Counted from the first letter of the stretch, positions 1-61,029 are shown. The stretch: 61,029 nucleotides of DNA from a virus (IMGVR_UViG_3300045257_000102:1-61029); one strand, 5' to 3'. Numbers and translations: made by a program. The notes: generated by a model not told the origin, from the letters alone.

Positions 1-127
1 CTTTAGCTGCTCGTGCTGACATTGACTCACGTTTTCGTCCGGTCCGGTCACGACATGCGATTTCCCAGTGGAGATTGAGAGGAGGAAGGCGACGTGATTC
101 ACATTCGTATCGACAACGAACGAAGGA
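1..127. repeat. 127-bp terminal direct repeat, left copy (circular assembly overlap)
   Basis: ctttagctgctcgtgctgac...aacgaagga is identical to 60903-61029. Confidence 0.97.
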
Positions 128-348
128 ACAGCCGCCGACGGTTCGCGTGCGGGATTGGGCCGGAGCTTCCACCGGGCGATACGTACTTTTTCAGCGGCGA
201 ATCAAGAGCGGAGCGCGCCGACTGTCCCGGCTGTAATCCGAGCGGGCCGCGACCTCTTGGGACGCCGTTATCTGAATTGTCGGGACGGCCTGGGCATCCT
301 GGATATGACCGATTTTGCGAGATCGCCAGATCATGGGGCTACGAATGA
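94..348 (+). CDS. hypothetical phage protein
   Basis: GTG start after aggaggaagg RBS; stop overlaps the next ATG. Confidence 0.6.
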   Translation: MIHIRIDNERRNSRRRFACGIGPELPPGDTYFFSGESRAERADCPGCNPSGPRPLGTPLSELSGRPGHPGYDRFCEIARSWGYE

Positions 349-548
349 GCGCCACAACCCGCTGGACGAATTCCGTGACTGTGACAATCGACTTGAGCGC
401 GGCCGAATACCGTTGGGTCTGCGAGTCGGCGGCTGACAACGACACGACAAAGGACGAGGTAATCGGCCTTGTCGCCCGCGTCGGAATCTGTGAGCAGATT
501 GAACGATTCGGAAGCGAAGAATTGAAACGCATGGAGGCCAACGCATGA
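345..548 (+). CDS. hypothetical protein
   Basis: ATGA overlaps at both ends within a chain of small early genes. Confidence 0.5.
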   Translation: MSATTRWTNSVTVTIDLSAAEYRWVCESAADNDTTKDEVIGLVARVGICEQIERFGSEELKRMEANA

Positions 549-814
549 CATTCGACGAAATTAGCTGGGCAGCGCCGATGAAAAGGGCCGTTGCTGAATG
601 CAAGCCAACACGCTGGTTTGTCTACGTCACAGCGGGACACCACTACCCGATCGAGTACGAGCTGACGAGCCGTGGCATCCTCAAAGCGGCACGAGCAGCG
701 TTTGAAATGGCGAAGCGGAACGACCTGCCGCTGTCGCTGGAGGACGCGGCGAAGATTTTTTTCTGTCTTGAGATCGAGTTGGCGGTTTACGAAGGATTGC
801 GAGGTGCGGCATGA
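545..814 (+). CDS. hypothetical protein
   Basis: ggagg RBS; ATGA coupling. Confidence 0.55.
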   Translation: MTFDEISWAAPMKRAVAECKPTRWFVYVTAGHHYPIEYELTSRGILKAARAAFEMAKRNDLPLSLEDAAKIFFCLEIELAVYEGLRGAA

Positions 815-996
815 GAATTGACGAGATGATGAACGGAATCTGGAGTGCCGCGTCGGCGGCCGAAGAAAACGAAATTATCGAATGGGTGCTTGAGGTGCTT
901 AGTGATCGCAGCAAGATTTCGCCGTCTCAAATCGACATGATTCGCGGGCTGGCGATTGAATGGACGGACTTGGATGCATCCGAAGGTGCCACATGA
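811..996 (+). CDS. hypothetical acidic protein
   Basis: gaggtg RBS; ATGA coupling. Confidence 0.5.
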   Translation: MRIDEMMNGIWSAASAAEENEIIEWVLEVLSDRSKISPSQIDMIRGLAIEWTDLDASEGAT

Positions 997-1190
997 GCAA
1001 CCCCGAAATCCGCACCGTCGCCAAGTCGAGATTCGACGAGTGTTGCCCTCATTGTGGCACATGGCTGGCTGTTTATGACCAGTTCATTTCCCACAATTAC
1101 GAAACGAACTTCGACATGGAATGCACTCATTGCGGAAAACATATCACGGTAATTGTCCATACCGTGCCAGAATTCGAGTTGCGCACATGA
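993..1190 (+). CDS. small zinc-ribbon protein
   Basis: MSNPEIRT start; CPHC...CTHC. Confidence 0.6.
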   Translation: MSNPEIRTVAKSRFDECCPHCGTWLAVYDQFISHNYETNFDMECTHCGKHITVIVHTVPEFELRT

Positions 1191-1387
1191 ACCCCGAAAT
1201 TCGCACAGAATCAGTTTACGAAGAACACCGCAGCGAGTTCGAGCAGGCCCAGCACGACCGCTGCCGAGGGCACGTCAGCATCGTGCATCCGTGTCGGAAC
1301 CTGCCGCCGCTGCCTGAGAGCGAGAGTGTGACGGCGTGGCTGGAACGACGATTTGCGAACTGGAGTAACGATGAATTCCGCCCTTGA
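1187..1387 (+). CDS. hypothetical protein
   Basis: MNPEIRT start duplicates the start of the previous gene; ATGA coupling. Confidence 0.45.
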   Translation: MNPEIRTESVYEEHRSEFEQAQHDRCRGHVSIVHPCRNLPPLPESESVTAWLERRFANWSNDEFRP

Positions 1388-2483
1388 AAACGCCCTAGCG
1401 GCCATACCGACAAGCGACAACCCAGGCCAGCAGCTTGTCGCCGCGAAGGTTCGCGGACTCATGCGTGGATACGATGCCCGCTGGTGTGATGCTGGCTACG
1501 TGCCGGTGGCCGTGGAGCAACTTGTCGAAGCCGATCTCGTCAACGTCGAGACCGGTCGCAAGAGCCGCACGTTTCGGATTGCCGGAAGGCTGGACGTAGT
1601 TTGCGAACATGAGGGACGGCGGTTGCTCTTGGATCACAAGACGACTAGCAGCGACATCGCCGATCCCAACGCTCCGTATTGGCGACAGCTTGTCGTGGAG
1701 GGCCAGCCGTCGCACTACATGTTGCTTGAATGGCTCAACGGACGCAAGCTCGATACGTGTGTTTGGGACGTGATTCGGAAACCGGGCATCAGGCCCAAGA
1801 AACTCGCGAAGGCCGAGCGAGCCGCTGCGGTCGCCAGCCGAAAGTATTTTGGCGATTTGCTTTCGATGGCCGAACTCGACCGGCTACAAACGGACGAGAC
1901 TGAATCACTCGCGATGTACGAGGCTCGGCTGGCTCACGAATGCACGATTGAATCGCCGGACAAGTATTTTCAACGGCGTGGCGTCCCTCGTCTCGATTCT
2001 GAGCTTCACGAATACGCTCGCGAGTTGTGGGACCACGCCGATGATATTCGCGAGTCCCGAGTAAATGAACGGCACGTCCGCAATTCCGGTGCCTGCATCC
2101 TCTACAACTCGCCGTGCAAGTTCTTAGGAATTTGCAGCGGCCACGATTCGGTTGATTCGGACAAGTGGGGCCGCAAGGCCAACGTCCACCGCGAGTTGCC
2201 TGAGTTGCAAGGTGACGGTCGCGATGTGTTGACAAATTCCAGAATTCGTTGCTTCCAAACGTGCCATCGGAAGCACCACTACGAATACGGTCTTGGACTG
2301 GAGCAAGTGGATGAAGAGGAGCGGGAGGCTTTGTATTTTGGGTCTGCGATGCACATTGCGTTGCAGAAATGGTGGGAGTTTTTCTTGAAAGGTTCATCAG
2401 ATGAGCACAGCGACACGACAGGTTGCGGGGCGAACGTCGTCCCCCAGCCAATCGCCGCCAGCGTCGAGAATGACGCTTGGTGA
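1371..2483 (+). CDS. PD-(D/E)XK exonuclease (Cas4/AddB-like, Fe-S), apparently circularly permuted
   Basis: GRLDVV...LLDHKT catalytic motifs, QxxxY, Cys cluster C-x5-C-x5-C; lies next to a Sak4-like ATPase. Confidence 0.85.
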   Translation: MNSALENALAAIPTSDNPGQQLVAAKVRGLMRGYDARWCDAGYVPVAVEQLVEADLVNVETGRKSRTFRIAGRLDVVCEHEGRRLLLDHKTTSSDIADPNAPYWRQLVVEGQPSHYMLLEWLNGRKLDTCVWDVIRKPGIRPKKLAKAERAAAVASRKYFGDLLSMAELDRLQTDETESLAMYEARLAHECTIESPDKYFQRRGVPRLDSELHEYARELWDHADDIRESRVNERHVRNSGACILYNSPCKFLGICSGHDSVDSDKWGRKANVHRELPELQGDGRDVLTNSRIRCFQTCHRKHHYEYGLGLEQVDEEEREALYFGSAMHIALQKWWEFFLKGSSDEHSDTTGCGANVVPQPIAASVENDAW

Positions 2484-3282
2484 GATCACTGGGAAAGGTT
2501 CGGGGTTGCCTAACCGCTACCTCGTACACGGCTGCGAGGGCTGCGGGAAAACATCGTGGGGAGCCTACACGCCGCGGCCGATCTTTATTCAGACAAAAGG
2601 CGAAACCGGATTGGATACGCTGATTGACAGCGGCCAGTTGCCCGAGACTCCGCACTTCCCTGAGATCCAGAATTTTCAGCTCGCGTTTCAGGCGATCGAG
2701 TGGCTAATCGAACAGCCGCACGAGTACGGTACGCTAGTTATCGACACGCTCAACGGCCTCGAGCGCCTTTGCCACGAAGAAGTCTGCCGCCGTGATTTCA
2801 ACGGCGACATGACAGACAAGGGATTCATGGGCTACATGCGTGGCTACGAGGTCTCGCTTGTGGATTGGCGGAACTTGCTGGCGGCGCTCGATACGCTCCG
2901 TGAGAAACGCCGCATGGCAATCGTGTGCCTCTGTCACACGAAGGTCAAGCCGTTCCGTAATCCGGTCGGCGCCGACTATGATCGCTACGCCCCGGACATG
3001 CACGACAAGACCTGGGGTCTGTCGCACAAGTGGGCCGACGCCGTGCTGTTCATTCAGTACGAGACGTTCAACACGGAAAAGGATTCCAAGAAAAAGGGGA
3101 AAGCTGTCGGCGGCCAGACGCGGATCATGTGTACCGAGCACCACGCCGCATACGACGCGAAGAATCGGATGGGCTTGCCCGGCGAGATCGACATGGGCAA
3201 CAGCGGCTTAGAGGCGTGGAACAACTTTAAGGCGGCACTCGTAGCCGCCAAACAAACCAACAACGGGAAGGAAGGTGCCTGA
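2401..3282 (+). CDS. Sak4-like AAA ATPase / recombinase (AAA_24 type)
   Basis: Walker A GCEGCGKTS, Walker B LVIDTL, C-terminal AYDAKNR. Confidence 0.88.
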   Translation: MSTATRQVAGRTSSPSQSPPASRMTLGEITGKGSGLPNRYLVHGCEGCGKTSWGAYTPRPIFIQTKGETGLDTLIDSGQLPETPHFPEIQNFQLAFQAIEWLIEQPHEYGTLVIDTLNGLERLCHEEVCRRDFNGDMTDKGFMGYMRGYEVSLVDWRNLLAALDTLREKRRMAIVCLCHTKVKPFRNPVGADYDRYAPDMHDKTWGLSHKWADAVLFIQYETFNTEKDSKKKGKAVGGQTRIMCTEHHAAYDAKNRMGLPGEIDMGNSGLEAWNNFKAALVAAKQTNNGKEGA

Positions 3283-3875
3283 TGGCACGCGGACCATACT
3301 ACACGCCTGGCAAATACTGGGCGAAGATTATTAGTCAAGCACTTGGCCAAACTAAAACCGGCAAACCTCAATTCGTTCTTCGTTTTCAGGTTGTCGGAAA
3401 AGTCGATCCGGCAGACCCGGAGGGCCAGTTGCTCAGTTGCGGCGAGCAATATGAGAGAAACATCTACATGGTCATCACGGACAAAACGATTGATTTCGTT
3501 AGTCGCAACCTTGACAAGCTCGGGTTCCGCAAAGAGTCGTTTCGGTTCCTTGATCCGGCAACGGATGGCTTCGCGGACTTTACCGGTCAGGAATTGGCCG
3601 TCGAATGCTCGCACGATACCTACGAAGGAAATGTTGGCGAGAAATGGCGAATTGCCGGCGACGGCGGCGGGTTAGTCGTGACGCCGCTTGATTCCAAAGG
3701 CGTCCGCGAACTCGATGCACTCTATGGTAAATCGCTCAAGACAGCGACTAAGGCGGCCAATAGTCCCACAACGTCTTCTAAGACCAATGGCGCCAAGAAC
3801 GCGGCACGAGCGAACCAGGAGCTTGTGGAAGAGGCTAATGAGTATCAGCAGACCGGAAACGAAGTGCCTTTTTAG
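3282..3875 (+). CDS. single-stranded DNA-binding protein-like (DUF669 type)
   Basis: PGKYxAKI...TKTGKP N-terminus, acidic tail ending VPF, position after Sak4. Confidence 0.7.
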   Translation: MARGPYYTPGKYWAKIISQALGQTKTGKPQFVLRFQVVGKVDPADPEGQLLSCGEQYERNIYMVITDKTIDFVSRNLDKLGFRKESFRFLDPATDGFADFTGQELAVECSHDTYEGNVGEKWRIAGDGGGLVVTPLDSKGVRELDALYGKSLKTATKAANSPTTSSKTNGAKNAARANQELVEEANEYQQTGNEVPF

Positions 3876-3912
3876 GACTGAACCGTAGGGCGGCTCGTCG
3901 TCGCCCGATATA

Positions 3913-3952
3913 CGCCGTGCCGGTTCACTCCCCTGAGCCGGCTGGCGCTTTT
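3913..3952 (+). terminator. probable intrinsic terminator
   Basis: cgcc..gccggttca/tgagccggc..ggcg stem followed by ttttt. Confidence 0.5.
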
Positions 3953-3995
3953 TGACCACGGATGCCGGCGGAAGATTGCCGGGAAGGCGACCACG

Positions 3996-4745
3996 ATGGC
4001 CCGAGCGCGAAGCATCAAGCCGGGGTTTTTCGAGAACGAAGTTCTCTCGGAATGCTCACCTTACGCTCGCCTTCTCTTCATCGGTTTATGGATGTTGGCC
4101 GATCGCGAAGGCCGTCTCGAAGATCGGCCGAAACGCATCAAAGGTGCGCTGTTTGCGCACGAATGCGCTGAAACTATCCAGATTAACACAATTCTTGATG
4201 AATTGATGACTGCGGGATTCATTTTGCGATACACGACGGACGGCGTTTCTTGCATCGAAATCGTCAACTTCCTTAGGCATCAACGTCCGCACCACAACGA
4301 GGTTGCGTCAACTCTTCCGGCTCCATCAAAAACTTCTAACCAAGGTCGAAAGCACTTGCGACCAAAAAAACCGACAAGTGCTCTGCACGATAAGAGGGAT
4401 TCAGGAATCAATGAAGAGGGAATCAATGAAGAGGAACATAGCGTTCACGCGGAGCCGTTCGACGAGTTTTGGGAAATCTATCCGCCTCGCAAGGGACGCA
4501 AGGCTGGCAAGCGTGATACAAGACCGGTGTTCGCCAAGATCGACCCAAAAGACATCCCGTTGCTTTTGATCGCGACGGCGAACTATGCCGCATCGTGCGG
4601 CGAGTTCGCCAGAGACCCGATACGGTTCCTCAAAGGCGATTTCTGGCGCGATTTCATCGAGCCTGCGTCGGTTTCGGCGCCGAGCCGAAAATCTGTTTTC
4701 GAGACCGACCCATTTTGGAAGGAAGGCGAAAATGAACCGGCGTGA
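3996..4745 (+). CDS. phage replication initiator / replisome organizer
   Basis: MARARSIKPGFF...ARLLFIGLW..ADREGR N-terminus; FDEFWEIYP C-terminal domain. Confidence 0.85.
   Translation: MARARSIKPGFFENEVLSECSPYARLLFIGLWMLADREGRLEDRPKRIKGALFAHECAETIQINTILDELMTAGFILRYTTDGVSCIEIVNFLRHQRPHHNEVASTLPAPSKTSNQGRKHLRPKKPTSALHDKRDSGINEEGINEEEHSVHAEPFDEFWEIYPPRKGRKAGKRDTRPVFAKIDPKDIPLLLIATANYAASCGEFARDPIRFLKGDFWRDFIEPASVSAPSRKSVFETDPFWKEGENEPA
4404..4433. repeat. 15-bp tandem repeat inside the initiator gene (candidate origin iterons)
   Basis: GGAATCAATGAAGAG x2 in the inter-domain linker. Confidence 0.5.
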
Positions 4746-5358
4746 ATTCAAGACTTGGTTCTCCGAGTTCCGAGCGGCCTTTGCGTCGGTGGATTCGTGG
4801 ATTACGAAACTCCCGGCGGCGGCTTCGGACGCCTACGACGGCGCAACGCAGGAGTCGCTGAGCCGGGCATGGTTTCTCGTGCTCGAAGATGTTCCGCTGG
4901 CCGATGCAAAGCGTGCGACCGCCGAAATGGCCCGCGGTGACATTCGCTCGCCGCTGGCCTTCCAGGACTACCCGCGGGAGATCAGGGCGGCCGTAAAGTC
5001 ATCCGGAACCGTCAAGAGACCGCCTGGCCCACGTCAGACCGCCGACGGAGAAGATACTTTCGAGTGCCGGGACTGTCGAGACTGGGGACACGTCCGCGTG
5101 TTCACGCCAGAGGCAGTCGCGGCAATGCGTGCTGGCGAGTATCAGCGAACTCGGCCGCCGATCCCGCGGTATCCGGCGATTGCGGTTCGCTGTCACTGCA
5201 AATGGGGAGACTTTTACCGCAGCTACGGAGCGCCGTTTGATTCGTCAAAACAGGTGTCGTTCTCTGGTGCGATGCCGGGTGAAGACGATGTAAAGCTACT
5301 AGCTGCGTTCGTCGAGCGCACTCCAGTTGCCGTACCTTACGACGAATGGAACCGTTGA
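4732..5358 (+). CDS. putative helicase loader/inhibitor-like replication protein with Zn-binding motif
   Basis: directly follows the initiator; helical N-terminus, CRDC...CHC..G. Confidence 0.55.
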   Translation: MNRREFKTWFSEFRAAFASVDSWITKLPAAASDAYDGATQESLSRAWFLVLEDVPLADAKRATAEMARGDIRSPLAFQDYPREIRAAVKSSGTVKRPPGPRQTADGEDTFECRDCRDWGHVRVFTPEAVAAMRAGEYQRTRPPIPRYPAIAVRCHCKWGDFYRSYGAPFDSSKQVSFSGAMPGEDDVKLLAAFVERTPVAVPYDEWNR

Positions 5359-5431
5359 CGCAGCGCGAGTCCGTGAGCGAACGCAACACCGCGCTCGGCT
5401 CATTAGGGAAGCCAAGAGACGTTGAACAACG

Positions 5432-6082
5432 ATGAAACCGTATTACGAACATGCCGGGATAGTCATTTACCACGCGGATTGCCGCGAGGTGTTGCCGACA
5501 ATCCGGGTTGAGACGGTAATATTCGATCCTGTTTGGCCAAACACGAAAGTTGAGCTGCACGGATCAATAGACCCCTGGAAGAATCTTCGGAACGCTTTAG
5601 ATGCGCTCACAGAAACGACGACACGGATTGCAATCCATTTGGGATGCGACAGTGACCCGCGATTTCTCACGTCTGTTCCTGACCGGTGGGAATTCTTCGC
5701 AACAACATGGCTTGAATACACGAGGCCGCATTATCGCGGTCGCCTACTCTACAAGGCGGACGTGGCCTATCTCTTTGGCGAACCCCCACCATCGTCAGAC
5801 GGGAACCACGTTATTGGCGGCCGGCACTTAGATACTTCATCATGCGGTCGAGAATCGGATCATCCTTGCCCGCGAAAAATCCGTCATGTTCGCAAATTGG
5901 TTCACTGGTGGTCCGCAATGAACGACACAATTTGCGATCCCTTCATGGGGAGCGGAACAACTCTGGTCGCGGCCAAGATTCTCGGTCGAAAGGCAGTCGG
6001 CATTGAAATCGTCGAAGAGTACGCAGAAATGGCCGCACGTCGTCTCGACCAGGAAGTCCTCCAATTCACCCCAGAGCCGTGA
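5432..6082 (+). CDS. DNA N4-cytosine/N6-adenine methyltransferase (beta class)
   Basis: MKPYY...IYHADC, DPVW (DPPY-like), HPCPR, DPFMGSGTT, GIE. Confidence 0.9.
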   Translation: MKPYYEHAGIVIYHADCREVLPTIRVETVIFDPVWPNTKVELHGSIDPWKNLRNALDALTETTTRIAIHLGCDSDPRFLTSVPDRWEFFATTWLEYTRPHYRGRLLYKADVAYLFGEPPPSSDGNHVIGGRHLDTSSCGRESDHPCPRKIRHVRKLVHWWSAMNDTICDPFMGSGTTLVAAKILGRKAVGIEIVEEYAEMAARRLDQEVLQFTPEP

Positions 6083-6094
6083 AGCTAGGAAACT

Positions 6095-6334
6095 GTGAAG
6101 CACGAACGGAGTGACATGATGAGCGGAAAACCGAAATACGTAGTTCTGACGTGGGACATGGAAAAGCAAGACTTCACGCCGCAGCGTGGCGTTCGACGTG
6201 GGCCATACTCGCAGTTTGGCCTGCGTCGACCGCTGCGAATCCTGGAGGCGATGGGCTACGACATCAAGCGGTCTTTTGCCCCAAGCGTGCTCGTGAAGCG
6301 CGCAGACTTTGAATACGTAGGAAATTTGCCATGA
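6095..6334 (+). CDS. hypothetical protein
   Basis: ORF in a coupled + strand chain. Confidence 0.5.
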   Translation: MKHERSDMMSGKPKYVVLTWDMEKQDFTPQRGVRRGPYSQFGLRRPLRILEAMGYDIKRSFAPSVLVKRADFEYVGNLP

Positions 6335-6618
6335 CACGCACAGCCGCAGCGGAACTGCTCGATAACGAACTCGCTCAACTCAGAATTAAGGGCCGTTGCA
6401 TGAACTTCGATAAGCTGAACGAGAAGCAACAATACGTTCTAGGTTGCATCGCCTGCAATCAGGACGGCGGACATCATCCCGCAACGCTTCGCGTGCTGCT
6501 GCGACGTGGCCTGATTGAAGCCTATGACGTAATCGAGAGAAACTTTTGGACGACCCGTTATCGAATGCCATCAGCCGTGCATATCGCATGGTGCGCCTAC
6601 TGCGTAGGCCATCAATGA
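6331..6618 (+). CDS. hypothetical protein (possible winged helix)
   Basis: TLRVLLRRGLIE segment; ATGA coupling. Confidence 0.45.
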   Translation: MTRTAAAELLDNELAQLRIKGRCMNFDKLNEKQQYVLGCIACNQDGGHHPATLRVLLRRGLIEAYDVIERNFWTTRYRMPSAVHIAWCAYCVGHQ

Positions 6619-7088
6619 GCACCACCACCGCCGAACTCGTAGATGGCACGGGCCGCAGCTTCGCCTATACCCGGCTGCTGCTGCCGTCGCGCGTATCAGA
6701 ATGGCCGACGGCTGAGCGAGAACACTTGAACGCCGGTCGCAGAGCCAAGTTCTTCAACGCGCTTCACAATGAATGGCATGTTTGCTTCGCCTGCGGCCGG
6801 GATGAACGTATCGACAAGAACATCTACATTCAGATTCACCATATTGGCCACGGCTTCCGACGTTGCGACTGTCGCTCGTGCGTCATGCCGCTGTGCATGG
6901 CCTGGAGAGGCCGAGGATGCCATGATGAGGTGCCTGGCAACTTGAACAAGGTCTTATGGGCCAAATGGCGTTGGGACGCGGCACACGTCAACTGGGAGCA
7001 TTTAACGCGGTGCAATGCCTCCTGGCTACCGGAACCGTTAGCGCCGCCCAGAGGCGACTATTGGCTGCCTGGATTTGATTACCCCTAA
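6615..7088 (+). CDS. HNH/His-Me finger nuclease-like protein (Ref/DUF968-like)
   Basis: CFAC...IHHI...PLC...CH. Confidence 0.6.
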   Translation: MSTTTAELVDGTGRSFAYTRLLLPSRVSEWPTAEREHLNAGRRAKFFNALHNEWHVCFACGRDERIDKNIYIQIHHIGHGFRRCDCRSCVMPLCMAWRGRGCHDEVPGNLNKVLWAKWRWDAAHVNWEHLTRCNASWLPEPLAPPRGDYWLPGFDYP

Positions 7089-7103
7089 CCCCCGGAGGAG
7101 AAC

Positions 7104-7445
7104 ATGATTAGCCGAGCCGAGTTGCAAGAGCGCGTGGATCGAGGTGTGGCGTACATGAACGACGTGAAGCCGGGATGGGTTGAAATGATCGACCTGAAAA
7201 CTTTCAACTTGTTCAGTTCAACCGATTGCGTTATCGGGCAGGTTTTTGGAACCTATTGCGGACACGTCAAAGATCGTGGGATTGACTTTGATGATTGGGT
7301 CGAAATGGGATTCAGCAGTATAGAGCCTGAGCTGAGTCAGCAAGTTTGGGTCGAAACCATCCGCGCCCTGCAAGAGTCCCACAAAGTCACTCTCCCCGTC
7401 TCGTCCACCACGGCGCCGGCGGCGGAGCTGGCACTGGCGAAGTGA
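7104..7445 (+). CDS. conserved phage hypothetical protein
   Basis: ggaggag RBS; RV.RG...PGW...ID...CVIGQVFG pattern. Confidence 0.65.
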   Translation: MISRAELQERVDRGVAYMNDVKPGWVEMIDLKTFNLFSSTDCVIGQVFGTYCGHVKDRGIDFDDWVEMGFSSIEPELSQQVWVETIRALQESHKVTLPVSSTTAPAAELALAK

Positions 7446-7446
7446 A

Positions 7447-8193
7447 ATGGAGATGCAACGCAGCTTCGATAGCATGACCGATGATTTCAGCACCGAAAGG
7501 CCGAGACTCGGCCTTTCGGGCGGGATCAATAGCGCCGCGCTGCTCTGTTACTTGGCGACCGAGCACGATGAGGCGAAGCGTCCGAAAACTCTGTTACTGT
7601 ACTACGCCCATCTACGCGAACACAGCCCGGGAACCGCGCGATTCGTGTTTGATTGCGTCCGCTATGCCAGAATGAAATTCCCCACCGTCGAGTTCGGGAT
7701 GCACCGTGCGAGCGTCGTGGATTTCTTCGAGGAAGAGAACTTCATTCCTCACCCGACCGTCAGCCCATGCACGCGGCACCTTAAGACGTTGCCGATGGAT
7801 AAATGGACCGAGGCCCACGGCGGCACAATGGACATCATCGGGTTCGTGCGTCACGAGCGCAAGAGAATCATTCGCACCAAGCGGTTAGCGAAGCATGTCG
7901 TCTGCTTTCCGATTGCCGCGATGAGCGAAGAGGAGTGCTTTAGAATCGTTGACCGGGAAATCGGCTGGCATCCGCCGATCTACGACATCAAGGACGAGAA
8001 CGGAAAGCGACTGTTCACGCATAACAACTGCCTGCCATGCAAGAACATGACGTTGGAACAAATCAGGAACGTCAAGCGACACTTCGGCCGATACTACGAC
8101 CGCGCGATTGCGATGGCCGAGCGGATCGACAACTACTGGGGAAGGCCGACTGAATATCCGTTCGACCCGTGCGCGAGTTGCGTGTTTGATTAG
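7447..8193 (+). CDS. PAPS-reductase-family (PP-loop adenine nucleotide alpha-hydrolase) protein
   Basis: LGLSGGINSA PP-loop, CTRHLK, HNNCLPC, terminal CASC. Confidence 0.75.
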   Translation: MEMQRSFDSMTDDFSTERPRLGLSGGINSAALLCYLATEHDEAKRPKTLLLYYAHLREHSPGTARFVFDCVRYARMKFPTVEFGMHRASVVDFFEEENFIPHPTVSPCTRHLKTLPMDKWTEAHGGTMDIIGFVRHERKRIIRTKRLAKHVVCFPIAAMSEEECFRIVDREIGWHPPIYDIKDENGKRLFTHNNCLPCKNMTLEQIRNVKRHFGRYYDRAIAMAERIDNYWGRPTEYPFDPCASCVFD

Positions 8194-8211
8194 CCGACTG
8201 GCACTGGCGAA

Positions 8212-8982
8212 GTGAGGGAGACGATGACCTTCGGGAGTTTGTTCGCGGGAATTGGCGGCTTCGATTTAGGTTTCGAGCGTGCGGGCATGACCTGCGCGTG
8301 GCAGGTGGAGATTGACGACTATGCAAGACGAGTGCTCGCAAAACACTGGCCCAACGTCCGACGATGGGATGACGTGCGAACCTTCCCGCCAGAGGGCGAC
8401 TGGGGAGTCGATCTCATCTGCGGAGGATTCCCCTGCCAAGACATTAGCTCACAAAACAGCTCCGGAGTCGGCCTCGATGGTGAGCGAAGCGGGTTATGGT
8501 TCGAGTTTGCAAAAATCATTCGCCTACTTCGACCGAGATTCGCAGTCGTGGAAAACGTCGCAGCGATCACTTTTCGAGGGCTTGGACGAGTTCTCAGCGA
8601 TCTTTCCGAAAGCGGGTACGATGCGGAATGGGACACTTTACCGGCGCAGGCGTTTGGCGCGCCGCACATCAGAGAAAGGCTTTTCATTGTGGCCCACCGC
8701 GCAGGCGACGGACGAGAAACGCATGAAGTTTTCGACCGCAGCGCATTTAAAGCAACAGGCACGAAACAGGAGAAACGGTCACGGTTCTGGCCCGGCAAGC
8801 AACAACATTGTTCTTCAGTTCCGAATCGAGTTAGATATGCTCCCGACAGCGAATTTCTACGAATGGCTCATGGGATACCCGATCAACTGGACCGCTATCG
8901 AGTCTGTGGAAACAGCGTCGTGCCCCAGATAGCCGAATGGATCGGTCGTAGAATCATGGAATCGGAGGAGCGACCATGCTGA
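8212..8982 (+). CDS. C5 cytosine DNA methyltransferase (alpha polypeptide)
   Basis: motif I FAGIGG, IV GFPCQ, VI ENV, VIII PHIRER, X GNSV. Confidence 0.93.
   Translation: MRETMTFGSLFAGIGGFDLGFERAGMTCAWQVEIDDYARRVLAKHWPNVRRWDDVRTFPPEGDWGVDLICGGFPCQDISSQNSSGVGLDGERSGLWFEFAKIIRLLRPRFAVVENVAAITFRGLGRVLSDLSESGYDAEWDTLPAQAFGAPHIRERLFIVAHRAGDGRETHEVFDRSAFKATGTKQEKRSRFWPGKQQHCSSVPNRVRYAPDSEFLRMAHGIPDQLDRYRVCGNSVVPQIAEWIGRRIMESEERPC
8312..8932 (+). CDS. nested out-of-frame beta polypeptide of the C5 MTase (M.EcoHK31I-like)
   Basis: 206-aa +1-frame ORF inside the MTase gene with WPT and EWLMGYPINWT (motif IX-like); start codon uncertain. Confidence 0.7.
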   Translation: MTTMQDECSQNTGPTSDDGMTCEPSRQRATGESISSAEDSPAKTLAHKTAPESASMVSEAGYGSSLQKSFAYFDRDSQSWKTSQRSLFEGLDEFSAIFPKAGTMRNGTLYRRRRLARRTSEKGFSLWPTAQATDEKRMKFSTAAHLKQQARNRRNGHGSGPASNNIVLQFRIELDMLPTANFYEWLMGYPINWTAIESVETASCPR

Positions 8983-9278
8983 GCGACGAGCGGATTGAGG
9001 AGATGAGAAGAGCTGCGGAGCGTGGACAGTCGTGCTTTCCGAAGGATTTCGTTGCGCACAAGCTCGGCGCGATGATCCTGGAACTCTTAGCCGAGCGGGA
9101 ACAGACCAAGCCACGCGAGGAACCCAAGCCATGACTCAGACAGGACGACCGAAGCGGCCACGGAATGGGTGACGCGATGTTTCAATTGTGCGGCCAACCT
9201 GCTAGAATTAAACGAACCGGCGCGAAGGCTGTTACCCTCCGGCCGGTTCTAATCACAACGAACCCTAGGAGGTCCGTC

Positions 9279-9848
9279 ATGACTAAGCGCTATTCTAGCG
9301 ACACGTTGCCCCTGCTCCCACCTGAACAGAATGGCATCGTTTTCAGGAACGTCGGTGGACATCCGGGCTATGCGGTCAGCAATACCGGAGAAGTCCTGAC
9401 ATGCCTTGCGACTTCGCGTCTTGGACGATTTGGTTTCAGAAATTACTGGAAGCCGATGCGAACGTACATTTCCCATGGGTACAAGTGCCTAAAGATAAGG
9501 GGAATGGAGCGGACTAATTGCGCCATACATCGTCTGGTGCTCGAAGCGTTTGTCGGCCCATGTCCGAATGGATTCGAGGCGTGTCACAACGATGGCGACC
9601 GCCAGAACAACCGCCTTGAGAACTTACGGTGGGATACTCGCTCTGGAAATCATTCGGACAAAGAGCAACACGGAACGATGTTGCGAGGCGCAAGACACCC
9701 TAATGCAAAAATCACCTGGGAGATCGTCAGCGAGATTCGTAGGCGATCATTGAATGGAGAATCTCTTCTAAGATTGGCCCGCGAATTCGGAATTAGCAGG
9801 AGCAATGTGGGTTTGATTGCGGCGAGAAAGACATGGAATAAAGAATGA
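9279..9848 (+). CDS. NUMOD4-HNH homing endonuclease
   Basis: GYAVSNTG, IHRLVLEAFVGP, ACHNDGDRQNNRLENLRW, C-terminal HTH. Confidence 0.92.
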   Translation: MTKRYSSDTLPLLPPEQNGIVFRNVGGHPGYAVSNTGEVLTCLATSRLGRFGFRNYWKPMRTYISHGYKCLKIRGMERTNCAIHRLVLEAFVGPCPNGFEACHNDGDRQNNRLENLRWDTRSGNHSDKEQHGTMLRGARHPNAKITWEIVSEIRRRSLNGESLLRLAREFGISRSNVGLIAARKTWNKE

Positions 9849-10249
9849 GAGAGTCAAGAAAAGTGCTTGAACTGCCCGGTTCATTTAAGGCTAAGGCAGA
9901 ACAGCCCGATCTGGAGAGCGACTTCGAGCAGCTTTGGAAGCGCATGACTAAGAACTGGCCGATACCAGTACGGGAGTTTACATTCCACAAGACAAGGAAA
10001 TGGCGATTCGACTTCGCATGGACTCGGTGCCGGGTTGCCGTCGAGATTGAAGGCGCGATTCACTCACGCGGCCGTCACACGCGGGGCAAAGGCTATCAAG
10101 CGGACTTGGAAAAGTACAATGCGGCAACCGAAGCGGGCTGGGCGGTTCTTCGCTATAGCGCGACGGACTTGAAGAAATGGCCCATGTCGGTTATCGAGCA
10201 GATTCAAGCGGTGTTGTATCTCAAAGGCATTAAGCAGCACGGGCTTTGA
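9845..10249 (+). CDS. PD-(D/E)XK endonuclease (DUF559/Vsr-like; possible resolvase)
   Basis: EFTFH..RKWRFDFAW...VAVEIEG...D.EKYN.A...GW.VLR. Confidence 0.85.
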   Translation: MRESRKVLELPGSFKAKAEQPDLESDFEQLWKRMTKNWPIPVREFTFHKTRKWRFDFAWTRCRVAVEIEGAIHSRGRHTRGKGYQADLEKYNAATEAGWAVLRYSATDLKKWPMSVIEQIQAVLYLKGIKQHGL

Positions 10250-10273
10250 GGACCGACCGAAAGGAAAACGAGC

Positions 10274-11968
10274 ATGACCCAGCCCGACAAGTCCGCAATC
10301 AACGAACTCAATGAACTCGTCGAGATGCTACCCTGGCTCAAAGATTTTCAACAGCACTGGCAGGCTGGCACGGCCATCACTGGCGATGGTGTTGTTTGTA
10401 AAGCCGAGCCACCCGCAGCCGAGCGGCAGGAGACCACATCGCATAAGCCTTGTAAGAGATGTGGGAACTGGATTTATGAGTCGCTGAACGAAGAAGGAAT
10501 TTGCCCAGCGTGCGAAAAGCAGCTCTCCGAGCGGCAGGAGCAGCCGGCGGTGCGAAAGATCGACGCGGTTATGGAAGCCGTGCATGGGATCACCGAGCCG
10601 CCCGCCGCGCCCCAGCCGCTCAGCGTCGAGGAGGCGCGCCAGCGCGGAGTGTGTCGGATATGCGGTCGAACAACCTTATATCTTTCGACTGGTGTTAATT
10701 TCGGGGAGCAGGCTCACGTCGCGTGTCTCGACCGCGAGCGAGCGGCAGCCGAGCCGAACTGTGCGGTAGCCTGTCAAGCAGCTAAGGCTGACGGCATAAT
10801 CTGTCCAGATGACTCGTGCGACATTGAGGACGGGGTGAGAGCGGCAGCCGAGCCGCAGAAGATAGTTTCTGTAGTCTTGCCAAATGCCGAGGCGCTTTGT
10901 GCTGCTGGGCAAAAGGTGATGCAAGAGATGGCAACCGAGCCGCCCAGCGAGGGCGAGACGAAGCAAGTCGTGAAACTCAGCACGATCATTGCTGAACTCA
11001 ATGAGGACGTTGAGGCCAGTAAGGCGATGCGCCGTGTGGGTGCGAAGCTGGGCTTAATGCTCAACGAATACTATCGACGTGCCGAGCAAGCCGAACGCCA
11101 GCGGGACGAGGCACGGCGACAACTCGCGGCGGAAAAGCGGCGCGGCGAACAAGAAGTAAGAGAAGCCCAGAACGCAGGCAACGGTCTGTATGCCGAAATT
11201 ATCAAACGACTCAAACCGCTATTGGGAGATAAGAGCCGAGATCTAGACTGGGACGTGTTGCCTTCGACAATTGGCGGATTGGCGAAAGAGAACGCCGAAC
11301 TCAAGCAGCAACTCGCGGCGGAACAACTCGGACCTATGGGTGTGCTGCACGGTAAGAACATATCAGGCTGGTGGGAAGAAGCCACGCGACTCCAGGCCGA
11401 CAACGAGCGGCTGCGTGAGCGGATCGAGGAGATGCACGAATCCAATGCGAAGGCGGCTAAATGGAATGAGCAAGCCGACGACGGTTATCGGCGAGAGATC
11501 GAGCGACTTCGTGCGGCTGTGGCGGCGAGAGATGCTGAATTGCGATTATTGCCGATGCCCGCCGACGAGCTTCGTGATGGGCATGTTCTGCATATCGACG
11601 CTGGCACGGTACGCCGCTGTAAGGCCGCGACCGCCGACGACGCGGGCGACGAGATCGCGGCCGAGTTGGAGCGGCTGCGGAAAGAGAACGAATGTTTCAA
11701 GGAAGGTCTCGAACCTGGCAAAGCCAACGCGATCATTAACGGGATGTTCGAGTTAGCGCACCGATACGGACACCCGCGACATTCGGCCCGGCACGCGCTG
11801 ATATTCCTCAAGCAACAAATGGCAGCCTCGAAGGAGCGGATCGAGGCGTTGACCGAAGGCGTGAAAGAGATTCGTCGGTATATGCTAGAACATTATGCAA
11901 CCGATCATCCATGTTTTGAGATCGCCGAGCGGCTGCTGGCCGCACCACAAACCAAGGAGAAGCCATGA
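10274..11968 (+). CDS. mosaic coiled-coil protein with several Cys modules (Ead/Ea22-like position)
   Basis: CxxC modules, long heptad stretches, internal short DNA repeats. Confidence 0.65.
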   Translation: MTQPDKSAINELNELVEMLPWLKDFQQHWQAGTAITGDGVVCKAEPPAAERQETTSHKPCKRCGNWIYESLNEEGICPACEKQLSERQEQPAVRKIDAVMEAVHGITEPPAAPQPLSVEEARQRGVCRICGRTTLYLSTGVNFGEQAHVACLDRERAAAEPNCAVACQAAKADGIICPDDSCDIEDGVRAAAEPQKIVSVVLPNAEALCAAGQKVMQEMATEPPSEGETKQVVKLSTIIAELNEDVEASKAMRRVGAKLGLMLNEYYRRAEQAERQRDEARRQLAAEKRRGEQEVREAQNAGNGLYAEIIKRLKPLLGDKSRDLDWDVLPSTIGGLAKENAELKQQLAAEQLGPMGVLHGKNISGWWEEATRLQADNERLRERIEEMHESNAKAAKWNEQADDGYRREIERLRAAVAARDAELRLLPMPADELRDGHVLHIDAGTVRRCKAATADDAGDEIAAELERLRKENECFKEGLEPGKANAIINGMFELAHRYGHPRHSARHALIFLKQQMAASKERIEALTEGVKEIRRYMLEHYATDHPCFEIAERLLAAPQTKEKP

Positions 11969-12120
11969 CGATACATGACATCGAGCCTATCATAGTTGCT
12001 CTCGTGATTTTCGATTCGGTTAAATGGCTTATGCGCAAGATAGACCGTTACGCACAAGCGGCAAGCATGAAAGCCGAGCGGCTGCTGGCCGACGCACAAC
12101 CGCAGGAGGAGAGGCCATGA
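11965..12120 (+). CDS. small single-TM protein
   Basis: MTIHDIEPIIVALVIF...AERLLADAQPQEERP; ATGA overlaps at both ends (translated by hand). Confidence 0.5.
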   Translation: MTIHDIEPIIVALVIFDSVKWLMRKIDRYAQAASMKAERLLADAQPQEERP

Positions 12121-12398
12121 AGGTGAGTGACGAACGGCTGGCGGAACTACAAAAGAAGTATGCGGCCCTAAATCCAGCACTTGACAGAGACTCTTACGGA
12201 ACAAGAGCGGATACTTGCATCGCGCTTGCGGAACTTCGCGAGCGCCGCGCCGCCGAGGCGAAGGACGCGAAGCTGCTTGCGGCAATCGTGTCAGCATATA
12301 AGAGCGCACGTAAAGAGTTTTGCGATGAGGAATCATGGGCGGCATTCTCAGATCAGTTGCAGCAAGCCGCCCGCGATGCTGGCGTCTCTCTCGACTGA
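12117..12398 (+). CDS. hypothetical protein
   Basis: ggaggag RBS; MKVSDERL start. Confidence 0.55.
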   Translation: MKVSDERLAELQKKYAALNPALDRDSYGTRADTCIALAELRERRAAEAKDAKLLAAIVSAYKSARKEFCDEESWAAFSDQLQQAARDAGVSLD

Positions 12399-12433
12399 CG
12401 AACACGCAAAGGACGGAAGGGACGCACGCACGG

Positions 12434-12649
12434 ATGCACCAAATCACAGCGACTTTCCGCCTTGGCGAGACGCGAGATGTCGAGATTGACGGGATTGCGC
12501 TGGCTGTGACGGTGTTTCACGGAAGGCGTGGGCAGGTGAAGATTATGCTGCGGTCCAAGGATGGGAGCCAGTTGCGGGTGATGAAGGCGAAGGCGTATCG
12601 ACCCCCGAATGACCGCGAAGATATTGACAAATCGAGCGGTGCGGCGTAG
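12434..12649 (+). CDS. divergent CsrA/RsmA-like RNA-binding protein
   Basis: RLGET..I...I..TV....GQVKI pattern; four ANGGA motifs immediately upstream. Confidence 0.5.
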   Translation: MHQITATFRLGETRDVEIDGIALAVTVFHGRRGQVKIMLRSKDGSQLRVMKAKAYRPPNDREDIDKSSGAA

Positions 12650-12652
12650 GTT
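12624..12652 (+). promoter_or_regulatory. sigma70-type promoter (candidate late promoter)
   Basis: TTGACA-17 nt-TAGGTT, overlapped by the hairpin ggttcaaggg/cccttgaacc. Confidence 0.65.
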
Positions 12653-12737
12653 CAAGGGCAGTCAGACATTCCCTTGAACCGATTTGCGAGTCACCATTTT
12701 TCTTAGAAGCGGGTAGGGGAAACCCGGACCCGCCAGG

Positions 12738-12806
12738 ACCAGTGAGAAACGGTTTCCAGTCGGTCTCATAAGCCGACCTCCGCAGGTTCGACTCCTGCCG
12801 CTGGCA
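12738..12806 (+). tRNA. tRNA-Met(CAT)-like with shortened D-arm
   Basis: acceptor accagtg/cgctggc, anticodon arm gtcggt-CTCATAA-gccgac, T-arm gcagg-TTCGACT-cctgc; no encoded CCA. Confidence 0.7.
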
Positions 12807-13013
12807 TTTGCGACCGATCCTAGGTTCCTGGCCTCTCATGGGGCTGGCGGTCGCAACCAACAACCTGAATCGGCGTTCTCTGCCGTCGCGGAAATCCGCG
12901 TTTAGAGTCGTTCCCTGACTCTGAGCGCGGATTTTCGAATTTTGAAATGGAGACAAAACAACCCGGTCGTTGAAGCGGCCGGGTCTAACCACGATTCCTG
13001 AGAAGGAGAAATC

Positions 13014-13532
13014 ATGGCTGCCGAGATTTTAACGGATGAATCGAATGCTGTCCAAGTTGAGCTTAGTCGCGGGATGTACGCAACAATCGACGCGGCCGAC
13101 CTGTCGATAGTCGAGCCGTACCGATGGATGACGATTGTGCACACGAGGGGGCGAAGGAGAAGTTTTTATGCTGGGTCGAATCTCGGAAAAGAAGGCATGT
13201 TGCTGATGCACCGACTAATCCTGTCGGCACCAGATGGCATGGAGATTGACCATCGAGATCACGACGGTCTCAACAATCGACGAACCAATTTAAGGCTGGC
13301 GACTCACGCACAAAATCTATTCAACAAAAGACCACAAAAAGGACGTGCTTCGTGGTTCAAAGGCGTAATGAGGAGCGAGAACGTAAATCGACCTTGGACA
13401 GCAATAATCACCCTGAATGGAAAACACCGCCGCCTCGGAACTCACCTGACCGAAGAAGAAGCTGCCGTGGCTTACGACGGAGCGGCTGCTGAATTGTTCG
13501 GCGAATTCGCATATCTGAACTTTCCAACCTAA
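13014..13532 (+). CDS. HNH-AP2 homing endonuclease
   Basis: MHRLI...IDHRDHDGLNNRRTNLR, FKGV, AAxAYDxAAxELFGEFAYLNF. Confidence 0.93.
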   Translation: MAAEILTDESNAVQVELSRGMYATIDAADLSIVEPYRWMTIVHTRGRRRSFYAGSNLGKEGMLLMHRLILSAPDGMEIDHRDHDGLNNRRTNLRLATHAQNLFNKRPQKGRASWFKGVMRSENVNRPWTAIITLNGKHRRLGTHLTEEEAAVAYDGAAAELFGEFAYLNFPT

Positions 13533-13557
13533 CACGTCTCGCACAGGAGAACCAAAG

Positions 13558-13920
13558 ATGACCTTGTTGCAAATCCTCCAAACTCTGCTCGCCAACATCG
13601 GCAAGGCCCCGGCAATCCTCGCATTCATTCAAGCCCTGATCGCGGCGTTCAACACCCTACTCGCCGCCTTGGGCCAGACGCCTCCGCCAGCCATCGCCCA
13701 CGCGGCCGGCTCGCCGGAAGCCCTAGCGATTGACCAGCTCGCCGCAGCTCTGAAATCGCACGGCACGGCCGAAGCGAAGGTGTTCGGCGACGGAACGATT
13801 CTCAAGACGCTGTTCGGGTTGTTTGGCGGTTTGCTCTCGAATCCTACTTTCGGCCCGATCATCGCGGGACTATTGCAAAAGCTGCTGGGCGGCTTCCTGA
13901 ATCCGGTTCCGACACCCTAA
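13558..13920 (+). CDS. amphipathic/hydrophobic helical protein (holin-like or membrane-active)
   Basis: Leu/Ile/Ala-rich helices, aggag RBS, first non-mobile gene after the promoter/tRNA. Confidence 0.55.
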   Translation: MTLLQILQTLLANIGKAPAILAFIQALIAAFNTLLAALGQTPPPAIAHAAGSPEALAIDQLAAALKSHGTAEAKVFGDGTILKTLFGLFGGLLSNPTFGPIIAGLLQKLLGGFLNPVPTP

Positions 13921-14253
13921 CCCTGGAGGTTGTGGTGGCACAAACCCCAGACGACATCTGGCAATCGCGAACCGACGAAGCGATTGCACAGCTTCAGGTT
14001 GACGTTGAGCTGCTCAAGCGGCAGATGGCCGAGATCATGGAAGCGCTACAAAAGCTCGCGGGAGGAAAGACGCCATGAAGATGAGCGAATTTGTTGAGGT
14101 TCTGAAGCATTACGCGCCGCCGTTCTCCACGGAAGATCCAGAACTTTATGCGGACGGCAAAGAGGTAATGAGCATCGCCGTGACTCAGGAAACGAAATCC
14201 GGCGCCCTGCAAATCGAGTTCAACACGAAGGCCGCCGAATAAATGGAGTTGCG

Positions 14254-15909
14254 ATGCCGCTCGATAAGACTCAGACGATTACCGTCTCGCTGTTTCTAAA
14301 GCCGATGACGCCAATCGCGCCGCCGGTCGCCGGCGCGCCGCCAATGGACGCGGAGACGTTCGCCGCTCAGCATTCTGCCGACCCAGCGGACATCGAGAAC
14401 ATCAAGCAAATGGCCGCTGCCAAGGGCCTTACCGTCGAAGGCGTTCATCCCGTCCAGCGGATCGTCAACGTCTCAGGCACGATCGACCAGCTCGAAGCGG
14501 CCTTTGGCGCCGAGGTCGAACAGCGCCCGACGCCCCAGGGTGAGCATCGCTTCCTCGCACGAGCAGCCGATCCGATGCCGCACTTGGGCATCGTGAAGAC
14601 GCTGGGATGGGAGTCGGCGCCGTTTGCGCAGCCGCACTTTCGCAGGCGACACAAGCACGCCGGAGCCGGTATCAGAGCCGAAGGGGTTGAACCGCACGCA
14701 ATGAAGCCGCTCGGGCCAGTCGCTACGGCTAAGCTCTACGGCGTCACGACGCGCCCCGCAGGAATCTACCGGACCTGTCACGGCTCGATCCTCTGTCTCG
14801 GCGGCGGCTATACGGCCAGCGATGTTGCCGCAAGCTGCCAGCTCAACGCAATCCCGGTTCCGACGATCATCGACGAATCTGTCCTCGGGGCCACCAATGC
14901 CCCTGGAAACGACGCCGATGTGGAGTTGATGCTGGACATCATCCAGCAGGCTGGGGCGTACTACGCACGCACAGGGAAGGCACAGACTATCCACGTCATT
15001 TTCACGCCGAATACCGACGCCGGTTATGTCGGCGGCTGCTCTTTCGCGGCTCACCTAGCAAACATGGCGGCCATGTCAACGTCGTGGGGGTCGCCAGAGA
15101 ACAACTGGTCCCAATCGGCCAGCACGTTTGATTCGACGGCCAAGGGCGCGGCCACGCTCGGCGTGACGTTTACTGCGGCAAGCGGCGATGGCGGTTCGAC
15201 AGACGGAACCGGCTCGAACGTCGTGGACTTCCCGGCGGCTTCGCCCTATGTGCTTGGCATGGGCGGAACGAACCTGAGCGATGTCGGCGAAGTCGTTTGG
15301 AACGATCCTGGCGGCGGGGCCGGCGGTGGCGGATTCTCACAAGTTGAGACTCCGCAGCCGCCTTGGCAGAGCGACTACCCGGCGACGGGCGGCCGCTGCG
15401 TACCGGACTTGGCGGCGAACTCGGCTCCGGCGACGTGCGGAACAATCGTCGTGCAGGGCCAGCACCTCGATATAGGCGGTACGTCTGCCGCTGCGCCTTG
15501 GATGGCCGGCATGATTTGCGCCCTGTCGGAAGAGTTGCCGCACAATATCGGCTATCTCAATCCGCTGCTAAAGATGATGCCGGCGACGTGCTTTGAGGAC
15601 ATCGTTCGCGGGGATAACGGCGGCTACAGCGCGAAGCCGGGTCCGGACCTGTGCACGGGCCGTGGATCTCCGCGACCGCTCGAGATGCTCAAGGCGCTCG
15701 GCGGGGCAATTGTAATTGATCCGCCTCCTCCTCCACCACCACCGCCGCCTCCCACCCTGACCGTCGCACAATTCCAAGCCAATCTCCGCGTGAGTGCCCG
15801 CAAGAAATACGCGGATGACTTGAAAAAAGAGAGTCGCATCGAGCATTGGACCAACGGCTATTACGCGCTCTTGACGGATAACATTATCGCTTCGGAGCCG
15901 ACCACGTGA
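14254..15909 (+). CDS. S53 family serine peptidase (sedolisin/kumamolisin) with pro-domain
   Basis: pro-domain, ELMLD (catalytic Glu/Asp), SWG, ASGDGG, PAASPYV, VPDLAAN, GGTSAAAP (catalytic Ser), Ca-site GPDLCTGRGSP, poly-Pro linker. Confidence 0.93.
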   Translation: MPLDKTQTITVSLFLKPMTPIAPPVAGAPPMDAETFAAQHSADPADIENIKQMAAAKGLTVEGVHPVQRIVNVSGTIDQLEAAFGAEVEQRPTPQGEHRFLARAADPMPHLGIVKTLGWESAPFAQPHFRRRHKHAGAGIRAEGVEPHAMKPLGPVATAKLYGVTTRPAGIYRTCHGSILCLGGGYTASDVAASCQLNAIPVPTIIDESVLGATNAPGNDADVELMLDIIQQAGAYYARTGKAQTIHVIFTPNTDAGYVGGCSFAAHLANMAAMSTSWGSPENNWSQSASTFDSTAKGAATLGVTFTAASGDGGSTDGTGSNVVDFPAASPYVLGMGGTNLSDVGEVVWNDPGGGAGGGGFSQVETPQPPWQSDYPATGGRCVPDLAANSAPATCGTIVVQGQHLDIGGTSAAAPWMAGMICALSEELPHNIGYLNPLLKMMPATCFEDIVRGDNGGYSAKPGPDLCTGRGSPRPLEMLKALGGAIVIDPPPPPPPPPPPTLTVAQFQANLRVSARKKYADDLKKESRIEHWTNGYYALLTDNIIASEPTT

Positions 15910-16010
15910 CTTGGGATTGGGCCAGCTTTGCAATCGGTCTTACGGCGGGAATCCTCTGCACTGTTGGAGCATATGTGATCGCGGCTTATCTCATTTTTGG
16001 CAGGGACTAG
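15906..16010 (+). CDS. single-TM micropeptide (34 aa)
   Basis: MTWDWASFAIGLTAGILCTVGAYVIAAYLIFGRD; GTGA overlap with the S53 stop. Confidence 0.6.
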   Translation: MTWDWASFAIGLTAGILCTVGAYVIAAYLIFGRD

Positions 16011-16017
16011 GTGACTC

Positions 16018-16338
16018 ATGGACCCTCTTGCTGCATTTTTTATCGGTGCTGTCCTTGGCGGTGTGCTGGCCTACGTGGCGGGAACTCTTCTCGCAAGCGA
16101 TTCGAGTAGCGAACTCAAGTCGGCTCAGGAGCGAATCCTCGACCTGGAAAAGCAGCGCGACGAACTCACAGCCGAGACTCAGCAGGCCCATGAGCTGATC
16201 GCTCAGGTTAAAGATGCTGCGTCGAAGGACCACGACATCGCGGCGAGCTCACAATCGGAAACAGCGCGGCTGCTGGCGAAGTACGAGCCGCCGAAACGCT
16301 CGCACCACAAAAGCAAGGAGCGTGGAGGCTCAGGCTGA
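16018..16338 (+). CDS. N-terminal TM + coiled-coil protein (inner-spanin-like topology)
   Basis: hydrophobic N-terminus followed by heptads. Confidence 0.6.
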   Translation: MDPLAAFFIGAVLGGVLAYVAGTLLASDSSSELKSAQERILDLEKQRDELTAETQQAHELIAQVKDAASKDHDIAASSQSETARLLAKYEPPKRSHHKSKERGGSG

Positions 16339-16457
16339 TGACTTGGGACTGGGCTACTTTTGCGATCGGTTGCGTGGTTGGGCCAGTTTTACTCCTATTC
16401 GTGTTTCCATTCCTATATGTCGTCTTGCTGGTTGTGATGGGTAAGGGAGACCAATGA
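16338..16457 (+). CDS. single-TM micropeptide (39 aa), paralog of 15906-16010
   Basis: MTWDWATFAIGCVVGPVLLLFVF...; TGATG coupling. Confidence 0.6.
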   Translation: MTWDWATFAIGCVVGPVLLLFVFPFLYVVLLVVMGKGDQ

Positions 16458-16567
16458 TGAGCGGGCATATCGGCGAACTAATCATGGACGTGGTTCTCTG
16501 GTCGCTGGCAGTCGGCTTGATTGCGTTTGTCGTGGTTTGCGCGGTGAGGGTGCTGGGGAGCGTTTAA
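16454..16567 (+). CDS. single-TM micropeptide (37 aa)
   Basis: MMSGHIGELIMDVVLWSLAVGLIAFVVVCAVRVLGSV; ATGA coupling. Confidence 0.5.
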   Translation: MMSGHIGELIMDVVLWSLAVGLIAFVVVCAVRVLGSV

Positions 16568-16569
16568 CC

Positions 16570-16770
16570 GTGAGTACGAACGACTACGGACCACCGCAAT
16601 GCGGCTACTGCGGAGCGTATCACGTCGGAATATGTCCTCGCATCGAAGAGATCGAAAGGTATCCAGACGGAACCGCAAAGCGAATTAAGTTCCGACCGCA
16701 GGGAAACGATGCTCAGACGATCGAATTCAACTTCTCGAAAGAATTTCATTCAGCGCCGTACTACGGTTGA
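16570..16770 (+). CDS. small conserved phage Zn-binding protein
   Basis: CGYCG..H...CPRI..IE.YPDG..KRIKF. Confidence 0.6.
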   Translation: MSTNDYGPPQCGYCGAYHVGICPRIEEIERYPDGTAKRIKFRPQGNDAQTIEFNFSKEFHSAPYYG

Positions 16771-16776
16771 ATTTCC

Positions 16777-17046
16777 GTGACCGACCCCGAAATAGAAGTC
16801 GAAGCGAAACGTCTACTGGCTCGCGGTATGACTCAGCGGGAAGTGGCGCGGCGATGCCATCTAGGGCGCGGAACTGTCCAGCGGATCGACCGAGGGGAAC
16901 CGTTGAAACAAGACGGACATACGACGAGGAACGGGGAGTTTGCACTCGTAGGAATTTGGCGTTGCCCATCATGTGGCGGCCGGATCAAAACTCGCAAATG
17001 TCTGGCGTGCGGAATTAGGAAGCCGCGAACGACGGTAGTTGTATGA
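16777..17046 (+). CDS. HTH + zinc-ribbon DNA-binding protein
   Basis: GMTQREVARRCHLGRGTVQRI; RCPSCG...CLAC. Confidence 0.75.
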   Translation: MTDPEIEVEAKRLLARGMTQREVARRCHLGRGTVQRIDRGEPLKQDGHTTRNGEFALVGIWRCPSCGGRIKTRKCLACGIRKPRTTVVV

Positions 17047-17170
17047 TGGGACCATTTGCCCTACTTGACTGGATCGTGCTGAAGCTGTGGCAGGCGATTA
17101 CGTTCCTGCCGCTCGTGTGGATGGCGGCGCATAAGCCGGGAGCGGAACAGTTCGGCGAGGATTTGAAGCG

Positions 17171-17440
17171 ATGAAGTTCCGAAAAAAACCAATCGTAGTC
17201 GAGGCCGAGCAATACTGCGGCCCGGAAACAATCTATATCGAGGCCGAGAAACCGGTGCTTCCGAGTGGTGTTGAATGGTCATTCTGCGGCGGTCAAGATT
17301 TTCGATTGTGGCCAGCCATCACCACACTTGAAGGCAAAATGATCGTCAGTCCGAATGATTGGGTAATTACTGGCGTCAAAGGCGAAGTCTATCCGTGTAA
17401 GCCGGATATTTTCGAGGCGACTTACGAAGCGGCCGAATGA
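17171..17440 (+). CDS. conserved phage protein (PGDYG-like)
   Basis: MKFRKKPIVVEA...DWVITGVKGEVYPCKPDIFEATYE. Confidence 0.85.
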   Translation: MKFRKKPIVVEAEQYCGPETIYIEAEKPVLPSGVEWSFCGGQDFRLWPAITTLEGKMIVSPNDWVITGVKGEVYPCKPDIFEATYEAAE

Positions 17441-18432
17441 AACTCGCCTACGAAACGCTCGAAAGCAGATTGATGCTCTCACACCACCACCATCACCCGC
17501 ACCCGCCGATTCCACAGCCGCCTCCGGTTGTGCCGCCGCCGATCGTCTCGCCGCCTGTGGTGCCGCCCGTGACGATTGGCGCTAAGCCCATGGGCTATCA
17601 GACGTTCTATCAAGCTGGAGCGGACGCGAACGCGGGATTGCATTCGACGCAGGCTTACTACAGGTACGATTGGAATACCGTTGAGAGTGCGCCGGGAGTA
17701 TTTCAATTCGGCGCGATGGATGCCGACTACAATGCGGCGGTTAAGGCTGGCCAGAAGTTCAACTTCCGCATAATGCCATTCGAGGATGGGAATACTGGCC
17801 CAATTGGGCTTGTCTCGCTCGGCGGAAACTGGGTCACTTTTCAAGGCGTTAAAACATGGCAGCCCGACCTCAATTTGTCCGCCGTACAAGCCGACCTGGA
17901 TTTGTTGCTGAAATCTCTTGGAAGCAGATACGCAACGCAAACGGCGACGGTAGACATCGGCTGGTGGGGACCGTACGGCGAGTGGTCGAATTACGGGATG
18001 CCCGCACCCCCACCGCTGCCGACAATCTCGACTATGAAGTGGCTTATTGGTGAAACGCAAAGGTATTTCCCTAATTCAATTGCGGTCACGCAAGCCGTGG
18101 TGGATTACGAATGGGGAACTACTGGCTATCTCAACGCAGCAATGGCTGCTGGATGCTGGCAGCGCATGGATAGTTGGGGCAAAGCCGACTCGTGGGACAT
18201 GCAGGCCGACAAAGCGGTCTTAAACGCCATGCAGCAGTCTCCGTACTGGACAAAGATTTGCACGATTGGCGAACCATTCGATACGAACTCATGGTCTGCG
18301 GCTGATTGGCAGTCGGCAGTCGCGTTCGCCAAGTCGGCCAGAATGGCTCTCTGGTCTACCAAGGGGAACGCAATCCCGCCCAGCGAAATGTCGCTGGTTG
18401 AGCAATTGATCGCGTTTGAGAAGACGTTATGA
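17437..18432 (+). CDS. exported clan GH-A-like glycoside hydrolase (DUF4832/GH42-like) with Planctomycete extracellular motif
   Basis: LAYETLESRLML N-terminus, His/Pro linker, YYRYDW..VE..PG.F.F, FRIMP, DIGWWGPYGEW. Confidence 0.75.
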   Translation: MKLAYETLESRLMLSHHHHHPHPPIPQPPPVVPPPIVSPPVVPPVTIGAKPMGYQTFYQAGADANAGLHSTQAYYRYDWNTVESAPGVFQFGAMDADYNAAVKAGQKFNFRIMPFEDGNTGPIGLVSLGGNWVTFQGVKTWQPDLNLSAVQADLDLLLKSLGSRYATQTATVDIGWWGPYGEWSNYGMPAPPPLPTISTMKWLIGETQRYFPNSIAVTQAVVDYEWGTTGYLNAAMAAGCWQRMDSWGKADSWDMQADKAVLNAMQQSPYWTKICTIGEPFDTNSWSAADWQSAVAFAKSARMALWSTKGNAIPPSEMSLVEQLIAFEKTL

Positions 18433-18863
18433 ACGGCTGCCCATTACATGGCGATGCGTGGTGTACGTGCAAGAAAGACCGCGATCCGACACCAGAAGAG
18501 ATTGCATTAGCCGGTGCGCGGCTCGCGGCGGCGATTCGGATTCTTGAGGGCTTTTCGGAAGACACGGAAGCTGACAGACAAAGACGGCTTGAACAGGCGC
18601 GGCTCGCCGACGATGCGCGTCATAGAGGGCCATTGCTATGACCAAGAAGTACAAATATTTCGTTGTTGAGGACATTCCAGAGGATGATTGCGTAATCTAT
18701 TCGGCTATGTCAATCCGAGAAGCAAAACGACTCCGGGTGAAATTAGCATATGAGGATCGCGATGGTCCGGCGCTTGGCATTACGAAATGGAATGGAACTA
18801 TCGAAGACTTTGAAAACCGCGCAGTATTGCGGGCGAAAAATCCAAAACCTATAGGAATCTGAT

Positions 18864-19118
18864 ATGCACTATCGAAACGGCCGCGAGGCCAAGAATGGCG
18901 ACAAAGTAGTTCAACTCATGGCTTGGGGTGAACCAATGATTACCGCAGTCGGTATTTTGCACGATGCGAAGCCCGGCAACGACCTTTGTAATGGCAGCAT
19001 CGCCCCGACGACTTCGGCCGGTGTCACCGGGGCTTGCCTGTGCGACTGCCTCCATGCTGACGACTTGGCGGCACTGCTCAAGGAAAAGGGACTCGATAAA
19101 CGGCCTGCTGGAAAGTAA
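18864..19118 (+). CDS. conserved phage hypothetical protein
   Basis: MHYRNGREAKNGDKVV...CNG...CDCLH. Confidence 0.7.
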   Translation: MHYRNGREAKNGDKVVQLMAWGEPMITAVGILHDAKPGNDLCNGSIAPTTSAGVTGACLCDCLHADDLAALLKEKGLDKRPAGK

Positions 19119-19178
19119 CGCCCCTGGTCGATCAACTGCTGGCGTTTGAGAAAACCCTGTAACGGAGGAGATTCACCG

Positions 19179-19862
19179 ATGAGAAACTTTGCCCTATTGC
19201 TGGTTGTCACGATGGCCTCGATGACGCTTATAGCGGCTGATGCGCCGCACGGCGGACAATCCACCATTCCGCCGCAAGGTCATGTTGTGCAACCCGGCCC
19301 AGCGGTCCATGCGCTTCCCGGTCCTGTCACGCCGGAGCAGCCACACCTAGCGCCGGCCGGACCACCCCATGTCGAACCGCACTTTCGCCCTGAATTATCC
19401 CGAGAATCGACACGCGAAGTCCCTCACAAGTCGAGTAGCGAAGTGATTCGGGAATCGAGTCGAGAATTCTCTCATTCCGCGATCCGACCGGGCGATATTG
19501 GCCGCGCTCGGATGCGCTGGGATGGCGCGCGTTGGTGGAATCTGTCCTTGGGCAATGCCTGGTCCTACTACGACGGAGCCGCTTGGGTTGCCTACCAGCC
19601 GGGAGTCGTTGAGTTTGCGCCGCCGCTTTTGGTTCAAGAGGATGCCGTTGAACAACCCGCAGTTGTCGAGCAAGCTCCGGCGATTGTGCAACCGCTGGTC
19701 GTGCCGCAAGGCTACCAGTATTACGACTCTCACTGGTGGTATCAATCGAACGGCGCATGGGTCGTTCACAACGGTAGTGCGTGGGTTGCGCCGCGAGCGT
19801 TCTATAGCGGCAGATCGTACTTTTACGAGCGGCCGGGCGTTCGTATTTCGATCGGGAGGTAG
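19179..19862 (+). CDS. secreted Pro/His-rich protein with two Trp/Tyr-rich modules
   Basis: signal peptide MRNFALLLVV..., ggaggag RBS, duplicated WW..W..W.. module. Confidence 0.7.
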   Translation: MRNFALLLVVTMASMTLIAADAPHGGQSTIPPQGHVVQPGPAVHALPGPVTPEQPHLAPAGPPHVEPHFRPELSRESTREVPHKSSSEVIRESSREFSHSAIRPGDIGRARMRWDGARWWNLSLGNAWSYYDGAAWVAYQPGVVEFAPPLLVQEDAVEQPAVVEQAPAIVQPLVVPQGYQYYDSHWWYQSNGAWVVHNGSAWVAPRAFYSGRSYFYERPGVRISIGR

Positions 19863-19866
19863 GGCT

Positions 19867-20946
19867 ATGAGCCATCGCATCTATCGAGCCATGAACGATG
19901 TGCTTTCGCTTCTGCTCATCTTTGCGCTGGCGTTCATGCTTGGCCTTGGACTCGCCACGTTCGTTCGTGGGCAGGAAGTCCAAACCGCCGACATTGACGC
20001 TAACCCGACGCCGGAGCAACTGGCGCTGGGCAACATGCTGATTCACGAGAAGCACTTAAGCACGACCGGCGAGAAGTCGTGCATCAGTTGTCACGATCCG
20101 GGCCGCGCCTTTACCGACGGTTTCGCGGCTTCAACCGGCGTCAATCGACAAGTCGGCACGCGAACGTCAATGACGATGGAGGACGCCGTATTCAAGCCGG
20201 ACATCTTTTGGGACGGCCGGGCAAGGTTCCTCGAAGGACAGGCTACGCAGCCGATCGTCGCCGCGAAGGAGATGGGCCAGCAGACGTTGCAACAGGCGTT
20301 CAATCGCATCGCCCAGAGCCAAGGCTACCAGGGGGCCTTCGAACGTGCTTTCGGCCGCGGCGTGAACGTCCAGGACGGCATCCGAGCTATCGCCATGATT
20401 GAACGCACGATTGTCCACGGCGAAGCGCCGATCGACCGCTACGAGAAAGGCGAACATTGGGTATTCAACGCGGAGCAGAATCGCGGCCGGGAAATCTTTT
20501 TCGGCAGCGGGAAATGCACGCAATGCCATTTCGGGCCGTCGCTCAGCGACCACGAATTCCACGTCGTACTCGGACGGACGCAAGATCGTAACGGCCAGCT
20601 TGACAGAGGCCGGGGAGCAATCACGAATCGCCGTGAAGACAATTTCAAGTTCGCGACACCTACCTTGCGGGACATCGGCAAGCGTGGGCCGTTCTTCCAT
20701 GCCGGGCAGGCACGCGACCTAGATGGCGTTGTGGACCTGCTCGATAACCCGCCGCAAGGGAGCGAACTGAGGCGGCTTAACTTGTCGGACGACGACAAAA
20801 AGGCGCTCGTCACGTTCCTTTCAACGGCGTTTGAGTCGTATGTGGCTCCGACGCTGGCGGAAGTCAGTTTGCCGAACGATTTTCCAGGAGAACAGAGACA
20901 AGCAAGGGGGCAGCAACGGAACCAGGGACAACGGAGGCAGCGATAA
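19867..20946 (+). CDS. di-heme cytochrome c peroxidase / MauG family protein
   Basis: signal/TM, CISCH and CTQCH, FWDGRA, EMG, TPTLR, PFFHAG. Confidence 0.93.
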   Translation: MSHRIYRAMNDVLSLLLIFALAFMLGLGLATFVRGQEVQTADIDANPTPEQLALGNMLIHEKHLSTTGEKSCISCHDPGRAFTDGFAASTGVNRQVGTRTSMTMEDAVFKPDIFWDGRARFLEGQATQPIVAAKEMGQQTLQQAFNRIAQSQGYQGAFERAFGRGVNVQDGIRAIAMIERTIVHGEAPIDRYEKGEHWVFNAEQNRGREIFFGSGKCTQCHFGPSLSDHEFHVVLGRTQDRNGQLDRGRGAITNRREDNFKFATPTLRDIGKRGPFFHAGQARDLDGVVDLLDNPPQGSELRRLNLSDDDKKALVTFLSTAFESYVAPTLAEVSLPNDFPGEQRQARGQQRNQGQRRQR

Positions 20947-20975
20947 CCCAATCCTTTTGTCAGGAGACCCAGACA

Positions 20976-21191
20976 ATGGCAGTTCCAAAAGTTGACGGCA
21001 TTTTATCATTGTACGACACGCACCGCGACAACATGGAGAAGCAAGCCCAGCGAGTGCGGGAATTGAACAAAAAGCACACTTCGCAGCAGGAAGAACTCAC
21101 GGCCACAGAGACAGAGATTACCGAGGGGTGCCGCAAACTCACGGCGCTCCTCAATTGCGCACCGCAAGGCGTAACGAGTTCCAGCCCGTAA
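20976..21191 (+). CDS. small coiled-coil protein
   Basis: aggag RBS; TAATG coupling. Confidence 0.5.
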   Translation: MAVPKVDGILSLYDTHRDNMEKQAQRVRELNKKHTSQQEELTATETEITEGCRKLTALLNCAPQGVTSSSP

Positions 21192-22318
21192 TGACCGCAG
21201 ACCGGCTTAACACGATTGACGATTGCTACCGGCAATGGCAGGGCCGCTTCGCTCTGCCTGCGCCGGTTCGTCGGCGGGGACGTACCGTCCTAATCATCTG
21301 CGGGATTGGGCTGGTTTGTACCACGGCGATTGTGCTTGCGGCTGGCCCGACTCCGTATCCCAAGGAAGCGTCCGTAATGGTGCCGGCGAAGCCAGTCGTC
21401 AAGCCGCAGCCAATTACGATTGAAATCCCCACCAAGGAACTCGCGGAAAAGATCGGCGGTCTCGGCAGCACGCTCACGGCTATTACTGATGAATTGAAAA
21501 GCGCGGCTGCGAGACCGCCCATCGAACATGTTGCTCAGGCGACACCGCCGCCAGCACCCGTGGAGGATAAGGGACCGCCGCCGGGACCGGACAAGCCACA
21601 GCAGCCAGTTAAGTTTTTTCCAGGGCCCGCATCAGTCGCTCAGCCGGTTGATCCGGTCATTCGCGTCGAAGCGCCGACAAGTCGCCCGCTCGGAAAGATC
21701 ATCGTAGTTCGCTGCTCGCAATCCATGAACGTCCAGAAAATGCTTGTGGACATCGAGCCGGCGATCCCGGTCGATGACGTGTATCAAAGCGATGACGGCA
21801 AGGATTTTGTGTTCAGCGTGCCGGACGAGGGGACGTGGACAGTTCGCGTTACGGCCAGTAGCCCTACCGGCGGCCTGGATCGCGTTGTGCGGCAGGTGAC
21901 AGTCGGAGAAGGGGTGGCCGGTTCGGCATCATCGAGACAGGTTGCAACTGTCCGCAGTACTGAATTCGGGCCGACGGATTATGTCAAATGGATTAGCCGG
22001 AACGCCAACCTGATTAAAAGCCCGAACCGCAAAGGCGACTTGGCAGCCTTGGCAGGGGCCTACAAAGCCGCTGAGACGTTGATTCGCACGAATGGCATTA
22101 GATCGGTTGACGAACTCGGACGCTTCGTAGACGGGCAGGCTGACGCTGCGTTGGGGCTTTACCCCGACGGTCGCGCTGGCCCTGAGATGGAAGCGTGCGT
22201 AGAGTTTCGCAATGCGTTGAATCTACTGACAAAGAATGACTTCCGCTTCCACGATTTGGCCGGCGTGGGATCGGGTCTGAATGAGATTGTTTCCGGCTTA
22301 CTGAAAGCATCGAGGTAA
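21191..22318 (+). CDS. membrane-anchored Pro-rich protein with Ig-like segment and helical C-domain
   Basis: TM after RRRGR, Pro-rich linker, FVFS...GTWTVRV. Confidence 0.65.
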   Translation: MTADRLNTIDDCYRQWQGRFALPAPVRRRGRTVLIICGIGLVCTTAIVLAAGPTPYPKEASVMVPAKPVVKPQPITIEIPTKELAEKIGGLGSTLTAITDELKSAAARPPIEHVAQATPPPAPVEDKGPPPGPDKPQQPVKFFPGPASVAQPVDPVIRVEAPTSRPLGKIIVVRCSQSMNVQKMLVDIEPAIPVDDVYQSDDGKDFVFSVPDEGTWTVRVTASSPTGGLDRVVRQVTVGEGVAGSASSRQVATVRSTEFGPTDYVKWISRNANLIKSPNRKGDLAALAGAYKAAETLIRTNGIRSVDELGRFVDGQADAALGLYPDGRAGPEMEACVEFRNALNLLTKNDFRFHDLAGVGSGLNEIVSGLLKASR

Positions 22319-22330
22319 GGAGTACGGGTT

Positions 22331-22651
22331 ATGAAGAGGATCGTTTATGGATTGTTGCTCGCGTCTTTGTTGATCGTTCCGTCGTCCGCCAAGGCCAGCG
22401 AGGCAACCGACGCCGCGATTCTGGCGCAGTTGAAGGCCCTGAATGACACGATCGTTACGCTCAACATGCGCAGCGAGGCGTTCAGTTCGCGGCTGGACAA
22501 GATCGAGAAGGGACAGCAGACGGCCGCGACGAATCAGGTTCGCACGGCGTTGAACCGCGTCCCGCAGCCGAATAACTCGGCCAGCCTGAATCAGGCGCTG
22601 AATCAGACTCAGGGGCAATGTGCCTCGGGCAAGTGCGGCCAGAGCCGCTAG
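22331..22651 (+). CDS. secreted coiled-coil protein with C-terminal CxxGxC
   Basis: signal peptide; CASGKC end; aaggag RBS. Confidence 0.7.
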   Translation: MKRIVYGLLLASLLIVPSSAKASEATDAAILAQLKALNDTIVTLNMRSEAFSSRLDKIEKGQQTAATNQVRTALNRVPQPNNSASLNQALNQTQGQCASGKCGQSR

Positions 22652-22695
22652 TTAGAACACAGTAACCACACTGTAAATCATTGAAAGGAGTTTCT

Positions 22696-23340
22696 ATGTA
22701 CAAGCATGTTCTAGCGACGATCTTCGGTCGTCGCCATCACGGGGGCGGCCACTGCGGCGCTCTCATCGCAGCCGTCGCGATTCTGACGGCCGGCACGTCT
22801 GACGCTTGTAATTGCGGTAGCAAGGCAGCGGTTGCGGTCGCTCCAGCGGCTACGGCTGTTTGTGCCCATGCGGTCACGATGACCGTCGTGCAGCCGATGG
22901 TCGTTCAGAGGCTCGTGACCGTCATGCAGCCGATGTTCGTTCAGGCCTTTCAACCGGCGACTGTCGCCTGTGCGCCAGCGGTTGTGCAGCAACAGGCCGT
23001 AGTTCAACAGCAAGCGGTTGTCCAGGCTCCGGCCATTGCTCAGAGCGTCGTTGCTCCGCCGGAACCGCCTCAGTCCTTCACTGGCCCTCCGGCGGCGCCT
23101 ATGGCCGTCCAGGGCGTTCAGACGGAGGCGGTTGCGACTGAAGCCGTGGGATTGGCGACCGTCGAAGCTCGCAAGCTGGGATTCTTTGAGCGATTCCGTC
23201 TCGCTCGCGAGGAGCGAAAGGCGCTCAAGGAATCGGTCGTGCTGGTTCCGGCACAGCAGCAAGTTGCTGTAGTCCAGCAGCAAGCGGTTGTCAGCCAAGC
23301 CGTCACGGTCAGGAGCCGAATGCGGCTGCGTTGTTTGTAA
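22696..23340 (+). CDS. secreted low-complexity Val/Gln/Ala-rich protein
   Basis: signal-like N-terminus ending SDA/CNCG; VVQQQA repeats; aaggag RBS. Confidence 0.65.
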   Translation: MYKHVLATIFGRRHHGGGHCGALIAAVAILTAGTSDACNCGSKAAVAVAPAATAVCAHAVTMTVVQPMVVQRLVTVMQPMFVQAFQPATVACAPAVVQQQAVVQQQAVVQAPAIAQSVVAPPEPPQSFTGPPAAPMAVQGVQTEAVATEAVGLATVEARKLGFFERFRLAREERKALKESVVLVPAQQQVAVVQQQAVVSQAVTVRSRMRLRCL

Positions 23341-23379
23341 GTGTCTGCCGTTCCTCCCCCACGGACGGCCTTCCGTTGG

Positions 23380-23419
23380 GCCGGTCGCCGGCTACTGGGT
23401 CGGTCGGCGGCCGGCTTTT
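23380..23419 (+). terminator. intrinsic terminator
   Basis: gccggtcgccggct/ggtcggcggccggc stem followed by tttt. Confidence 0.65.
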
Positions 23420-23753
23420 AAGGAGAGACCATGATTCGCTACTGGAGCGGGAAAAAGTGCGCGATGATTGCAGAGGGAGAGAATGTATCAATTATTCGAG
23501 ACTGCGCGTGGCCTCAGTTTATTCCGTCCGAAGAAATCAGAATCGGCGATCTCGGCATATCACAACCAGAAAACTTCCCAGAAATTGATCGTAAAGAATT
23601 GGCGACTCTTTACCCAATTACAAGGGTCGAACGAATTTGATGAATCGCGTTCCGAGCTTGTGGCTTGCGAAGCGCATCGGCCGCCGATTATCCCGTCGGG
23701 TGGTCTGGTGGCCGATGCTTTGATAAACCGGCACGCGCTTTTTGAGGAGCAGA

Positions 23754-24124
23754 TGATGAGCGACGAACATTCGCGGGTGCGACGAACTTGCTTCGCCTGT
23801 AACAAGGAACTGTTCTCGTCGTTCGAGAAAGGCGAGTCGCCAATGGAGTTCAGCGATCCGCCGGATAACGCCGTTTGTTGGCACACAAGCGGGAACTGGG
23901 GAAGCCGGACGATGGATTCAAGTCCCTATGAACCGCATTACGAAATCTCGATTTGCGACGATTGTATTATCGAGCGTGGAGACAGGATCATCGTCTATGA
24001 ACGGATGGCACCAAGCCAACACCATACAAGCGTCTTGGGAACTTTCCACAAGCACGAAGAGACTTCGCTGACTCGGGCGATGCGTGATTTGTGTGCCGAA
24101 AAGAAAACGTCACAGCAGCGATAA
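23754..24124 (+). CDS. hypothetical Zn-binding protein
   Basis: CFAC...GNWGS...ICDDC; gaggag RBS. Confidence 0.6.
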
Positions 24125-24507
24125 ACCGGGCCGCGCAAGACGCGCGGTAAAGGATGACGGAGAAGATTGGCCAAGGAGGCGTTCGACTGATCGCGGTGGG
24201 CCTTCAGTCGAACGCCAGTTTTGTACGGAGGCGGTTATGGACGTTAGCACGCTTAACGAAGCGTTTCTCATCGAAGTCGGGCGGGCGGTCATGGATTTAA
24301 ACGAGTGGCGCCGCCGTGGAGATGATCGCGAGTTTTCCCTGATGACCGACCCCAACGATAACAATCTAGTCGAGTGCAACTTGATGGAAGGCACTCGGCA
24401 CGAATGGGCGATCGAGGGGAAAATTCACAACGGCAAAACGCTAGAGACGGTTTACGACGTGCTCAAAGCGGCGCAGGAAAAATGGAACAGAGGCAAAGAG
24501 CAGGCCG

Positions 24508-25026
24508 ATGGATGACAACCCCTCGCCACGAGTATCGTGCGGTCATACCGTCGGCACCCTCTTCGATTTAATGGATGAGCGCGAACGCTTCCAAATGGAG
24601 CGTATCGGAAAGCTGGAAGCGGTTGGAACCGAACGCGATTTGCGATACAAGGAGAAGTTCGACGCCCAAGAAAAAGCCGTCAAGATTTCCTTCGATTCGT
24701 CTGAAAAAGCTGTGCAGAAAGCCGAGGACGCCCAGAAGGAATACAACGTCCGAAGCAATGAATTCCGCTCCGCGTTGGACGACCAACAGAAAACATTGCT
24801 GACTCGGAACGAGGCTGACACGCGATTTACACAGATTCGTGAACTGGTCGATGCGCAAGGCGCGATGATTGGCACGATTCAGAATGTGCTTAGTCGGACG
24901 GAGGGAATAGCCAGGACAATAGATGGCGGCAAGGCAAATAACCTCGTTGTGTTTGCTCTGTTGGCGACTTTGGCTTTAGTAGTGATCGAAGGCGTGGGGT
25001 TGTTGTTTGTGATTTTGAGGCATTAG
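24508..25026 (+). CDS. coiled-coil protein with C-terminal TM (holin-accessory-like)
   Basis: AVQKAE.AQ...NEFR.AL.DQ, hydrophobic C-terminus. Confidence 0.65.
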   Translation: MDDNPSPRVSCGHTVGTLFDLMDERERFQMERIGKLEAVGTERDLRYKEKFDAQEKAVKISFDSSEKAVQKAEDAQKEYNVRSNEFRSALDDQQKTLLTRNEADTRFTQIRELVDAQGAMIGTIQNVLSRTEGIARTIDGGKANNLVVFALLATLALVVIEGVGLLFVILRH

Positions 25027-25039
25027 AAAGGCGGCGGTT

Positions 25040-25279
25040 ATGTTATTGCGTCGAGCATTATTCGGACTCATTTCCCTGTCTGGAGTCGTCCAGTTGATGG
25101 TCTATCTGATCGTTGCCGGGCTGATCTTCTGGCTGTTGTACTTCCTCGTGAATTACATCAACCCACCGGAACCGTTCAAGAAGATTGCGATGGTGATCCT
25201 CATGGTCTGTGCGGTTCTCATTTGCATCGGCGTGCTGCTGAGTTTCGCGGGCGTCAACGTCGTACAGTTTGGACCGTAG
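25040..25279 (+). CDS. two-TM membrane protein (Thivi_2564-like; holin candidate)
   Basis: LIVAGLIFWLL...PEPFKKIA..IL two-helix pattern. Confidence 0.7.
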   Translation: MLLRRALFGLISLSGVVQLMVYLIVAGLIFWLLYFLVNYINPPEPFKKIAMVILMVCAVLICIGVLLSFAGVNVVQFGP

Positions 25280-25746
25280 CAAAAATGATTGTGACGTTCC
25301 TTTCCGCCGATGGCTTAGACAACCTCGTAAAAGCTACCGGCTTTGATCTATCGAACGCTACCTACGAGTATAAGTATTCCTGGTTGCTCGAACGGATCGG
25401 GATGCTCCGAAAAGATTCGGAAGCGGCGGCAATCCTCCATGACAATCCCGACAAACAGGATTTAATATCCGTCATCCAAAAAGAGCGGGAGTGGAGTCGA
25501 AAGCTTCAAGAAACCATCAACGCCTTGCAAACTCGATGAGAGAGTATCCGATGATTGACGACTTGGATTGGGGCAAAGCAAAGGATCACTTCGATGAGGT
25601 TCGCGAGATGTATCAAGAGCTTGAGGGAGCGCCCGGAGTTAATACGACCTTTGCCCTACGAATGGTTTTTGATCCACTCGCTGTTCGATACAACGCTGGC
25701 GAACGGACATCCGACCTTCATAGAGAAATGATGTCAGTCGAATGAC

Positions 25747-26133
25747 ATGGGCGAAGAACACACAGCCCGAGAGTGGCTCGAAGCGATCTACCACCGCTTG
25801 GGCAAGGTTCAGAACAATCAGGCCATCGAGACGAACAACCAACATTTACTCGGCGACCAATTCAGCGAATTGAGGCAATTTGTGACTACAGAAATGCAGC
25901 AACTAAAAGACCTCATCGTCAAGATTCGCGACGACTGCGGCACGATCCAAACGCTTCGAGCTAAGATTGTCGCGCTTGAAGCTCAGCTTGCCAACACAGA
26001 CGCACCTGCCGACGTGCAAGCCCGGATCGACGAACTCAAGCAGATTGACAATTTGATCCTGGCTGCGGAGGGCGGCGGGACCGTCGCAGGAATACAGATC
26101 GAACACGGAACACCAACAGAGCGCACCCAATAG
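25747..26133 (+). CDS. coiled-coil protein
   Basis: heptad pattern. Confidence 0.55.
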   Translation: MGEEHTAREWLEAIYHRLGKVQNNQAIETNNQHLLGDQFSELRQFVTTEMQQLKDLIVKIRDDCGTIQTLRAKIVALEAQLANTDAPADVQARIDELKQIDNLILAAEGGGTVAGIQIEHGTPTERTQ

Positions 26134-26211
26134 GAGAAGAGACGATTCGGCAGTTTGTTCCGCGCGGCACTTCGCCACGCGGGTTGTTTTCTTTTGCAAA
26201 GGAATCTTGTT

Positions 26212-26631
26212 ATGGCAACAGTAAAAACCGTCAAGGCAAGTGCAATGAAGGCGCGGGCCTCGGGCCAAAAGGCCGGTAAGGCATCCGATTTCCTCTTGGC
26301 ACTTCCTGACAATGTGGACGATCCCGTTACGGTCGTCGTCGTCGATATGGCTGGAGTCGCTATCACCGATCCAGCCGTATTGGCGAACGTGACGTTGACC
26401 GCCGTTTCGGCCGATCCGACCAAGGCAACAGTTGATACGATCGTCGGATTGACGGCGATCGAGCACCTGCTTGCTCCGACCGATCCAGCGACGCCTGTCG
26501 TGGTCAGCTTCACGGCGACTTGGAGCGATTCAAGTTTCGGGCCGTTCACGATTGACGATCCGCTCAATATCACGACCAGTGGCCCCGGCGGCTTGGCTGT
26601 GAATCACGGTCCTTCGGTCGTTCGCCCGTAA
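26212..26631 (+). CDS. beta-rich (Ig-like) hypothetical protein
   Basis: Val/Thr/Asp-rich; aaggaa RBS. Confidence 0.55.
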   Translation: MATVKTVKASAMKARASGQKAGKASDFLLALPDNVDDPVTVVVVDMAGVAITDPAVLANVTLTAVSADPTKATVDTIVGLTAIEHLLAPTDPATPVVVSFTATWSDSSFGPFTIDDPLNITTSGPGGLAVNHGPSVVRP

Positions 26632-26755
26632 AGTTGTCGGTGCAGGAGGTTCTTCGCACGGCAGCGCCGGGGCAACTCGGCGCTGCCCATTAAAACATAC
26701 AACTCGACCGGCGACATTCGCGGCTGATCCCCGCGGGTGAAACCAGCGCAATTAG

Positions 26756-26790
26756 GCCACGTGACTGGTCACGCAGTTACGTGGCTTTTT
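26756..26790 (+). terminator. intrinsic terminator
   Basis: gccacgtgactg/cagttacgtggc stem followed by ttttt. Confidence 0.7.
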
Positions 26791-26827
26791 CGTTGCGCTC
26801 GCCGGAGAGGATACAGCAGGAACGACC

Positions 26828-26974
26828 ATGTTCGCGATGATGTCCAACACGTTTTTGTGCCCTCGCAAGAGCGGCAGCGGCGGTGCTCCTAGCGGCAAAA
26901 GCTACGTCGCCGAAGACAACACTACGTTCTACGTTGCCGAAGACGGTACGACCTTCTACGTCCAAGAAAGCTAA
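26828..26974 (+). CDS. 48-aa protein with tandem YVAEDxTTF repeats
   Basis: translated by hand: ...SYVAEDNTTFYVAEDGTTFYVQES; stop 2 nt before the next ATG. Confidence 0.6.
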   Translation: MFAMMSNTFLCPRKSGSGGAPSGKSYVAEDNTTFYVAEDGTTFYVQES

Positions 26975-26976
26975 CA

Positions 26977-27810
26977 ATGGCCGTCTTAAAGCTCAGCGGT
27001 ATTGCCGGGGTCCGAGACCATACGAGCCTGCTCACGACGGACCCGTTAATCGTGCCGTTGGCTGCGGGCGATTGCTTGATTACAGTTGCCGAGTTCTTGC
27101 AAGCGGCTCAGTTACTCGGCTCGCTGGCCCAAGGCACGACGTTGACGCACGGCACTTCTCCGGTTGGCACTCCGCTGACAACGGTTGCGGGAACAGTTGT
27201 ACCTATCAATACAAGCGCGGGCACAGTTGAAGCGAAACTACCGACTCCCGCTCTGGGCATCTCGGTTTCATTCCTTGATCTCAACTCAACATGGGACGCC
27301 AACACGTTCAAGCTGACTCCCAACGGGGGCGAGTCGATCAATGGAGCCGCGGCGAGCCTCATTTGCAATCAGCGGTCAGGGTTTGGTGGGGCATACTGCT
27401 TCGATGGTACGAACTGGACGACGTTCGGGAATCTGCTGATACCGGGGGTCAAGATTCTAACCGACGCGGACTACACGCTCACGCTTGCAGATGCCGGGCG
27501 GATGCTCTTGTTCCCATCAGGACAAACCGCTGATCGACAGCTTTTGATTGACACAGATGCCAACGTCAACTTTCAGGTCGGCGGCGCGGCAATTATGGTA
27601 GGAACGCTCAATACTGCTCATCGCTTCTCGATTGCGGCGACGACAGGAGCGACGACCAAAATTGGTAGCAGTATCGGCGGTGTCTCAGCGGACAATCAAG
27701 TGATGAAGGTCGGCAAATCGACTTATACAAACTGGAATAATATCCCCCTCACCGTCAAAAAGACTGACGTGAATAGGTGGTGGGCCGTCGGAGACATGTC
27801 AACGACCTAA
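26977..27810 (+). CDS. putative virion fibre/appendage protein
   Basis: NTSAG.V...LP, DGTNW, YTLTLADAG motifs typical of fibre modules. Confidence 0.6.
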   Translation: MAVLKLSGIAGVRDHTSLLTTDPLIVPLAAGDCLITVAEFLQAAQLLGSLAQGTTLTHGTSPVGTPLTTVAGTVVPINTSAGTVEAKLPTPALGISVSFLDLNSTWDANTFKLTPNGGESINGAAASLICNQRSGFGGAYCFDGTNWTTFGNLLIPGVKILTDADYTLTLADAGRMLLFPSGQTADRQLLIDTDANVNFQVGGAAIMVGTLNTAHRFSIAATTGATTKIGSSIGGVSADNQVMKVGKSTYTNWNNIPLTVKKTDVNRWWAVGDMSTT

Positions 27811-27812
27811 CC

Positions 27813-30392
27813 ATGCCCACCGCTCTCCTATCCTCTGCGCGAGTTTCGCAACGGCCCTCGGTGCCGTTACTGACGAGCATCAGCCCGTCGTCGGTTGCGG
27901 CTGGCGCTACTGATACGACGATCACGCTCACGGGGAACTACTTCGATTCTGGCGCAGTTGTTTACTACAACGGCGGAGCACTGGCGACAACTCACGTCAG
28001 CTATACATCTCTCACGGCGGTTATTCCCACTGCTTCGCTAGCGAGCGCTGGCACGGCGGTTATATGGGTTGCGAATACGAATAGATCAAGTGCCAGCGTC
28101 GTATTCACGATCACGGCCGCCTCTACTGTTACGTCAATCTCGCCGACGAGTGTTGTCGCTGGTGCTGGCGATACGACAATTACGATCACCGGCACGGGCT
28201 TTAGTAATCCAGAGGTTGCCAAGGCCAACGCGACTTCGCTTACCCAAGTCAGCTTCATCGGCTCTACGTCCTTCACGGCGAAGATTCTCGCGGCTCAACT
28301 TACCGCTGCCGGGACGCTGGCGATTACGGTCGTCGGCAGCAACGGTTCAGTGACGTTTACGATTCAAGCTTCTTCGACGACGTTCGATGACTCGTCCTTG
28401 CTGCCGACGCAGTTCGCCAGCCAGTTCGCACTGGATACGACCAAGACGGTCTACAACGTCAAGACTGGATACTCGGCAGTTGGTGATGGTGTTACTGACG
28501 ATACGGTTCCGATCCGCAATGCGATTGCTGCGGCCAAGGCGAACGGCAGCGGAATAATCTATTTGCCAACTGGAACATATAAATGTTGTCCACAAGCAGG
28601 AGATACTGGTGACGCACAAGGTACAGGAGCACAAAAAGGACCGTACAACGTCACGATCTCCGGCACGACCGTTACTGGCTCGTCAGCAGCTACAGGGTTT
28701 GCAAATTCCGATAATAGCGGTGGGAGTGCCAAGGGCCAATCTGTCTACTTCGTCAACACTGGCACGTTGCCGCAGGTCAGTGGCGTCAATGTCTCGACCG
28801 GCGTAGGCAACTGGTACTACGTTGGCAACATCAACACTGGCGCAGGCACGTTCAACCTCTACACGACGAACGCCAACGCTCTCGCTAATACCAGCCCGAT
28901 TACGTTCTCTTCGGCTGGGTCTGGCGTGCAACTCACATTTCCACCGTTCGGCCCAGTATTCATGGTCAACCATAGTGACCTAATATTCATCGGTGACGGC
29001 CCGACAAACACGATCATTAAGGGATGTACTACAGGGCTGCTTGATCCGGCGGCCAACTGGGTTGTAACTGGCAGTGGCTACGGTAGAACTGCTCGTGGTA
29101 TCTTGTTTTTCGTCGATTCGCACCCGGCTGCTGTTTCAGGCGTTCAGTTCCGTAGCCTGAAGCTCGACGGTCAGTGTACTACGACTGGAAATTCTGGGTC
29201 AGGCGGTGGGGCTGGTGGAGGCTATGGAAACGTCCTTAATGGCGACGGTTGGGATTTGTACCATAAATGTATCAATCTCAATGGGACGCATCTGATAGAT
29301 AACACGCTTATCCATAACTGCGACTGCTTCAACTGGAGAGGCGAGATACTCTATTCCGGTGGCAACCTGATCGGGACAGCCGCGATCATAAACTGTACGC
29401 TCCACGGCACGAACGCCGATGCCGTTTCGATGTCCGCCGGAATGACATGTGCCAACAACACAATTGGAGGCCCAGGTGTAAACGACCGTTGCTATAACGG
29501 TTTCGAGAACCAAAGCTATAGCGGACAGGTGAGCGTCATTCAAGACTGCATCATCCAGATTGATCCCTCGCCTCTCAATACCATTAACGACCATTATGGC
29601 GCAGTCATTCAGGGGCGAGTCGGATCGACGTGGACTGTCCAGCGAAACACGTTCAAGTGTGGTGGACCAGGACTCTACGTTAGCGAAGCGTGCAACACGT
29701 TGTTGATTGACAGCAATATCTTTGTAGATACCTACTACGCGATGTTCGTTAGTCGTCTTGGCTTGTATGGCGATATGCCCGCCGGCTGGAACGATTGGAC
29801 GATCAGCAACAATCAGTATTCCTGCACCCAAGCGACTGGCGCTCTGCTAATCATCGAGGGAATTTGGCCAGTGCATAACTGTGCCTTGTCGAACAATACG
29901 GTTCAGGGCGATGCGAGCCACGCATGTAGCGTTGGAGGATCAGGTTCTCAGGTTCCTGCGGGGCTGGCTGCATGGGGAACCTTCACGATCGACGGATCAA
30001 CGATCAACGGACTCGGCGGTCGCGACGGCGGCACGAATCCTAATCGTGCCTTGTGGACGAACACGAATCGAGGCGGCAAGAGAACAGCCCAGAAGTTCGA
30101 CTCGTTTTCACGACCCGGCGGAGACATTTACGACATCACAGATTACGTGAACTCCGATCAATGCTGGATCAACTCGAATGCAACGCCGGGTGGGACTCAC
30201 GCACTCGCCATAATTCGTTCCGCCGACCTCGCGAACTTCCCGACAAACTTCACGGTTACGTTCGTCACCACGGCGAGCAACTGGTATCTGAAAGCCGACG
30301 CGACTTGGAATACGTGGGTGTCGGATATTCCTGTGGTCGATGGTGTGACGAAGATTCAATACAACGGCAGCAAGTTCGTTCAACTCGCTTAG
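27813..30392 (+). CDS. IPT/TIG + pectate-lyase-3-like beta-helix protein (tailspike/depolymerase)
   Basis: two TSISP...TITxTG Ig repeats, YNVK...AVGDGVTDDT..I..AI...GIIYLPTGTY, Asn-ladder repeats. Confidence 0.8.
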   Translation: MPTALLSSARVSQRPSVPLLTSISPSSVAAGATDTTITLTGNYFDSGAVVYYNGGALATTHVSYTSLTAVIPTASLASAGTAVIWVANTNRSSASVVFTITAASTVTSISPTSVVAGAGDTTITITGTGFSNPEVAKANATSLTQVSFIGSTSFTAKILAAQLTAAGTLAITVVGSNGSVTFTIQASSTTFDDSSLLPTQFASQFALDTTKTVYNVKTGYSAVGDGVTDDTVPIRNAIAAAKANGSGIIYLPTGTYKCCPQAGDTGDAQGTGAQKGPYNVTISGTTVTGSSAATGFANSDNSGGSAKGQSVYFVNTGTLPQVSGVNVSTGVGNWYYVGNINTGAGTFNLYTTNANALANTSPITFSSAGSGVQLTFPPFGPVFMVNHSDLIFIGDGPTNTIIKGCTTGLLDPAANWVVTGSGYGRTARGILFFVDSHPAAVSGVQFRSLKLDGQCTTTGNSGSGGGAGGGYGNVLNGDGWDLYHKCINLNGTHLIDNTLIHNCDCFNWRGEILYSGGNLIGTAAIINCTLHGTNADAVSMSAGMTCANNTIGGPGVNDRCYNGFENQSYSGQVSVIQDCIIQIDPSPLNTINDHYGAVIQGRVGSTWTVQRNTFKCGGPGLYVSEACNTLLIDSNIFVDTYYAMFVSRLGLYGDMPAGWNDWTISNNQYSCTQATGALLIIEGIWPVHNCALSNNTVQGDASHACSVGGSGSQVPAGLAAWGTFTIDGSTINGLGGRDGGTNPNRALWTNTNRGGKRTAQKFDSFSRPGGDIYDITDYVNSDQCWINSNATPGGTHALAIIRSADLANFPTNFTVTFVTTASNWYLKADATWNTWVSDIPVVDGVTKIQYNGSKFVQLA

Positions 30393-30399
30393 GTGAACT

Positions 30400-32112
30400 A
30401 TGGCGTCATTTCCAGCGGGTACTGTGTGGGAGGTGAGGCCAACCTCCGGAAGCGATTTGAATGGTGGTGCGTTCACGCCAGCGGTTGGCACAAAGACCGT
30501 CACGGCCGCCGCCAATCTCACGATCAATGCCTCGAATGCACTCAGTGTCTCGGCTACGCACTTATTCGTCACTGGCGATCAGATGAAATTCCTGATGGTC
30601 ACGGCCGGAACCGGCTGGATTGTCGGACTATATCAGGTCATTACGTGCGACGGAACAAACGCAATTCTTGATCGTTCTCCAGTCACGAGCATTGCAGCGG
30701 CAACCGGCCATAGCGGCACCTATGACCTCTATGACGGGATCGACTACAGCCAGCAAAACGCGGCGCAGGTTGTTCTCGATAACTCAACGATTACGACTTC
30801 CGTAACAACAAACGTCATCACATTCACCGGCAGCACCCATGCCACTGTCGCAACAGAAGTGGGAAACTTCGTGCATCTCGCTACCGGAACCAACGTGGCT
30901 CCAGGCTGGTATCAAATTACAGCGGTGTCGGTCGCCGCAAATAACGGAACCTGGACACTCAACGGAAACGCCGTATCGAGCGGCACGTCTACCGATTTCG
31001 TTGGCAAGATGGGCGGGGCACTCCAAACGATCGCGCAGGCCGCTTCGATCTACGTCTCCTCGAATAAAATCTTTGTAAAAGCCGAAGCGACGATTGTTAA
31101 AACGGCAACGATAACCTTTTCCGTCGGAACCGCCGTCGCTCCTGGAGTGCCTTTCACGCGACTCATCGGGTACACTTCTGCGAGAACGGATAACGGCAAG
31201 GTCACGATTCAACTCTCGACGAATACCGGCCTTACCGGACTGTCACTGACAGGAGCCGGTCTGTCTGTCGAAAACTTCATTGTTGACTGCAATACGCTGG
31301 GCACGTCAACAGGAATCAGTCTCGCCGGAAACGAGAATCGCGCAATAAATTGCGTAGCCAAGAACGCAACCACAGCCGGAATAGCGTGCGTGACGACTGG
31401 CGCTTGCACGGTCTATAAGTGCGAAGTCACGGGATGCACTTCGGCTGCGACGGCAGCGATCAATGTCACGATCACTTCGCAGTATATCTACGGGTGCAAC
31501 ATCCACGATAATGCGTGCCCTGGAATCGTCACGACTGCTCAACTCAACATCCTCAACAATCTCATCACCAACAATACAGGCGCTTCGTCTGACGGAATCA
31601 ACATCGGAACCTCAGGCACAGCGGGCAGCTACATTGTCAGCGGGAATACCATTTACGGCAGCGGCCGTGACGGCATTCGCTCTGCTAGTGGTCGTGCGAA
31701 CGCGGCGGCGTTAATTACCAACAACATTCTGGCCTCGAATGTCGGTTACGGCTGTAATTTTTCCAGTGCCGCGGGCATACCCTCTGACGTTGAGTGGGAC
31801 GGCAACGCCTACTACAACAACACGACCGGAACTCGGCATTTCATGGATGACGCTGGAGGTACGAACGTCATTAACGGCGTGTCGCCTTATCTCAATCCGC
31901 TGGACATCCTCGTCACTGCTGGCTCGCCGTTCACGAACGCAGCCGGTGGTGACTTCACGCTGAACAGCACGGCTAACCAAGGGGCATTGATCCGCGGTGT
32001 CGGCGTACCAGCGAGTTATCCGAACGCAACCGGCACGAACAATCGCGACATGGGCGCATTTCAGCACGCCGATCCGGCCGCAACTGGCGGCGGTTCGTCA
32101 CTGATGCTTTAA
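30400..32112 (+). CDS. right-handed beta-helix protein (putative spike/adhesin)
   Basis: WEVR..GSD.NGG N-terminus, NN-ladder repeats, PFTNAAGGDFTL...DMGAFQH end. Confidence 0.75.
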   Translation: MASFPAGTVWEVRPTSGSDLNGGAFTPAVGTKTVTAAANLTINASNALSVSATHLFVTGDQMKFLMVTAGTGWIVGLYQVITCDGTNAILDRSPVTSIAAATGHSGTYDLYDGIDYSQQNAAQVVLDNSTITTSVTTNVITFTGSTHATVATEVGNFVHLATGTNVAPGWYQITAVSVAANNGTWTLNGNAVSSGTSTDFVGKMGGALQTIAQAASIYVSSNKIFVKAEATIVKTATITFSVGTAVAPGVPFTRLIGYTSARTDNGKVTIQLSTNTGLTGLSLTGAGLSVENFIVDCNTLGTSTGISLAGNENRAINCVAKNATTAGIACVTTGACTVYKCEVTGCTSAATAAINVTITSQYIYGCNIHDNACPGIVTTAQLNILNNLITNNTGASSDGINIGTSGTAGSYIVSGNTIYGSGRDGIRSASGRANAAALITNNILASNVGYGCNFSSAAGIPSDVEWDGNAYYNNTTGTRHFMDDAGGTNVINGVSPYLNPLDILVTAGSPFTNAAGGDFTLNSTANQGALIRGVGVPASYPNATGTNNRDMGAFQHADPAATGGGSSLML

Positions 32113-32306
32113 TAAGGACCAACCATGAAATCCGAACAGTGGATCGAAGCCGTAGTTGAGGCTTTCAATAAATCGGCCAAGGAGAAATACGATGAGTGCA
32201 AGTGGGGAGACTTGATCGATGCCTTGCGATCCCACGAGCTACTCGATGTGAGCCAAGAACAATCCTTCATGCTTAAACGACCGGACCAATCGTAGAGACT
32301 AAATCA

Positions 32307-33398
32307 ATGAAACGCTTACTCGCAATCCTGATTCTCTTAGCGGCCAATGTCGCGACAGCGCAGCAGCCGCCTCCGTACCCGGCTCCGCTGCCTCCGACCG
32401 TCCAGCCAGCCGAGCCGATCTTCGACGCAAAACTCTACCACGAAGGCGTGATGGTCGCTCGGTTTGTTGGCGCCGATCGAACGGCTCCGCAAAAGGCAAA
32501 CGCTCTGCGGTCGGCGTTTTCATTGGCGAAGCCCGGCGACCTGCTTCTGATCGGACTCGGCACGTTCGACTTCGGGCCGAACAAGGAAGGGCACGTCATC
32601 TTGCCGGACAAGGTGACAGTACGCGGCATGGGGCGCGAGAACACGACTCTGACGAGTTCGATCATCTCTGACACGTTCGGAACGAGCTTCGCCTTGCAAA
32701 ATACCGTCGTCGAAGATTTGACGCTCAAGAATGACTGCTGGTACGACTCTGAGGATGGACGTTGTGTCGGCTTCGACAACGGCGCGTTCGGCGTTCCGGC
32801 CGGTCCTTTCACGGCCACGATTAGGCGATGCAATCTCTGGTGCCGTGATTGGTGCTGCTACTGCTGGTCTCCAGGAAACGTGTGGATGCTCGACGATTGC
32901 GACATCACGACCGGAAGGGTAGGGATCGCAGCAGAGAATTCAGGTAACGGGCAGGACATCACTTTGCATCGTTGTCGAATCTTCGGCGACGCTTCACTGT
33001 CGAAAAGCCGTGGTGAGACAAGCAACCAGACCAATGGCGGAGTATTCGGTTGTATCGCCAGAGGCGGCCCGCTACGGCTGTACGATTGCGAAATCAACAT
33101 CAAGGGCAAGAAGTCGGAATATCCCAGTTACACTCCGCGAGCATGTGGGATCGTAGACCGTGGCGGCGGCGGGGATGCGGCTGGCCGCGCCGTGATCTCG
33201 CTCTACAACCTTCGTTGTACTGTTAATCCGAATGGAGCCGATCCGACGATGTGCTGGGACTTGAATCTTGAATTTCCCTACGTGCAGCAAGCCGTCAAAT
33301 GTAACTGGGCGAACTGCTGGGGATCAAATCCCGCAGATGGCTCACTGACAAAGAGTTGGCCGGACGCTGCTCCAGCGAAGGCCAAAGCGGCGAAATAA
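32307..33398 (+). CDS. secreted beta-helix (pectin-lyase-fold) protein
   Basis: signal peptide MKRLLAILILLAANVATA, A.PGD.L.I..GTF, V.VRGMG...T.L. Confidence 0.7.
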   Translation: MKRLLAILILLAANVATAQQPPPYPAPLPPTVQPAEPIFDAKLYHEGVMVARFVGADRTAPQKANALRSAFSLAKPGDLLLIGLGTFDFGPNKEGHVILPDKVTVRGMGRENTTLTSSIISDTFGTSFALQNTVVEDLTLKNDCWYDSEDGRCVGFDNGAFGVPAGPFTATIRRCNLWCRDWCCYCWSPGNVWMLDDCDITTGRVGIAAENSGNGQDITLHRCRIFGDASLSKSRGETSNQTNGGVFGCIARGGPLRLYDCEINIKGKKSEYPSYTPRACGIVDRGGGGDAAGRAVISLYNLRCTVNPNGADPTMCWDLNLEFPYVQQAVKCNWANCWGSNPADGSLTKSWPDAAPAKAKAAK

Positions 33399-33400
33399 CG

Positions 33401-33901
33401 ATGATCGCCAAAGTAAACAATAATGGGCACGGTAAAAAGGCGGCTTTCCTCAAAGCGTATGCGCGTTGCGGCGTTATTACGCGAGCGGCAGTCATGGCGA
33501 AATGCGATCGCAATTCCCACTATCAATGGATGCGTGTCGATCCCGAATATCCAGCCCGATTCGAGCAAGCCCACAAAGAAGCCTGCGACGTACTCGTGGA
33601 AGAAGCTCGGCGCCGGGCCGTCGAGGGCTGTACGAAAACGATTTACTACCAGGGCAAGAAATGCGGGGCGATGAAGGAATTTAGCGATACGCTGCTGATC
33701 TTCCTAATGAAAGGCGCGATGCCGGAAACGTATCGCGAGCGGTTCGAGCATAGCGGCAGCGTCGATCACAATCTGACGGCTTCACCGGAAGTCATCGCGG
33801 CGGCCTCGGTCGCTCGATTGGAGTTATTGCAGGAGCGGAAACACCTGGCGAATGGTAGCAACGGCAACGGACATTCTGAGACAAACGGCCTCACCGGCTG
33901 A
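33401..33901 (+). CDS. terS: terminase small subunit
   Basis: KxAFL.AY...G.IT.AA, EARRRAVEG, SDTLLIFLMKG..PE.YRE. Confidence 0.88.
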   Translation: MIAKVNNNGHGKKAAFLKAYARCGVITRAAVMAKCDRNSHYQWMRVDPEYPARFEQAHKEACDVLVEEARRRAVEGCTKTIYYQGKKCGAMKEFSDTLLIFLMKGAMPETYRERFEHSGSVDHNLTASPEVIAAASVARLELLQERKHLANGSNGNGHSETNGLTG

Positions 33902-35255
33902 GTTCGCTGAATATGCGAGCGGCGGCTGGTGGAAGCGGACGCGACACCTCGATTACGTCAACGAGGCAGTCTTGGACGTGGCGGCCGGTTCGTGTCGTCA
34001 GCTCATCATCGAAATGCCGCCGGGAACCGGAAAGAGCGAAATGATTGGCCGCTGGTTTCCCTCGTGGTATCTGGGCACGTTCCCGGATCACACAATCGCC
34101 TATGTGAGTCACGAAGCGGACCAGGCGGCAAAATATGGCCGCAGCGCAAGGGACTGCTTGACGGAATTCGGCGGCATGTTCGGCGTGGGAATCCGCGATG
34201 ACTCATCGGCGGCCAAGCGGTGGAATATCGCCGTCCGCCGCGGCGGGATGCACGCCGTTGGTATCGGCGGCCCAATTATGGGCAAGCGGCTCAACGGCCT
34301 GATTCTCGACGATCCGATTAAAGACCACAAAAATGCGTTCAGTCAGTTGGAACGCGATAGCCTCTGGGAATGGATTCAATCGAGCGGTCTGCGTCGCCTT
34401 GAGCCGGGGGCATGGTTCATTTCGATCATGCATCGCTGGCATCAAGACGATATTACGGCTCGGCTGAAAAAGCTCTACCCGCAAGCCCGCGTCATTACGC
34501 TGCCGTTCGAGGCGAAGATCGGCGACCAGCTTGGAAGGAAGCCCGGCGCAGTGTTGTGGCCCGAACGCTGGTCGGATGACTTCGCCGAAGTGAAGCGGTC
34601 GGCCGAAGGCTACTGGTGGAGTTGCCTATACCAGCAAGAGCCGATTGGGCAGGGCATGGCGGCTTTCCCATCAACCTACTTTGATTGCGACGGCTTTTGG
34701 TTTGACGACTGGCCGCATACGTCTCCGCGTGTCGTGTCGCTTGATCCCAGCTTGGGGAGAACCGACCGATCCGACTACTCGGCCTTCATTCGACTCGGTG
34801 CCGGCGAAGATGGGCATTTATACGTCCAGGCGGACATCAAACGCCGACCAACCCCGCGAATCCTGGACGACGCCATTCAACACATGCTGGACTTTGATCC
34901 AACAGCAATCAGCATCGAGTCGGATTTCTATCAAGAGCTGCTCGTGCCTCTGCTTGAGGAGAAGATGCAACGTGGCGAGATTCCATTCCCTGAACGGTTC
35001 GGCGGTCTCTCGACGTGCGGGATTCGCAAAGAGATTCGGATATGGAGATTGGCGCCGTGGTTGAAAGAGCGGCTGATTCACTTCCACGATGATCCGGAGA
35101 CGCAGTTGCTCGTGCAACAGCTCAAAGAATTCCCGCTTGGGACGCACGACGACGGCCCGGACGCTTTAGAGCAAGCGATTCGGCTCATGCAGGAAGTGGG
35201 CGATGGATTCGAGCCACAGGGCCGCGTGCCGCAAGTGCCGCTGGAGTACCGATGA
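33852..35255 (+). CDS. terL: terminase large subunit
   Basis: Walker A MPPGTGKS, Walker B LILDDP, YQQEP, nuclease DPS..SDYSA, HDDGPDA. Confidence 0.95.
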   Translation: MVATATDILRQTASPAEFAEYASGGWWKRTRHLDYVNEAVLDVAAGSCRQLIIEMPPGTGKSEMIGRWFPSWYLGTFPDHTIAYVSHEADQAAKYGRSARDCLTEFGGMFGVGIRDDSSAAKRWNIAVRRGGMHAVGIGGPIMGKRLNGLILDDPIKDHKNAFSQLERDSLWEWIQSSGLRRLEPGAWFISIMHRWHQDDITARLKKLYPQARVITLPFEAKIGDQLGRKPGAVLWPERWSDDFAEVKRSAEGYWWSCLYQQEPIGQGMAAFPSTYFDCDGFWFDDWPHTSPRVVSLDPSLGRTDRSDYSAFIRLGAGEDGHLYVQADIKRRPTPRILDDAIQHMLDFDPTAISIESDFYQELLVPLLEEKMQRGEIPFPERFGGLSTCGIRKEIRIWRLAPWLKERLIHFHDDPETQLLVQQLKEFPLGTHDDGPDALEQAIRLMQEVGDGFEPQGRVPQVPLEYR

Positions 35256-35494
35256 GCGACTTGGATCGGCTTATTTACGAGGGTATGGAGGCTTTCAATC
35301 TCGCTAACGATGACGATGCGATTGAGGCAGCCCGGATTGAGTTTCTAAGCGTTCGCGGCCGGTTGAATTCCCTCATGGGCCCGAGTCGTCGATGGTTAGA
35401 AGCTCGAACAGCTTTGATGTGTGCATTTGACTTGGCGTTATACCGACAAAATATCAGGAACCGACCACAACCGTTTATTGCGGCCGGGATATGA
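35252..35494 (+). CDS. small protein resembling the PheRS alpha N-terminal coiled coil
   Basis: EAF..A.D.DAIEAARIEFLS..GRL. Confidence 0.55.
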   Translation: MSDLDRLIYEGMEAFNLANDDDAIEAARIEFLSVRGRLNSLMGPSRRWLEARTALMCAFDLALYRQNIRNRPQPFIAAGI

Positions 35495-35506
35495 CTTGGA
35501 GGCAGT

Positions 35507-37324
35507 ATGGGATGGTGGGCAGCCCGCAAACAACGCCGCGAATTCGCCGAACGGCAGCATCGCCTCAACTTGGCCCAAGCTCAGCTTGAGTACCAAATCA
35601 CCGAGGCCCAGCTACGGATGCAGACACAAGCCGTCGCCGGCCCGTTCTACGGCGATAAGCAGTTCGTTAAGGGTATGAAATCGCTTATCGAATCTGAGGG
35701 CGATTTTCCAGACCGCCAGCGCGTCTTGGAAGGCTTGGACTACTTCGATTCGCTCGTGGACCCCTACGACGCCTACCGCGGCGAGAATGGCGAACTGTGG
35801 GATCAAATCGCATCGGCCATGTATGGGGCAAGCGAGCCGTTCCTGGGGCTATTGGGCTTCCGCAATGAGATGGAATTACGCATGGCCCGCAACCTGTCGC
35901 GGACGCTGTGCAAAGAAAATCCGTGGTGCCACTGCATCCTGGAAAACCTCGTCAACTACATCGTCGGTTCGCAGCATACCTATCAGGTCGCGGCTAAAGA
36001 CGGCGAACAGATTCCGCCGGCTATCGTCGCTCGGATTCAACAGTGTCTCGACGAATGGACAAAGAACGTCAAGTGGGGCAAGCAGCAAGCCGACTGCGAG
36101 AAGCGGCAGAACATGGACGGCGAATGTATCCGCCGGTTCTTCAACACGAACAACGGCCTGGAAGTCCGGTTCGTCGAGCCGTGGCAACTGGCGACGCCTT
36201 CGAGCCACACGGTTGCAACTCATGCTTGGGGTGTGCAGGTGGACTTGGAAGATGCCCAGACAATCATCGCCTTTTGGATCGACGGCCAGCCGGTGAACCC
36301 GAACGACGTCGACCACCGCAAGCGGAATGTCTATCTGAACGTCCGTCGCGGCATCCCGACGTTTTACCCGATCCGCTACAACCTGCGCCGGGCTGAAAAC
36401 CTGCTCAAGAACATGGGCCTCGTGGCTCAGACGCAAGCCTCGATTGCGTTCATTCGCTCGCACGCCAGCGGTACCACAAGCGGACAGATTGCCGGCTTCA
36501 AGTCGAGTCTATCGGACGTTCAGTACACGCCGCAGACGACCGGCATTACGCGTAACTTCCAGCGGTTCAGACCCGCCACGATTATCGACAAGCGGGCTAA
36601 CATGGACATCAGCGGTTTCCGCGATACGATCGACGCCCCGGCTTTCGTAGACGTGCTACAAGCCGAGCTACGGACGATTGCCGCTCGGATCAATATGCCC
36701 GAGTTCATGGTGAGCGCGGACGCGAGCAATGCAAACTATTCGAGCACGATGGTTGCCGAAGGGCCGTCCGTGCGTAGCTTCGAGCGCTGGCAATCAGAGA
36801 CGGAAGAGTCCGACTTGCCGATCCTTTACGCTGCCTTGGCTTGGCACGCTGGCCGCGTCAATCCGCCGTTCCCGCCGGAGGCGCTCAAGAGCATCGAGAT
36901 CATCGTCGGCAAGCCGCGTATCACGGCCAGAGACCGCCTGCAAGAGACTCAGGCGAATCAAATCCTCAATGCGGCTGGCGTGCTATCCACGCAAACGTGG
37001 AGCACTAAGGAAGACCTCGACTACCAGCAAGAGCAAGCCAACGTCGAGGACCACTTCGACCGCTTCGGTGGCCGGCCGGAATTCGACCTACCTTACGCAG
37101 ATGGTGTTGAACCGCAAGCCGCGACGAACGGACAGGCTGTCAGTCCTGGCGGGCAGCAGACGCCCGGCACGCCGCAATCGCCGGAAGATAACGTGCCGAT
37201 GCGGAACATGCTCGACCTGCACGCCGATGAGGTTGTGGACCGGCCGAACAAGCGGCACAAGGCCGGGCTGCCGGTAGAACTTCCCGATGACTTAAGCCGG
37301 ACAACGCTCCAGGCCATTTCTTGA
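35507..37324 (+). CDS. portal protein
   Basis: follows terL; DGECIRRF, RRGIP, DASNANYSS (lambda-type portal motif). Confidence 0.9.
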   Translation: MGWWAARKQRREFAERQHRLNLAQAQLEYQITEAQLRMQTQAVAGPFYGDKQFVKGMKSLIESEGDFPDRQRVLEGLDYFDSLVDPYDAYRGENGELWDQIASAMYGASEPFLGLLGFRNEMELRMARNLSRTLCKENPWCHCILENLVNYIVGSQHTYQVAAKDGEQIPPAIVARIQQCLDEWTKNVKWGKQQADCEKRQNMDGECIRRFFNTNNGLEVRFVEPWQLATPSSHTVATHAWGVQVDLEDAQTIIAFWIDGQPVNPNDVDHRKRNVYLNVRRGIPTFYPIRYNLRRAENLLKNMGLVAQTQASIAFIRSHASGTTSGQIAGFKSSLSDVQYTPQTTGITRNFQRFRPATIIDKRANMDISGFRDTIDAPAFVDVLQAELRTIAARINMPEFMVSADASNANYSSTMVAEGPSVRSFERWQSETEESDLPILYAALAWHAGRVNPPFPPEALKSIEIIVGKPRITARDRLQETQANQILNAAGVLSTQTWSTKEDLDYQQEQANVEDHFDRFGGRPEFDLPYADGVEPQAATNGQAVSPGGQQTPGTPQSPEDNVPMRNMLDLHADEVVDRPNKRHKAGLPVELPDDLSRTTLQAIS

Positions 37325-37338
37325 AAGGACCATGAACG

Positions 37339-37476
37339 ATGCCACTCAGCCACGGTAAATCGAACGCCTCTGTATCGAAGAACGTGAAGGCAGAAGTTGC
37401 CGCTGGCAAGCCTCAAAAGCAGGCCGTCGCTATCGCGCTCAACACTCAGCGGCAGGCGAAGAAAGGCAAGAAATGA
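37339..37476 (+). CDS. small basic conserved phage protein (QKQAVAIAL family)
   Basis: translated by hand: MPLSHGKS...GKPQKQAVAIALNTQR. Confidence 0.7.
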   Translation: MPLSHGKSNASVSKNVKAEVAAGKPQKQAVAIALNTQRQAKKGKK

Positions 37477-37823
37477 CGCCTCGCGAGTCGGAACTATTGA
37501 ACCGTCTGAAATCCAACCCGCAAGTGTTCGGCGGCTTGCCGATCCTCGTCGGACCGATGCGCCACGTGCTGTTGAACGGTACGCCGGAAGCTGGCCCGCA
37601 GCAGGACATTGCAGCCGTGTTCGGAATCTTGGGGCAGCTTTCGCTGGGCACGACGAACGTCGAGATCAAGTCCAACATCCCCTGGATAACAGACGACGAC
37701 ATCGAGGCGTGCAAGCTGTGGTGGCGGAAGATGGTCGCTGTCGCTGATACGGAGACGGTCAAGGCATATTGGGTTGACGGTGAGCGAATAGATCCCGGCG
37801 ACGTTCAGCAGATCATGGAGTGA
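37473..37823 (+). CDS. hypothetical protein with portal-like C-terminal segment
   Basis: ATGA coupling; ETVKAYWVDGERIDPGDV. Confidence 0.5.
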   Translation: MTPRESELLNRLKSNPQVFGGLPILVGPMRHVLLNGTPEAGPQQDIAAVFGILGQLSLGTTNVEIKSNIPWITDDDIEACKLWWRKMVAVADTETVKAYWVDGERIDPGDVQQIME

Positions 37824-37947
37824 GCGATGCGGTCAGTTCTCTTCGACAGCTTTTGGATTTGTGCGGCAATTCTCGCGGGAGCCGTCGTGTCGGCAATCAT
37901 TGTTTCTGTCCTAGCCGCGTTGGCGATCCGATGTTGGTTGTAAGCTG

Positions 37948-39213
37948 ATGCCCACCAAGCCCCACAAACTCGATCCAGTGAGCAACCGCCTTCGCGCTAA
38001 GCTGCACCAAAAGAGCATTGACGCGATTGACTACCAAGAGGCGGCGGCCGAAGCGTGCAAGCGTGTCGCGGCCCGATATGCCAAGCGGGTTATCAATGCC
38101 CTGCCGTTCGACGACATTGGCCATACGTTGACGCTGCACCGCATCAAAGCCATTGCCAAGGGATTCTGGCCGGAGGTGGCTCGGACGATCTACAACCGCT
38201 TGCTGGCCATGCACAAGTGGAGCGCGGCCGAGACGAAAGACATTCTGTTGGACGTAGTGCCGCCGCACTGGTGGCGTAAGGTCGTGCCGCAGTTGCCGCG
38301 GCTGAAAGAGGCCACGCCGGACGAGGAACCAGACAAGAAACCCGAGCCGGTCATCCCGGTTATGTCCGACGACGAATGGCAGGAGATTGCCAGCCAAGTG
38401 CTATTCCCGCCGCCAAGCGAACAGGCGTTGCGGGACATCATCTTCAGCCAAGGCGCTCGAGGCCAGCAGTCGGTTCCGTGGCCGGCCCGTCTCGAGCGCA
38501 TGTCGAAGCAGTTTGCCGACCCGGATCAAGTCGCCAACACGATTGCGACCGGACTATCACAAGGCCAAGACCTGAAGTCGCTGGCCAAGAATATCAAAGA
38601 CACCTATCAAGTCGCCAGCTCGAGCGCGGCCCGTGTCGCACGCACAGAGGCCCATCGCGTGAATCTCGCCACGCAAGACCGCAGCTTTATGTCGCTGGGG
38701 GAATTGCAGACAGGGCAAATGTATCAAGCCACTTTGGACATGAACGTCAGGCCTTGGCACGCGATTCACCACGGGCAGGTCTTTGCGGAAGGCGAACCGT
38801 TGCCGGATACCCTCGACGAATTTAACTGCCGTTGCCTAATGGTTCCTGTCCTCGGGTCGCCGGAAGAGATTGAAACCGACCCCGAACTAGCGGCCGACTT
38901 CGCCAACGCAGCCGACGAAGAGATACCCGATCCCTCTGTGTACTCCGACTGGTTCTCACAAGCCAGCGAGCAAGAGCGACGCCTAGCCGTTGGCGGCAAC
39001 CGCTATCGAGCCGTATCGAACATGCTGGACCGCGAACCGCAATGGACGGACTTTCTTAGCGGTGACAGCGGGAACCTTGCGAGCGTGGCACAGTTGCAAG
39101 CCGAGACAGCCGCTCAGCGTGAGGCCCGCAAGGCGAGCGTCGATGCGCTGATTCAGACGCGGGCGAAGGCATATCGGCAGGTTCGCAACGTAGGATTTCA
39201 ACTAGGCGTCTAA
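37948..39213 (+). CDS. minor head protein (SPP1 gp7 / MuF family)
   Basis: RVARTE, ATLD..VRPWH...HG, FNCRC. Confidence 0.9.
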   Translation: MPTKPHKLDPVSNRLRAKLHQKSIDAIDYQEAAAEACKRVAARYAKRVINALPFDDIGHTLTLHRIKAIAKGFWPEVARTIYNRLLAMHKWSAAETKDILLDVVPPHWWRKVVPQLPRLKEATPDEEPDKKPEPVIPVMSDDEWQEIASQVLFPPPSEQALRDIIFSQGARGQQSVPWPARLERMSKQFADPDQVANTIATGLSQGQDLKSLAKNIKDTYQVASSSAARVARTEAHRVNLATQDRSFMSLGELQTGQMYQATLDMNVRPWHAIHHGQVFAEGEPLPDTLDEFNCRCLMVPVLGSPEEIETDPELAADFANAADEEIPDPSVYSDWFSQASEQERRLAVGGNRYRAVSNMLDREPQWTDFLSGDSGNLASVAQLQAETAAQREARKASVDALIQTRAKAYRQVRNVGFQLGV

Positions 39214-39796
39214 CTCTTCACGGATGGGATTCAATGATCCGCATGGCCGACAAGCATCACCCGCTCCGCAAGTTCCACAAGCAGCAGACGAAGCCGCGGC
39301 GGACGGCATTTAATCTGATTCGTTACTTCTGCATCAAGTGCGGAGAAAGAATGGTTGCGCAGAATAGCGCCCAGTCTCTTACCTCTTTCAAATGCTCGAA
39401 TCCGTTATGCGGGCGGACTAAGAAGTTGAGCCGCGGGGATAATCCAGAAGTCCTGATTTGATCGGCTTGCTCTCTACCCAAACGCGGATCGTCTCGGCGA
39501 ACCAGTTGGTGTTCATGCAACATAGGACTATCCACGAACGAGAGTCCGGCATTGAATGAGCTTCAATGCCCCAGTATTCACCTATCGCCGATCCGGGATG
39601 TACTGGAATTGCCTGCATGGCCTCATGAATAGCCAATGCTGAATCGCACTCGACAATAAACCGCCGAACGTCCGGCTCTGTGTAGTCGCTGCGATCAATT
39701 TCGTAGCATCGAATCATGGGCTCTATTCTAACCGCTCTTTCCAACGGTTGGAACTCTGTTATTCGCTAATTGCTTGCCGTGCCTTCTTTTAGAGGC

Positions 39797-41059
39797 ATGG
39801 GAACGGCTCTCCAGCGACAGAAGCGCAAACGCAACCGACTCCAAGAGCAACGCAAGCCAGCAACTCCAGCCGGGCCAAAGCTCGTCACGATCGTTGAGTC
39901 CGTTGACAATCGCGGCAAGAAACTAATCGTTGATCGCGAGAAAGGAATAATTCCTGACGTCCGAGTTCTCGGACTTCATTCGGTTAACGGCCGCGAATAC
40001 TTGCCCGAGGCCGTCCGAAAGGCCGCGCCGCTCTATGAAGGCGCGAAGGTCAATAAGAACCATCCGAAAGGGCAGGCGACGCAACCACGTGACTATGACG
40101 ATCGCATGGGCAAAATCGTCAATGTCCGTGTGGATTCCGACGGCGGACTGTCCGGAGACCTCCACTTCAATCCGAAGCACGCATTAGCCGAACAGCTCTG
40201 CTGGGATGCCGAGCACGCGCCCGAAAATGTTGGGCTTTCTCATAACGTCTCGGCCAAAACGAGGATGGACGGCGATCTACTCGTCGTCGAGGAAATCACA
40301 GCCGTTACCAGCGTTGACATCGTGGCAGATTCCGGCACTACGAAGTCACTTTTCGAGTACGACTCCGGCCAAGGGAGCGCAGCACGTATGCCCGATTCCA
40401 ACTTTCCACCGCAACATCCGGCCACGCCGATGGACGCTCCTGCCCCCGCCAAGCCGCTCAAGGAAGACGATCCGCTTGACGCTGGCGATGGCGGCGATCC
40501 GCACTCCGCGATTTGCAAAGCCTACAACGACAAAATCAACGCCCTCGTGAGCGACGAGACAGCCGATCCGATGGAAACTTCGGCGCAAGTCAAGCAACTG
40601 CTTGCGGCCCGTGCGAAGTCGCTCAAGCAACTCGACGACGCTCTGGGCGGCGATGACAGCGACGAAGCGGACGACGGCGAAGACGCGGCGGAGCATTTGC
40701 GCCGCCGACAAGCACAAGGAACCCGAACCGTGACTGAACAAGCCGAATTCACCAAGGTCAAAGCCGAACTCGACGCGCTCAAGCGGAAGGACTCGGCCCG
40801 CAAGCTCTTGGAGGCCGCAAATCTGCCACCGCTGTTGTGCGATGACCTTTTGATTGAGGAACTCGCCAACGCCGATACGGCGAAGCAGAAGAAGCTCATC
40901 GACCGGCAATTGCTCTTGGCCGAACAGCTTCGGATTCAGCGGCCGAAGTCACGTGACGACTCGATGCAAGAGGGCTTCGACATCAATGCGGCCAATCGCA
41001 AGGGTCCGGCGAAGAACGTCAAAGAACTGGTCGAGTCAATCAGCCTCGCCAAGCGCTAA
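39797..41059 (+). CDS. prohead protease / scaffold fusion
   Basis: S.NGREY, NHP, GLSH, SVDIVAD protease motifs followed by an acidic helical scaffold. Confidence 0.82.
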   Translation: MGTALQRQKRKRNRLQEQRKPATPAGPKLVTIVESVDNRGKKLIVDREKGIIPDVRVLGLHSVNGREYLPEAVRKAAPLYEGAKVNKNHPKGQATQPRDYDDRMGKIVNVRVDSDGGLSGDLHFNPKHALAEQLCWDAEHAPENVGLSHNVSAKTRMDGDLLVVEEITAVTSVDIVADSGTTKSLFEYDSGQGSAARMPDSNFPPQHPATPMDAPAPAKPLKEDDPLDAGDGGDPHSAICKAYNDKINALVSDETADPMETSAQVKQLLAARAKSLKQLDDALGGDDSDEADDGEDAAEHLRRRQAQGTRTVTEQAEFTKVKAELDALKRKDSARKLLEAANLPPLLCDDLLIEELANADTAKQKKLIDRQLLLAEQLRIQRPKSRDDSMQEGFDINAANRKGPAKNVKELVESISLAKR

Positions 41060-41088
41060 ACACCATTCTCTAACGCAAAGAGTTTGCT

Positions 41089-41877
41089 ATGTCCTCGAAA
41101 CTGATTGACTCCGGCCTCATCATGCGAGAGCGGTTGGCCTCGCGTAATCGCGGCTTCCACGAGCGGTTCTCGTCAGCCTATACGCTCGGTGCAACGACCA
41201 CGTTGAACTCGACGCTCACTGGCTCCACGCCAACGGCTACGATTGCGGCGAATGCGACTGGCGGAGGCAAGCTGACGCTGTTTACCGATACGACCGTGAA
41301 CAACGAAGCCTATGCCTTCTCGGCGTTGAAGCTGTTCATCATGGCGGCTAATCAGCCGGTCGTCGTCGAAGGACAAATGTCGTGGACTGAGGCTAATACA
41401 AACAAGGCTGGCGTTGTATTCGGGCTGGCGTCCGCTTCTCCTGCCGGGCTACTCGTTGACACGACCGGCGCCCCGATCGCGACAACCAACAGCGCCGCGT
41501 ACTTCTATAAGAAGCAAGGCACGCTGAACTGGCATACCGTCGTCCAGGTCGGAACAACGCAAGTCGATACGGACCTGACGACACTCAACAACTTCCCCGG
41601 CGTTGCGGCGACCGGCGTTGTCCCGCAAGCGACGAGCGATGCGAACCAGCACATCTACACGGTCTCGCTGGTGCCGCAGAACTCGACGCAGATGGAGGCG
41701 ACGTTCCAAATCGACGGCGCCTTTATGAATCGGGTGCTATTCACCTACACCGGCGCGGTCGCGATGGCTGCGGTCGCGGGGATCAAGAATCTCAACGGCA
41801 CCAATGCGGAAACGCTGGTCGTATCCGATCTCTTCGCCCTTCAGCAGTGCTTGCCGCCGGCGGCGCTTCAGGTCTAA
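41089..41877 (+). CDS. putative capsid decoration protein
   Basis: Thr/Ala beta-rich; lies between scaffold and major capsid protein. Confidence 0.55.
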   Translation: MSSKLIDSGLIMRERLASRNRGFHERFSSAYTLGATTTLNSTLTGSTPTATIAANATGGGKLTLFTDTTVNNEAYAFSALKLFIMAANQPVVVEGQMSWTEANTNKAGVVFGLASASPAGLLVDTTGAPIATTNSAAYFYKKQGTLNWHTVVQVGTTQVDTDLTTLNNFPGVAATGVVPQATSDANQHIYTVSLVPQNSTQMEATFQIDGAFMNRVLFTYTGAVAMAAVAGIKNLNGTNAETLVVSDLFALQQCLPPAALQV

Positions 41878-41895
41878 CTCAAAAGGACGCTTTCA

Positions 41896-43113
41896 ATGTA
41901 TCGCCCAAGTTTTTACCGCGACCTGCGCCGGCAATACCAGTCTTGCGGACGCGATTACGACAAGATCGAGGAATTGAATTCAATCCTCGTAGAAGCGTTC
42001 CGCACGAAGCAAATCGACCCGCGGGAAGTGTCGATCCAAAAGGCGTTCGTCAACTTGATCGAAGGCGGCCAAGAATTGCTCGAACTGTGCGACCCGCGCA
42101 ATCAGTCACGGCTGTTGACCGAGGCGATGGACACGGTCGATACAACTCAGTTCTCAAACATCATCGGCCAGCTCGTCATCAACAAGGTCTTGGAAGGCTA
42201 CCAGGCCGACGAATTCACGCTGAGCAACGAAGTCGAGACGATCGACACGAAGTTCAGCGGCGAGCGTATCCCCGGCATCGGCGGCATCGGCGACAACGCC
42301 GAAGAGGTCGCGGAAGGACATCCGTATCCGACCGTCGGGCTGAACGAGGATTACATCGACACGCCGGCTACCACGAAGGAAGGCTTGATCGTGCCGGTCA
42401 CGAAGGAAGCCATTTTCTTCGACCGGACGCAGCTCGTCTTGCAACGGGCCGGCGAGGTCGGTCACTTCCTCGGGCTGCGAAAAGAGAAGCGGCTCTGGGA
42501 CTGCTTCCTCGACGCGAACGAAACGAAATTCCGCTACAAGTGGAAGGGCACGGTCTACGGCACGTACCAAGCGACATCGCCGTGGGTCAACGTCAAGACG
42601 GCGAACGGTCTGTCTGATTGGACGAGCATCCAAGCAGCCGAATTGCTCCTCGCTCAAATGCTTGATCCGAACACCGGCGAGGTCATCACGATCCTACCGG
42701 ATACGATCGTCGTGCCACCGGCACTCTGGCATACGGCCTTGCAGAACACGCGGGCAACCGAAGTCCGCCGCGTCAATATCAGTGCCGCCGGTACTTCCCA
42801 GACCTGGACCGACGGTCCGAGTCCGTTGGAAGCGAACCCGCTGGCGATGGCCGGCCAGTACAAGGTCATCTCGTCGCGGATCATGCGGCAGCAGGCTTTC
42901 AAGGCCAACACCGGCACGGCTGATACGAATTGGTACGTGACCAATCTCAAGAAGCATATCGCGTACTTCCAGAACTGGCCGATCACGGTCGTCCAGGCTC
43001 CGCAGAACAGCGAAGCGGAATTCACGCAGGACATCGTGGTGCGGTTCAAGGCTTCCGAGCGCGGTTCGCCGGCCACGCTTGATCCGCGTTACACGGTGCA
43101 GAGTCAGGCGTAA
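41896..43113 (+). CDS. major capsid protein (HK97 fold, Mu gpT-like)
   Basis: 405 aa; EVAEG..Y, G..V.VTKEAI..D, D..G..I.I.PD.IVVPPAL. Confidence 0.88.
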   Translation: MYRPSFYRDLRRQYQSCGRDYDKIEELNSILVEAFRTKQIDPREVSIQKAFVNLIEGGQELLELCDPRNQSRLLTEAMDTVDTTQFSNIIGQLVINKVLEGYQADEFTLSNEVETIDTKFSGERIPGIGGIGDNAEEVAEGHPYPTVGLNEDYIDTPATTKEGLIVPVTKEAIFFDRTQLVLQRAGEVGHFLGLRKEKRLWDCFLDANETKFRYKWKGTVYGTYQATSPWVNVKTANGLSDWTSIQAAELLLAQMLDPNTGEVITILPDTIVVPPALWHTALQNTRATEVRRVNISAAGTSQTWTDGPSPLEANPLAMAGQYKVISSRIMRQQAFKANTGTADTNWYVTNLKKHIAYFQNWPITVVQAPQNSEAEFTQDIVVRFKASERGSPATLDPRYTVQSQA

Positions 43114-43403
43114 TGGGCAACCCAGCTAACAAACAGAAAACGGCGCAGTCCGGAACAGCGGTCGCTCCGGCGACAGCCACGCTGGAGCGACCGGCGCCGC
43201 TTAGCAACGTACTGCCGAATCCGCCGGCCCCCGGCGCTAAGACTCCGTGGGGCTATCGGGTAACGCTGCAATGCCCTACGCCGATCGCCAATAACGGAAT
43301 CGAGATTACGGCCAAGTCCGAGACCGAGGCTTGGGCGAAGTTCTGCGACCGCAACGGGATCACTGGCAGCGAACATCCAAAGCAAATCGAGCCGCTCTAC
43401 TAA
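43113..43403 (+). CDS. hypothetical head-region protein
   Basis: TAATG coupling to the capsid gene. Confidence 0.6.
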   Translation: MGNPANKQKTAQSGTAVAPATATLERPAPLSNVLPNPPAPGAKTPWGYRVTLQCPTPIANNGIEITAKSETEAWAKFCDRNGITGSEHPKQIEPLY

Positions 43404-43423
43404 AGGGCGGGAATGGCCGCCCT

Positions 43424-43801
43424 ATGTTTCAGCGAATTCGCCGCTGGTCCGAATCAATCGGGTCGTTCGCTCTAACGACCTCGCTCGCTACGACGGCTGA
43501 GATTCCGTATGCGAATGCCGCGAGCGGGACGATCTTTCTGCCCTCTGGCTTGACGATGGCCTCGATGACGTTCTACGGCGCTCCGTGGAATGGCGTTGAT
43601 GAGCCCGGCCGCTTGGGCAACCCGCCGCTGGCCGCGAATCAATACACCTATCTTGCGCTCCAGGATAACACTGGGGCGGCCGTGGTTCTGACTGTTGCCG
43701 TCAGCAAGTGTTATCCGTTCCCCGATGCCTGTTTCGGCTGCCGCGGTATCAAAATCGTCGTGGACGTGGCTGGCAGCGTTGACATCTCACTCAAGGGATA
43801 A
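43424..43801 (+). CDS. putative virion protein
   Basis: beta-rich ORF in the head operon. Confidence 0.55.
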   Translation: MFQRIRRWSESIGSFALTTSLATTAEIPYANAASGTIFLPSGLTMASMTFYGAPWNGVDEPGRLGNPPLAANQYTYLALQDNTGAAVVLTVAVSKCYPFPDACFGCRGIKIVVDVAGSVDISLKG

Positions 43802-43806
43802 GTTCT

Positions 43807-44724
43807 ATGGCTTCTACAAGATTGCAAAACGCCCTCAACATTCTGCTCGGCGATAACGTACTCGGTGCGGAATTGGCTGGGTTCGGATCAAGCTCCAACG
43901 TGCAGCTTTTCAGCGCCAATGGAAATTACACCGTACCGGCTAACGCCAAGAGCTTTGACGTGCTCGTAGTAGCCGGCGGCGGCGGTGGTGGGGCCGGAAT
44001 GTGCAATGTCTCCGGTCAAGCCTCGTCAGGCGGATGCGGCGGTGGCGGCGGCGGAGTTAGCACAGCTAAATTCTTCGGTAGCGATTTGTCCGGAAACGTC
44101 ACGGTAGTAGTCGGCGCTGGCGGGGCTGGTGGTGTTGCGGCAAATACAACCGGGAACGGGAATGCCGGAGCCAATGGGGCTAACAGCAGCTTCGGTTCTC
44201 TCATAGCGATCGGTGGCAAGCTCGGTCCAGGTGGTGCCACGGCTGGCGCAACTGGCGGCGTGGGTGGCAACGGAAGCAATTCGACTGGCGGAAATGGCGG
44301 CAACGCGACCGCCGCAGGGGCGGCAGGAAACGCCGGCATTGCTGCGACCACGACATTGACAACGACCGGCGGCGGCGCTGGCGGCGGCGTCACAACTGGC
44401 CCGGCGTTTACTGCGGGCGGGGCCGGCGGCAATCAATCGCTCGGTGCCAATGGCGGCGTGGGCGGTGCGGCGGCTGTCAGCGGCACGGTCGCGGCCTCGC
44501 CTGGCATCATCGGCAACACGCTCTCGGCCAATACGCAGGGCTGTGGCGGCGGCGGCGGCGGTTCGTCGAACAACGGGGCCAGCAACAACCTCGGCGGAGG
44601 CATCGGCGGGGCCGGAATCAACGGCGGCGGCGGTGGTGGTGGTGGTGCTTGTATCACCGGATCGAACTCGGGAGCAGGCGGGGCCGGCGGCAATGGCTTG
44701 GTGGTGGTGACGGCGTATTTCTAA
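43807..44724 (+). CDS. glycine-rich virion fibre protein
   Basis: F...G.YTVP...V.VVAGGGGGG...GG.G.VVVTAYF. Confidence 0.75.
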   Translation: MASTRLQNALNILLGDNVLGAELAGFGSSSNVQLFSANGNYTVPANAKSFDVLVVAGGGGGGAGMCNVSGQASSGGCGGGGGGVSTAKFFGSDLSGNVTVVVGAGGAGGVAANTTGNGNAGANGANSSFGSLIAIGGKLGPGGATAGATGGVGGNGSNSTGGNGGNATAAGAAGNAGIAATTTLTTTGGGAGGGVTTGPAFTAGGAGGNQSLGANGGVGGAAAVSGTVAASPGIIGNTLSANTQGCGGGGGGSSNNGASNNLGGGIGGAGINGGGGGGGGACITGSNSGAGGAGGNGLVVVTAYF

Positions 44725-45569
44725 TGGGCGCGAAAACAATCTACACCCTGAACATCGGCAACTTTGCCCCAACGGTTACGGAGATTACGTATCCACTGAT
44801 GCGTCACTACGCGCGCAAGATCGGGGCCGCCTTTCACATCATCACCGAAAGAAAGTTTCCGGGCTTTCCAATCCCCTACGAGAAGATCCAGATTCACGAC
44901 CTCGCTCGCGAGCATGGCGACTCCTGGGCAATGTTCCTAGACGCTGATGCGATGGTTCACCCGGAGTGCATCGACTTCACAAACTATCTGCCCAAGGACA
45001 CGGTTGCCCACAACGGTCGCGACTTCGCCGCAGTTCGCTGGAAGTACGATAAGTATTTTCTCCGTGACGGCCGCAATATCGGCTCATGCAACTGGCTGGC
45101 TATCGCCTCCGATTGGTGTCTCGACCTCTGGAAGCCGCTGGATGACCTCACGTTAGAAGAGGCTGTCGAGAATATCACAATCACCGTGAGCGAAAGCCGC
45201 AGCGGCGTTATCGATCGCGAGCATCTTCTTGACGATTACACGCTCTCGCGGAACATCGCCCGCTACGGGTTAAAGCATACGACCGTCATGGACCTGACGG
45301 CCAAGATGTTCAATCGCGAGATAGCTTGCTTCTGGCACGCCTATACGCTGCCGATCGCGGACAAGACGGCGCAAATGCGGCGGGTCGTCAAGCGAATCGT
45401 GGACGCAGACGGCAAGCCGAACGGCTGGGGTATCCGCGATATTCTCCGTGACTTGAGCCACGACGAATTGCCGTGGCTGGATGAACCGGATGACATGGGG
45501 CCGATCGACGGGACAACGCGAGAGTGCCAGTGGAAGCCGAGCGAGCCGGAACTCGCGGAGGTGGCCTAA
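44724..45569 (+). CDS. GT-A fold glycosyltransferase-like protein
   Basis: YARKIGA.F, YEK, MFLDAD (DxD). Confidence 0.65.
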   Translation: MGAKTIYTLNIGNFAPTVTEITYPLMRHYARKIGAAFHIITERKFPGFPIPYEKIQIHDLAREHGDSWAMFLDADAMVHPECIDFTNYLPKDTVAHNGRDFAAVRWKYDKYFLRDGRNIGSCNWLAIASDWCLDLWKPLDDLTLEEAVENITITVSESRSGVIDREHLLDDYTLSRNIARYGLKHTTVMDLTAKMFNREIACFWHAYTLPIADKTAQMRRVVKRIVDADGKPNGWGIRDILRDLSHDELPWLDEPDDMGPIDGTTRECQWKPSEPELAEVA

Positions 45570-45785
45570 ATGGCCCTCAACGAAACCAGCCTCGTGACGC
45601 AACGCGATGCGCTCGTGACGCTCATTGGGAACGTCCTAGCGAATCCCAAACCAACGTACACAATCGAAGGCCGCACGGTGCAATGGACGCAATACCTAGC
45701 AGAGTTGCGGAACCAATTCAACTGGTTGAATGAAGCGATTGACCTGGCCGGGGGTCCGCTCGAAATCCATTCTGAGGCGTTTTGA
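45570..45785 (+). CDS. head completion protein (lambda gpW-like)
   Basis: 71 aa; YTIEGRTV....LAELR. Confidence 0.7.
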   Translation: MALNETSLVTQRDALVTLIGNVLANPKPTYTIEGRTVQWTQYLAELRNQFNWLNEAIDLAGGPLEIHSEAF

Positions 45786-45786
45786 T

Positions 45787-46089
45787 ATGAGCCGATACGA
45801 CCGAATCTTGGAAGCGTGGCCGCATAAGGGCACGACACCCGCTTATGCCGCGACGCCCGACGAAGCGAGCAAGACCGCTGCGGCCGTGAGTCATTCCCAA
45901 GGACCGCAGAGCGAAGGCATGGCCAGCGCCGTCAAGGCGATGGCGGCCAGTGATGCCGGAAACCATGTAGCGGCAGCCGCTCACCACGTCAATGCGGCGA
46001 TGGCCCACAACGACGCCGGCCACGATAAAGCCACTACGGCTCATCTCAACGCTGCGAAGTCTCACCTTGCCGAGTGCATGGGGCAATAA
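45787..46089 (+). CDS. Ala/His-rich small protein
   Basis: AAAHH.NAA.AH...AH.NAA repeats. Confidence 0.55.
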   Translation: MSRYDRILEAWPHKGTTPAYAATPDEASKTAAAVSHSQGPQSEGMASAVKAMAASDAGNHVAAAAHHVNAAMAHNDAGHDKATTAHLNAAKSHLAECMGQ

Positions 46090-47210
46090 TGCCGGCTGAT
46101 GTAACCGTAGACGCGATGACGCCCTTGACTCACGCAACAATCGTTGCGGGTGACAAGTTCTACGTCTCGCAATCTGCCGGGCCGCATGATCGAAGTATTA
46201 CGTTCGCCGAGCTTCAAGCCACATTTGGTGTTGTTACGTCCGTTGCCGACGTAGCCCATACCTTGTCGGCCTCTGATGATATTGTCACATATACGTCGCT
46301 GTCGTCAGAACGCACTGTCACGGTCAATCCGGCGATTCTGACACTCAATAAAATTTACACGGTTAGGGATGGGTCTGGAAATATCGCTGATCCCGTAACA
46401 GGCTCGGCGACTGGTTTTCTTATCCGCGTTACTAAAGACGGCATGACGCTCGTCTTCAATAAGATTTCCGACACGATTCTGCTGAACAACAACTATGCCT
46501 CGACGAGCTTCTATACACCCGATGGCGTGAATCTCGTTTGCGTTGACCTCTATCCCAATTTCTCATTCTCGAACATCGGCGGCCAGTCATATACGGGCGG
46601 CATCTTGAACATTGGCGCCCTAGCAGGGACTCTTAAAGGGATCACACAATTTATTCCCGGCGGTATCCCTAGCTTCAGTGACATCAACCAAGCATTGTTC
46701 TTTTCCGTAATAGACGGTGCTGCGTTTGGATTCTACGTTTGCAATAGCGGTATCTTTACAGGAGCGCCGGCGGGCGGGAATTTCCCGGTTCTTGACATCA
46801 ATGCTGCATCGCTTGTCAATTGCACGTCGATTGTAAACGCCAGTCAGAAGGAAGTCATCGCGCTTGCCGCAGGCGTAGCGGTCAACGGACAGTTGAGTCT
46901 CGCGGGCCAGCCCACAGACACATTCTCGGGCACAATGACGATTGACGTAACGAAAAGTTCGCACGTCATTGCCGCTAATCACAGCACGTCTGCGACGGTG
47001 ACGTTCACGCCATCGGCTGCTGGCACCAAGGGCGATTTTCTCGAAATCATCACGGAAGCTAGCAATGGGACTGTGACGGCCACGTTCGCAAGCACGTTTC
47101 ATCCGGTGACGGCCACTCAAGCTACCACGACAGGAGCATTTAGCACAATCGCCTTTCGTAGTGATGGTGTTAGATGGATAGAACTTCGGCGGACAACATC
47201 GGTCGCATGA
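46089..47210 (+). CDS. putative fibre/collar protein
   Basis: Thr/Ser-rich; ends FRSDG..WIE..R. Confidence 0.6.
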   Translation: MPADVTVDAMTPLTHATIVAGDKFYVSQSAGPHDRSITFAELQATFGVVTSVADVAHTLSASDDIVTYTSLSSERTVTVNPAILTLNKIYTVRDGSGNIADPVTGSATGFLIRVTKDGMTLVFNKISDTILLNNNYASTSFYTPDGVNLVCVDLYPNFSFSNIGGQSYTGGILNIGALAGTLKGITQFIPGGIPSFSDINQALFFSVIDGAAFGFYVCNSGIFTGAPAGGNFPVLDINAASLVNCTSIVNASQKEVIALAAGVAVNGQLSLAGQPTDTFSGTMTIDVTKSSHVIAANHSTSATVTFTPSAAGTKGDFLEIITEASNGTVTATFASTFHPVTATQATTTGAFSTIAFRSDGVRWIELRRTTSVA

Positions 47211-47211
47211 T

Positions 47212-47967
47212 ATGACATTCGTTTTTGATCCATCAACGGATTTCGTCGCAGTCGTCGATGATTTCGTATCGCTGCGGCTCGTACCGCCGCCGGATTTGGT
47301 GGGCTTTGCGATTGCGGATACGAGCGGCGGCGAAGTGTTGGCGGCGGATTCTTCCGGTGGCCTGCCGTTGGCCGATATTGTTGGCGACTACTACGAATAC
47401 GGGAATGCCCCGTCGCTCGGCACAACGATCACACACGCCGTCCGGCAATCGGTAAGCACCAAGGAAGCCGCGGAATCGTTCGGACGCTATCAGTTGGGTG
47501 ACGTGCATTTTAGCTGGCCAATCAGCGAAGGTACGCCACAGCTCGGCGGGGTACTCGTCGATTCTGCTAATGCCGAATGGACGATTCTGGACGTGAACTA
47601 CGAAAGCTTGATGGCGTTGTATCGCGTCACGGCTCGCGACCTGGCAATCACTGGCGGCTTGAATGAACTGGTCACGATCAATCGGCTCGCGACATCCAAG
47701 GACAGCGAAGGGGCAGTCGTCAAGACGCCGATTCTCTACCAGGCCGATGTCAAGGCCAGACTCCAAGAGGAATCGAGCGAACGTGGTCCGCAGTTCGGCC
47801 GGCAATCGGGAACCGTCAACGCCAAATGCTATTTGGCTCAGCAGCTTCTCTTGGACAACAGTTTTCAGATCGTTCGGGCGGACGGCAAGGTTTACGAAGT
47901 CGTGGGCTACGAGTCGCCGGACTCCATTGGCTCGCTTACGGTCATCAACTGCATGAGGCGTCAATAA
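47212..47967 (+). CDS. head-tail adaptor/closure protein, probably two tandem domains
   Basis: gpFII-like first half and SPP1 gp16-like second half (VTINR...D..G...YEV). Confidence 0.65.
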   Translation: MTFVFDPSTDFVAVVDDFVSLRLVPPPDLVGFAIADTSGGEVLAADSSGGLPLADIVGDYYEYGNAPSLGTTITHAVRQSVSTKEAAESFGRYQLGDVHFSWPISEGTPQLGGVLVDSANAEWTILDVNYESLMALYRVTARDLAITGGLNELVTINRLATSKDSEGAVVKTPILYQADVKARLQEESSERGPQFGRQSGTVNAKCYLAQQLLLDNSFQIVRADGKVYEVVGYESPDSIGSLTVINCMRRQ

Positions 47968-48368
47968 TGGCCGTCGAATGGCACGATCAACGATTCAAGC
48001 AGCTTGTCGCGAAAGCGGCGGCCGAAGGCGTTGCGCGCTGTACGGTGCTCTATCACACGCTCTGCCAGCAGTACGTCGGCAAGAGCAATCCACGCAACCG
48101 CAAGTCTGGCGAATACGATCAGCCCAGCAAGCCGGGAGAACCGCCGCGGAAGCGAACCGGATTCGGCCAGCTCAACGTGGCGATGGAGTTCGACGCTAGC
48201 AAGCCTCGCGGGCGGATCGGCGAAACGGCCAATGCGGCCTACATGATTTACCTGCAATTCAGCACGAAGCATATCGCGGCCCGTCCGTGGCTTGAGCTAC
48301 CGTTGCAACGCGACCGAGCAAACCTCGAACGTGTAGCCCTCTTGGGAATGAAAGAGAAGTTTCAATGA
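47967..48368 (+). CDS. tail completion protein (HK97 gp10-like)
   Basis: SKPGEPP.KRTG, Y..YL.F.T..IAARPWL. Confidence 0.8.
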   Translation: MAVEWHDQRFKQLVAKAAAEGVARCTVLYHTLCQQYVGKSNPRNRKSGEYDQPSKPGEPPRKRTGFGQLNVAMEFDASKPRGRIGETANAAYMIYLQFSTKHIAARPWLELPLQRDRANLERVALLGMKEKFQ

Positions 48369-48715
48369 ATAATGCCCATCCCGGACAAGTCGTAGCTTGG
48401 CTCAGTCGCCTCGATGGCGAAGATGCCGCGAAGGTTTATCGAGCGGCCGGCGAAGGCAACGACGCCGATTTACTCGCCGTGGTCAAAGACAAGCTGGCCG
48501 AATTCCCGCCTGTCGATCATCCCGACTCATCCGATCCGTTGGTTCAACACGCATTGATCTCGGACCTGACGGCCCAAGGCTGCGATATGGCGAATTCCAA
48601 TTGGTCGGCGGCAATCTTGCGAATCGGCCGACTCATCAGAAAGCTCGCCGATGAGCAAGAGTCGCCGCCCGAAGCGCCCAAGGAAGAACCGCCGAAAGCC
48701 GAGGCCGCCGTATGA
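48365..48715 (+). CDS. hypothetical protein
   Basis: ATGA-coupled at both ends in the tail operon. Confidence 0.55.
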   Translation: MNNAHPGQVVAWLSRLDGEDAAKVYRAAGEGNDADLLAVVKDKLAEFPPVDHPDSSDPLVQHALISDLTAQGCDMANSNWSAAILRIGRLIRKLADEQESPPEAPKEEPPKAEAAV

Positions 48716-49143
48716 GCGCCATCGCCGCGATTCAACAATTCTGGTCCTCGTGCGGGACGCTTACGACGCTCGTTCCGGCGGATCGCGTTTACAGCGGCTC
48801 GCCGCCGTTGAAAGACGAGAACAATGTTGCGATCACGCGGCCTTACGTCAGCATCATGGTTCAGAGCGAATCGGATTGCCAACGCACATCGAGCGGCCGG
48901 CAGGTTTACCGCGAGCAAGTGAAAATCTCGACCTGGCATGATCGCTACGACAAAGCCGTCGAGATTGACGCCGTGATTCGCGACCAGTTCAACCGCCGTG
49001 ACTTTCATTTCGACCGTGGGCGCGTGCTCGATATGAAAAGCAGCGAACGCGAGGACACGCAGGATTCCGACACGCTGATTTGGCAGATTGCCCGGACGTT
49101 TAGCGTCTTGATCGACCTACTTCCCGATAGGGTACTCGTCTAA
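48712..49143 (+). CDS. tail terminator (DUF3168/gp17-like)
   Basis: L..LV...RVY...P.....PYV, V.I..W. Confidence 0.75.
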   Translation: MSAIAAIQQFWSSCGTLTTLVPADRVYSGSPPLKDENNVAITRPYVSIMVQSESDCQRTSSGRQVYREQVKISTWHDRYDKAVEIDAVIRDQFNRRDFHFDRGRVLDMKSSEREDTQDSDTLIWQIARTFSVLIDLLPDRVLV

Positions 49144-49658
49144 TGGCCTCGACATTTTCGGGAACGATCAAGAACGTCGTGAGCTGGATCAATACCCAGC
49201 CGCTCAACCCGAGCGGCACGACGGTCGTTGACCAGAATAGCTTTCAATTCTTGGAAGCCTTGACGGACGGTTCTGCCAGCAATCAGGCCCACCAGATTTA
49301 CTACAACACGTACACGACGGCGACGACGGCGAACAACGATCTTGACTTGACCTCGCTATCGCAAACGGTATTCGGCGGAACGCTGACGGTTACGTTCAGC
49401 AAGCTAAGCCTGATTTGGATTGCCAACGCCAACGCCGTCAGCCTCGATCGAGTCGTGTTGCTGGCGAGTGCGACGAACGGCTTCGCGGCATGGGGCAACG
49501 GCGTCACGACTTCGGCGGCTGTCTGCGGCCCCAGCAGCAATTTGCAACTCTCGAATTTCTACGATCCGTGGACCGTGGATGGCACGCACAAGATTTTGCG
49601 AATCAATGTCCCCGGCGCGAACAGCGTCACCTACAACGTCATTTTGATCGGAAGCTAA
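49143..49658 (+). CDS. putative tail-associated structural protein
   Basis: Thr/Asn beta-rich, coupled in the tail operon. Confidence 0.55.
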   Translation: MASTFSGTIKNVVSWINTQPLNPSGTTVVDQNSFQFLEALTDGSASNQAHQIYYNTYTTATTANNDLDLTSLSQTVFGGTLTVTFSKLSLIWIANANAVSLDRVVLLASATNGFAAWGNGVTTSAAVCGPSSNLQLSNFYDPWTVDGTHKILRINVPGANSVTYNVILIGS

Positions 49659-49661
49659 GCT

Positions 49662-50048
49662 ATGACCGCGACACTCGAATCCGGCAAAGGCGGCGACGTT
49701 AAGATCGCCTCGACCACGATCGGCGAAGTTCTCCGCTGGACGTTCACCAAGCGAGTGAATTCCAATCGCTTCGGTACATCCGCCTCGGGCGGGTTCAAAC
49801 GCAGCATCGGCGGCGTCAAGGAAGGCAGCGGCACGATTTCCATGAAGTACGACGTTGCCGCCGCAAATACGATTGCCGAAGGTTCGGCGGTTACGCTCAA
49901 GCTCTATCTCGACGCGACGCACTTCTATTCGGTGCCGTCTCTCGTGACCTCATGTCAGGCGATGGTTGACATGGATACCGGGGATGCCATCGGTTCCGAG
50001 TTCTCATTCGACACGGACGGGGCTTGGGCAGAACCCACGTTGCCATAA
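49662..50048 (+). CDS. major tail tube protein
   Basis: SGK.G.V, GEV..WT, G.KR.IGG.K.GSGTI. Confidence 0.78.
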   Translation: MTATLESGKGGDVKIASTTIGEVLRWTFTKRVNSNRFGTSASGGFKRSIGGVKEGSGTISMKYDVAAANTIAEGSAVTLKLYLDATHFYSVPSLVTSCQAMVDMDTGDAIGSEFSFDTDGAWAEPTLP

Positions 50049-50067
50049 TGGTAGGGACAATGCGCGC

Positions 50068-50604
50068 ATGGATAATCTTCTCGACTTGCTGCCGCCGTCG
50101 AAATCCTTCACGGTCGAAGGACGTACCTTCTCTCTGACCGCGCTCCGCGTCAAAGACTACGCGGCGATGAGCGCCCATCTCTTAGAAACGCGGCCACGAC
50201 TGGAAGATGTCTTGCCGAAGATTTTGGCGGCCTGCCCGGACCAAGAGACGAAGAATCACGTCGCCGGCGCCGCGTTCGTCAAAGCTCTTCGCGGGCATTG
50301 CGTGCCGCACGAGGAAGTCATGGAGTGGATCGCCTTGACGCACGAGGGGCGGGCGTGGTCGTGGTGGCTGGGCATGAAGCACGGTACGCCGGACATGACG
50401 CTAGAGCAAGCCGAAACGATTCTGGCCCATCTCGACGAACGCGACCGCTTGGAAGCTCAGCGGATTAAAGACGCGGTGCCCGAGACCCCCTTGGGAAACT
50501 CCCCTGGGCCGGGAGCGGAGAACGACGCCCCTGGCCCTGGCGAAAAATCTTCCGCAAGCTCGGCAAGGAATTCGGATTCACAGCCGGAGAGATCGGCGGC
50601 ATGA
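50068..50604 (+). CDS. tail assembly chaperone (gpG-like)
   Basis: lies between tail tube and tape measure; contains in-phase G GGA AAC. Confidence 0.75.
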   Translation: MDNLLDLLPPSKSFTVEGRTFSLTALRVKDYAAMSAHLLETRPRLEDVLPKILAACPDQETKNHVAGAAFVKALRGHCVPHEEVMEWIALTHEGRAWSWWLGMKHGTPDMTLEQAETILAHLDERDRLEAQRIKDAVPETPLGNSPGPGAENDAPGPGEKSSASSARNSDSQPERSAA

Positions 50605-50759
50605 CGCTCGGGCAAGTCGTCGTCTATTACTCCGAACTGGCCGATAGCGGGGACCGCGTGGCAATGAGCGACTCGGATCAAAAGGCATTCAGTGCCAGAC
50701 GCAAGGGCGAACGGCGGCGGTGGACTCAATACGCAATGGAGAGGTGGGGAAATGGCTGA
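50493..50759 (+). CDS. -1 frameshift extension of the tail chaperone (gpGT-like)
   Basis: slippery GGGAAAC at 50493-50499; the -1 frame is open to TGA 50757-50759 and encodes WRKIFRKLGKEFGFTAGEIGGMTLGQV. Confidence 0.75.
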   Translation, partial: GKLPWAGSGERRPWPWRKIFRKLGKEFGFTAGEIGGMTLGQVVVYYSELADSGDRVAMSDSDQKAFSARRKGERRRWTQYAMERWGNG

Positions 50760-51954
50760 CCAGAAGATTGCCGGCGCCTACGTCGAAATCTACCAGAAGG
50801 GCGCTGAGAAAGTCGCTCCTGTTGTCCAGCGAATGAAGGAAGACGTAAATCGCGTCTTGCCAGTAGAAGACACCGGCCATCTCGAAAAGGTTCTCTTCGG
50901 TAGACATGGCAGCGCGGGCATCGAGCGCAGTCTACTTCACACGGTCGGCCACCTGGGCCGAATGTTTGGGTCTGGCGGCTTGTTCGCTCTCGGTGCTGGG
51001 CTAGGAATCCAGCTTGGCGAGTCTCTATTCAAGACGGCCATTGGCTTCGACAAAACGGCGGCAGCGGCAGACTTAGCGGCCAAGAAATTAGAAACATTTA
51101 ATAAGACGAATGAAAAGGCCATCGAACTATCTCAACAGGCTGAGAGAGCGTCCGTTGCCGCAAAAGGCGCTCTGTTATTCGGTGGAAGCCCAAGTGCCGT
51201 GGACAAAACGACCGAAGCAATCAATAAGAAAATGGCGACCGCCGAAGAGCTTAGATCGTCGGCGGCACGAGTGAGATCTACGCCCGAAGAAATAGAAAGA
51301 ATGCTTACAGGAGTACAAAAAGGTGAGTTCGGGCCGGGAGCGGAAGGCGCTCGCAAGGGCATCCAATCGTTGCAAGAGGGATTAGGCCAGCGTCAGAAGC
51401 AACTCCGAGACCAAGCTGATGAAGAAGAACACAAGGCCCGCGTGCTCCGCAATCAACAGGTAATTAGAGAATTGATACCGCCGATCGGTGGACTCGGCAG
51501 CGTCGCTGGTAGCATGGCTGATTTTGGCCAACGATTGTTCGGTGCTGCTCATGGTCCGGTAGCTCTCGGCATAAACGCCTTACAGAATCAACTCGGCGGC
51601 AATCCCTTGCAACAACAGTTAAACGCCGCTCGGCTACCGAATCTGGCCGCCGGCTTTGATCGCCGAAATGTATTTGATATTCAGAAACTATCCGTAGATG
51701 AATTAGAAAAGCGAGGTGCACAACTTCAGGCAAGAACTTTTAACTTGTCAGAACGAGAGCACAACTTTCAAGGTCGTTCTGGCGGCGCGACGGATATCGG
51801 CAGTATCGGTGCTCAGATTCAGGCGGCTATTCTCGATTCGCCGTTTGAGCGTGAATGGATGGAAATCGACAAAGAGCAGAGAGACCTGCTCAAAGAAATC
51901 GCTAGACGTGGACCCGGCGCACCAGCCGTCGCTGTCGTGGCCCCGAACCGATGA
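50752..51954 (+). CDS. short tape measure protein (~400 aa)
   Basis: IAGAYVEI N-terminus, Ala/Gly/Leu helical composition, position. Confidence 0.75.
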   Translation: MADQKIAGAYVEIYQKGAEKVAPVVQRMKEDVNRVLPVEDTGHLEKVLFGRHGSAGIERSLLHTVGHLGRMFGSGGLFALGAGLGIQLGESLFKTAIGFDKTAAAADLAAKKLETFNKTNEKAIELSQQAERASVAAKGALLFGGSPSAVDKTTEAINKKMATAEELRSSAARVRSTPEEIERMLTGVQKGEFGPGAEGARKGIQSLQEGLGQRQKQLRDQADEEEHKARVLRNQQVIRELIPPIGGLGSVAGSMADFGQRLFGAAHGPVALGINALQNQLGGNPLQQQLNAARLPNLAAGFDRRNVFDIQKLSVDELEKRGAQLQARTFNLSEREHNFQGRSGGATDIGSIGAQIQAAILDSPFEREWMEIDKEQRDLLKEIARRGPGAPAVAVVAPNR

Positions 51955-51955
51955 A

Positions 51956-52246
51956 TCAGTTTTTAGGTTTTGTGTCGCTGAAGTATTCCTGTATTTCCTT
52001 GTCCGTTTTTGGCGGCTGAGCATGCAACAATCTCTCGCTTCCCTCCAGATATTTTCGACTCTCTTCGGCCGCCATAGATGCCTTGTCGGCGGCCTCGCTC
52101 GCTTCCTTGTAGCGTTGCAGCCCACGCTCTTCAGCAGTCGGCTGATGAGGCGGAGACGTATTGACCGCGATGACGATCCCCACAACCAGCAACGCTGCGA
52201 GCAGGGCCGCGACAGACGCGAGTAGGATTTTGTTCATGTTTTCCAT
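51956..52246 (-). CDS. membrane-anchored moron protein
   Basis: N-terminal TM; antisense within the tail operon. Confidence 0.65.
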   Translation of the reverse strand: MENMNKILLASVAALLAALLVVGIVIAVNTSPPHQPTAEERGLQRYKEASEAADKASMAAEESRKYLEGSERLLHAQPPKTDKEIQEYFSDTKPKN

Positions 52247-52287
52247 GCCTTTAGCCTAAGCCTGCCCAAGTTACGCCCGCAAGCTGT

Positions 52288-53202
52288 ATGTCCATATACC
52301 TAGAGGAAGTCTTTGCCAAGCTCTCAGTAGACGACGGAGGTGTCGTCGGGCAAAGGGTTTTCATCATGGCCTGGACCGACGTTTCGGACTTTTTCGCGCT
52401 CATGTACGGGGCTTATACGAACAACAGCGGGCAGGTCGTCGTCACGGCCCCGCAGCATTGGCCGGGAATCAACGGCCTCTACGTTCGCGGGCTGGACGCC
52501 GAACCGCAAGACCCCAGCTCGCCGTTCGGCAATCAGACCTATCAGCAAATCACGTCTAACCAGGTCGTAGACTTCACGCTGCCGACCTTCCCAAATCAGG
52601 GCTACACCGGCAAGCCGTGCGGTGCGCGCGTCACGGTCATCTACCGGCCGTTTGCGCCCAACGGTACGCCGGACGGCAAACCAGACGTGCCCAATGGGAC
52701 GTTCTTGGATTACGAAAGCGAATCGACCGAGACGGCGTTGCCCGTGCCGGGACGGTATCTGGAGTGGTCCGCCGATCATGTCCAACTACCGCATGACGTG
52801 ACCGCGCCCGTGCCGATCTACAACGAAGAAATTAGGCTAACGTGGCATCGCGTGACGAAGCCGCCATTCACGGCCATGCGAGCACTCAAGGGTTGCGTCA
52901 ATGAAAATCTGTTCTGCAATCACAAACAGCAAAACGTGATTTATCTTGGCGGGAACGTCGCGCAGGAATTCCAAATCGGCAACACGATTCTCTACACCGT
53001 ATCGCACCGCTTTCGCGCCGAAGAGAAACCAGGCACGGCCTCCGGCGGTCACGTCTATGGTCCAAACTTCATGTATCGCAAAGACGTGACGGGCGAGAAT
53101 TGGCAGATAGCTCAAAACGTAGGAAGCCACAAAGTCATCTTTCCCTACGACACGGACCAGACGACCAACGGCTTCGATGACCTCTTTGCCTACGAGCCGT
53201 AA
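52288..53202 (+). CDS. putative distal tail / tail-tip protein
   Basis: follows the tape measure; Y.V...F.. beta pattern. Confidence 0.6.
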   Translation: MSIYLEEVFAKLSVDDGGVVGQRVFIMAWTDVSDFFALMYGAYTNNSGQVVVTAPQHWPGINGLYVRGLDAEPQDPSSPFGNQTYQQITSNQVVDFTLPTFPNQGYTGKPCGARVTVIYRPFAPNGTPDGKPDVPNGTFLDYESESTETALPVPGRYLEWSADHVQLPHDVTAPVPIYNEEIRLTWHRVTKPPFTAMRALKGCVNENLFCNHKQQNVIYLGGNVAQEFQIGNTILYTVSHRFRAEEKPGTASGGHVYGPNFMYRKDVTGENWQIAQNVGSHKVIFPYDTDQTTNGFDDLFAYEP

Positions 53203-55221
53203 ATGCCCCTGCGACCGCTCAAAGCCGGCGAACCGATTACCGAAGATTGGATTGCCGACCTCGTAGACGCCGTGGCGCAGGCGCTGACCGTCCGCGGGGC
53301 TGGCGGTCTCGCCGTTACCCGCAGCGGCAACGGCATCACGATCCGCAACGACAAGCCGACGGAATTTGCGCTCGTCGAATTGAACGATACGATCGAGGAG
53401 AACGACAAGGACAAAGAAGCCGACCTCTTCACTTACGACCACACAATGACCGATCCGTGGAGCGACACGAACGACGTGCTGCCGCTGATTAGCGACCCGG
53501 ATCAAGGACTGCGGCTGGAAGGCGAGCGGCATCTACTCTACCACAATCCGTCGGCTGGGCAGTGGCATCCGATTCCCGACAACCAGCTCCAGTTCGGGAA
53601 AATCTATGCCCAGCCCGGCGGCGCCGGCCAAGCCTACGACATCGAAGTTTGGAAAGTCACTTCGACGAATACGCCACCCGCTTCACAGACCACGGCGACT
53701 TCGACCTATCACGTCTACGCCTACCAGTGGGGCAATCAAAGCCTACAGAACGGAACGCAGGTATTTATTTGGAAACATCGGCAATCGAAGCTGTGGGTCT
53801 TCGCACCGGGCGGAACGGGTACAACAGCACTCGGGACCGTCACAACTAAGATTACCGCCGGGACCGGCTTCGGCGGCACGAACGGCACGGGCGTCGTTGA
53901 ACTCTACAACATCAACGGTGTTGACCTTACTACGAATGTCACGGTCACAAACCCCCAGCCATACCCTTACGAGGTTGGCAGTACGATCCGTTTGCTGTTT
54001 GATTCGGCAACGAGTCAATGGTATCCGCTCGACTGGCAAATCCCGATGTTGGGGTACTACATCGGTACTTCGCTGCCAGTCGGAACGACCGGCACGTTTA
54101 CGCTTCTCGACGATCAATTCAACACGCTCAGTACGCTTGCCGGCGTCCGCGCACTCTCGACGATTGCCCGCAAGCAAATGTGCATCATCTTTGGGAGTTT
54201 TCCCAACGCCGAGTTTGTTGCCGTACCATTTAACACTCCACTCATCGCGCAAGCGACCGCGGCAATCGTCTATCAGACGACGGGCACGGTCAACGTCAAG
54301 CGGTCGGACTTGACCGATCCGACCGGCGGCGTCACGGGCATTACGGCCCTGGCGTTCTATCGGACGATTGCCAAGAACGAATACTGTTTGGTGTGGTGGG
54401 ATTATTACGAGGGGGTATTCTACGCTTCGCCGCTGAACGCCGTACTGCTCGGCCAGTTCACGGCGTCGATTTCCGTGTCTGCCGGCTCAACGGGAACTGT
54501 CGAGTTGTTCAAGCCAAATACGGCTGGCGCTGCCCCCGTCGATCTCTCAACCTCGATCTCCAACGTCCGGGCCGTTGTCGATTGGTCGAAGTATGATTTT
54601 CTGTGGCTCGTATGGGACTCGAATAATAGCGAGTTCTACGGGCTACCACTCGACCGACCGTTACGGGGAAAGCCGACCGCAAATATTCTCCTTGGAAACA
54701 CGGGGAGCGTCGCAATCTACGATTCGACCACAGGCGCGCCGGTTGCAACCGGAGATAGCGTTACCGTATCGGCAGCCTTTTGCGATTTGTATAAAACTCA
54801 ATTCTGCCTGGTCGCTTGGGATTGGAAGCTACACCATTTCTACGCAACTCCAATCTCGCCGACAAAAGCACGCTTCGTTTGGGTTCGTTTACTCGGCACA
54901 CTGGATGCGGATACTTCCACCTTCAGTTGCAGTAGTACACTTGAAGATTTTGGAGATGGAAGTCAGCCTAGTGGTCCGACCATCATCCTGCCACCTCCAG
55001 GAGACATGAAAGGCAGTGCCGATGACTATTGCTTTGCTGTCTATGATCCGGCGAACGATCAATATGTGGCCGCAGTTATCTTGACGTTGCAAACTGTCGT
55101 CACGGACGTTCAATGGGACGGGACTGCGCACAAGCTACAGAAAAAAACGAGACAAGTAGCTGTTTGTCAGTTTGGCGCGGTATCCGCTTGGACGGACATC
55201 GACGCCGCGACGACGTGTTGA
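53203..55221 (+). CDS. tail-tip/fibre protein with ~60-70 aa internal repeats
   Basis: repeating G.TG.V....W D.....FY..P(L/I). Confidence 0.65.
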   Translation: MPLRPLKAGEPITEDWIADLVDAVAQALTVRGAGGLAVTRSGNGITIRNDKPTEFALVELNDTIEENDKDKEADLFTYDHTMTDPWSDTNDVLPLISDPDQGLRLEGERHLLYHNPSAGQWHPIPDNQLQFGKIYAQPGGAGQAYDIEVWKVTSTNTPPASQTTATSTYHVYAYQWGNQSLQNGTQVFIWKHRQSKLWVFAPGGTGTTALGTVTTKITAGTGFGGTNGTGVVELYNINGVDLTTNVTVTNPQPYPYEVGSTIRLLFDSATSQWYPLDWQIPMLGYYIGTSLPVGTTGTFTLLDDQFNTLSTLAGVRALSTIARKQMCIIFGSFPNAEFVAVPFNTPLIAQATAAIVYQTTGTVNVKRSDLTDPTGGVTGITALAFYRTIAKNEYCLVWWDYYEGVFYASPLNAVLLGQFTASISVSAGSTGTVELFKPNTAGAAPVDLSTSISNVRAVVDWSKYDFLWLVWDSNNSEFYGLPLDRPLRGKPTANILLGNTGSVAIYDSTTGAPVATGDSVTVSAAFCDLYKTQFCLVAWDWKLHHFYATPISPTKARFVWVRLLGTLDADTSTFSCSSTLEDFGDGSQPSGPTIILPPPGDMKGSADDYCFAVYDPANDQYVAAVILTLQTVVTDVQWDGTAHKLQKKTRQVAVCQFGAVSAWTDIDAATTC

Positions 55222-55245
55222 CATAGAAAACAGTCGTAGTATGCT
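55218..55245 (+). promoter_or_regulatory. sigma70-type promoter of the endonuclease gene
   Basis: TTGACA-16 nt-TATGCT. Confidence 0.5.
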
Positions 55246-55273
55246 ATAGCCATTCACCTTTAAACTAGGAGTA

Positions 55274-55942
55274 ATGGCTATGAAGTTTATTGCAGGCGGA
55301 AAACCACCAACAAATGATTTGACCGGGCGGCGGTTCGGTAGATTGGTCGTTGTTGGATTTGCGGGACGTAGTTGTCACGGCCACATTTATTTCGACGCAA
55401 TTTGCGACTGCGGGGAAAAAACCGTATCGCTGGCTAACACATTGCGGAACGGACAGTCCCAGTCGTGCGGGTGTCTTAGGCTCGAACGGATAACTACGCA
55501 TGACGGTACACAGACGCCGGAATTTGCCGTGTGGTGTGGAATGCTCAACCGTTGCCGAAATTCGAATGCCGCGAATTTTGACCGCTATGGTGGCAAAGGA
55601 ATCCGCGTATGCGAGCGATGGGATTTGTTTGAGACTTTTCTTGCGGACATGGGACCGCGACCATCGCCGAGACATTCGATAGATCGGTTTCCAGATGCGA
55701 ATGGAAACTACGAGCCCGGCAATTGCAGATGGGCGACTCCTAGCGAGCAAGCCGAAAACAGAAGTACAACAAAACGCTTTGTCATCGACGGCATCGAAAG
55801 AACATTGCCCAGTTTAATTCGAGAACGCGGCCTGAGTCGCGATATGGTTTACAATCGCCTTCGCCGAGGCGAGTCGATTGAAATGGCCCTCAGACCGCAG
55901 GAGCGTCTAGCACGGCGCAAAGGCCAGAAGGTGACATGCTAG
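55274..55942 (+). CDS. HNH-type homing endonuclease
   Basis: DLTGRRFGRLVV, CDCG, SCGC, YGGKGI.VCERW, SIDR...NGNYEPGNCRWAT. Confidence 0.9.
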   Translation: MAMKFIAGGKPPTNDLTGRRFGRLVVVGFAGRSCHGHIYFDAICDCGEKTVSLANTLRNGQSQSCGCLRLERITTHDGTQTPEFAVWCGMLNRCRNSNAANFDRYGGKGIRVCERWDLFETFLADMGPRPSPRHSIDRFPDANGNYEPGNCRWATPSEQAENRSTTKRFVIDGIERTLPSLIRERGLSRDMVYNRLRRGESIEMALRPQERLARRKGQKVTC

Positions 55943-56490
55943 CCATCCCACGAAGAGACTGGCGACTGTGGCAACCGAGCAGCCCGCTGCGCCGGCTTAA
56001 AGACAATGTCGTCTGGATGGCGGATCACCTGAAGTACACCGGGGCGCATCTCACTTATAAGACCGTCGGAGGCACTAGCCATCTGGCATACTGCGGGCTT
56101 CCTCCCTGCTCGAATTGCAACGCCGGCACGATTAAATCTTCGTATTCCACGACGCTGGCCGGATTTGCCGACGTTGGCTGCGATTGCAGTTGGTTGAATG
56201 GCCGCACGTTCGTTATTACCCAAGATTTAGTCGATGGATGCGCTTTCTTGTATACAGGGACCACAGCCGGCGGGTGTGCTGCCGCGATCAATTTCCGCTT
56301 TAACCCGACTCAAATTTTCTGTGAGATCAGCGTTGTAACGGGGGCATTTACGTCCGCGTTCGATTACGTCCTAGCAAAGACCACCCCCTATGATTGCAGT
56401 GGTCCATTCACGCTGACATTCTCTACTACGGTCGGCGGTGCTGTCCCATGCAATCTCGCTATACATCCCGCCAGCGTTACGTTTAGCTGA
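55936..56490 (+). CDS. Cys/Thr-rich putative tail-associated protein
   Basis: coupled ORF with multiple Cys. Confidence 0.55.
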   Translation: MLAIPRRDWRLWQPSSPLRRLKDNVVWMADHLKYTGAHLTYKTVGGTSHLAYCGLPPCSNCNAGTIKSSYSTTLAGFADVGCDCSWLNGRTFVITQDLVDGCAFLYTGTTAGGCAAAINFRFNPTQIFCEISVVTGAFTSAFDYVLAKTTPYDCSGPFTLTFSTTVGGAVPCNLAIHPASVTFS

Positions 56491-56783
56491 TGCACTCGTG
56501 GCCCGATAAACCTTGGCCAAACCGAATTGTCTGCAAAGCCTGCGGCTTAGAAGTTTCTCCGCACGATCCGAACTTTGATCCGGCGAAAGTCGAACCGCCA
56601 TGCGGCAAGCCCGGCCTCGGCGACCGCGTAGCGCGGTTTATCTACCGCTGGATTCGGAGCAAGCCGTGTGCGGGCTGTCGGAAACGGCAAGCGTGGCTCA
56701 ACCGCCATCCACGGCTCGCGATGGCTGTCTCAATCGCGGGCGCGGCGTTTATCGCCTGGACCGTGCTGCGAATGCTGTGGTAG
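56490..56783 (+). CDS. Cys-rich protein with C-terminal TM
   Basis: GLGDRV...C.GC.KRQ.WLN followed by a hydrophobic tail. Confidence 0.65.
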   Translation: MHSWPDKPWPNRIVCKACGLEVSPHDPNFDPAKVEPPCGKPGLGDRVARFIYRWIRSKPCAGCRKRQAWLNRHPRLAMAVSIAGAAFIAWTVLRMLW

Positions 56784-57153
56784 AATCAGCGCGAGCCAAG
56801 CAGTAAAAGCCATGAAAATTCAACTTTGGGCTAACGGCGATTCGCAAGTCGCGACCTGTTGCTGTGAAGAGGGCAATGAGGTTGCACGCTGTGATATGGA
56901 CGATCCTCGCCTTTTGCTAGAATTCGAGGCGGACAGCTACCGAGAGGCGTTTTCTAAGATGCACGAATTCAACGGCTGGGAACCGTGGGAAGAATGACGC
57001 CATGAACGAAACCGAAGCGACAATCGACGGACAGACGATTACCGTCTACAACGACCCCGAATGGACTGGCCGAGATGTCAGCCAAGGTGAGAGAGTCTAC
57101 GTCATGCTTGAACCGGGCGAAGGCCAATGGGTCATCGTGTCGGCCGACCAGGA

Positions 57154-57417
57154 TTAGCCGCTGATCGGCTGACTTCTCTGTTTCGCCACGTAAGCGGCAA
57201 TCTTCGCGTCGCGTTCGGCTCTTTCGCTTTCGCGCTTCTCGTGGTCAGCCTGGCACGCAGCTATCGCCAATTCCAGCGTCTCGTGCTTACCGAGGTCCAG
57301 GTCGCAGCAGTCGCGTCGAATCGCATAGAAGCTGCGAGGCTCAAGCGTCTCGATTATCTCGTAGTCTCGCGCATGCCAAATCGTTCTATGCCAGTTGAGT
57401 GCCATCATGGTGGGCAT
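57154..57417 (-). CDS. hypothetical protein
   Basis: minus-strand ORF downstream of the integrase remnant. Confidence 0.5.
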   Translation of the reverse strand: MPTMMALNWHRTIWHARDYEIIETLEPRSFYAIRRDCCDLDLGKHETLELAIAACQADHEKRESERAERDAKIAAYVAKQRSQPISG

Positions 57418-57418
57418 T

Positions 57419-57598
57419 CTACGGTCCCGTGATTGGCGGCGGAAGAGGCACCTGGCGCCATTCAGCTTGGTCCTTTTTTTCAGCCTTGCGGCGGTTGATT
57501 AGCTCTTGAGCCATGCTTTCAACTTCGATCGGCCGGGCCTCAGTACCATCTAAGAGGATATGATAAAGCCGTTTGATACTGACTGGCTTGGGTTCCAT
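57419..57598 (-). CDS. hypothetical protein (59 aa)
   Basis: translated by hand: MEPKPVSIKRL...RQVPLPPPITGP. Confidence 0.45.
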   Translation of the reverse strand: MEPKPVSIKRLYHILLDGTEARPIEVESMAQELINRRKAEKKDQAEWRQVPLPPPITGP

Positions 57599-57631
57599 TG
57601 CCGTTATCCTACCGACCGATCTCGGGCCGCG

Positions 57632-57958
57632 TCAAGAAATCGGTGGCGGTAGTGGCACCGACCGCCGCGTAATCCTGGCCACGTCATAGCTGCGGGCAAA
57701 GACGGTTGAACCTGCTGCCCCCGTCTCAAAAGCATCCCGCCAGAGCATGAGAATCGACGTGCGATTCCCCCGTACAGTATCCGGCCTTAGCCCGCATTCC
57801 TTCCGGTAGAACAGCCAGCCATTGAGCAGGTCGTCGCAGAGCGGCACATCGCCGGCCCACCTGTCGAACAGCTTAGCCGCGTTGCGAAGTTGCTGGATTG
57901 TCGAATCGGCCAGGTCGTGGCTGAGCACGTAGCGATCGACATAAGAGGTGAAATGCAC
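57632..57958 (-). pseudogene. internally deleted tyrosine integrase
   Basis: core-binding-like N-domain (ST..QL, L.P.TV...R.SI..LWR.A...G) joined to a short tail containing RSY; no R-H-R catalytic core; adjacent to attP. Confidence 0.65.
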
Positions 57959-58036
57959 GGCCGACCCTCTGGTTTGGTCTCCGTGCGGTGTTTCACAACA
58001 TGCTAGTTAGAGGGGGTTTAGGATGCAAATAGTCCA

Positions 58037-58084
58037 CCACGTTCGGGACGTAGAGGTCGCATGTTCGAATCATGTCGCCCCGAC
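58037..58084 (+). other. attP core: 3' half of tRNA-Pro(CGG)
   Basis: acg-TTCGGGA-cgtag aggtc gcatg-TTCGAAT-catgt cgccccga; 5' acceptor and D-arm absent. Confidence 0.8.
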
Positions 58085-58168
58085 TGACAGGCGGCAGATG
58101 CGTCATTCCGCGAGGTCTGACGGCGGCTGAGCAATTCGGGCCGTTTTGAACATCTGCCGTTTGTCGTA

Positions 58169-58196
58169 TTGAAAACCCTAGGCAATACAGTACACT
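58169..58196 (+). promoter_or_regulatory. promoter of the HTH gene (possibly leaderless)
   Basis: TTGAAA-16 nt-TACACT, 7 nt before ATG 58204. Confidence 0.55.
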
Positions 58197-58203
58197 AAGG
58201 GCC

Positions 58204-58443
58204 ATGTCCGTGGCAATAGGCGACTATCTGACGTGCAAGGAAGTGGCTGAACGGCTGAACGTGAGCCGTTGCCGAGTCCACCAGTTCGTGGCCGAAAAGC
58301 GGCTCAAAGGCGAAATCGTCGCCGGGACCATCTTTTTTCACGTCAAGGAAGTCGCGAAATTCGAGAAATCCCCTAGGAAAAACGGCCGCCCGAGAAAATC
58401 TGAAAAATCTCGGAAACGGGGCTTGCAAAACCCTAGACGATAG
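58204..58443 (+). CDS. excisionase-like / HTH_17 DNA-binding protein
   Basis: YLTCKEVAERLNVSRCRVHQ...RL; GRPR tail; beside attP. Confidence 0.82.
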   Translation: MSVAIGDYLTCKEVAERLNVSRCRVHQFVAEKRLKGEIVAGTIFFHVKEVAKFEKSPRKNGRPRKSEKSRKRGLQNPRR

Positions 58444-58451
58444 ATTAGCCT
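58423..58451 (+). promoter_or_regulatory. candidate early promoter
   Basis: TTGCAA-17 nt-TAGCCT with AAAACCCTAG in the spacer. Confidence 0.5.
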
Positions 58452-58542
58452 TGCATCTTGTTGATTGAACGCTCGGCCATGCGGCTTCAAAACCGCTGGA
58501 CAGCATTTACCACGAATTGCCTTCTTACGCGGCATCTCTCCG

Positions 58543-59526
58543 ATGGCCACCGCAATCGCCAAGCGCGACCCACGCGACTTTTCATTTCCGGGGTTCACTC
58601 TCTCGGCAACCGGAATGCAGGTCGAGGGCGACCCGACTTTCGACGAATGGCTTCGTGTCGGGCATCTCCTGGAGCGGATTGAGGGCGCTGCCCAATGGTG
58701 GGTCGGAGATTGGCTAAACTTCGGCGATGGCCGTCCGCAATGGGGCGACAAGTATGAGCAGGCGATAAGCATATTCAATCGTTCTTACGACACGATTGCT
58801 CAATACAAATGGGTTGCTAAGAACGTCGAATTTTGTAGCCGGCTACAAAATTTGTCGTGGTCCCACCATCAAGAGGTCGCCGACCTGGACCCCGAAGAGC
58901 AAAAAGAACTACTTGCAGCCGCCGCTCCCGAGGCTCCAGACAAGCCGCCACGGATGACCCGCGAAGAATTGCGCCGCGAAGTGCGGCAACGCCGCCTCGC
59001 TCAACGTCCCGATGCGCCACCGCTTCCAAAATCAAAGTTCAATCTAATCTACGCGGACCCGCCTTGGCGTTACGACTACAGCAAATCCGACAGCCGAAAA
59101 ATCGAAAACCAATATCCCACGCTGGAGGTTGACGAGATTTGCGAACTACCGATTGCCAAGTCGTGCGCCGATGACTGCGTTCTCTTCCTCTGGGCGACCA
59201 GTCCGAAACTTCCAGAGGCGATGCGAGTCGTGGTGTCGTGGGGATTCACCTACCGAACGTGCATGGTTTGGGTGAAGGACAAAATCGGCATGGGCTACTA
59301 CGCCCGGCAGCGACATGAACTTCTCTTGATCGCCACGACTGGCGAGCCGTCGGTTCCCGATGAGAGTGTTCGCCCAGATTCAGTCATTCAGGCCCCGCGA
59401 GGAGAGCACAGTCGCAAGCCAGATTCTGTCTATGCAATGTTGGAGAGCATGTATCCCAAGAGCAAATACCTCGAATTATTTTGCCGCACGCCCCGCAAGG
59501 GCTGGAAGGCATGGGGGAACGAATGA
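58543..59526 (+). CDS. LmbU-like DNA-binding domain fused to MT-A70 adenine methyltransferase
   Basis: WWVGDWL..G...LSWSHH.EVA; IYADPPW, LFLWAT, HSRKP, LELF.R..RKGW..WGNE. Confidence 0.88.
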   Translation: MATAIAKRDPRDFSFPGFTLSATGMQVEGDPTFDEWLRVGHLLERIEGAAQWWVGDWLNFGDGRPQWGDKYEQAISIFNRSYDTIAQYKWVAKNVEFCSRLQNLSWSHHQEVADLDPEEQKELLAAAAPEAPDKPPRMTREELRREVRQRRLAQRPDAPPLPKSKFNLIYADPPWRYDYSKSDSRKIENQYPTLEVDEICELPIAKSCADDCVLFLWATSPKLPEAMRVVVSWGFTYRTCMVWVKDKIGMGYYARQRHELLLIATTGEPSVPDESVRPDSVIQAPRGEHSRKPDSVYAMLESMYPKSKYLELFCRTPRKGWKAWGNE

Positions 59527-60062
59527 GCTTCACGGATGATCTCGAAATGTCTCACTCGTATTCAGACGCCCCGTGGTGGGAGGAAGTCTATCGCGCAGCC
59601 TTCCCGACGTTCAGCAGCATGACAGATCACAGGCAGAATGGAGAACACCAAAGAGCGGGAATCGACCGCTCGATCACCCTGGCGAATGCCAAACAACTTT
59701 TGATCGATGAGAAGGTGAGAGGCCGCAACAGAAAAACAGGGCGCGTCTATGAGGACATTGCCCTGGAATATCTGAGCGACCGAGACCGAGGCGCGCCGGG
59801 CTGGGTTTGCAAACCGCTTCGCGCTGACTTCATTGCCTATGCAATCGCGCCGCTTGGGCGTTGCTACTTACTGCCAGTCATTCAATTGCAGGCGGCATGG
59901 GACCGCCGCAAGGACGAATGGTTGTCGGAATATCGAACTATTGAAGCGCAAAACGATTGGTGGGTGACGCTCTCGCTTTGTGTTCCCGTCGAGGTGCTTT
60001 TCCCGGCAATTGGATCATGCCTTCGCGTTGAATTCACGCCCGCAGAAGTTCAGGACATTTAA
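59523..60062 (+). CDS. putative PD-(D/E)XK nuclease-fold protein
   Basis: Q..GID.......IDEKVR...DI.LE...PGW..K...D...Y. Confidence 0.6.
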   Translation: MSFTDDLEMSHSYSDAPWWEEVYRAAFPTFSSMTDHRQNGEHQRAGIDRSITLANAKQLLIDEKVRGRNRKTGRVYEDIALEYLSDRDRGAPGWVCKPLRADFIAYAIAPLGRCYLLPVIQLQAAWDRRKDEWLSEYRTIEAQNDWWVTLSLCVPVEVLFPAIGSCLRVEFTPAEVQDI

Positions 60063-60086
60063 CCCACAGAACCGAAGGACCGACCC

Positions 60087-60377
60087 ATGAACAAGTATCA
60101 GATCACTTTCAAGGACCGCACCGAGCAGCGCCAGTACGTCATCGAAGCCCGCACCTTCGACGACGCACGCGACTGTGCCGACGACCTACCGCACAGCGAT
60201 TGGGAGATTGTGTCGATTTTGCGCGTGCGGGATTCCGAGGCCCGCAACGGAAGCCTTGCGATTGTGGAGAACTGGCGGCGGGAGCAGGTTTTCGTCCGGG
60301 AGCTGGAGAGGCGAAATCACCCATCAATCCCCGAGGTGTTAAATGCCGCAGGAAGTAATCCTTGGCCTGTTGATTGA
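60087..60377 (+). CDS. hypothetical protein
   Basis: aagga RBS. Confidence 0.5.
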   Translation: MNKYQITFKDRTEQRQYVIEARTFDDARDCADDLPHSDWEIVSILRVRDSEARNGSLAIVENWRREQVFVRELERRNHPSIPEVLNAAGSNPWPVD

Positions 60378-60921
60378 CGGCGAAGCAAAACGCGATGCAA
60401 TCCACGTAGCGGTCGCTCCAGCGATCGCTGACGACTTCATGGCACCGGGCGCTGAAGTCGGATTTGTCGCGCCCGGTGACTGCTCCCGTGTCGGATTCGC
60501 AGAGAAGAAGATTGGCATCGTCGATCCTTTTCTTAAAAAGGCCGTCAGGCCTGGAGAGCGATTCTGGATACTGCTTTTTCAGAAGTCCGTCACGTCTCTG
60601 CGACACGCCTGGACGCACCCGGCTTTTCCCGACGAAGCGGTTTCCGAATCGGTGGCGATGGCGAGCGATCCCGGCGACGGAGAAAAGGCCAAGAGGCGAA
60701 TCGAAACTATTGCCGCTGCGCTTGACCTCACCTACACGGCACTGATGCGTGGGGCAAAGGAATGGCTCGACTATGAAGAATATCAGACGGAGATTGGCCG
60801 CGAGCACTGGCGCGACACGTTTCCTATTTACTGCGAGGAGTTTTGGAAGTGTTACGAGATCGTGACAGGAACGCCAGTGCCAGAGGAAAAACGCCAACAG
60901 TTCTTTAGCTGCTCGTGCTGA
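60343..60921 (+). CDS. conserved phage hypothetical protein
   Basis: RDAIHVAV, GIVDPFL, TSLRH.W.HPAF, FSCSC; start uncertain. Confidence 0.75.
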   Translation: MPQEVILGLLIDGEAKRDAIHVAVAPAIADDFMAPGAEVGFVAPGDCSRVGFAEKKIGIVDPFLKKAVRPGERFWILLFQKSVTSLRHAWTHPAFPDEAVSESVAMASDPGDGEKAKRRIETIAAALDLTYTALMRGAKEWLDYEEYQTEIGREHWRDTFPIYCEEFWKCYEIVTGTPVPEEKRQQFFSCSC

Positions 60922-61029
60922 CATTGACTCACGTTTTCGTCCGGTCCGGTCACGACATGCGATTTCCCAGTGGAGATTGAGAGGAGGAAGGCGACGTGAT
61001 TCACATTCGTATCGACAACGAACGAAGGA
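60903..61029. repeat. 127-bp terminal direct repeat, right copy
   Basis: identical to 1-127. Confidence 0.97.

Follow-up and report, generated by a model that had tools for sequence, protein, structure and literature searches.

The 551-residue protein encoded at the center of a compact gene string in a soil phage can be identified from its sequence as an intact, zymogen-type S53 peptidase (sedolisin), and is probably, judging by its own features and those of its viral relatives, an as yet undescribed enzyme that helps to burst the host. The more specific proposal that it functions as a lysis-associated accessory lytic protease of a phage lineage of sedolisins is one that we consider evenly balanced. 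The window, i.e., the whole stretch of DNA that was analyzed, is a virus record of 61,029 bp with direct terminal repeats, and is a complete phage genome. Between positions 13558 and 16567 of its plus strand, eight co-oriented ORFs form a tight string around the S53 peptidase gene, and they are listed here with the domains of the enzyme and three further genes downstream:

13558..13920, plus strand: 120-residue helical/hydrophobic "partner" protein, with a GGAG ribosome-binding site and a hydropathy peak
13932..14078, plus strand: 48-residue predicted coiled-coil protein, preceded by a GGAGG site
14075..14242, plus strand: 55-residue ORF overlapping the stop of the 48-residue ORF, with no Pfam or PHROGs family match
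14254..15909, plus strand: 551-residue S53 peptidase gene, by homology to pro-kumamolisin
14254..14652, plus strand: S53 pro-domain (pro-kumamolisin activation domain), residues 1-133, by PF09286 and the 1T1E alignment from residue 30
14701..15708, plus strand: S53 catalytic domain, residues about 150-485, with E224, D228, D312 and S411, and D449 and D465
15709..15906, plus strand: poly-proline linker (residues about 489-500) and C-terminal two-helix module, by alignment, tail survey and model
15906..16010, plus strand: 34-residue single-TM ORF by hydropathy, its GTG start overlapping the S53 stop (GTGA)
16018..16338, plus strand: 106-residue protein with an N-terminal TM segment, coiled coil and basic tail, by hydropathy
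16338..16457, plus strand: 39-residue single-TM ORF, its start overlapping the stop of the 106-residue gene
16454..16567, plus strand: 37-residue single-TM ORF, with an ATGA overlap with the preceding ORF
17437..18432, plus strand: 331-residue protein with an LEPR-XLL-type N-terminus and a TIM-barrel glycoside-hydrolase-like domain, by homologues and model
24508-25026, plus strand: 172-residue coiled-coil protein with a C-terminal TM segment, in a second membrane-gene cluster
25040-25279, plus strand: 79-residue protein with 2-3 TM segments and a holin-like look, in the same cluster

Among PDB sequences searched with phmmer, the 551-residue protein matches pro-kumamolisin (1T1E; E 3.7e-71 over residues 30-482), followed by kumamolisin-As (E 5e-56), sedolisin (E 8e-13) and TPP1 (E 3e-8), and it exceeds the Pfam cut-offs for both Peptidase_S8, which represents the clan (36.8 bits, cut-off 21.8), and Pro-kuma_activ, PF09286 (25.6 bits, cut-off 23.5). 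The catalytic residues E224/D228/D312/S411 are intact, align with those of kumamolisin—which we take to be E78/D82/S278 of the triad and D164 as the oxyanion Asp—and are invariant in all 17 viral S53s examined; D449 and D465, conserved in 16 of the 17, presumably belong to the Ca site, by way of kumamolisin D316/D338. In the AlphaFold model (pLDDT 85.5 for the whole protein), the pro-domain reaches a pLDDT of about 90+ and residues 135-149 after it are disordered, and hydropathy gives no hydrophobic N-terminal segment or signal peptide. Thus, the 1T1E and Pfam matches, the catalytic residues and the hydropathy bear out the description, in the initial annotation, of a complete S53 protease with a pro-domain and without a signal peptide. 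The homology to kumamolisin/pro-kumamolisin (MEROPS S53; PDB 1T1E, 1GT9) runs across pro-domain and catalytic domain, with the same Glu-Asp-Ser triad, oxyanion Asp and Ca-site Asp residues, and pro-kumamolisin likewise has no classical signal peptide. Unlike kumamolisin, however, the window S53 is phage-encoded, at most 39% identical to the bacterial members, surrounded by small membrane-protein genes and extended by a poly-proline linker and a two-helix module.

This extension, which the alignment shows to be absent from the bacterial homologues, is modeled as a linker disordered at residues 489-498 and followed by helices at residues 504-525 and 535-547 (pLDDT of the module 50-70). A proline-rich linker with a tail of at least 40 residues recurs in 7/7 members of the window clade and in seven of the eight viral S53s of a second group (group II); a tail of that length of any kind is found in just 12 of 114 bacterial matches. 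For the module itself, the ESM-Atlas offered no usable look-alike, and BLAST of the tails returned other S53 tails and proline runs. The resulting succession of enzyme, proline linker and C-terminal module is an endolysin-like layout, comparable to that of the modular endolysins and the split "lysin A" of actinobacteriophages, which likewise combine an enzyme domain, a linker and a small C-terminal module; S53 genes that abut or overlap an Amidase_2 or GH25 gene near holins, as in the relatives described below, would resemble the halves of such a split lysin. Unlike the modular endolysins, the window S53 is a serine-carboxyl peptidase with a subtilisin-like fold in which no wall-binding domain is recognized and for which peptidoglycan cleavage is putative; the peptidase domains of described endolysins are, to our knowledge, of the M15, M23, CHAP, NlpC/P60 and C39-like types.

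By its sequence relationships, this S53 can be placed in a phage-only lineage. Among the 120 matches listed for it, six are 53-100% identical and the next best, from a bacterium, is 39% identical; the window clade of seven is monophyletic at 100 in both FastTree (74 rows) and IQ-TREE (46 rows) analyses, sits on a long branch and shows S53 identities of 53-91% between its phages. A pair of pattern scans over 185,579 species genomes recovered no member of the clade, and neither the 50,697 deposited phage genomes nor the literature searched yielded an S53. Given the long-branch phage clade and the 39% identity of the best bacterial homologue, the gene is not a recent capture from a host, and it fits poorly with the sporadic moron that the initial annotation had named as an outcome that would overturn its proposal. 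The three complete phage genomes G000, G001 and G002, which have just 4-13 proteins in common pairwise and are otherwise unrelated, share S53 as their best-conserved protein: it is the highest, at 78%, of the 13 proteins common to G000 and G001, and stands at 61% and 60%, respectively, among the four that each of these has in common with G002. Neither G001 nor G002 has a match to the large terminase of the window, and the window's capsid protein is 28% identical or without a match. The best IQ-TREE tree unites the window clade with group II on one side of a branch, a weak grouping (SH-aLRT 72) with long branches.

The gene neighborhoods of the viral relatives point to lysis. In group II, S53 stands directly beside genes for Amidase_2 or GH25 endolysins or for holins. 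Among the viral relatives, a gene combining Amidase_2 (E 1.9e-11) and r1t-holin (E 1.5e-22) domains lies 2 bp after S53 in L008; in L009, the S53 gene runs into the start of an Amidase_2 lysin gene, and a holin (phrog_565, E 1e-23) follows 1.3 kb beyond; in L010 and L011, S53 has a GH25 gene 0.9-1.0 kb on its 5' side. An r1t-holin-like ORF is found 0.66 kb upstream of S53 in L012, the gaps between S53 and an endolysin gene are 0-13 bp in L074, L080 and L085, and in L005 an endolysin (phrog_17214, E 1e-21) is followed by a two-TM ORF and then S53. In L005, L008, L085 and L129, S53 is embedded between lysis genes, not tail genes. The group-II adjacencies are partly dependent, e.g., the L103 lysin is 94% identical to that of L011, and the lysis-cassette neighborhoods were seen in group II, not in the window's own clade. 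In a survey of 61 IMG/VR loci in which lysis genes were taken as homologues of seven seed proteins by local phmmer, such a gene lies within 1 kb of S53 at 15 loci (13/54 without seven near-duplicates) and within 5 kb at 18, the chance expectation being ~3-10% by a rough calculation. Within 1.5 kb of S53, the density of small TM ORFs is 1.8 times that of the outer flank (34 in 158 kb vs 41 in 336 kb). The viral relatives thus occur repeatedly inside recognizable lysis cassettes, something that the initial annotation had no means of knowing. Since the S53 of these relatives adjoins Amidase_2 or GH25 lysins, it would supplement rather than replace a muralytic enzyme there; of the earlier idea that the protease replaces or supplements such an enzyme, the second half is favored and the first is not supported.

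In the window itself, GGAG-type Shine-Dalgarno sequences are present ahead of six of the eight ORFs (genes one to four and those at 16338 and 16454), being weak or doubtful before 15906 and 16018, and stops and starts overlap at 15906, 16338 and 16454. The 120-residue protein heading the string combines a single, strongly hydrophobic segment (residues 20-38) with an amphipathic, Gly/Leu-rich C-terminus that ends in a Pro/Thr tail; it has no match in Pfam, PHROGs or NCBIfam, and its family comprises just 7 members among 5.8 billion proteins searched. In L002 (70% identity) and L014 (34%), a homologue is encoded immediately 5' of S53, a place taken by analogous ORFs in L003 and L013. The matches of the 48-residue ORF in Pfam and PHROGs are weak and sub-threshold; by inspection, without statistics, small helical or coiled-coil ORFs are found directly 5' of S53 in L006, L008, L010, L012 and L013. 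On the 3' side, four small ORFs with one predicted TM segment each have start and stop codons that overlap or nearly abut, and the 34-residue ORF is a paralogue of the 39-residue one; the 34-, 39- and 37-residue ORFs match nothing in PHROGs. The 106-residue protein is i-spanin-like or class-III-holin-like in architecture, has weak matches (Rz-like spanin phrog_214, E 0.018; YtxH below its cut-off) and shares 52% identity with the ORF that follows S53 in L002, a phage that retains the TM and coiled-coil gene together with two TM ORFs after S53. Both the membrane protein at the head of the string and the coupled TM proteins after S53 had been recognized by the initial annotation, which had missed the 34-residue one; its late-type promoter is not confirmed, a sigma-70-type scan of 11900-19500 giving 3 sites vs 3.7 +/- 1.8 in shuffles and none before 13558.

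The initial annotation had also noted no lysozyme, amidase or M15/M23 endolysin, and neither of the present surveys alters this: scans of 71 window ORFs against Pfam and/or PHROGs reveal none, and six-frame scans of the window for five endolysin families are negative. Likewise, no ORF of 13014-18432 carries a peptidoglycan-hydrolase family, local phmmer with six endolysin seeds gave no match, and no canonical endolysin was detected in G000, G001 (L002) or G002 (L003), such HMM negatives being leaky, as one scan missed an Amidase_2 domain that another search detected. The five small TM-segment ORFs near S53 match no holin family in PHROGs or Pfam, the small membrane ORFs match no spanin family in PHROGs above cut-off, and no lipobox-bearing ORF was seen in translations of 15.9-17.2 kb read by eye. 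The second membrane-gene cluster (24508-25279), which has no family matches in Pfam or PHROGs, may be an alternative candidate for the holin/spanin functions. It has a positional counterpart in L002/G001 at 18305-19066, and L003/G002 has a cluster of small TM and TM-plus-coiled-coil ORFs at about 17.2-19.6 kb, further downstream, that looks similar.

Some parallels might be struck with known systems. As in the lambda-type holin-endolysin-spanin cassette, small overlapping membrane-protein genes flank an enzyme without a signal peptide, the 106-residue protein, with its N-terminal TM segment and coiled coil, being i-spanin-like; unlike that cassette, the window string has no detected muralytic enzyme, lipoprotein o-spanin or holin/spanin family match, has no site before 13558 in the sigma-70-type scan and lies 18 kb from the terminase. 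The mycobacteriophage LysB, a cutinase-like esterase (alpha/beta hydrolase) acting on mycolyl-arabinogalactan, provides a functional analogy only, as a second lytic enzyme in a cassette with a non-glycan envelope target, whereas the window enzyme is proteolytic and its host has a different envelope. The pseudomurein endoisopeptidases PeiP and PeiW of methanogen viruses, protease-type lysins for an unusual wall chemistry, set a precedent for a viral lysin of protease type; unlike the window S53, they belong to an unrelated cysteine-peptidase-like family and have archaeal hosts and a defined isopeptide target.

In the lysis reading, the S53 would be akin to the peptidase half of a split endolysin or to a LysB-type helper lysin. 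It is encoded as a zymogen that retains its pro-domain and lacks a signal peptide, and its gene belongs to a single, tightly coupled string that also encodes small membrane proteins; its viral kin are encoded beside, often overlapping, amidase or GH25 endolysin and holin genes. The zymogen would accumulate in the cytoplasm late in infection and cross the inner membrane via lesions produced by the neighboring membrane proteins or by those of the 24.5-25.3 kb cluster. The pro-domain would then be shed, and the enzyme might cut protein or peptide components of the envelope, such as wall-anchoring proteins, surface-layer proteins or peptide bridges, thereby helping progeny release. The two-helix C-terminal module could direct it to the envelope, and the upstream 120- and 48-residue proteins may act as helpers, e.g., as a chaperone, inhibitor or membrane factor. 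Known sedolisins are acid-activated, and activation in a periplasm is a point against the lysis reading.

It is somewhat unlikely that the S53 is instead an exported accessory protease, of the moron or host-interaction type and dispensable for lysis, that would degrade host surface proteins (receptors on debris, superinfection block), digest matrix or holdfast proteins or free nutrients, and travel between phages as a host-specific cassette. The gene does head a roughly 13-kb block (13.5-26 kb) rich in exported, host-like proteins, including a di-heme cytochrome c peroxidase and several signal-peptide or TM proteins. Besides S53, the 331-residue protein is the sole clear hydrolase-like product of this block: its model (pLDDT 76) retrieves, by Foldseek/VIA-align, beta-amylase GH14 first (Z 19.2) and clan GH-A barrels at Z about 15, and its 19 homologues are up to 70% identical, some of them on contigs of 198-998 kb and one named LEPR-XLL. 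The Planctomycete host assumed by the initial annotation is not confirmed, its basis being this neighbor, whose relatives include two MAG proteins labelled Pirellulales at 42-43% identity. The accessory role is also consistent with a cassette common to phages with unrelated structural modules, with L005, where the repressor and integrase come directly after S53, a classical moron position, and with L004 and L006, whose S53s nest among bacterial sequences and have no lysis neighbors. In G002 (L003), moreover, S53 is followed immediately by genes for soluble proteins, and >0.7 kb separates it from the closest membrane ORFs, which belong to a different unit; within the window clade, unclassified TM ORFs adjoin S53 in the window and L002 and not in L003. 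However, an exported protease requires export, yet this one has no signal peptide; the divergence from bacterial S53s and the identities within the clade misfit a sporadic recent capture; and the relatives in L074, L080 and L085 are translationally coupled to endolysin genes. Moreover, the accessory role overlaps the lytic one, since an enzyme set free at lysis can serve both purposes.

A virion-associated entry enzyme, i.e., a tail or ejection protein digesting a proteinaceous surface layer, is very unlikely. The S53 does show the same exchange pattern as the tail-fiber-like or beta-helix genes at 32307-33398 and 44649-45569, whose products share 69% identity with a G001 protein and 60% with a G002 protein, respectively. 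Among the relatives, it follows minor-tail or tail-spike genes in L009 and L012 and, in L013, precedes a tape-measure-like gene and a 138-residue ORF, a possible connector by eye with no Pfam or PHROGs match; the S53 of these three loci thus also borders tail or connector genes, and a virion role is possible there. Against this, the window S53 lies outside the structural block of 27-55 kb, about 11 kb before the first tail-fiber-like gene and 18 kb before the terminase, has tiny membrane proteins for neighbors and retains a full zymogen pro-domain, and in L005, L008, L085 and L129 the company of S53 is that of lysis genes. That it processes phage proteins, e.g., in head or tail maturation, is extremely improbable: maturation proteases are common in phages and S53 is an endopeptidase, but the head module, at least 20 kb away, has its own morphogenesis or protease-like candidates (37948-39213, phrog_595/115; 41896-43113, phrog_133; 39770-41059, matching just a PHROG of unknown function), the known prohead proteases are of other families, and neither the linker-plus-module layout nor the lysis-gene neighbors of the relatives fit.

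Beyond the accessory lytic role proposed here, it is conceivable, if distinctly unlikely, that the sedolisin is the principal lytic enzyme of these (probably Planctomycete) phages, which would then have no muralytic endolysin: a self-activating protease, released through membrane lesions, would dismantle a protein-dependent envelope, and S53 would represent an unrecognized catalytic class of phage lysins. The absence of membrane genes beside S53 in G002 and the presence of the second cluster at 24.5-25.3 kb are points against such a replacement of the endolysin. If true, it would mean that an S53 class of lysins is spread over dozens of uncultivated phage lineages.

The window, 61,029 bp long and carrying direct terminal repeats, is a complete virus record with nearly all of its genes on the + strand. 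The gene encoding a protease of the S53 (sedolisin) family belongs to a string of eight ORFs:

Gene layout of the window, with the ORFs of the S53 string
1-12 kb: replication and DNA-modification genes, including a PD-(D/E)XK nuclease, AAA_24, N6/N4 and C5 methylases and an HNH endonuclease
12738-12806: tRNA-Met
13014-13532: HNH-AP2 endonuclease
13558-16567: region of the finding, eight ORFs
13558-13920: 120-aa ORF
13932-14078: 48-aa ORF
14075-14242: 55-aa ORF
14254-15909: 551-aa S53 ORF
15906-16010: 34-aa ORF, paralogue of the 39-aa ORF
16018-16338: 106-aa ORF
16338-16457: 39-aa ORF
16454-16567: 37-aa ORF
16.5-26.6 kb: block of mostly unknown genes, including a LEPR-XLL/TIM-barrel protein and a di-haem cytochrome c peroxidase
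27-33 kb: tail-fibre-like genes
33852-35255: large terminase
35507-37324: portal
~38-55 kb: head and tail genes

Six of the eight ORFs in the string start behind a GGAG-type ribosome-binding site; for the other two, at 15906 and 16018, the motif is weak or doubtful. At 15906, 16338 and 16454 the start codon overlaps the stop codon of the preceding ORF. These overlaps bear out the coupled transmembrane (TM) proteins of the initial annotation, although its list lacked the 34-aa ORF at 15906-16010; the late-type promoter that it placed before the module could not be confirmed, a promoter and terminator scan having given no more than shuffled sequences do. Elsewhere in the genome are three HNH homing-type endonuclease genes (9165-9848, 13014-13532 and 55274-55942), the second of which sits between the tRNA-Met and the S53 module, and three DNA methyltransferase genes of the C5 (8212-8982), N6/N4 (5432-6082) and MT-A70 (58465-59526) types, a trio that suggests heavy anti-restriction modification.

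The 551-aa protein aligns with pro-kumamolisin (PDB 1T1E) over residues 30-482 (E 3.7e-71) and passes the Pfam cut-offs for both Pro-kuma_activ and Peptidase_S8. It retains the triad E224, D228 and S411, the oxyanion residue D312 and both aspartates of the Ca site, and, judged by sequence, the enzyme is intact; the catalytic residues are likewise present in all 17 viral S53s examined. Its layout is modular: an AlphaFold model built on a 27-row alignment (mean pLDDT 85.5) places the pro-domain with confidence and follows it with disorder at residues 135-149, the catalytic domain, a proline linker (489-498) that is also disordered and, at modest confidence, two C-terminal helices (504-525 and 535-547). 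Searches with the C-terminal region gave no usable match in the ESM Atlas, and BLAST of the S53 tails against all locus ORFs recovered only proline runs and other S53 tails. No hydrophobic segment was seen at the N-terminus. Thus, the earlier description of a complete S53 protease with a pro-domain and no signal peptide stands in all its parts, but the missing signal peptide is not evidence for dependence on a holin, since kumamolisin itself lacks one and the absence is a trait of the family.

Among the best 120 of 675 homologues, six (the query included) are full-length and 53-100% identical, the next-best within the same 120 dropping to 39% identity at ~87% coverage. The six have in common the proline linker and the C-terminal extension, and the bacterial proteins have neither. 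In the trees, the window S53 falls in a monophyletic clade of seven with support of 100, and this lineage is phage-specific. Its other members include the S53s of two further phage genomes with terminal repeats, G001 (51,177 bp; 78% identical to that of the window, at locus L002) and G002 (65,768 bp; 61%, at locus L003), and of L014, a metagenome contig of 10.7 kb (60%). The window and G001 have 13 proteins in common, of which S53 is the most similar at 78%, followed by the 120-aa partner encoded upstream of it (70%) and a 363-aa beta-helix-like protein (69%); the window and G002, and likewise G001 and G002, have only four in common, with S53 at 61% and 60%, respectively. The large terminase of the window has no match in G001 or G002, and of these two only G001 has a match to its capsid protein, at 28%. 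That S53 is the best conserved though the genomes share so few proteins points to a conserved cassette moving between otherwise unrelated phages. Such behaviour is typical of host-specific functions, lysis and host recognition among them. A terminase-based search for close relatives without S53 returned a single 21.8-kb fragment that does not span the S53 region, and scans of genome contigs for S53s of this clade gave no confirmed relative. The 363-aa protein, which bears a signal peptide (32307-33398; 69% identical in G001), and a 306-aa protein (44649-45569; 60% identical in G002) probably represent modules for host recognition or depolymerase activity that are exchanged in the way S53 is.

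Two of the three clade genomes have S53 coupled to genes for membrane proteins. Homologues of the 120-aa protein lie just upstream of S53 in L002 (70% identity) and L014 (34%); in L003 the protease is preceded by an analogous ORF of ~110 aa that shares the amphipathic C-terminus and the Pro/Thr tail, and a weaker look-alike precedes S53 in L013, a viral locus outside the clade. The family is rare, with seven members among 5.8 billion proteins. Neither L014 nor L003 conserves the hydrophobic N-terminal segment seen in the window protein, which makes a conserved transmembrane holin doubtful. A complex prediction for S53 and this partner scored 0.08 and carries no weight either way, and the ESM Atlas scores for the partner, at only 0.82, fall below the level of a lead. 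Downstream of S53, L002 has a gene for a TM and coiled-coil protein (52% identical) and two tiny TM ORFs, and L003 has soluble ORFs in place of the TM genes. A second membrane-gene cluster of the window (24508-25279) codes for two proteins, one a coiled-coil protein whose TM segment is C-terminal, the other 79 aa long and with 2-3 TM segments; it matched no known family and is an equally good holin/spanin candidate. It has a counterpart at the same relative position in G001 (L002 17462-19221), and further downstream in G002 (L003 17166-19563) are small TM and TM-plus-coiled-coil ORFs whose likeness is one of appearance rather than of established positional equivalence.

Other recurrent genes in these Planctomycete-type phages code for low-complexity, secreted-looking proteins rich in Gln, Val and Ala (window 22681-23340, L002 16121-16603, L003 17486-17929 and L013 9037-9348), which repeatedly adjoin cytochrome-c-like genes. 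The window has a di-haem cytochrome c peroxidase (19498-20946; CCP_MauG, E 1.4e-38), possibly an auxiliary gene, and in roughly the corresponding region L002, L003 and L013 encode other proteins that contain CxxCH.

The viral relatives of the window S53 adjoin lysis genes. Eight IMG/VR loci (L005 and L007-L013) form a second viral S53 group (SH support 97 in FastTree, 90 in IQ-TREE), which lies with the window clade on one side of a branch in the IQ-TREE tree, albeit with a weak SH-aLRT of 72 and long branches. Most proteins of this group lack the pro-domain, and seven of the eight have a proline linker and a 40-70-aa tail. Their lysis-gene neighbours are:

Lysis-related genes beside S53 in the second viral group
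L008: S53, then 2 bp on an Amidase_2 domain (E 1.9e-11) fused to an r1t-type holin domain (E 1.5e-22), then a 42-aa two-TM ORF
L009: S53 overlapping the start of an Amidase_2 lysin; holin (phrog_565, E 1e-23) 1.3 kb downstream
L010 and L011: GH25 genes (27.1 and 78 bits) 0.9-1.0 kb upstream of S53
L005: endolysin (phrog_17214, E 1e-21), a two-TM ORF, then S53
L012: r1t-holin-like ORF (BLASTP E 1e-11) 0.66 kb upstream of S53
L007: sub-threshold SLT/GH19-like ORF 1 kb downstream of S53

In L008, where the fusion gene occupies 10993-12102, S53 is without a pro-domain and the second ORF ahead of it (8619-9389) looks sortase-like by eye. A wider scan with a profile of this group gave 61 viral S53 loci, around which lysis genes were sought with seven seed lysis proteins by local phmmer or iterated hmmsearch. 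A seed-homologous lysis gene lies within 5 kb of S53 at 18 of the 61 loci and within 1 kb at 15 (13 of 54 once seven near-duplicates are removed); by a rough estimate rather than a computed control, a random gene would fall this close in a 30-140-kb phage genome in a few percent of cases. Single-pass BLASTP confirmed the ten new lysis ORFs, of which those at L075 and L129_6171 match over 42-58 residues only; the L103 lysin is 94% identical to that of L011, so that L103 is not independent. The stretches within 1.5 kb of S53 hold 34 small TM ORFs in 158 kb, a density 1.8-fold that of the outer flanks (41 in 336 kb). A scan for PG_binding_1 in 43 virus records with S53 was uninformative, with two matches, one of them 2.3 kb from S53. 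The proposed look at this locus in related phages finds S53 beside lysis genes in the second group; within the window clade, L003 has soluble ORFs after S53.

The initial annotation had recognised no endolysin in the window, and none emerged from ORF searches of the window or from six-frame and phmmer searches of the window, G001 and G002, leaky as these negatives are. Scans of 71 distinct window ORFs against Pfam and/or PHROGs, many by one library only and with ~20 small ORFs outside the set, found no conventional endolysin; NCBIfam on ten of the 71 added nothing. Five families sought in all six frames of the window at E up to 1 (Phage_lysozyme, Amidase_2, SLT, Peptidase_M15_4 and Peptidase_M23) likewise gave nothing, and when the three genomes were scanned for these together with Amidase_3 and GH108, all that turned up was M23 at 13 bits in a 660-aa ORF of G002. 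Six endolysins from other S53 loci matched no ORF of the three genomes better than E 0.6 in local phmmer. The six-frame negatives carry little weight, because the same search missed the Amidase_2 domain in G007, the genome carrying L008, to which hmmscan of the ORF later gave 44.9 bits, and because the GH108 scan gave no signal in any control genome.

The sole other clear hydrolase-like protein in the 13.5-26 kb block that holds S53 is a 331-aa protein (17437-18432) with a LEPR-XLL-type N-terminus, a His/Pro-rich linker and a TIM-barrel glycoside-hydrolase-like domain, whose fold is nearest beta-amylase (Z 19.2, rmsd 3.6, 271 residues aligned), with clan GH-A barrels at Z ~15. Proteins on bacterial contigs of 198-998 kb match it at up to 70% identity; it has no counterpart in G001 or G002, and a genome-contig scan for its family gave no confirmed relative. 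It has the look of an exported hydrolase acquired recently from a host and may conceivably cleave glycans; as a hidden endolysin it was set aside on its beta-amylase/clan GH-A fold and its absence from G001 and G002. Two of its relatives are labelled Pirellulales, and its relatives are the only evidence bearing on the host.

The best reading of these observations is that the phage S53s are lysis-cassette enzymes, of which the window gene is the Planctomycete-phage version. The window S53 would be an accessory lytic protease produced as a zymogen and released via membrane lesions, with the C-terminal module directing it to a protein or peptide component of the envelope; its timing, export route, activation and substrate, and the part played by the small proteins encoded upstream, are what we infer. 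An exported accessory or receptor-destroying protease is a rather unlikely alternative, favored by the host-like exported proteins in the surrounding block and by the position of S53 at a prophage end in L005. The earlier proposal that the protease replaces or supplements a muralytic enzyme survives in its second half: supplementation fits the relatives in which S53 accompanies amidases or GH25 enzymes, but those same relatives leave replacement unsupported, and that S53 stands in for the muralytic enzyme is distinctly improbable. Slightly less probable still is a virion-associated entry enzyme. A maturation protease is the most improbable by far, a prohead-protease role having been rejected on position and family.

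The known lysis enzymes of phages are glycosidases, amidases, metallo- or cysteine-type peptidoglycan peptidases and the LysB esterase, and we know of no serine-carboxyl protease reported as one. A tblastn search with the window S53 and one S53 of the second group found no match among 50,697 deposited phage genomes, and a literature search on sedolisins, kumamolisins or S53 in phages, endolysins or lysis found nothing relevant. Two accounts of endolysin diversity (PMC5968864 and PMC12103483) do not mention S53, sedolisin or subtilase in their main texts, though their supplements could list them. We rate the finding as a probable lysis cassette or modular lysin whose catalytic class would be new, and at least 13 distinct viral loci with S53 within 1 kb of lysis genes give it a comparative footing beyond a single window. 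If confirmed, sedolisins would constitute a new enzymatic class in phage lysis cassettes and a new source of enzymes targeting wall or surface proteins, and would help to explain how phages breach the envelope in Planctomycetes and in some high-G+C bacteria.
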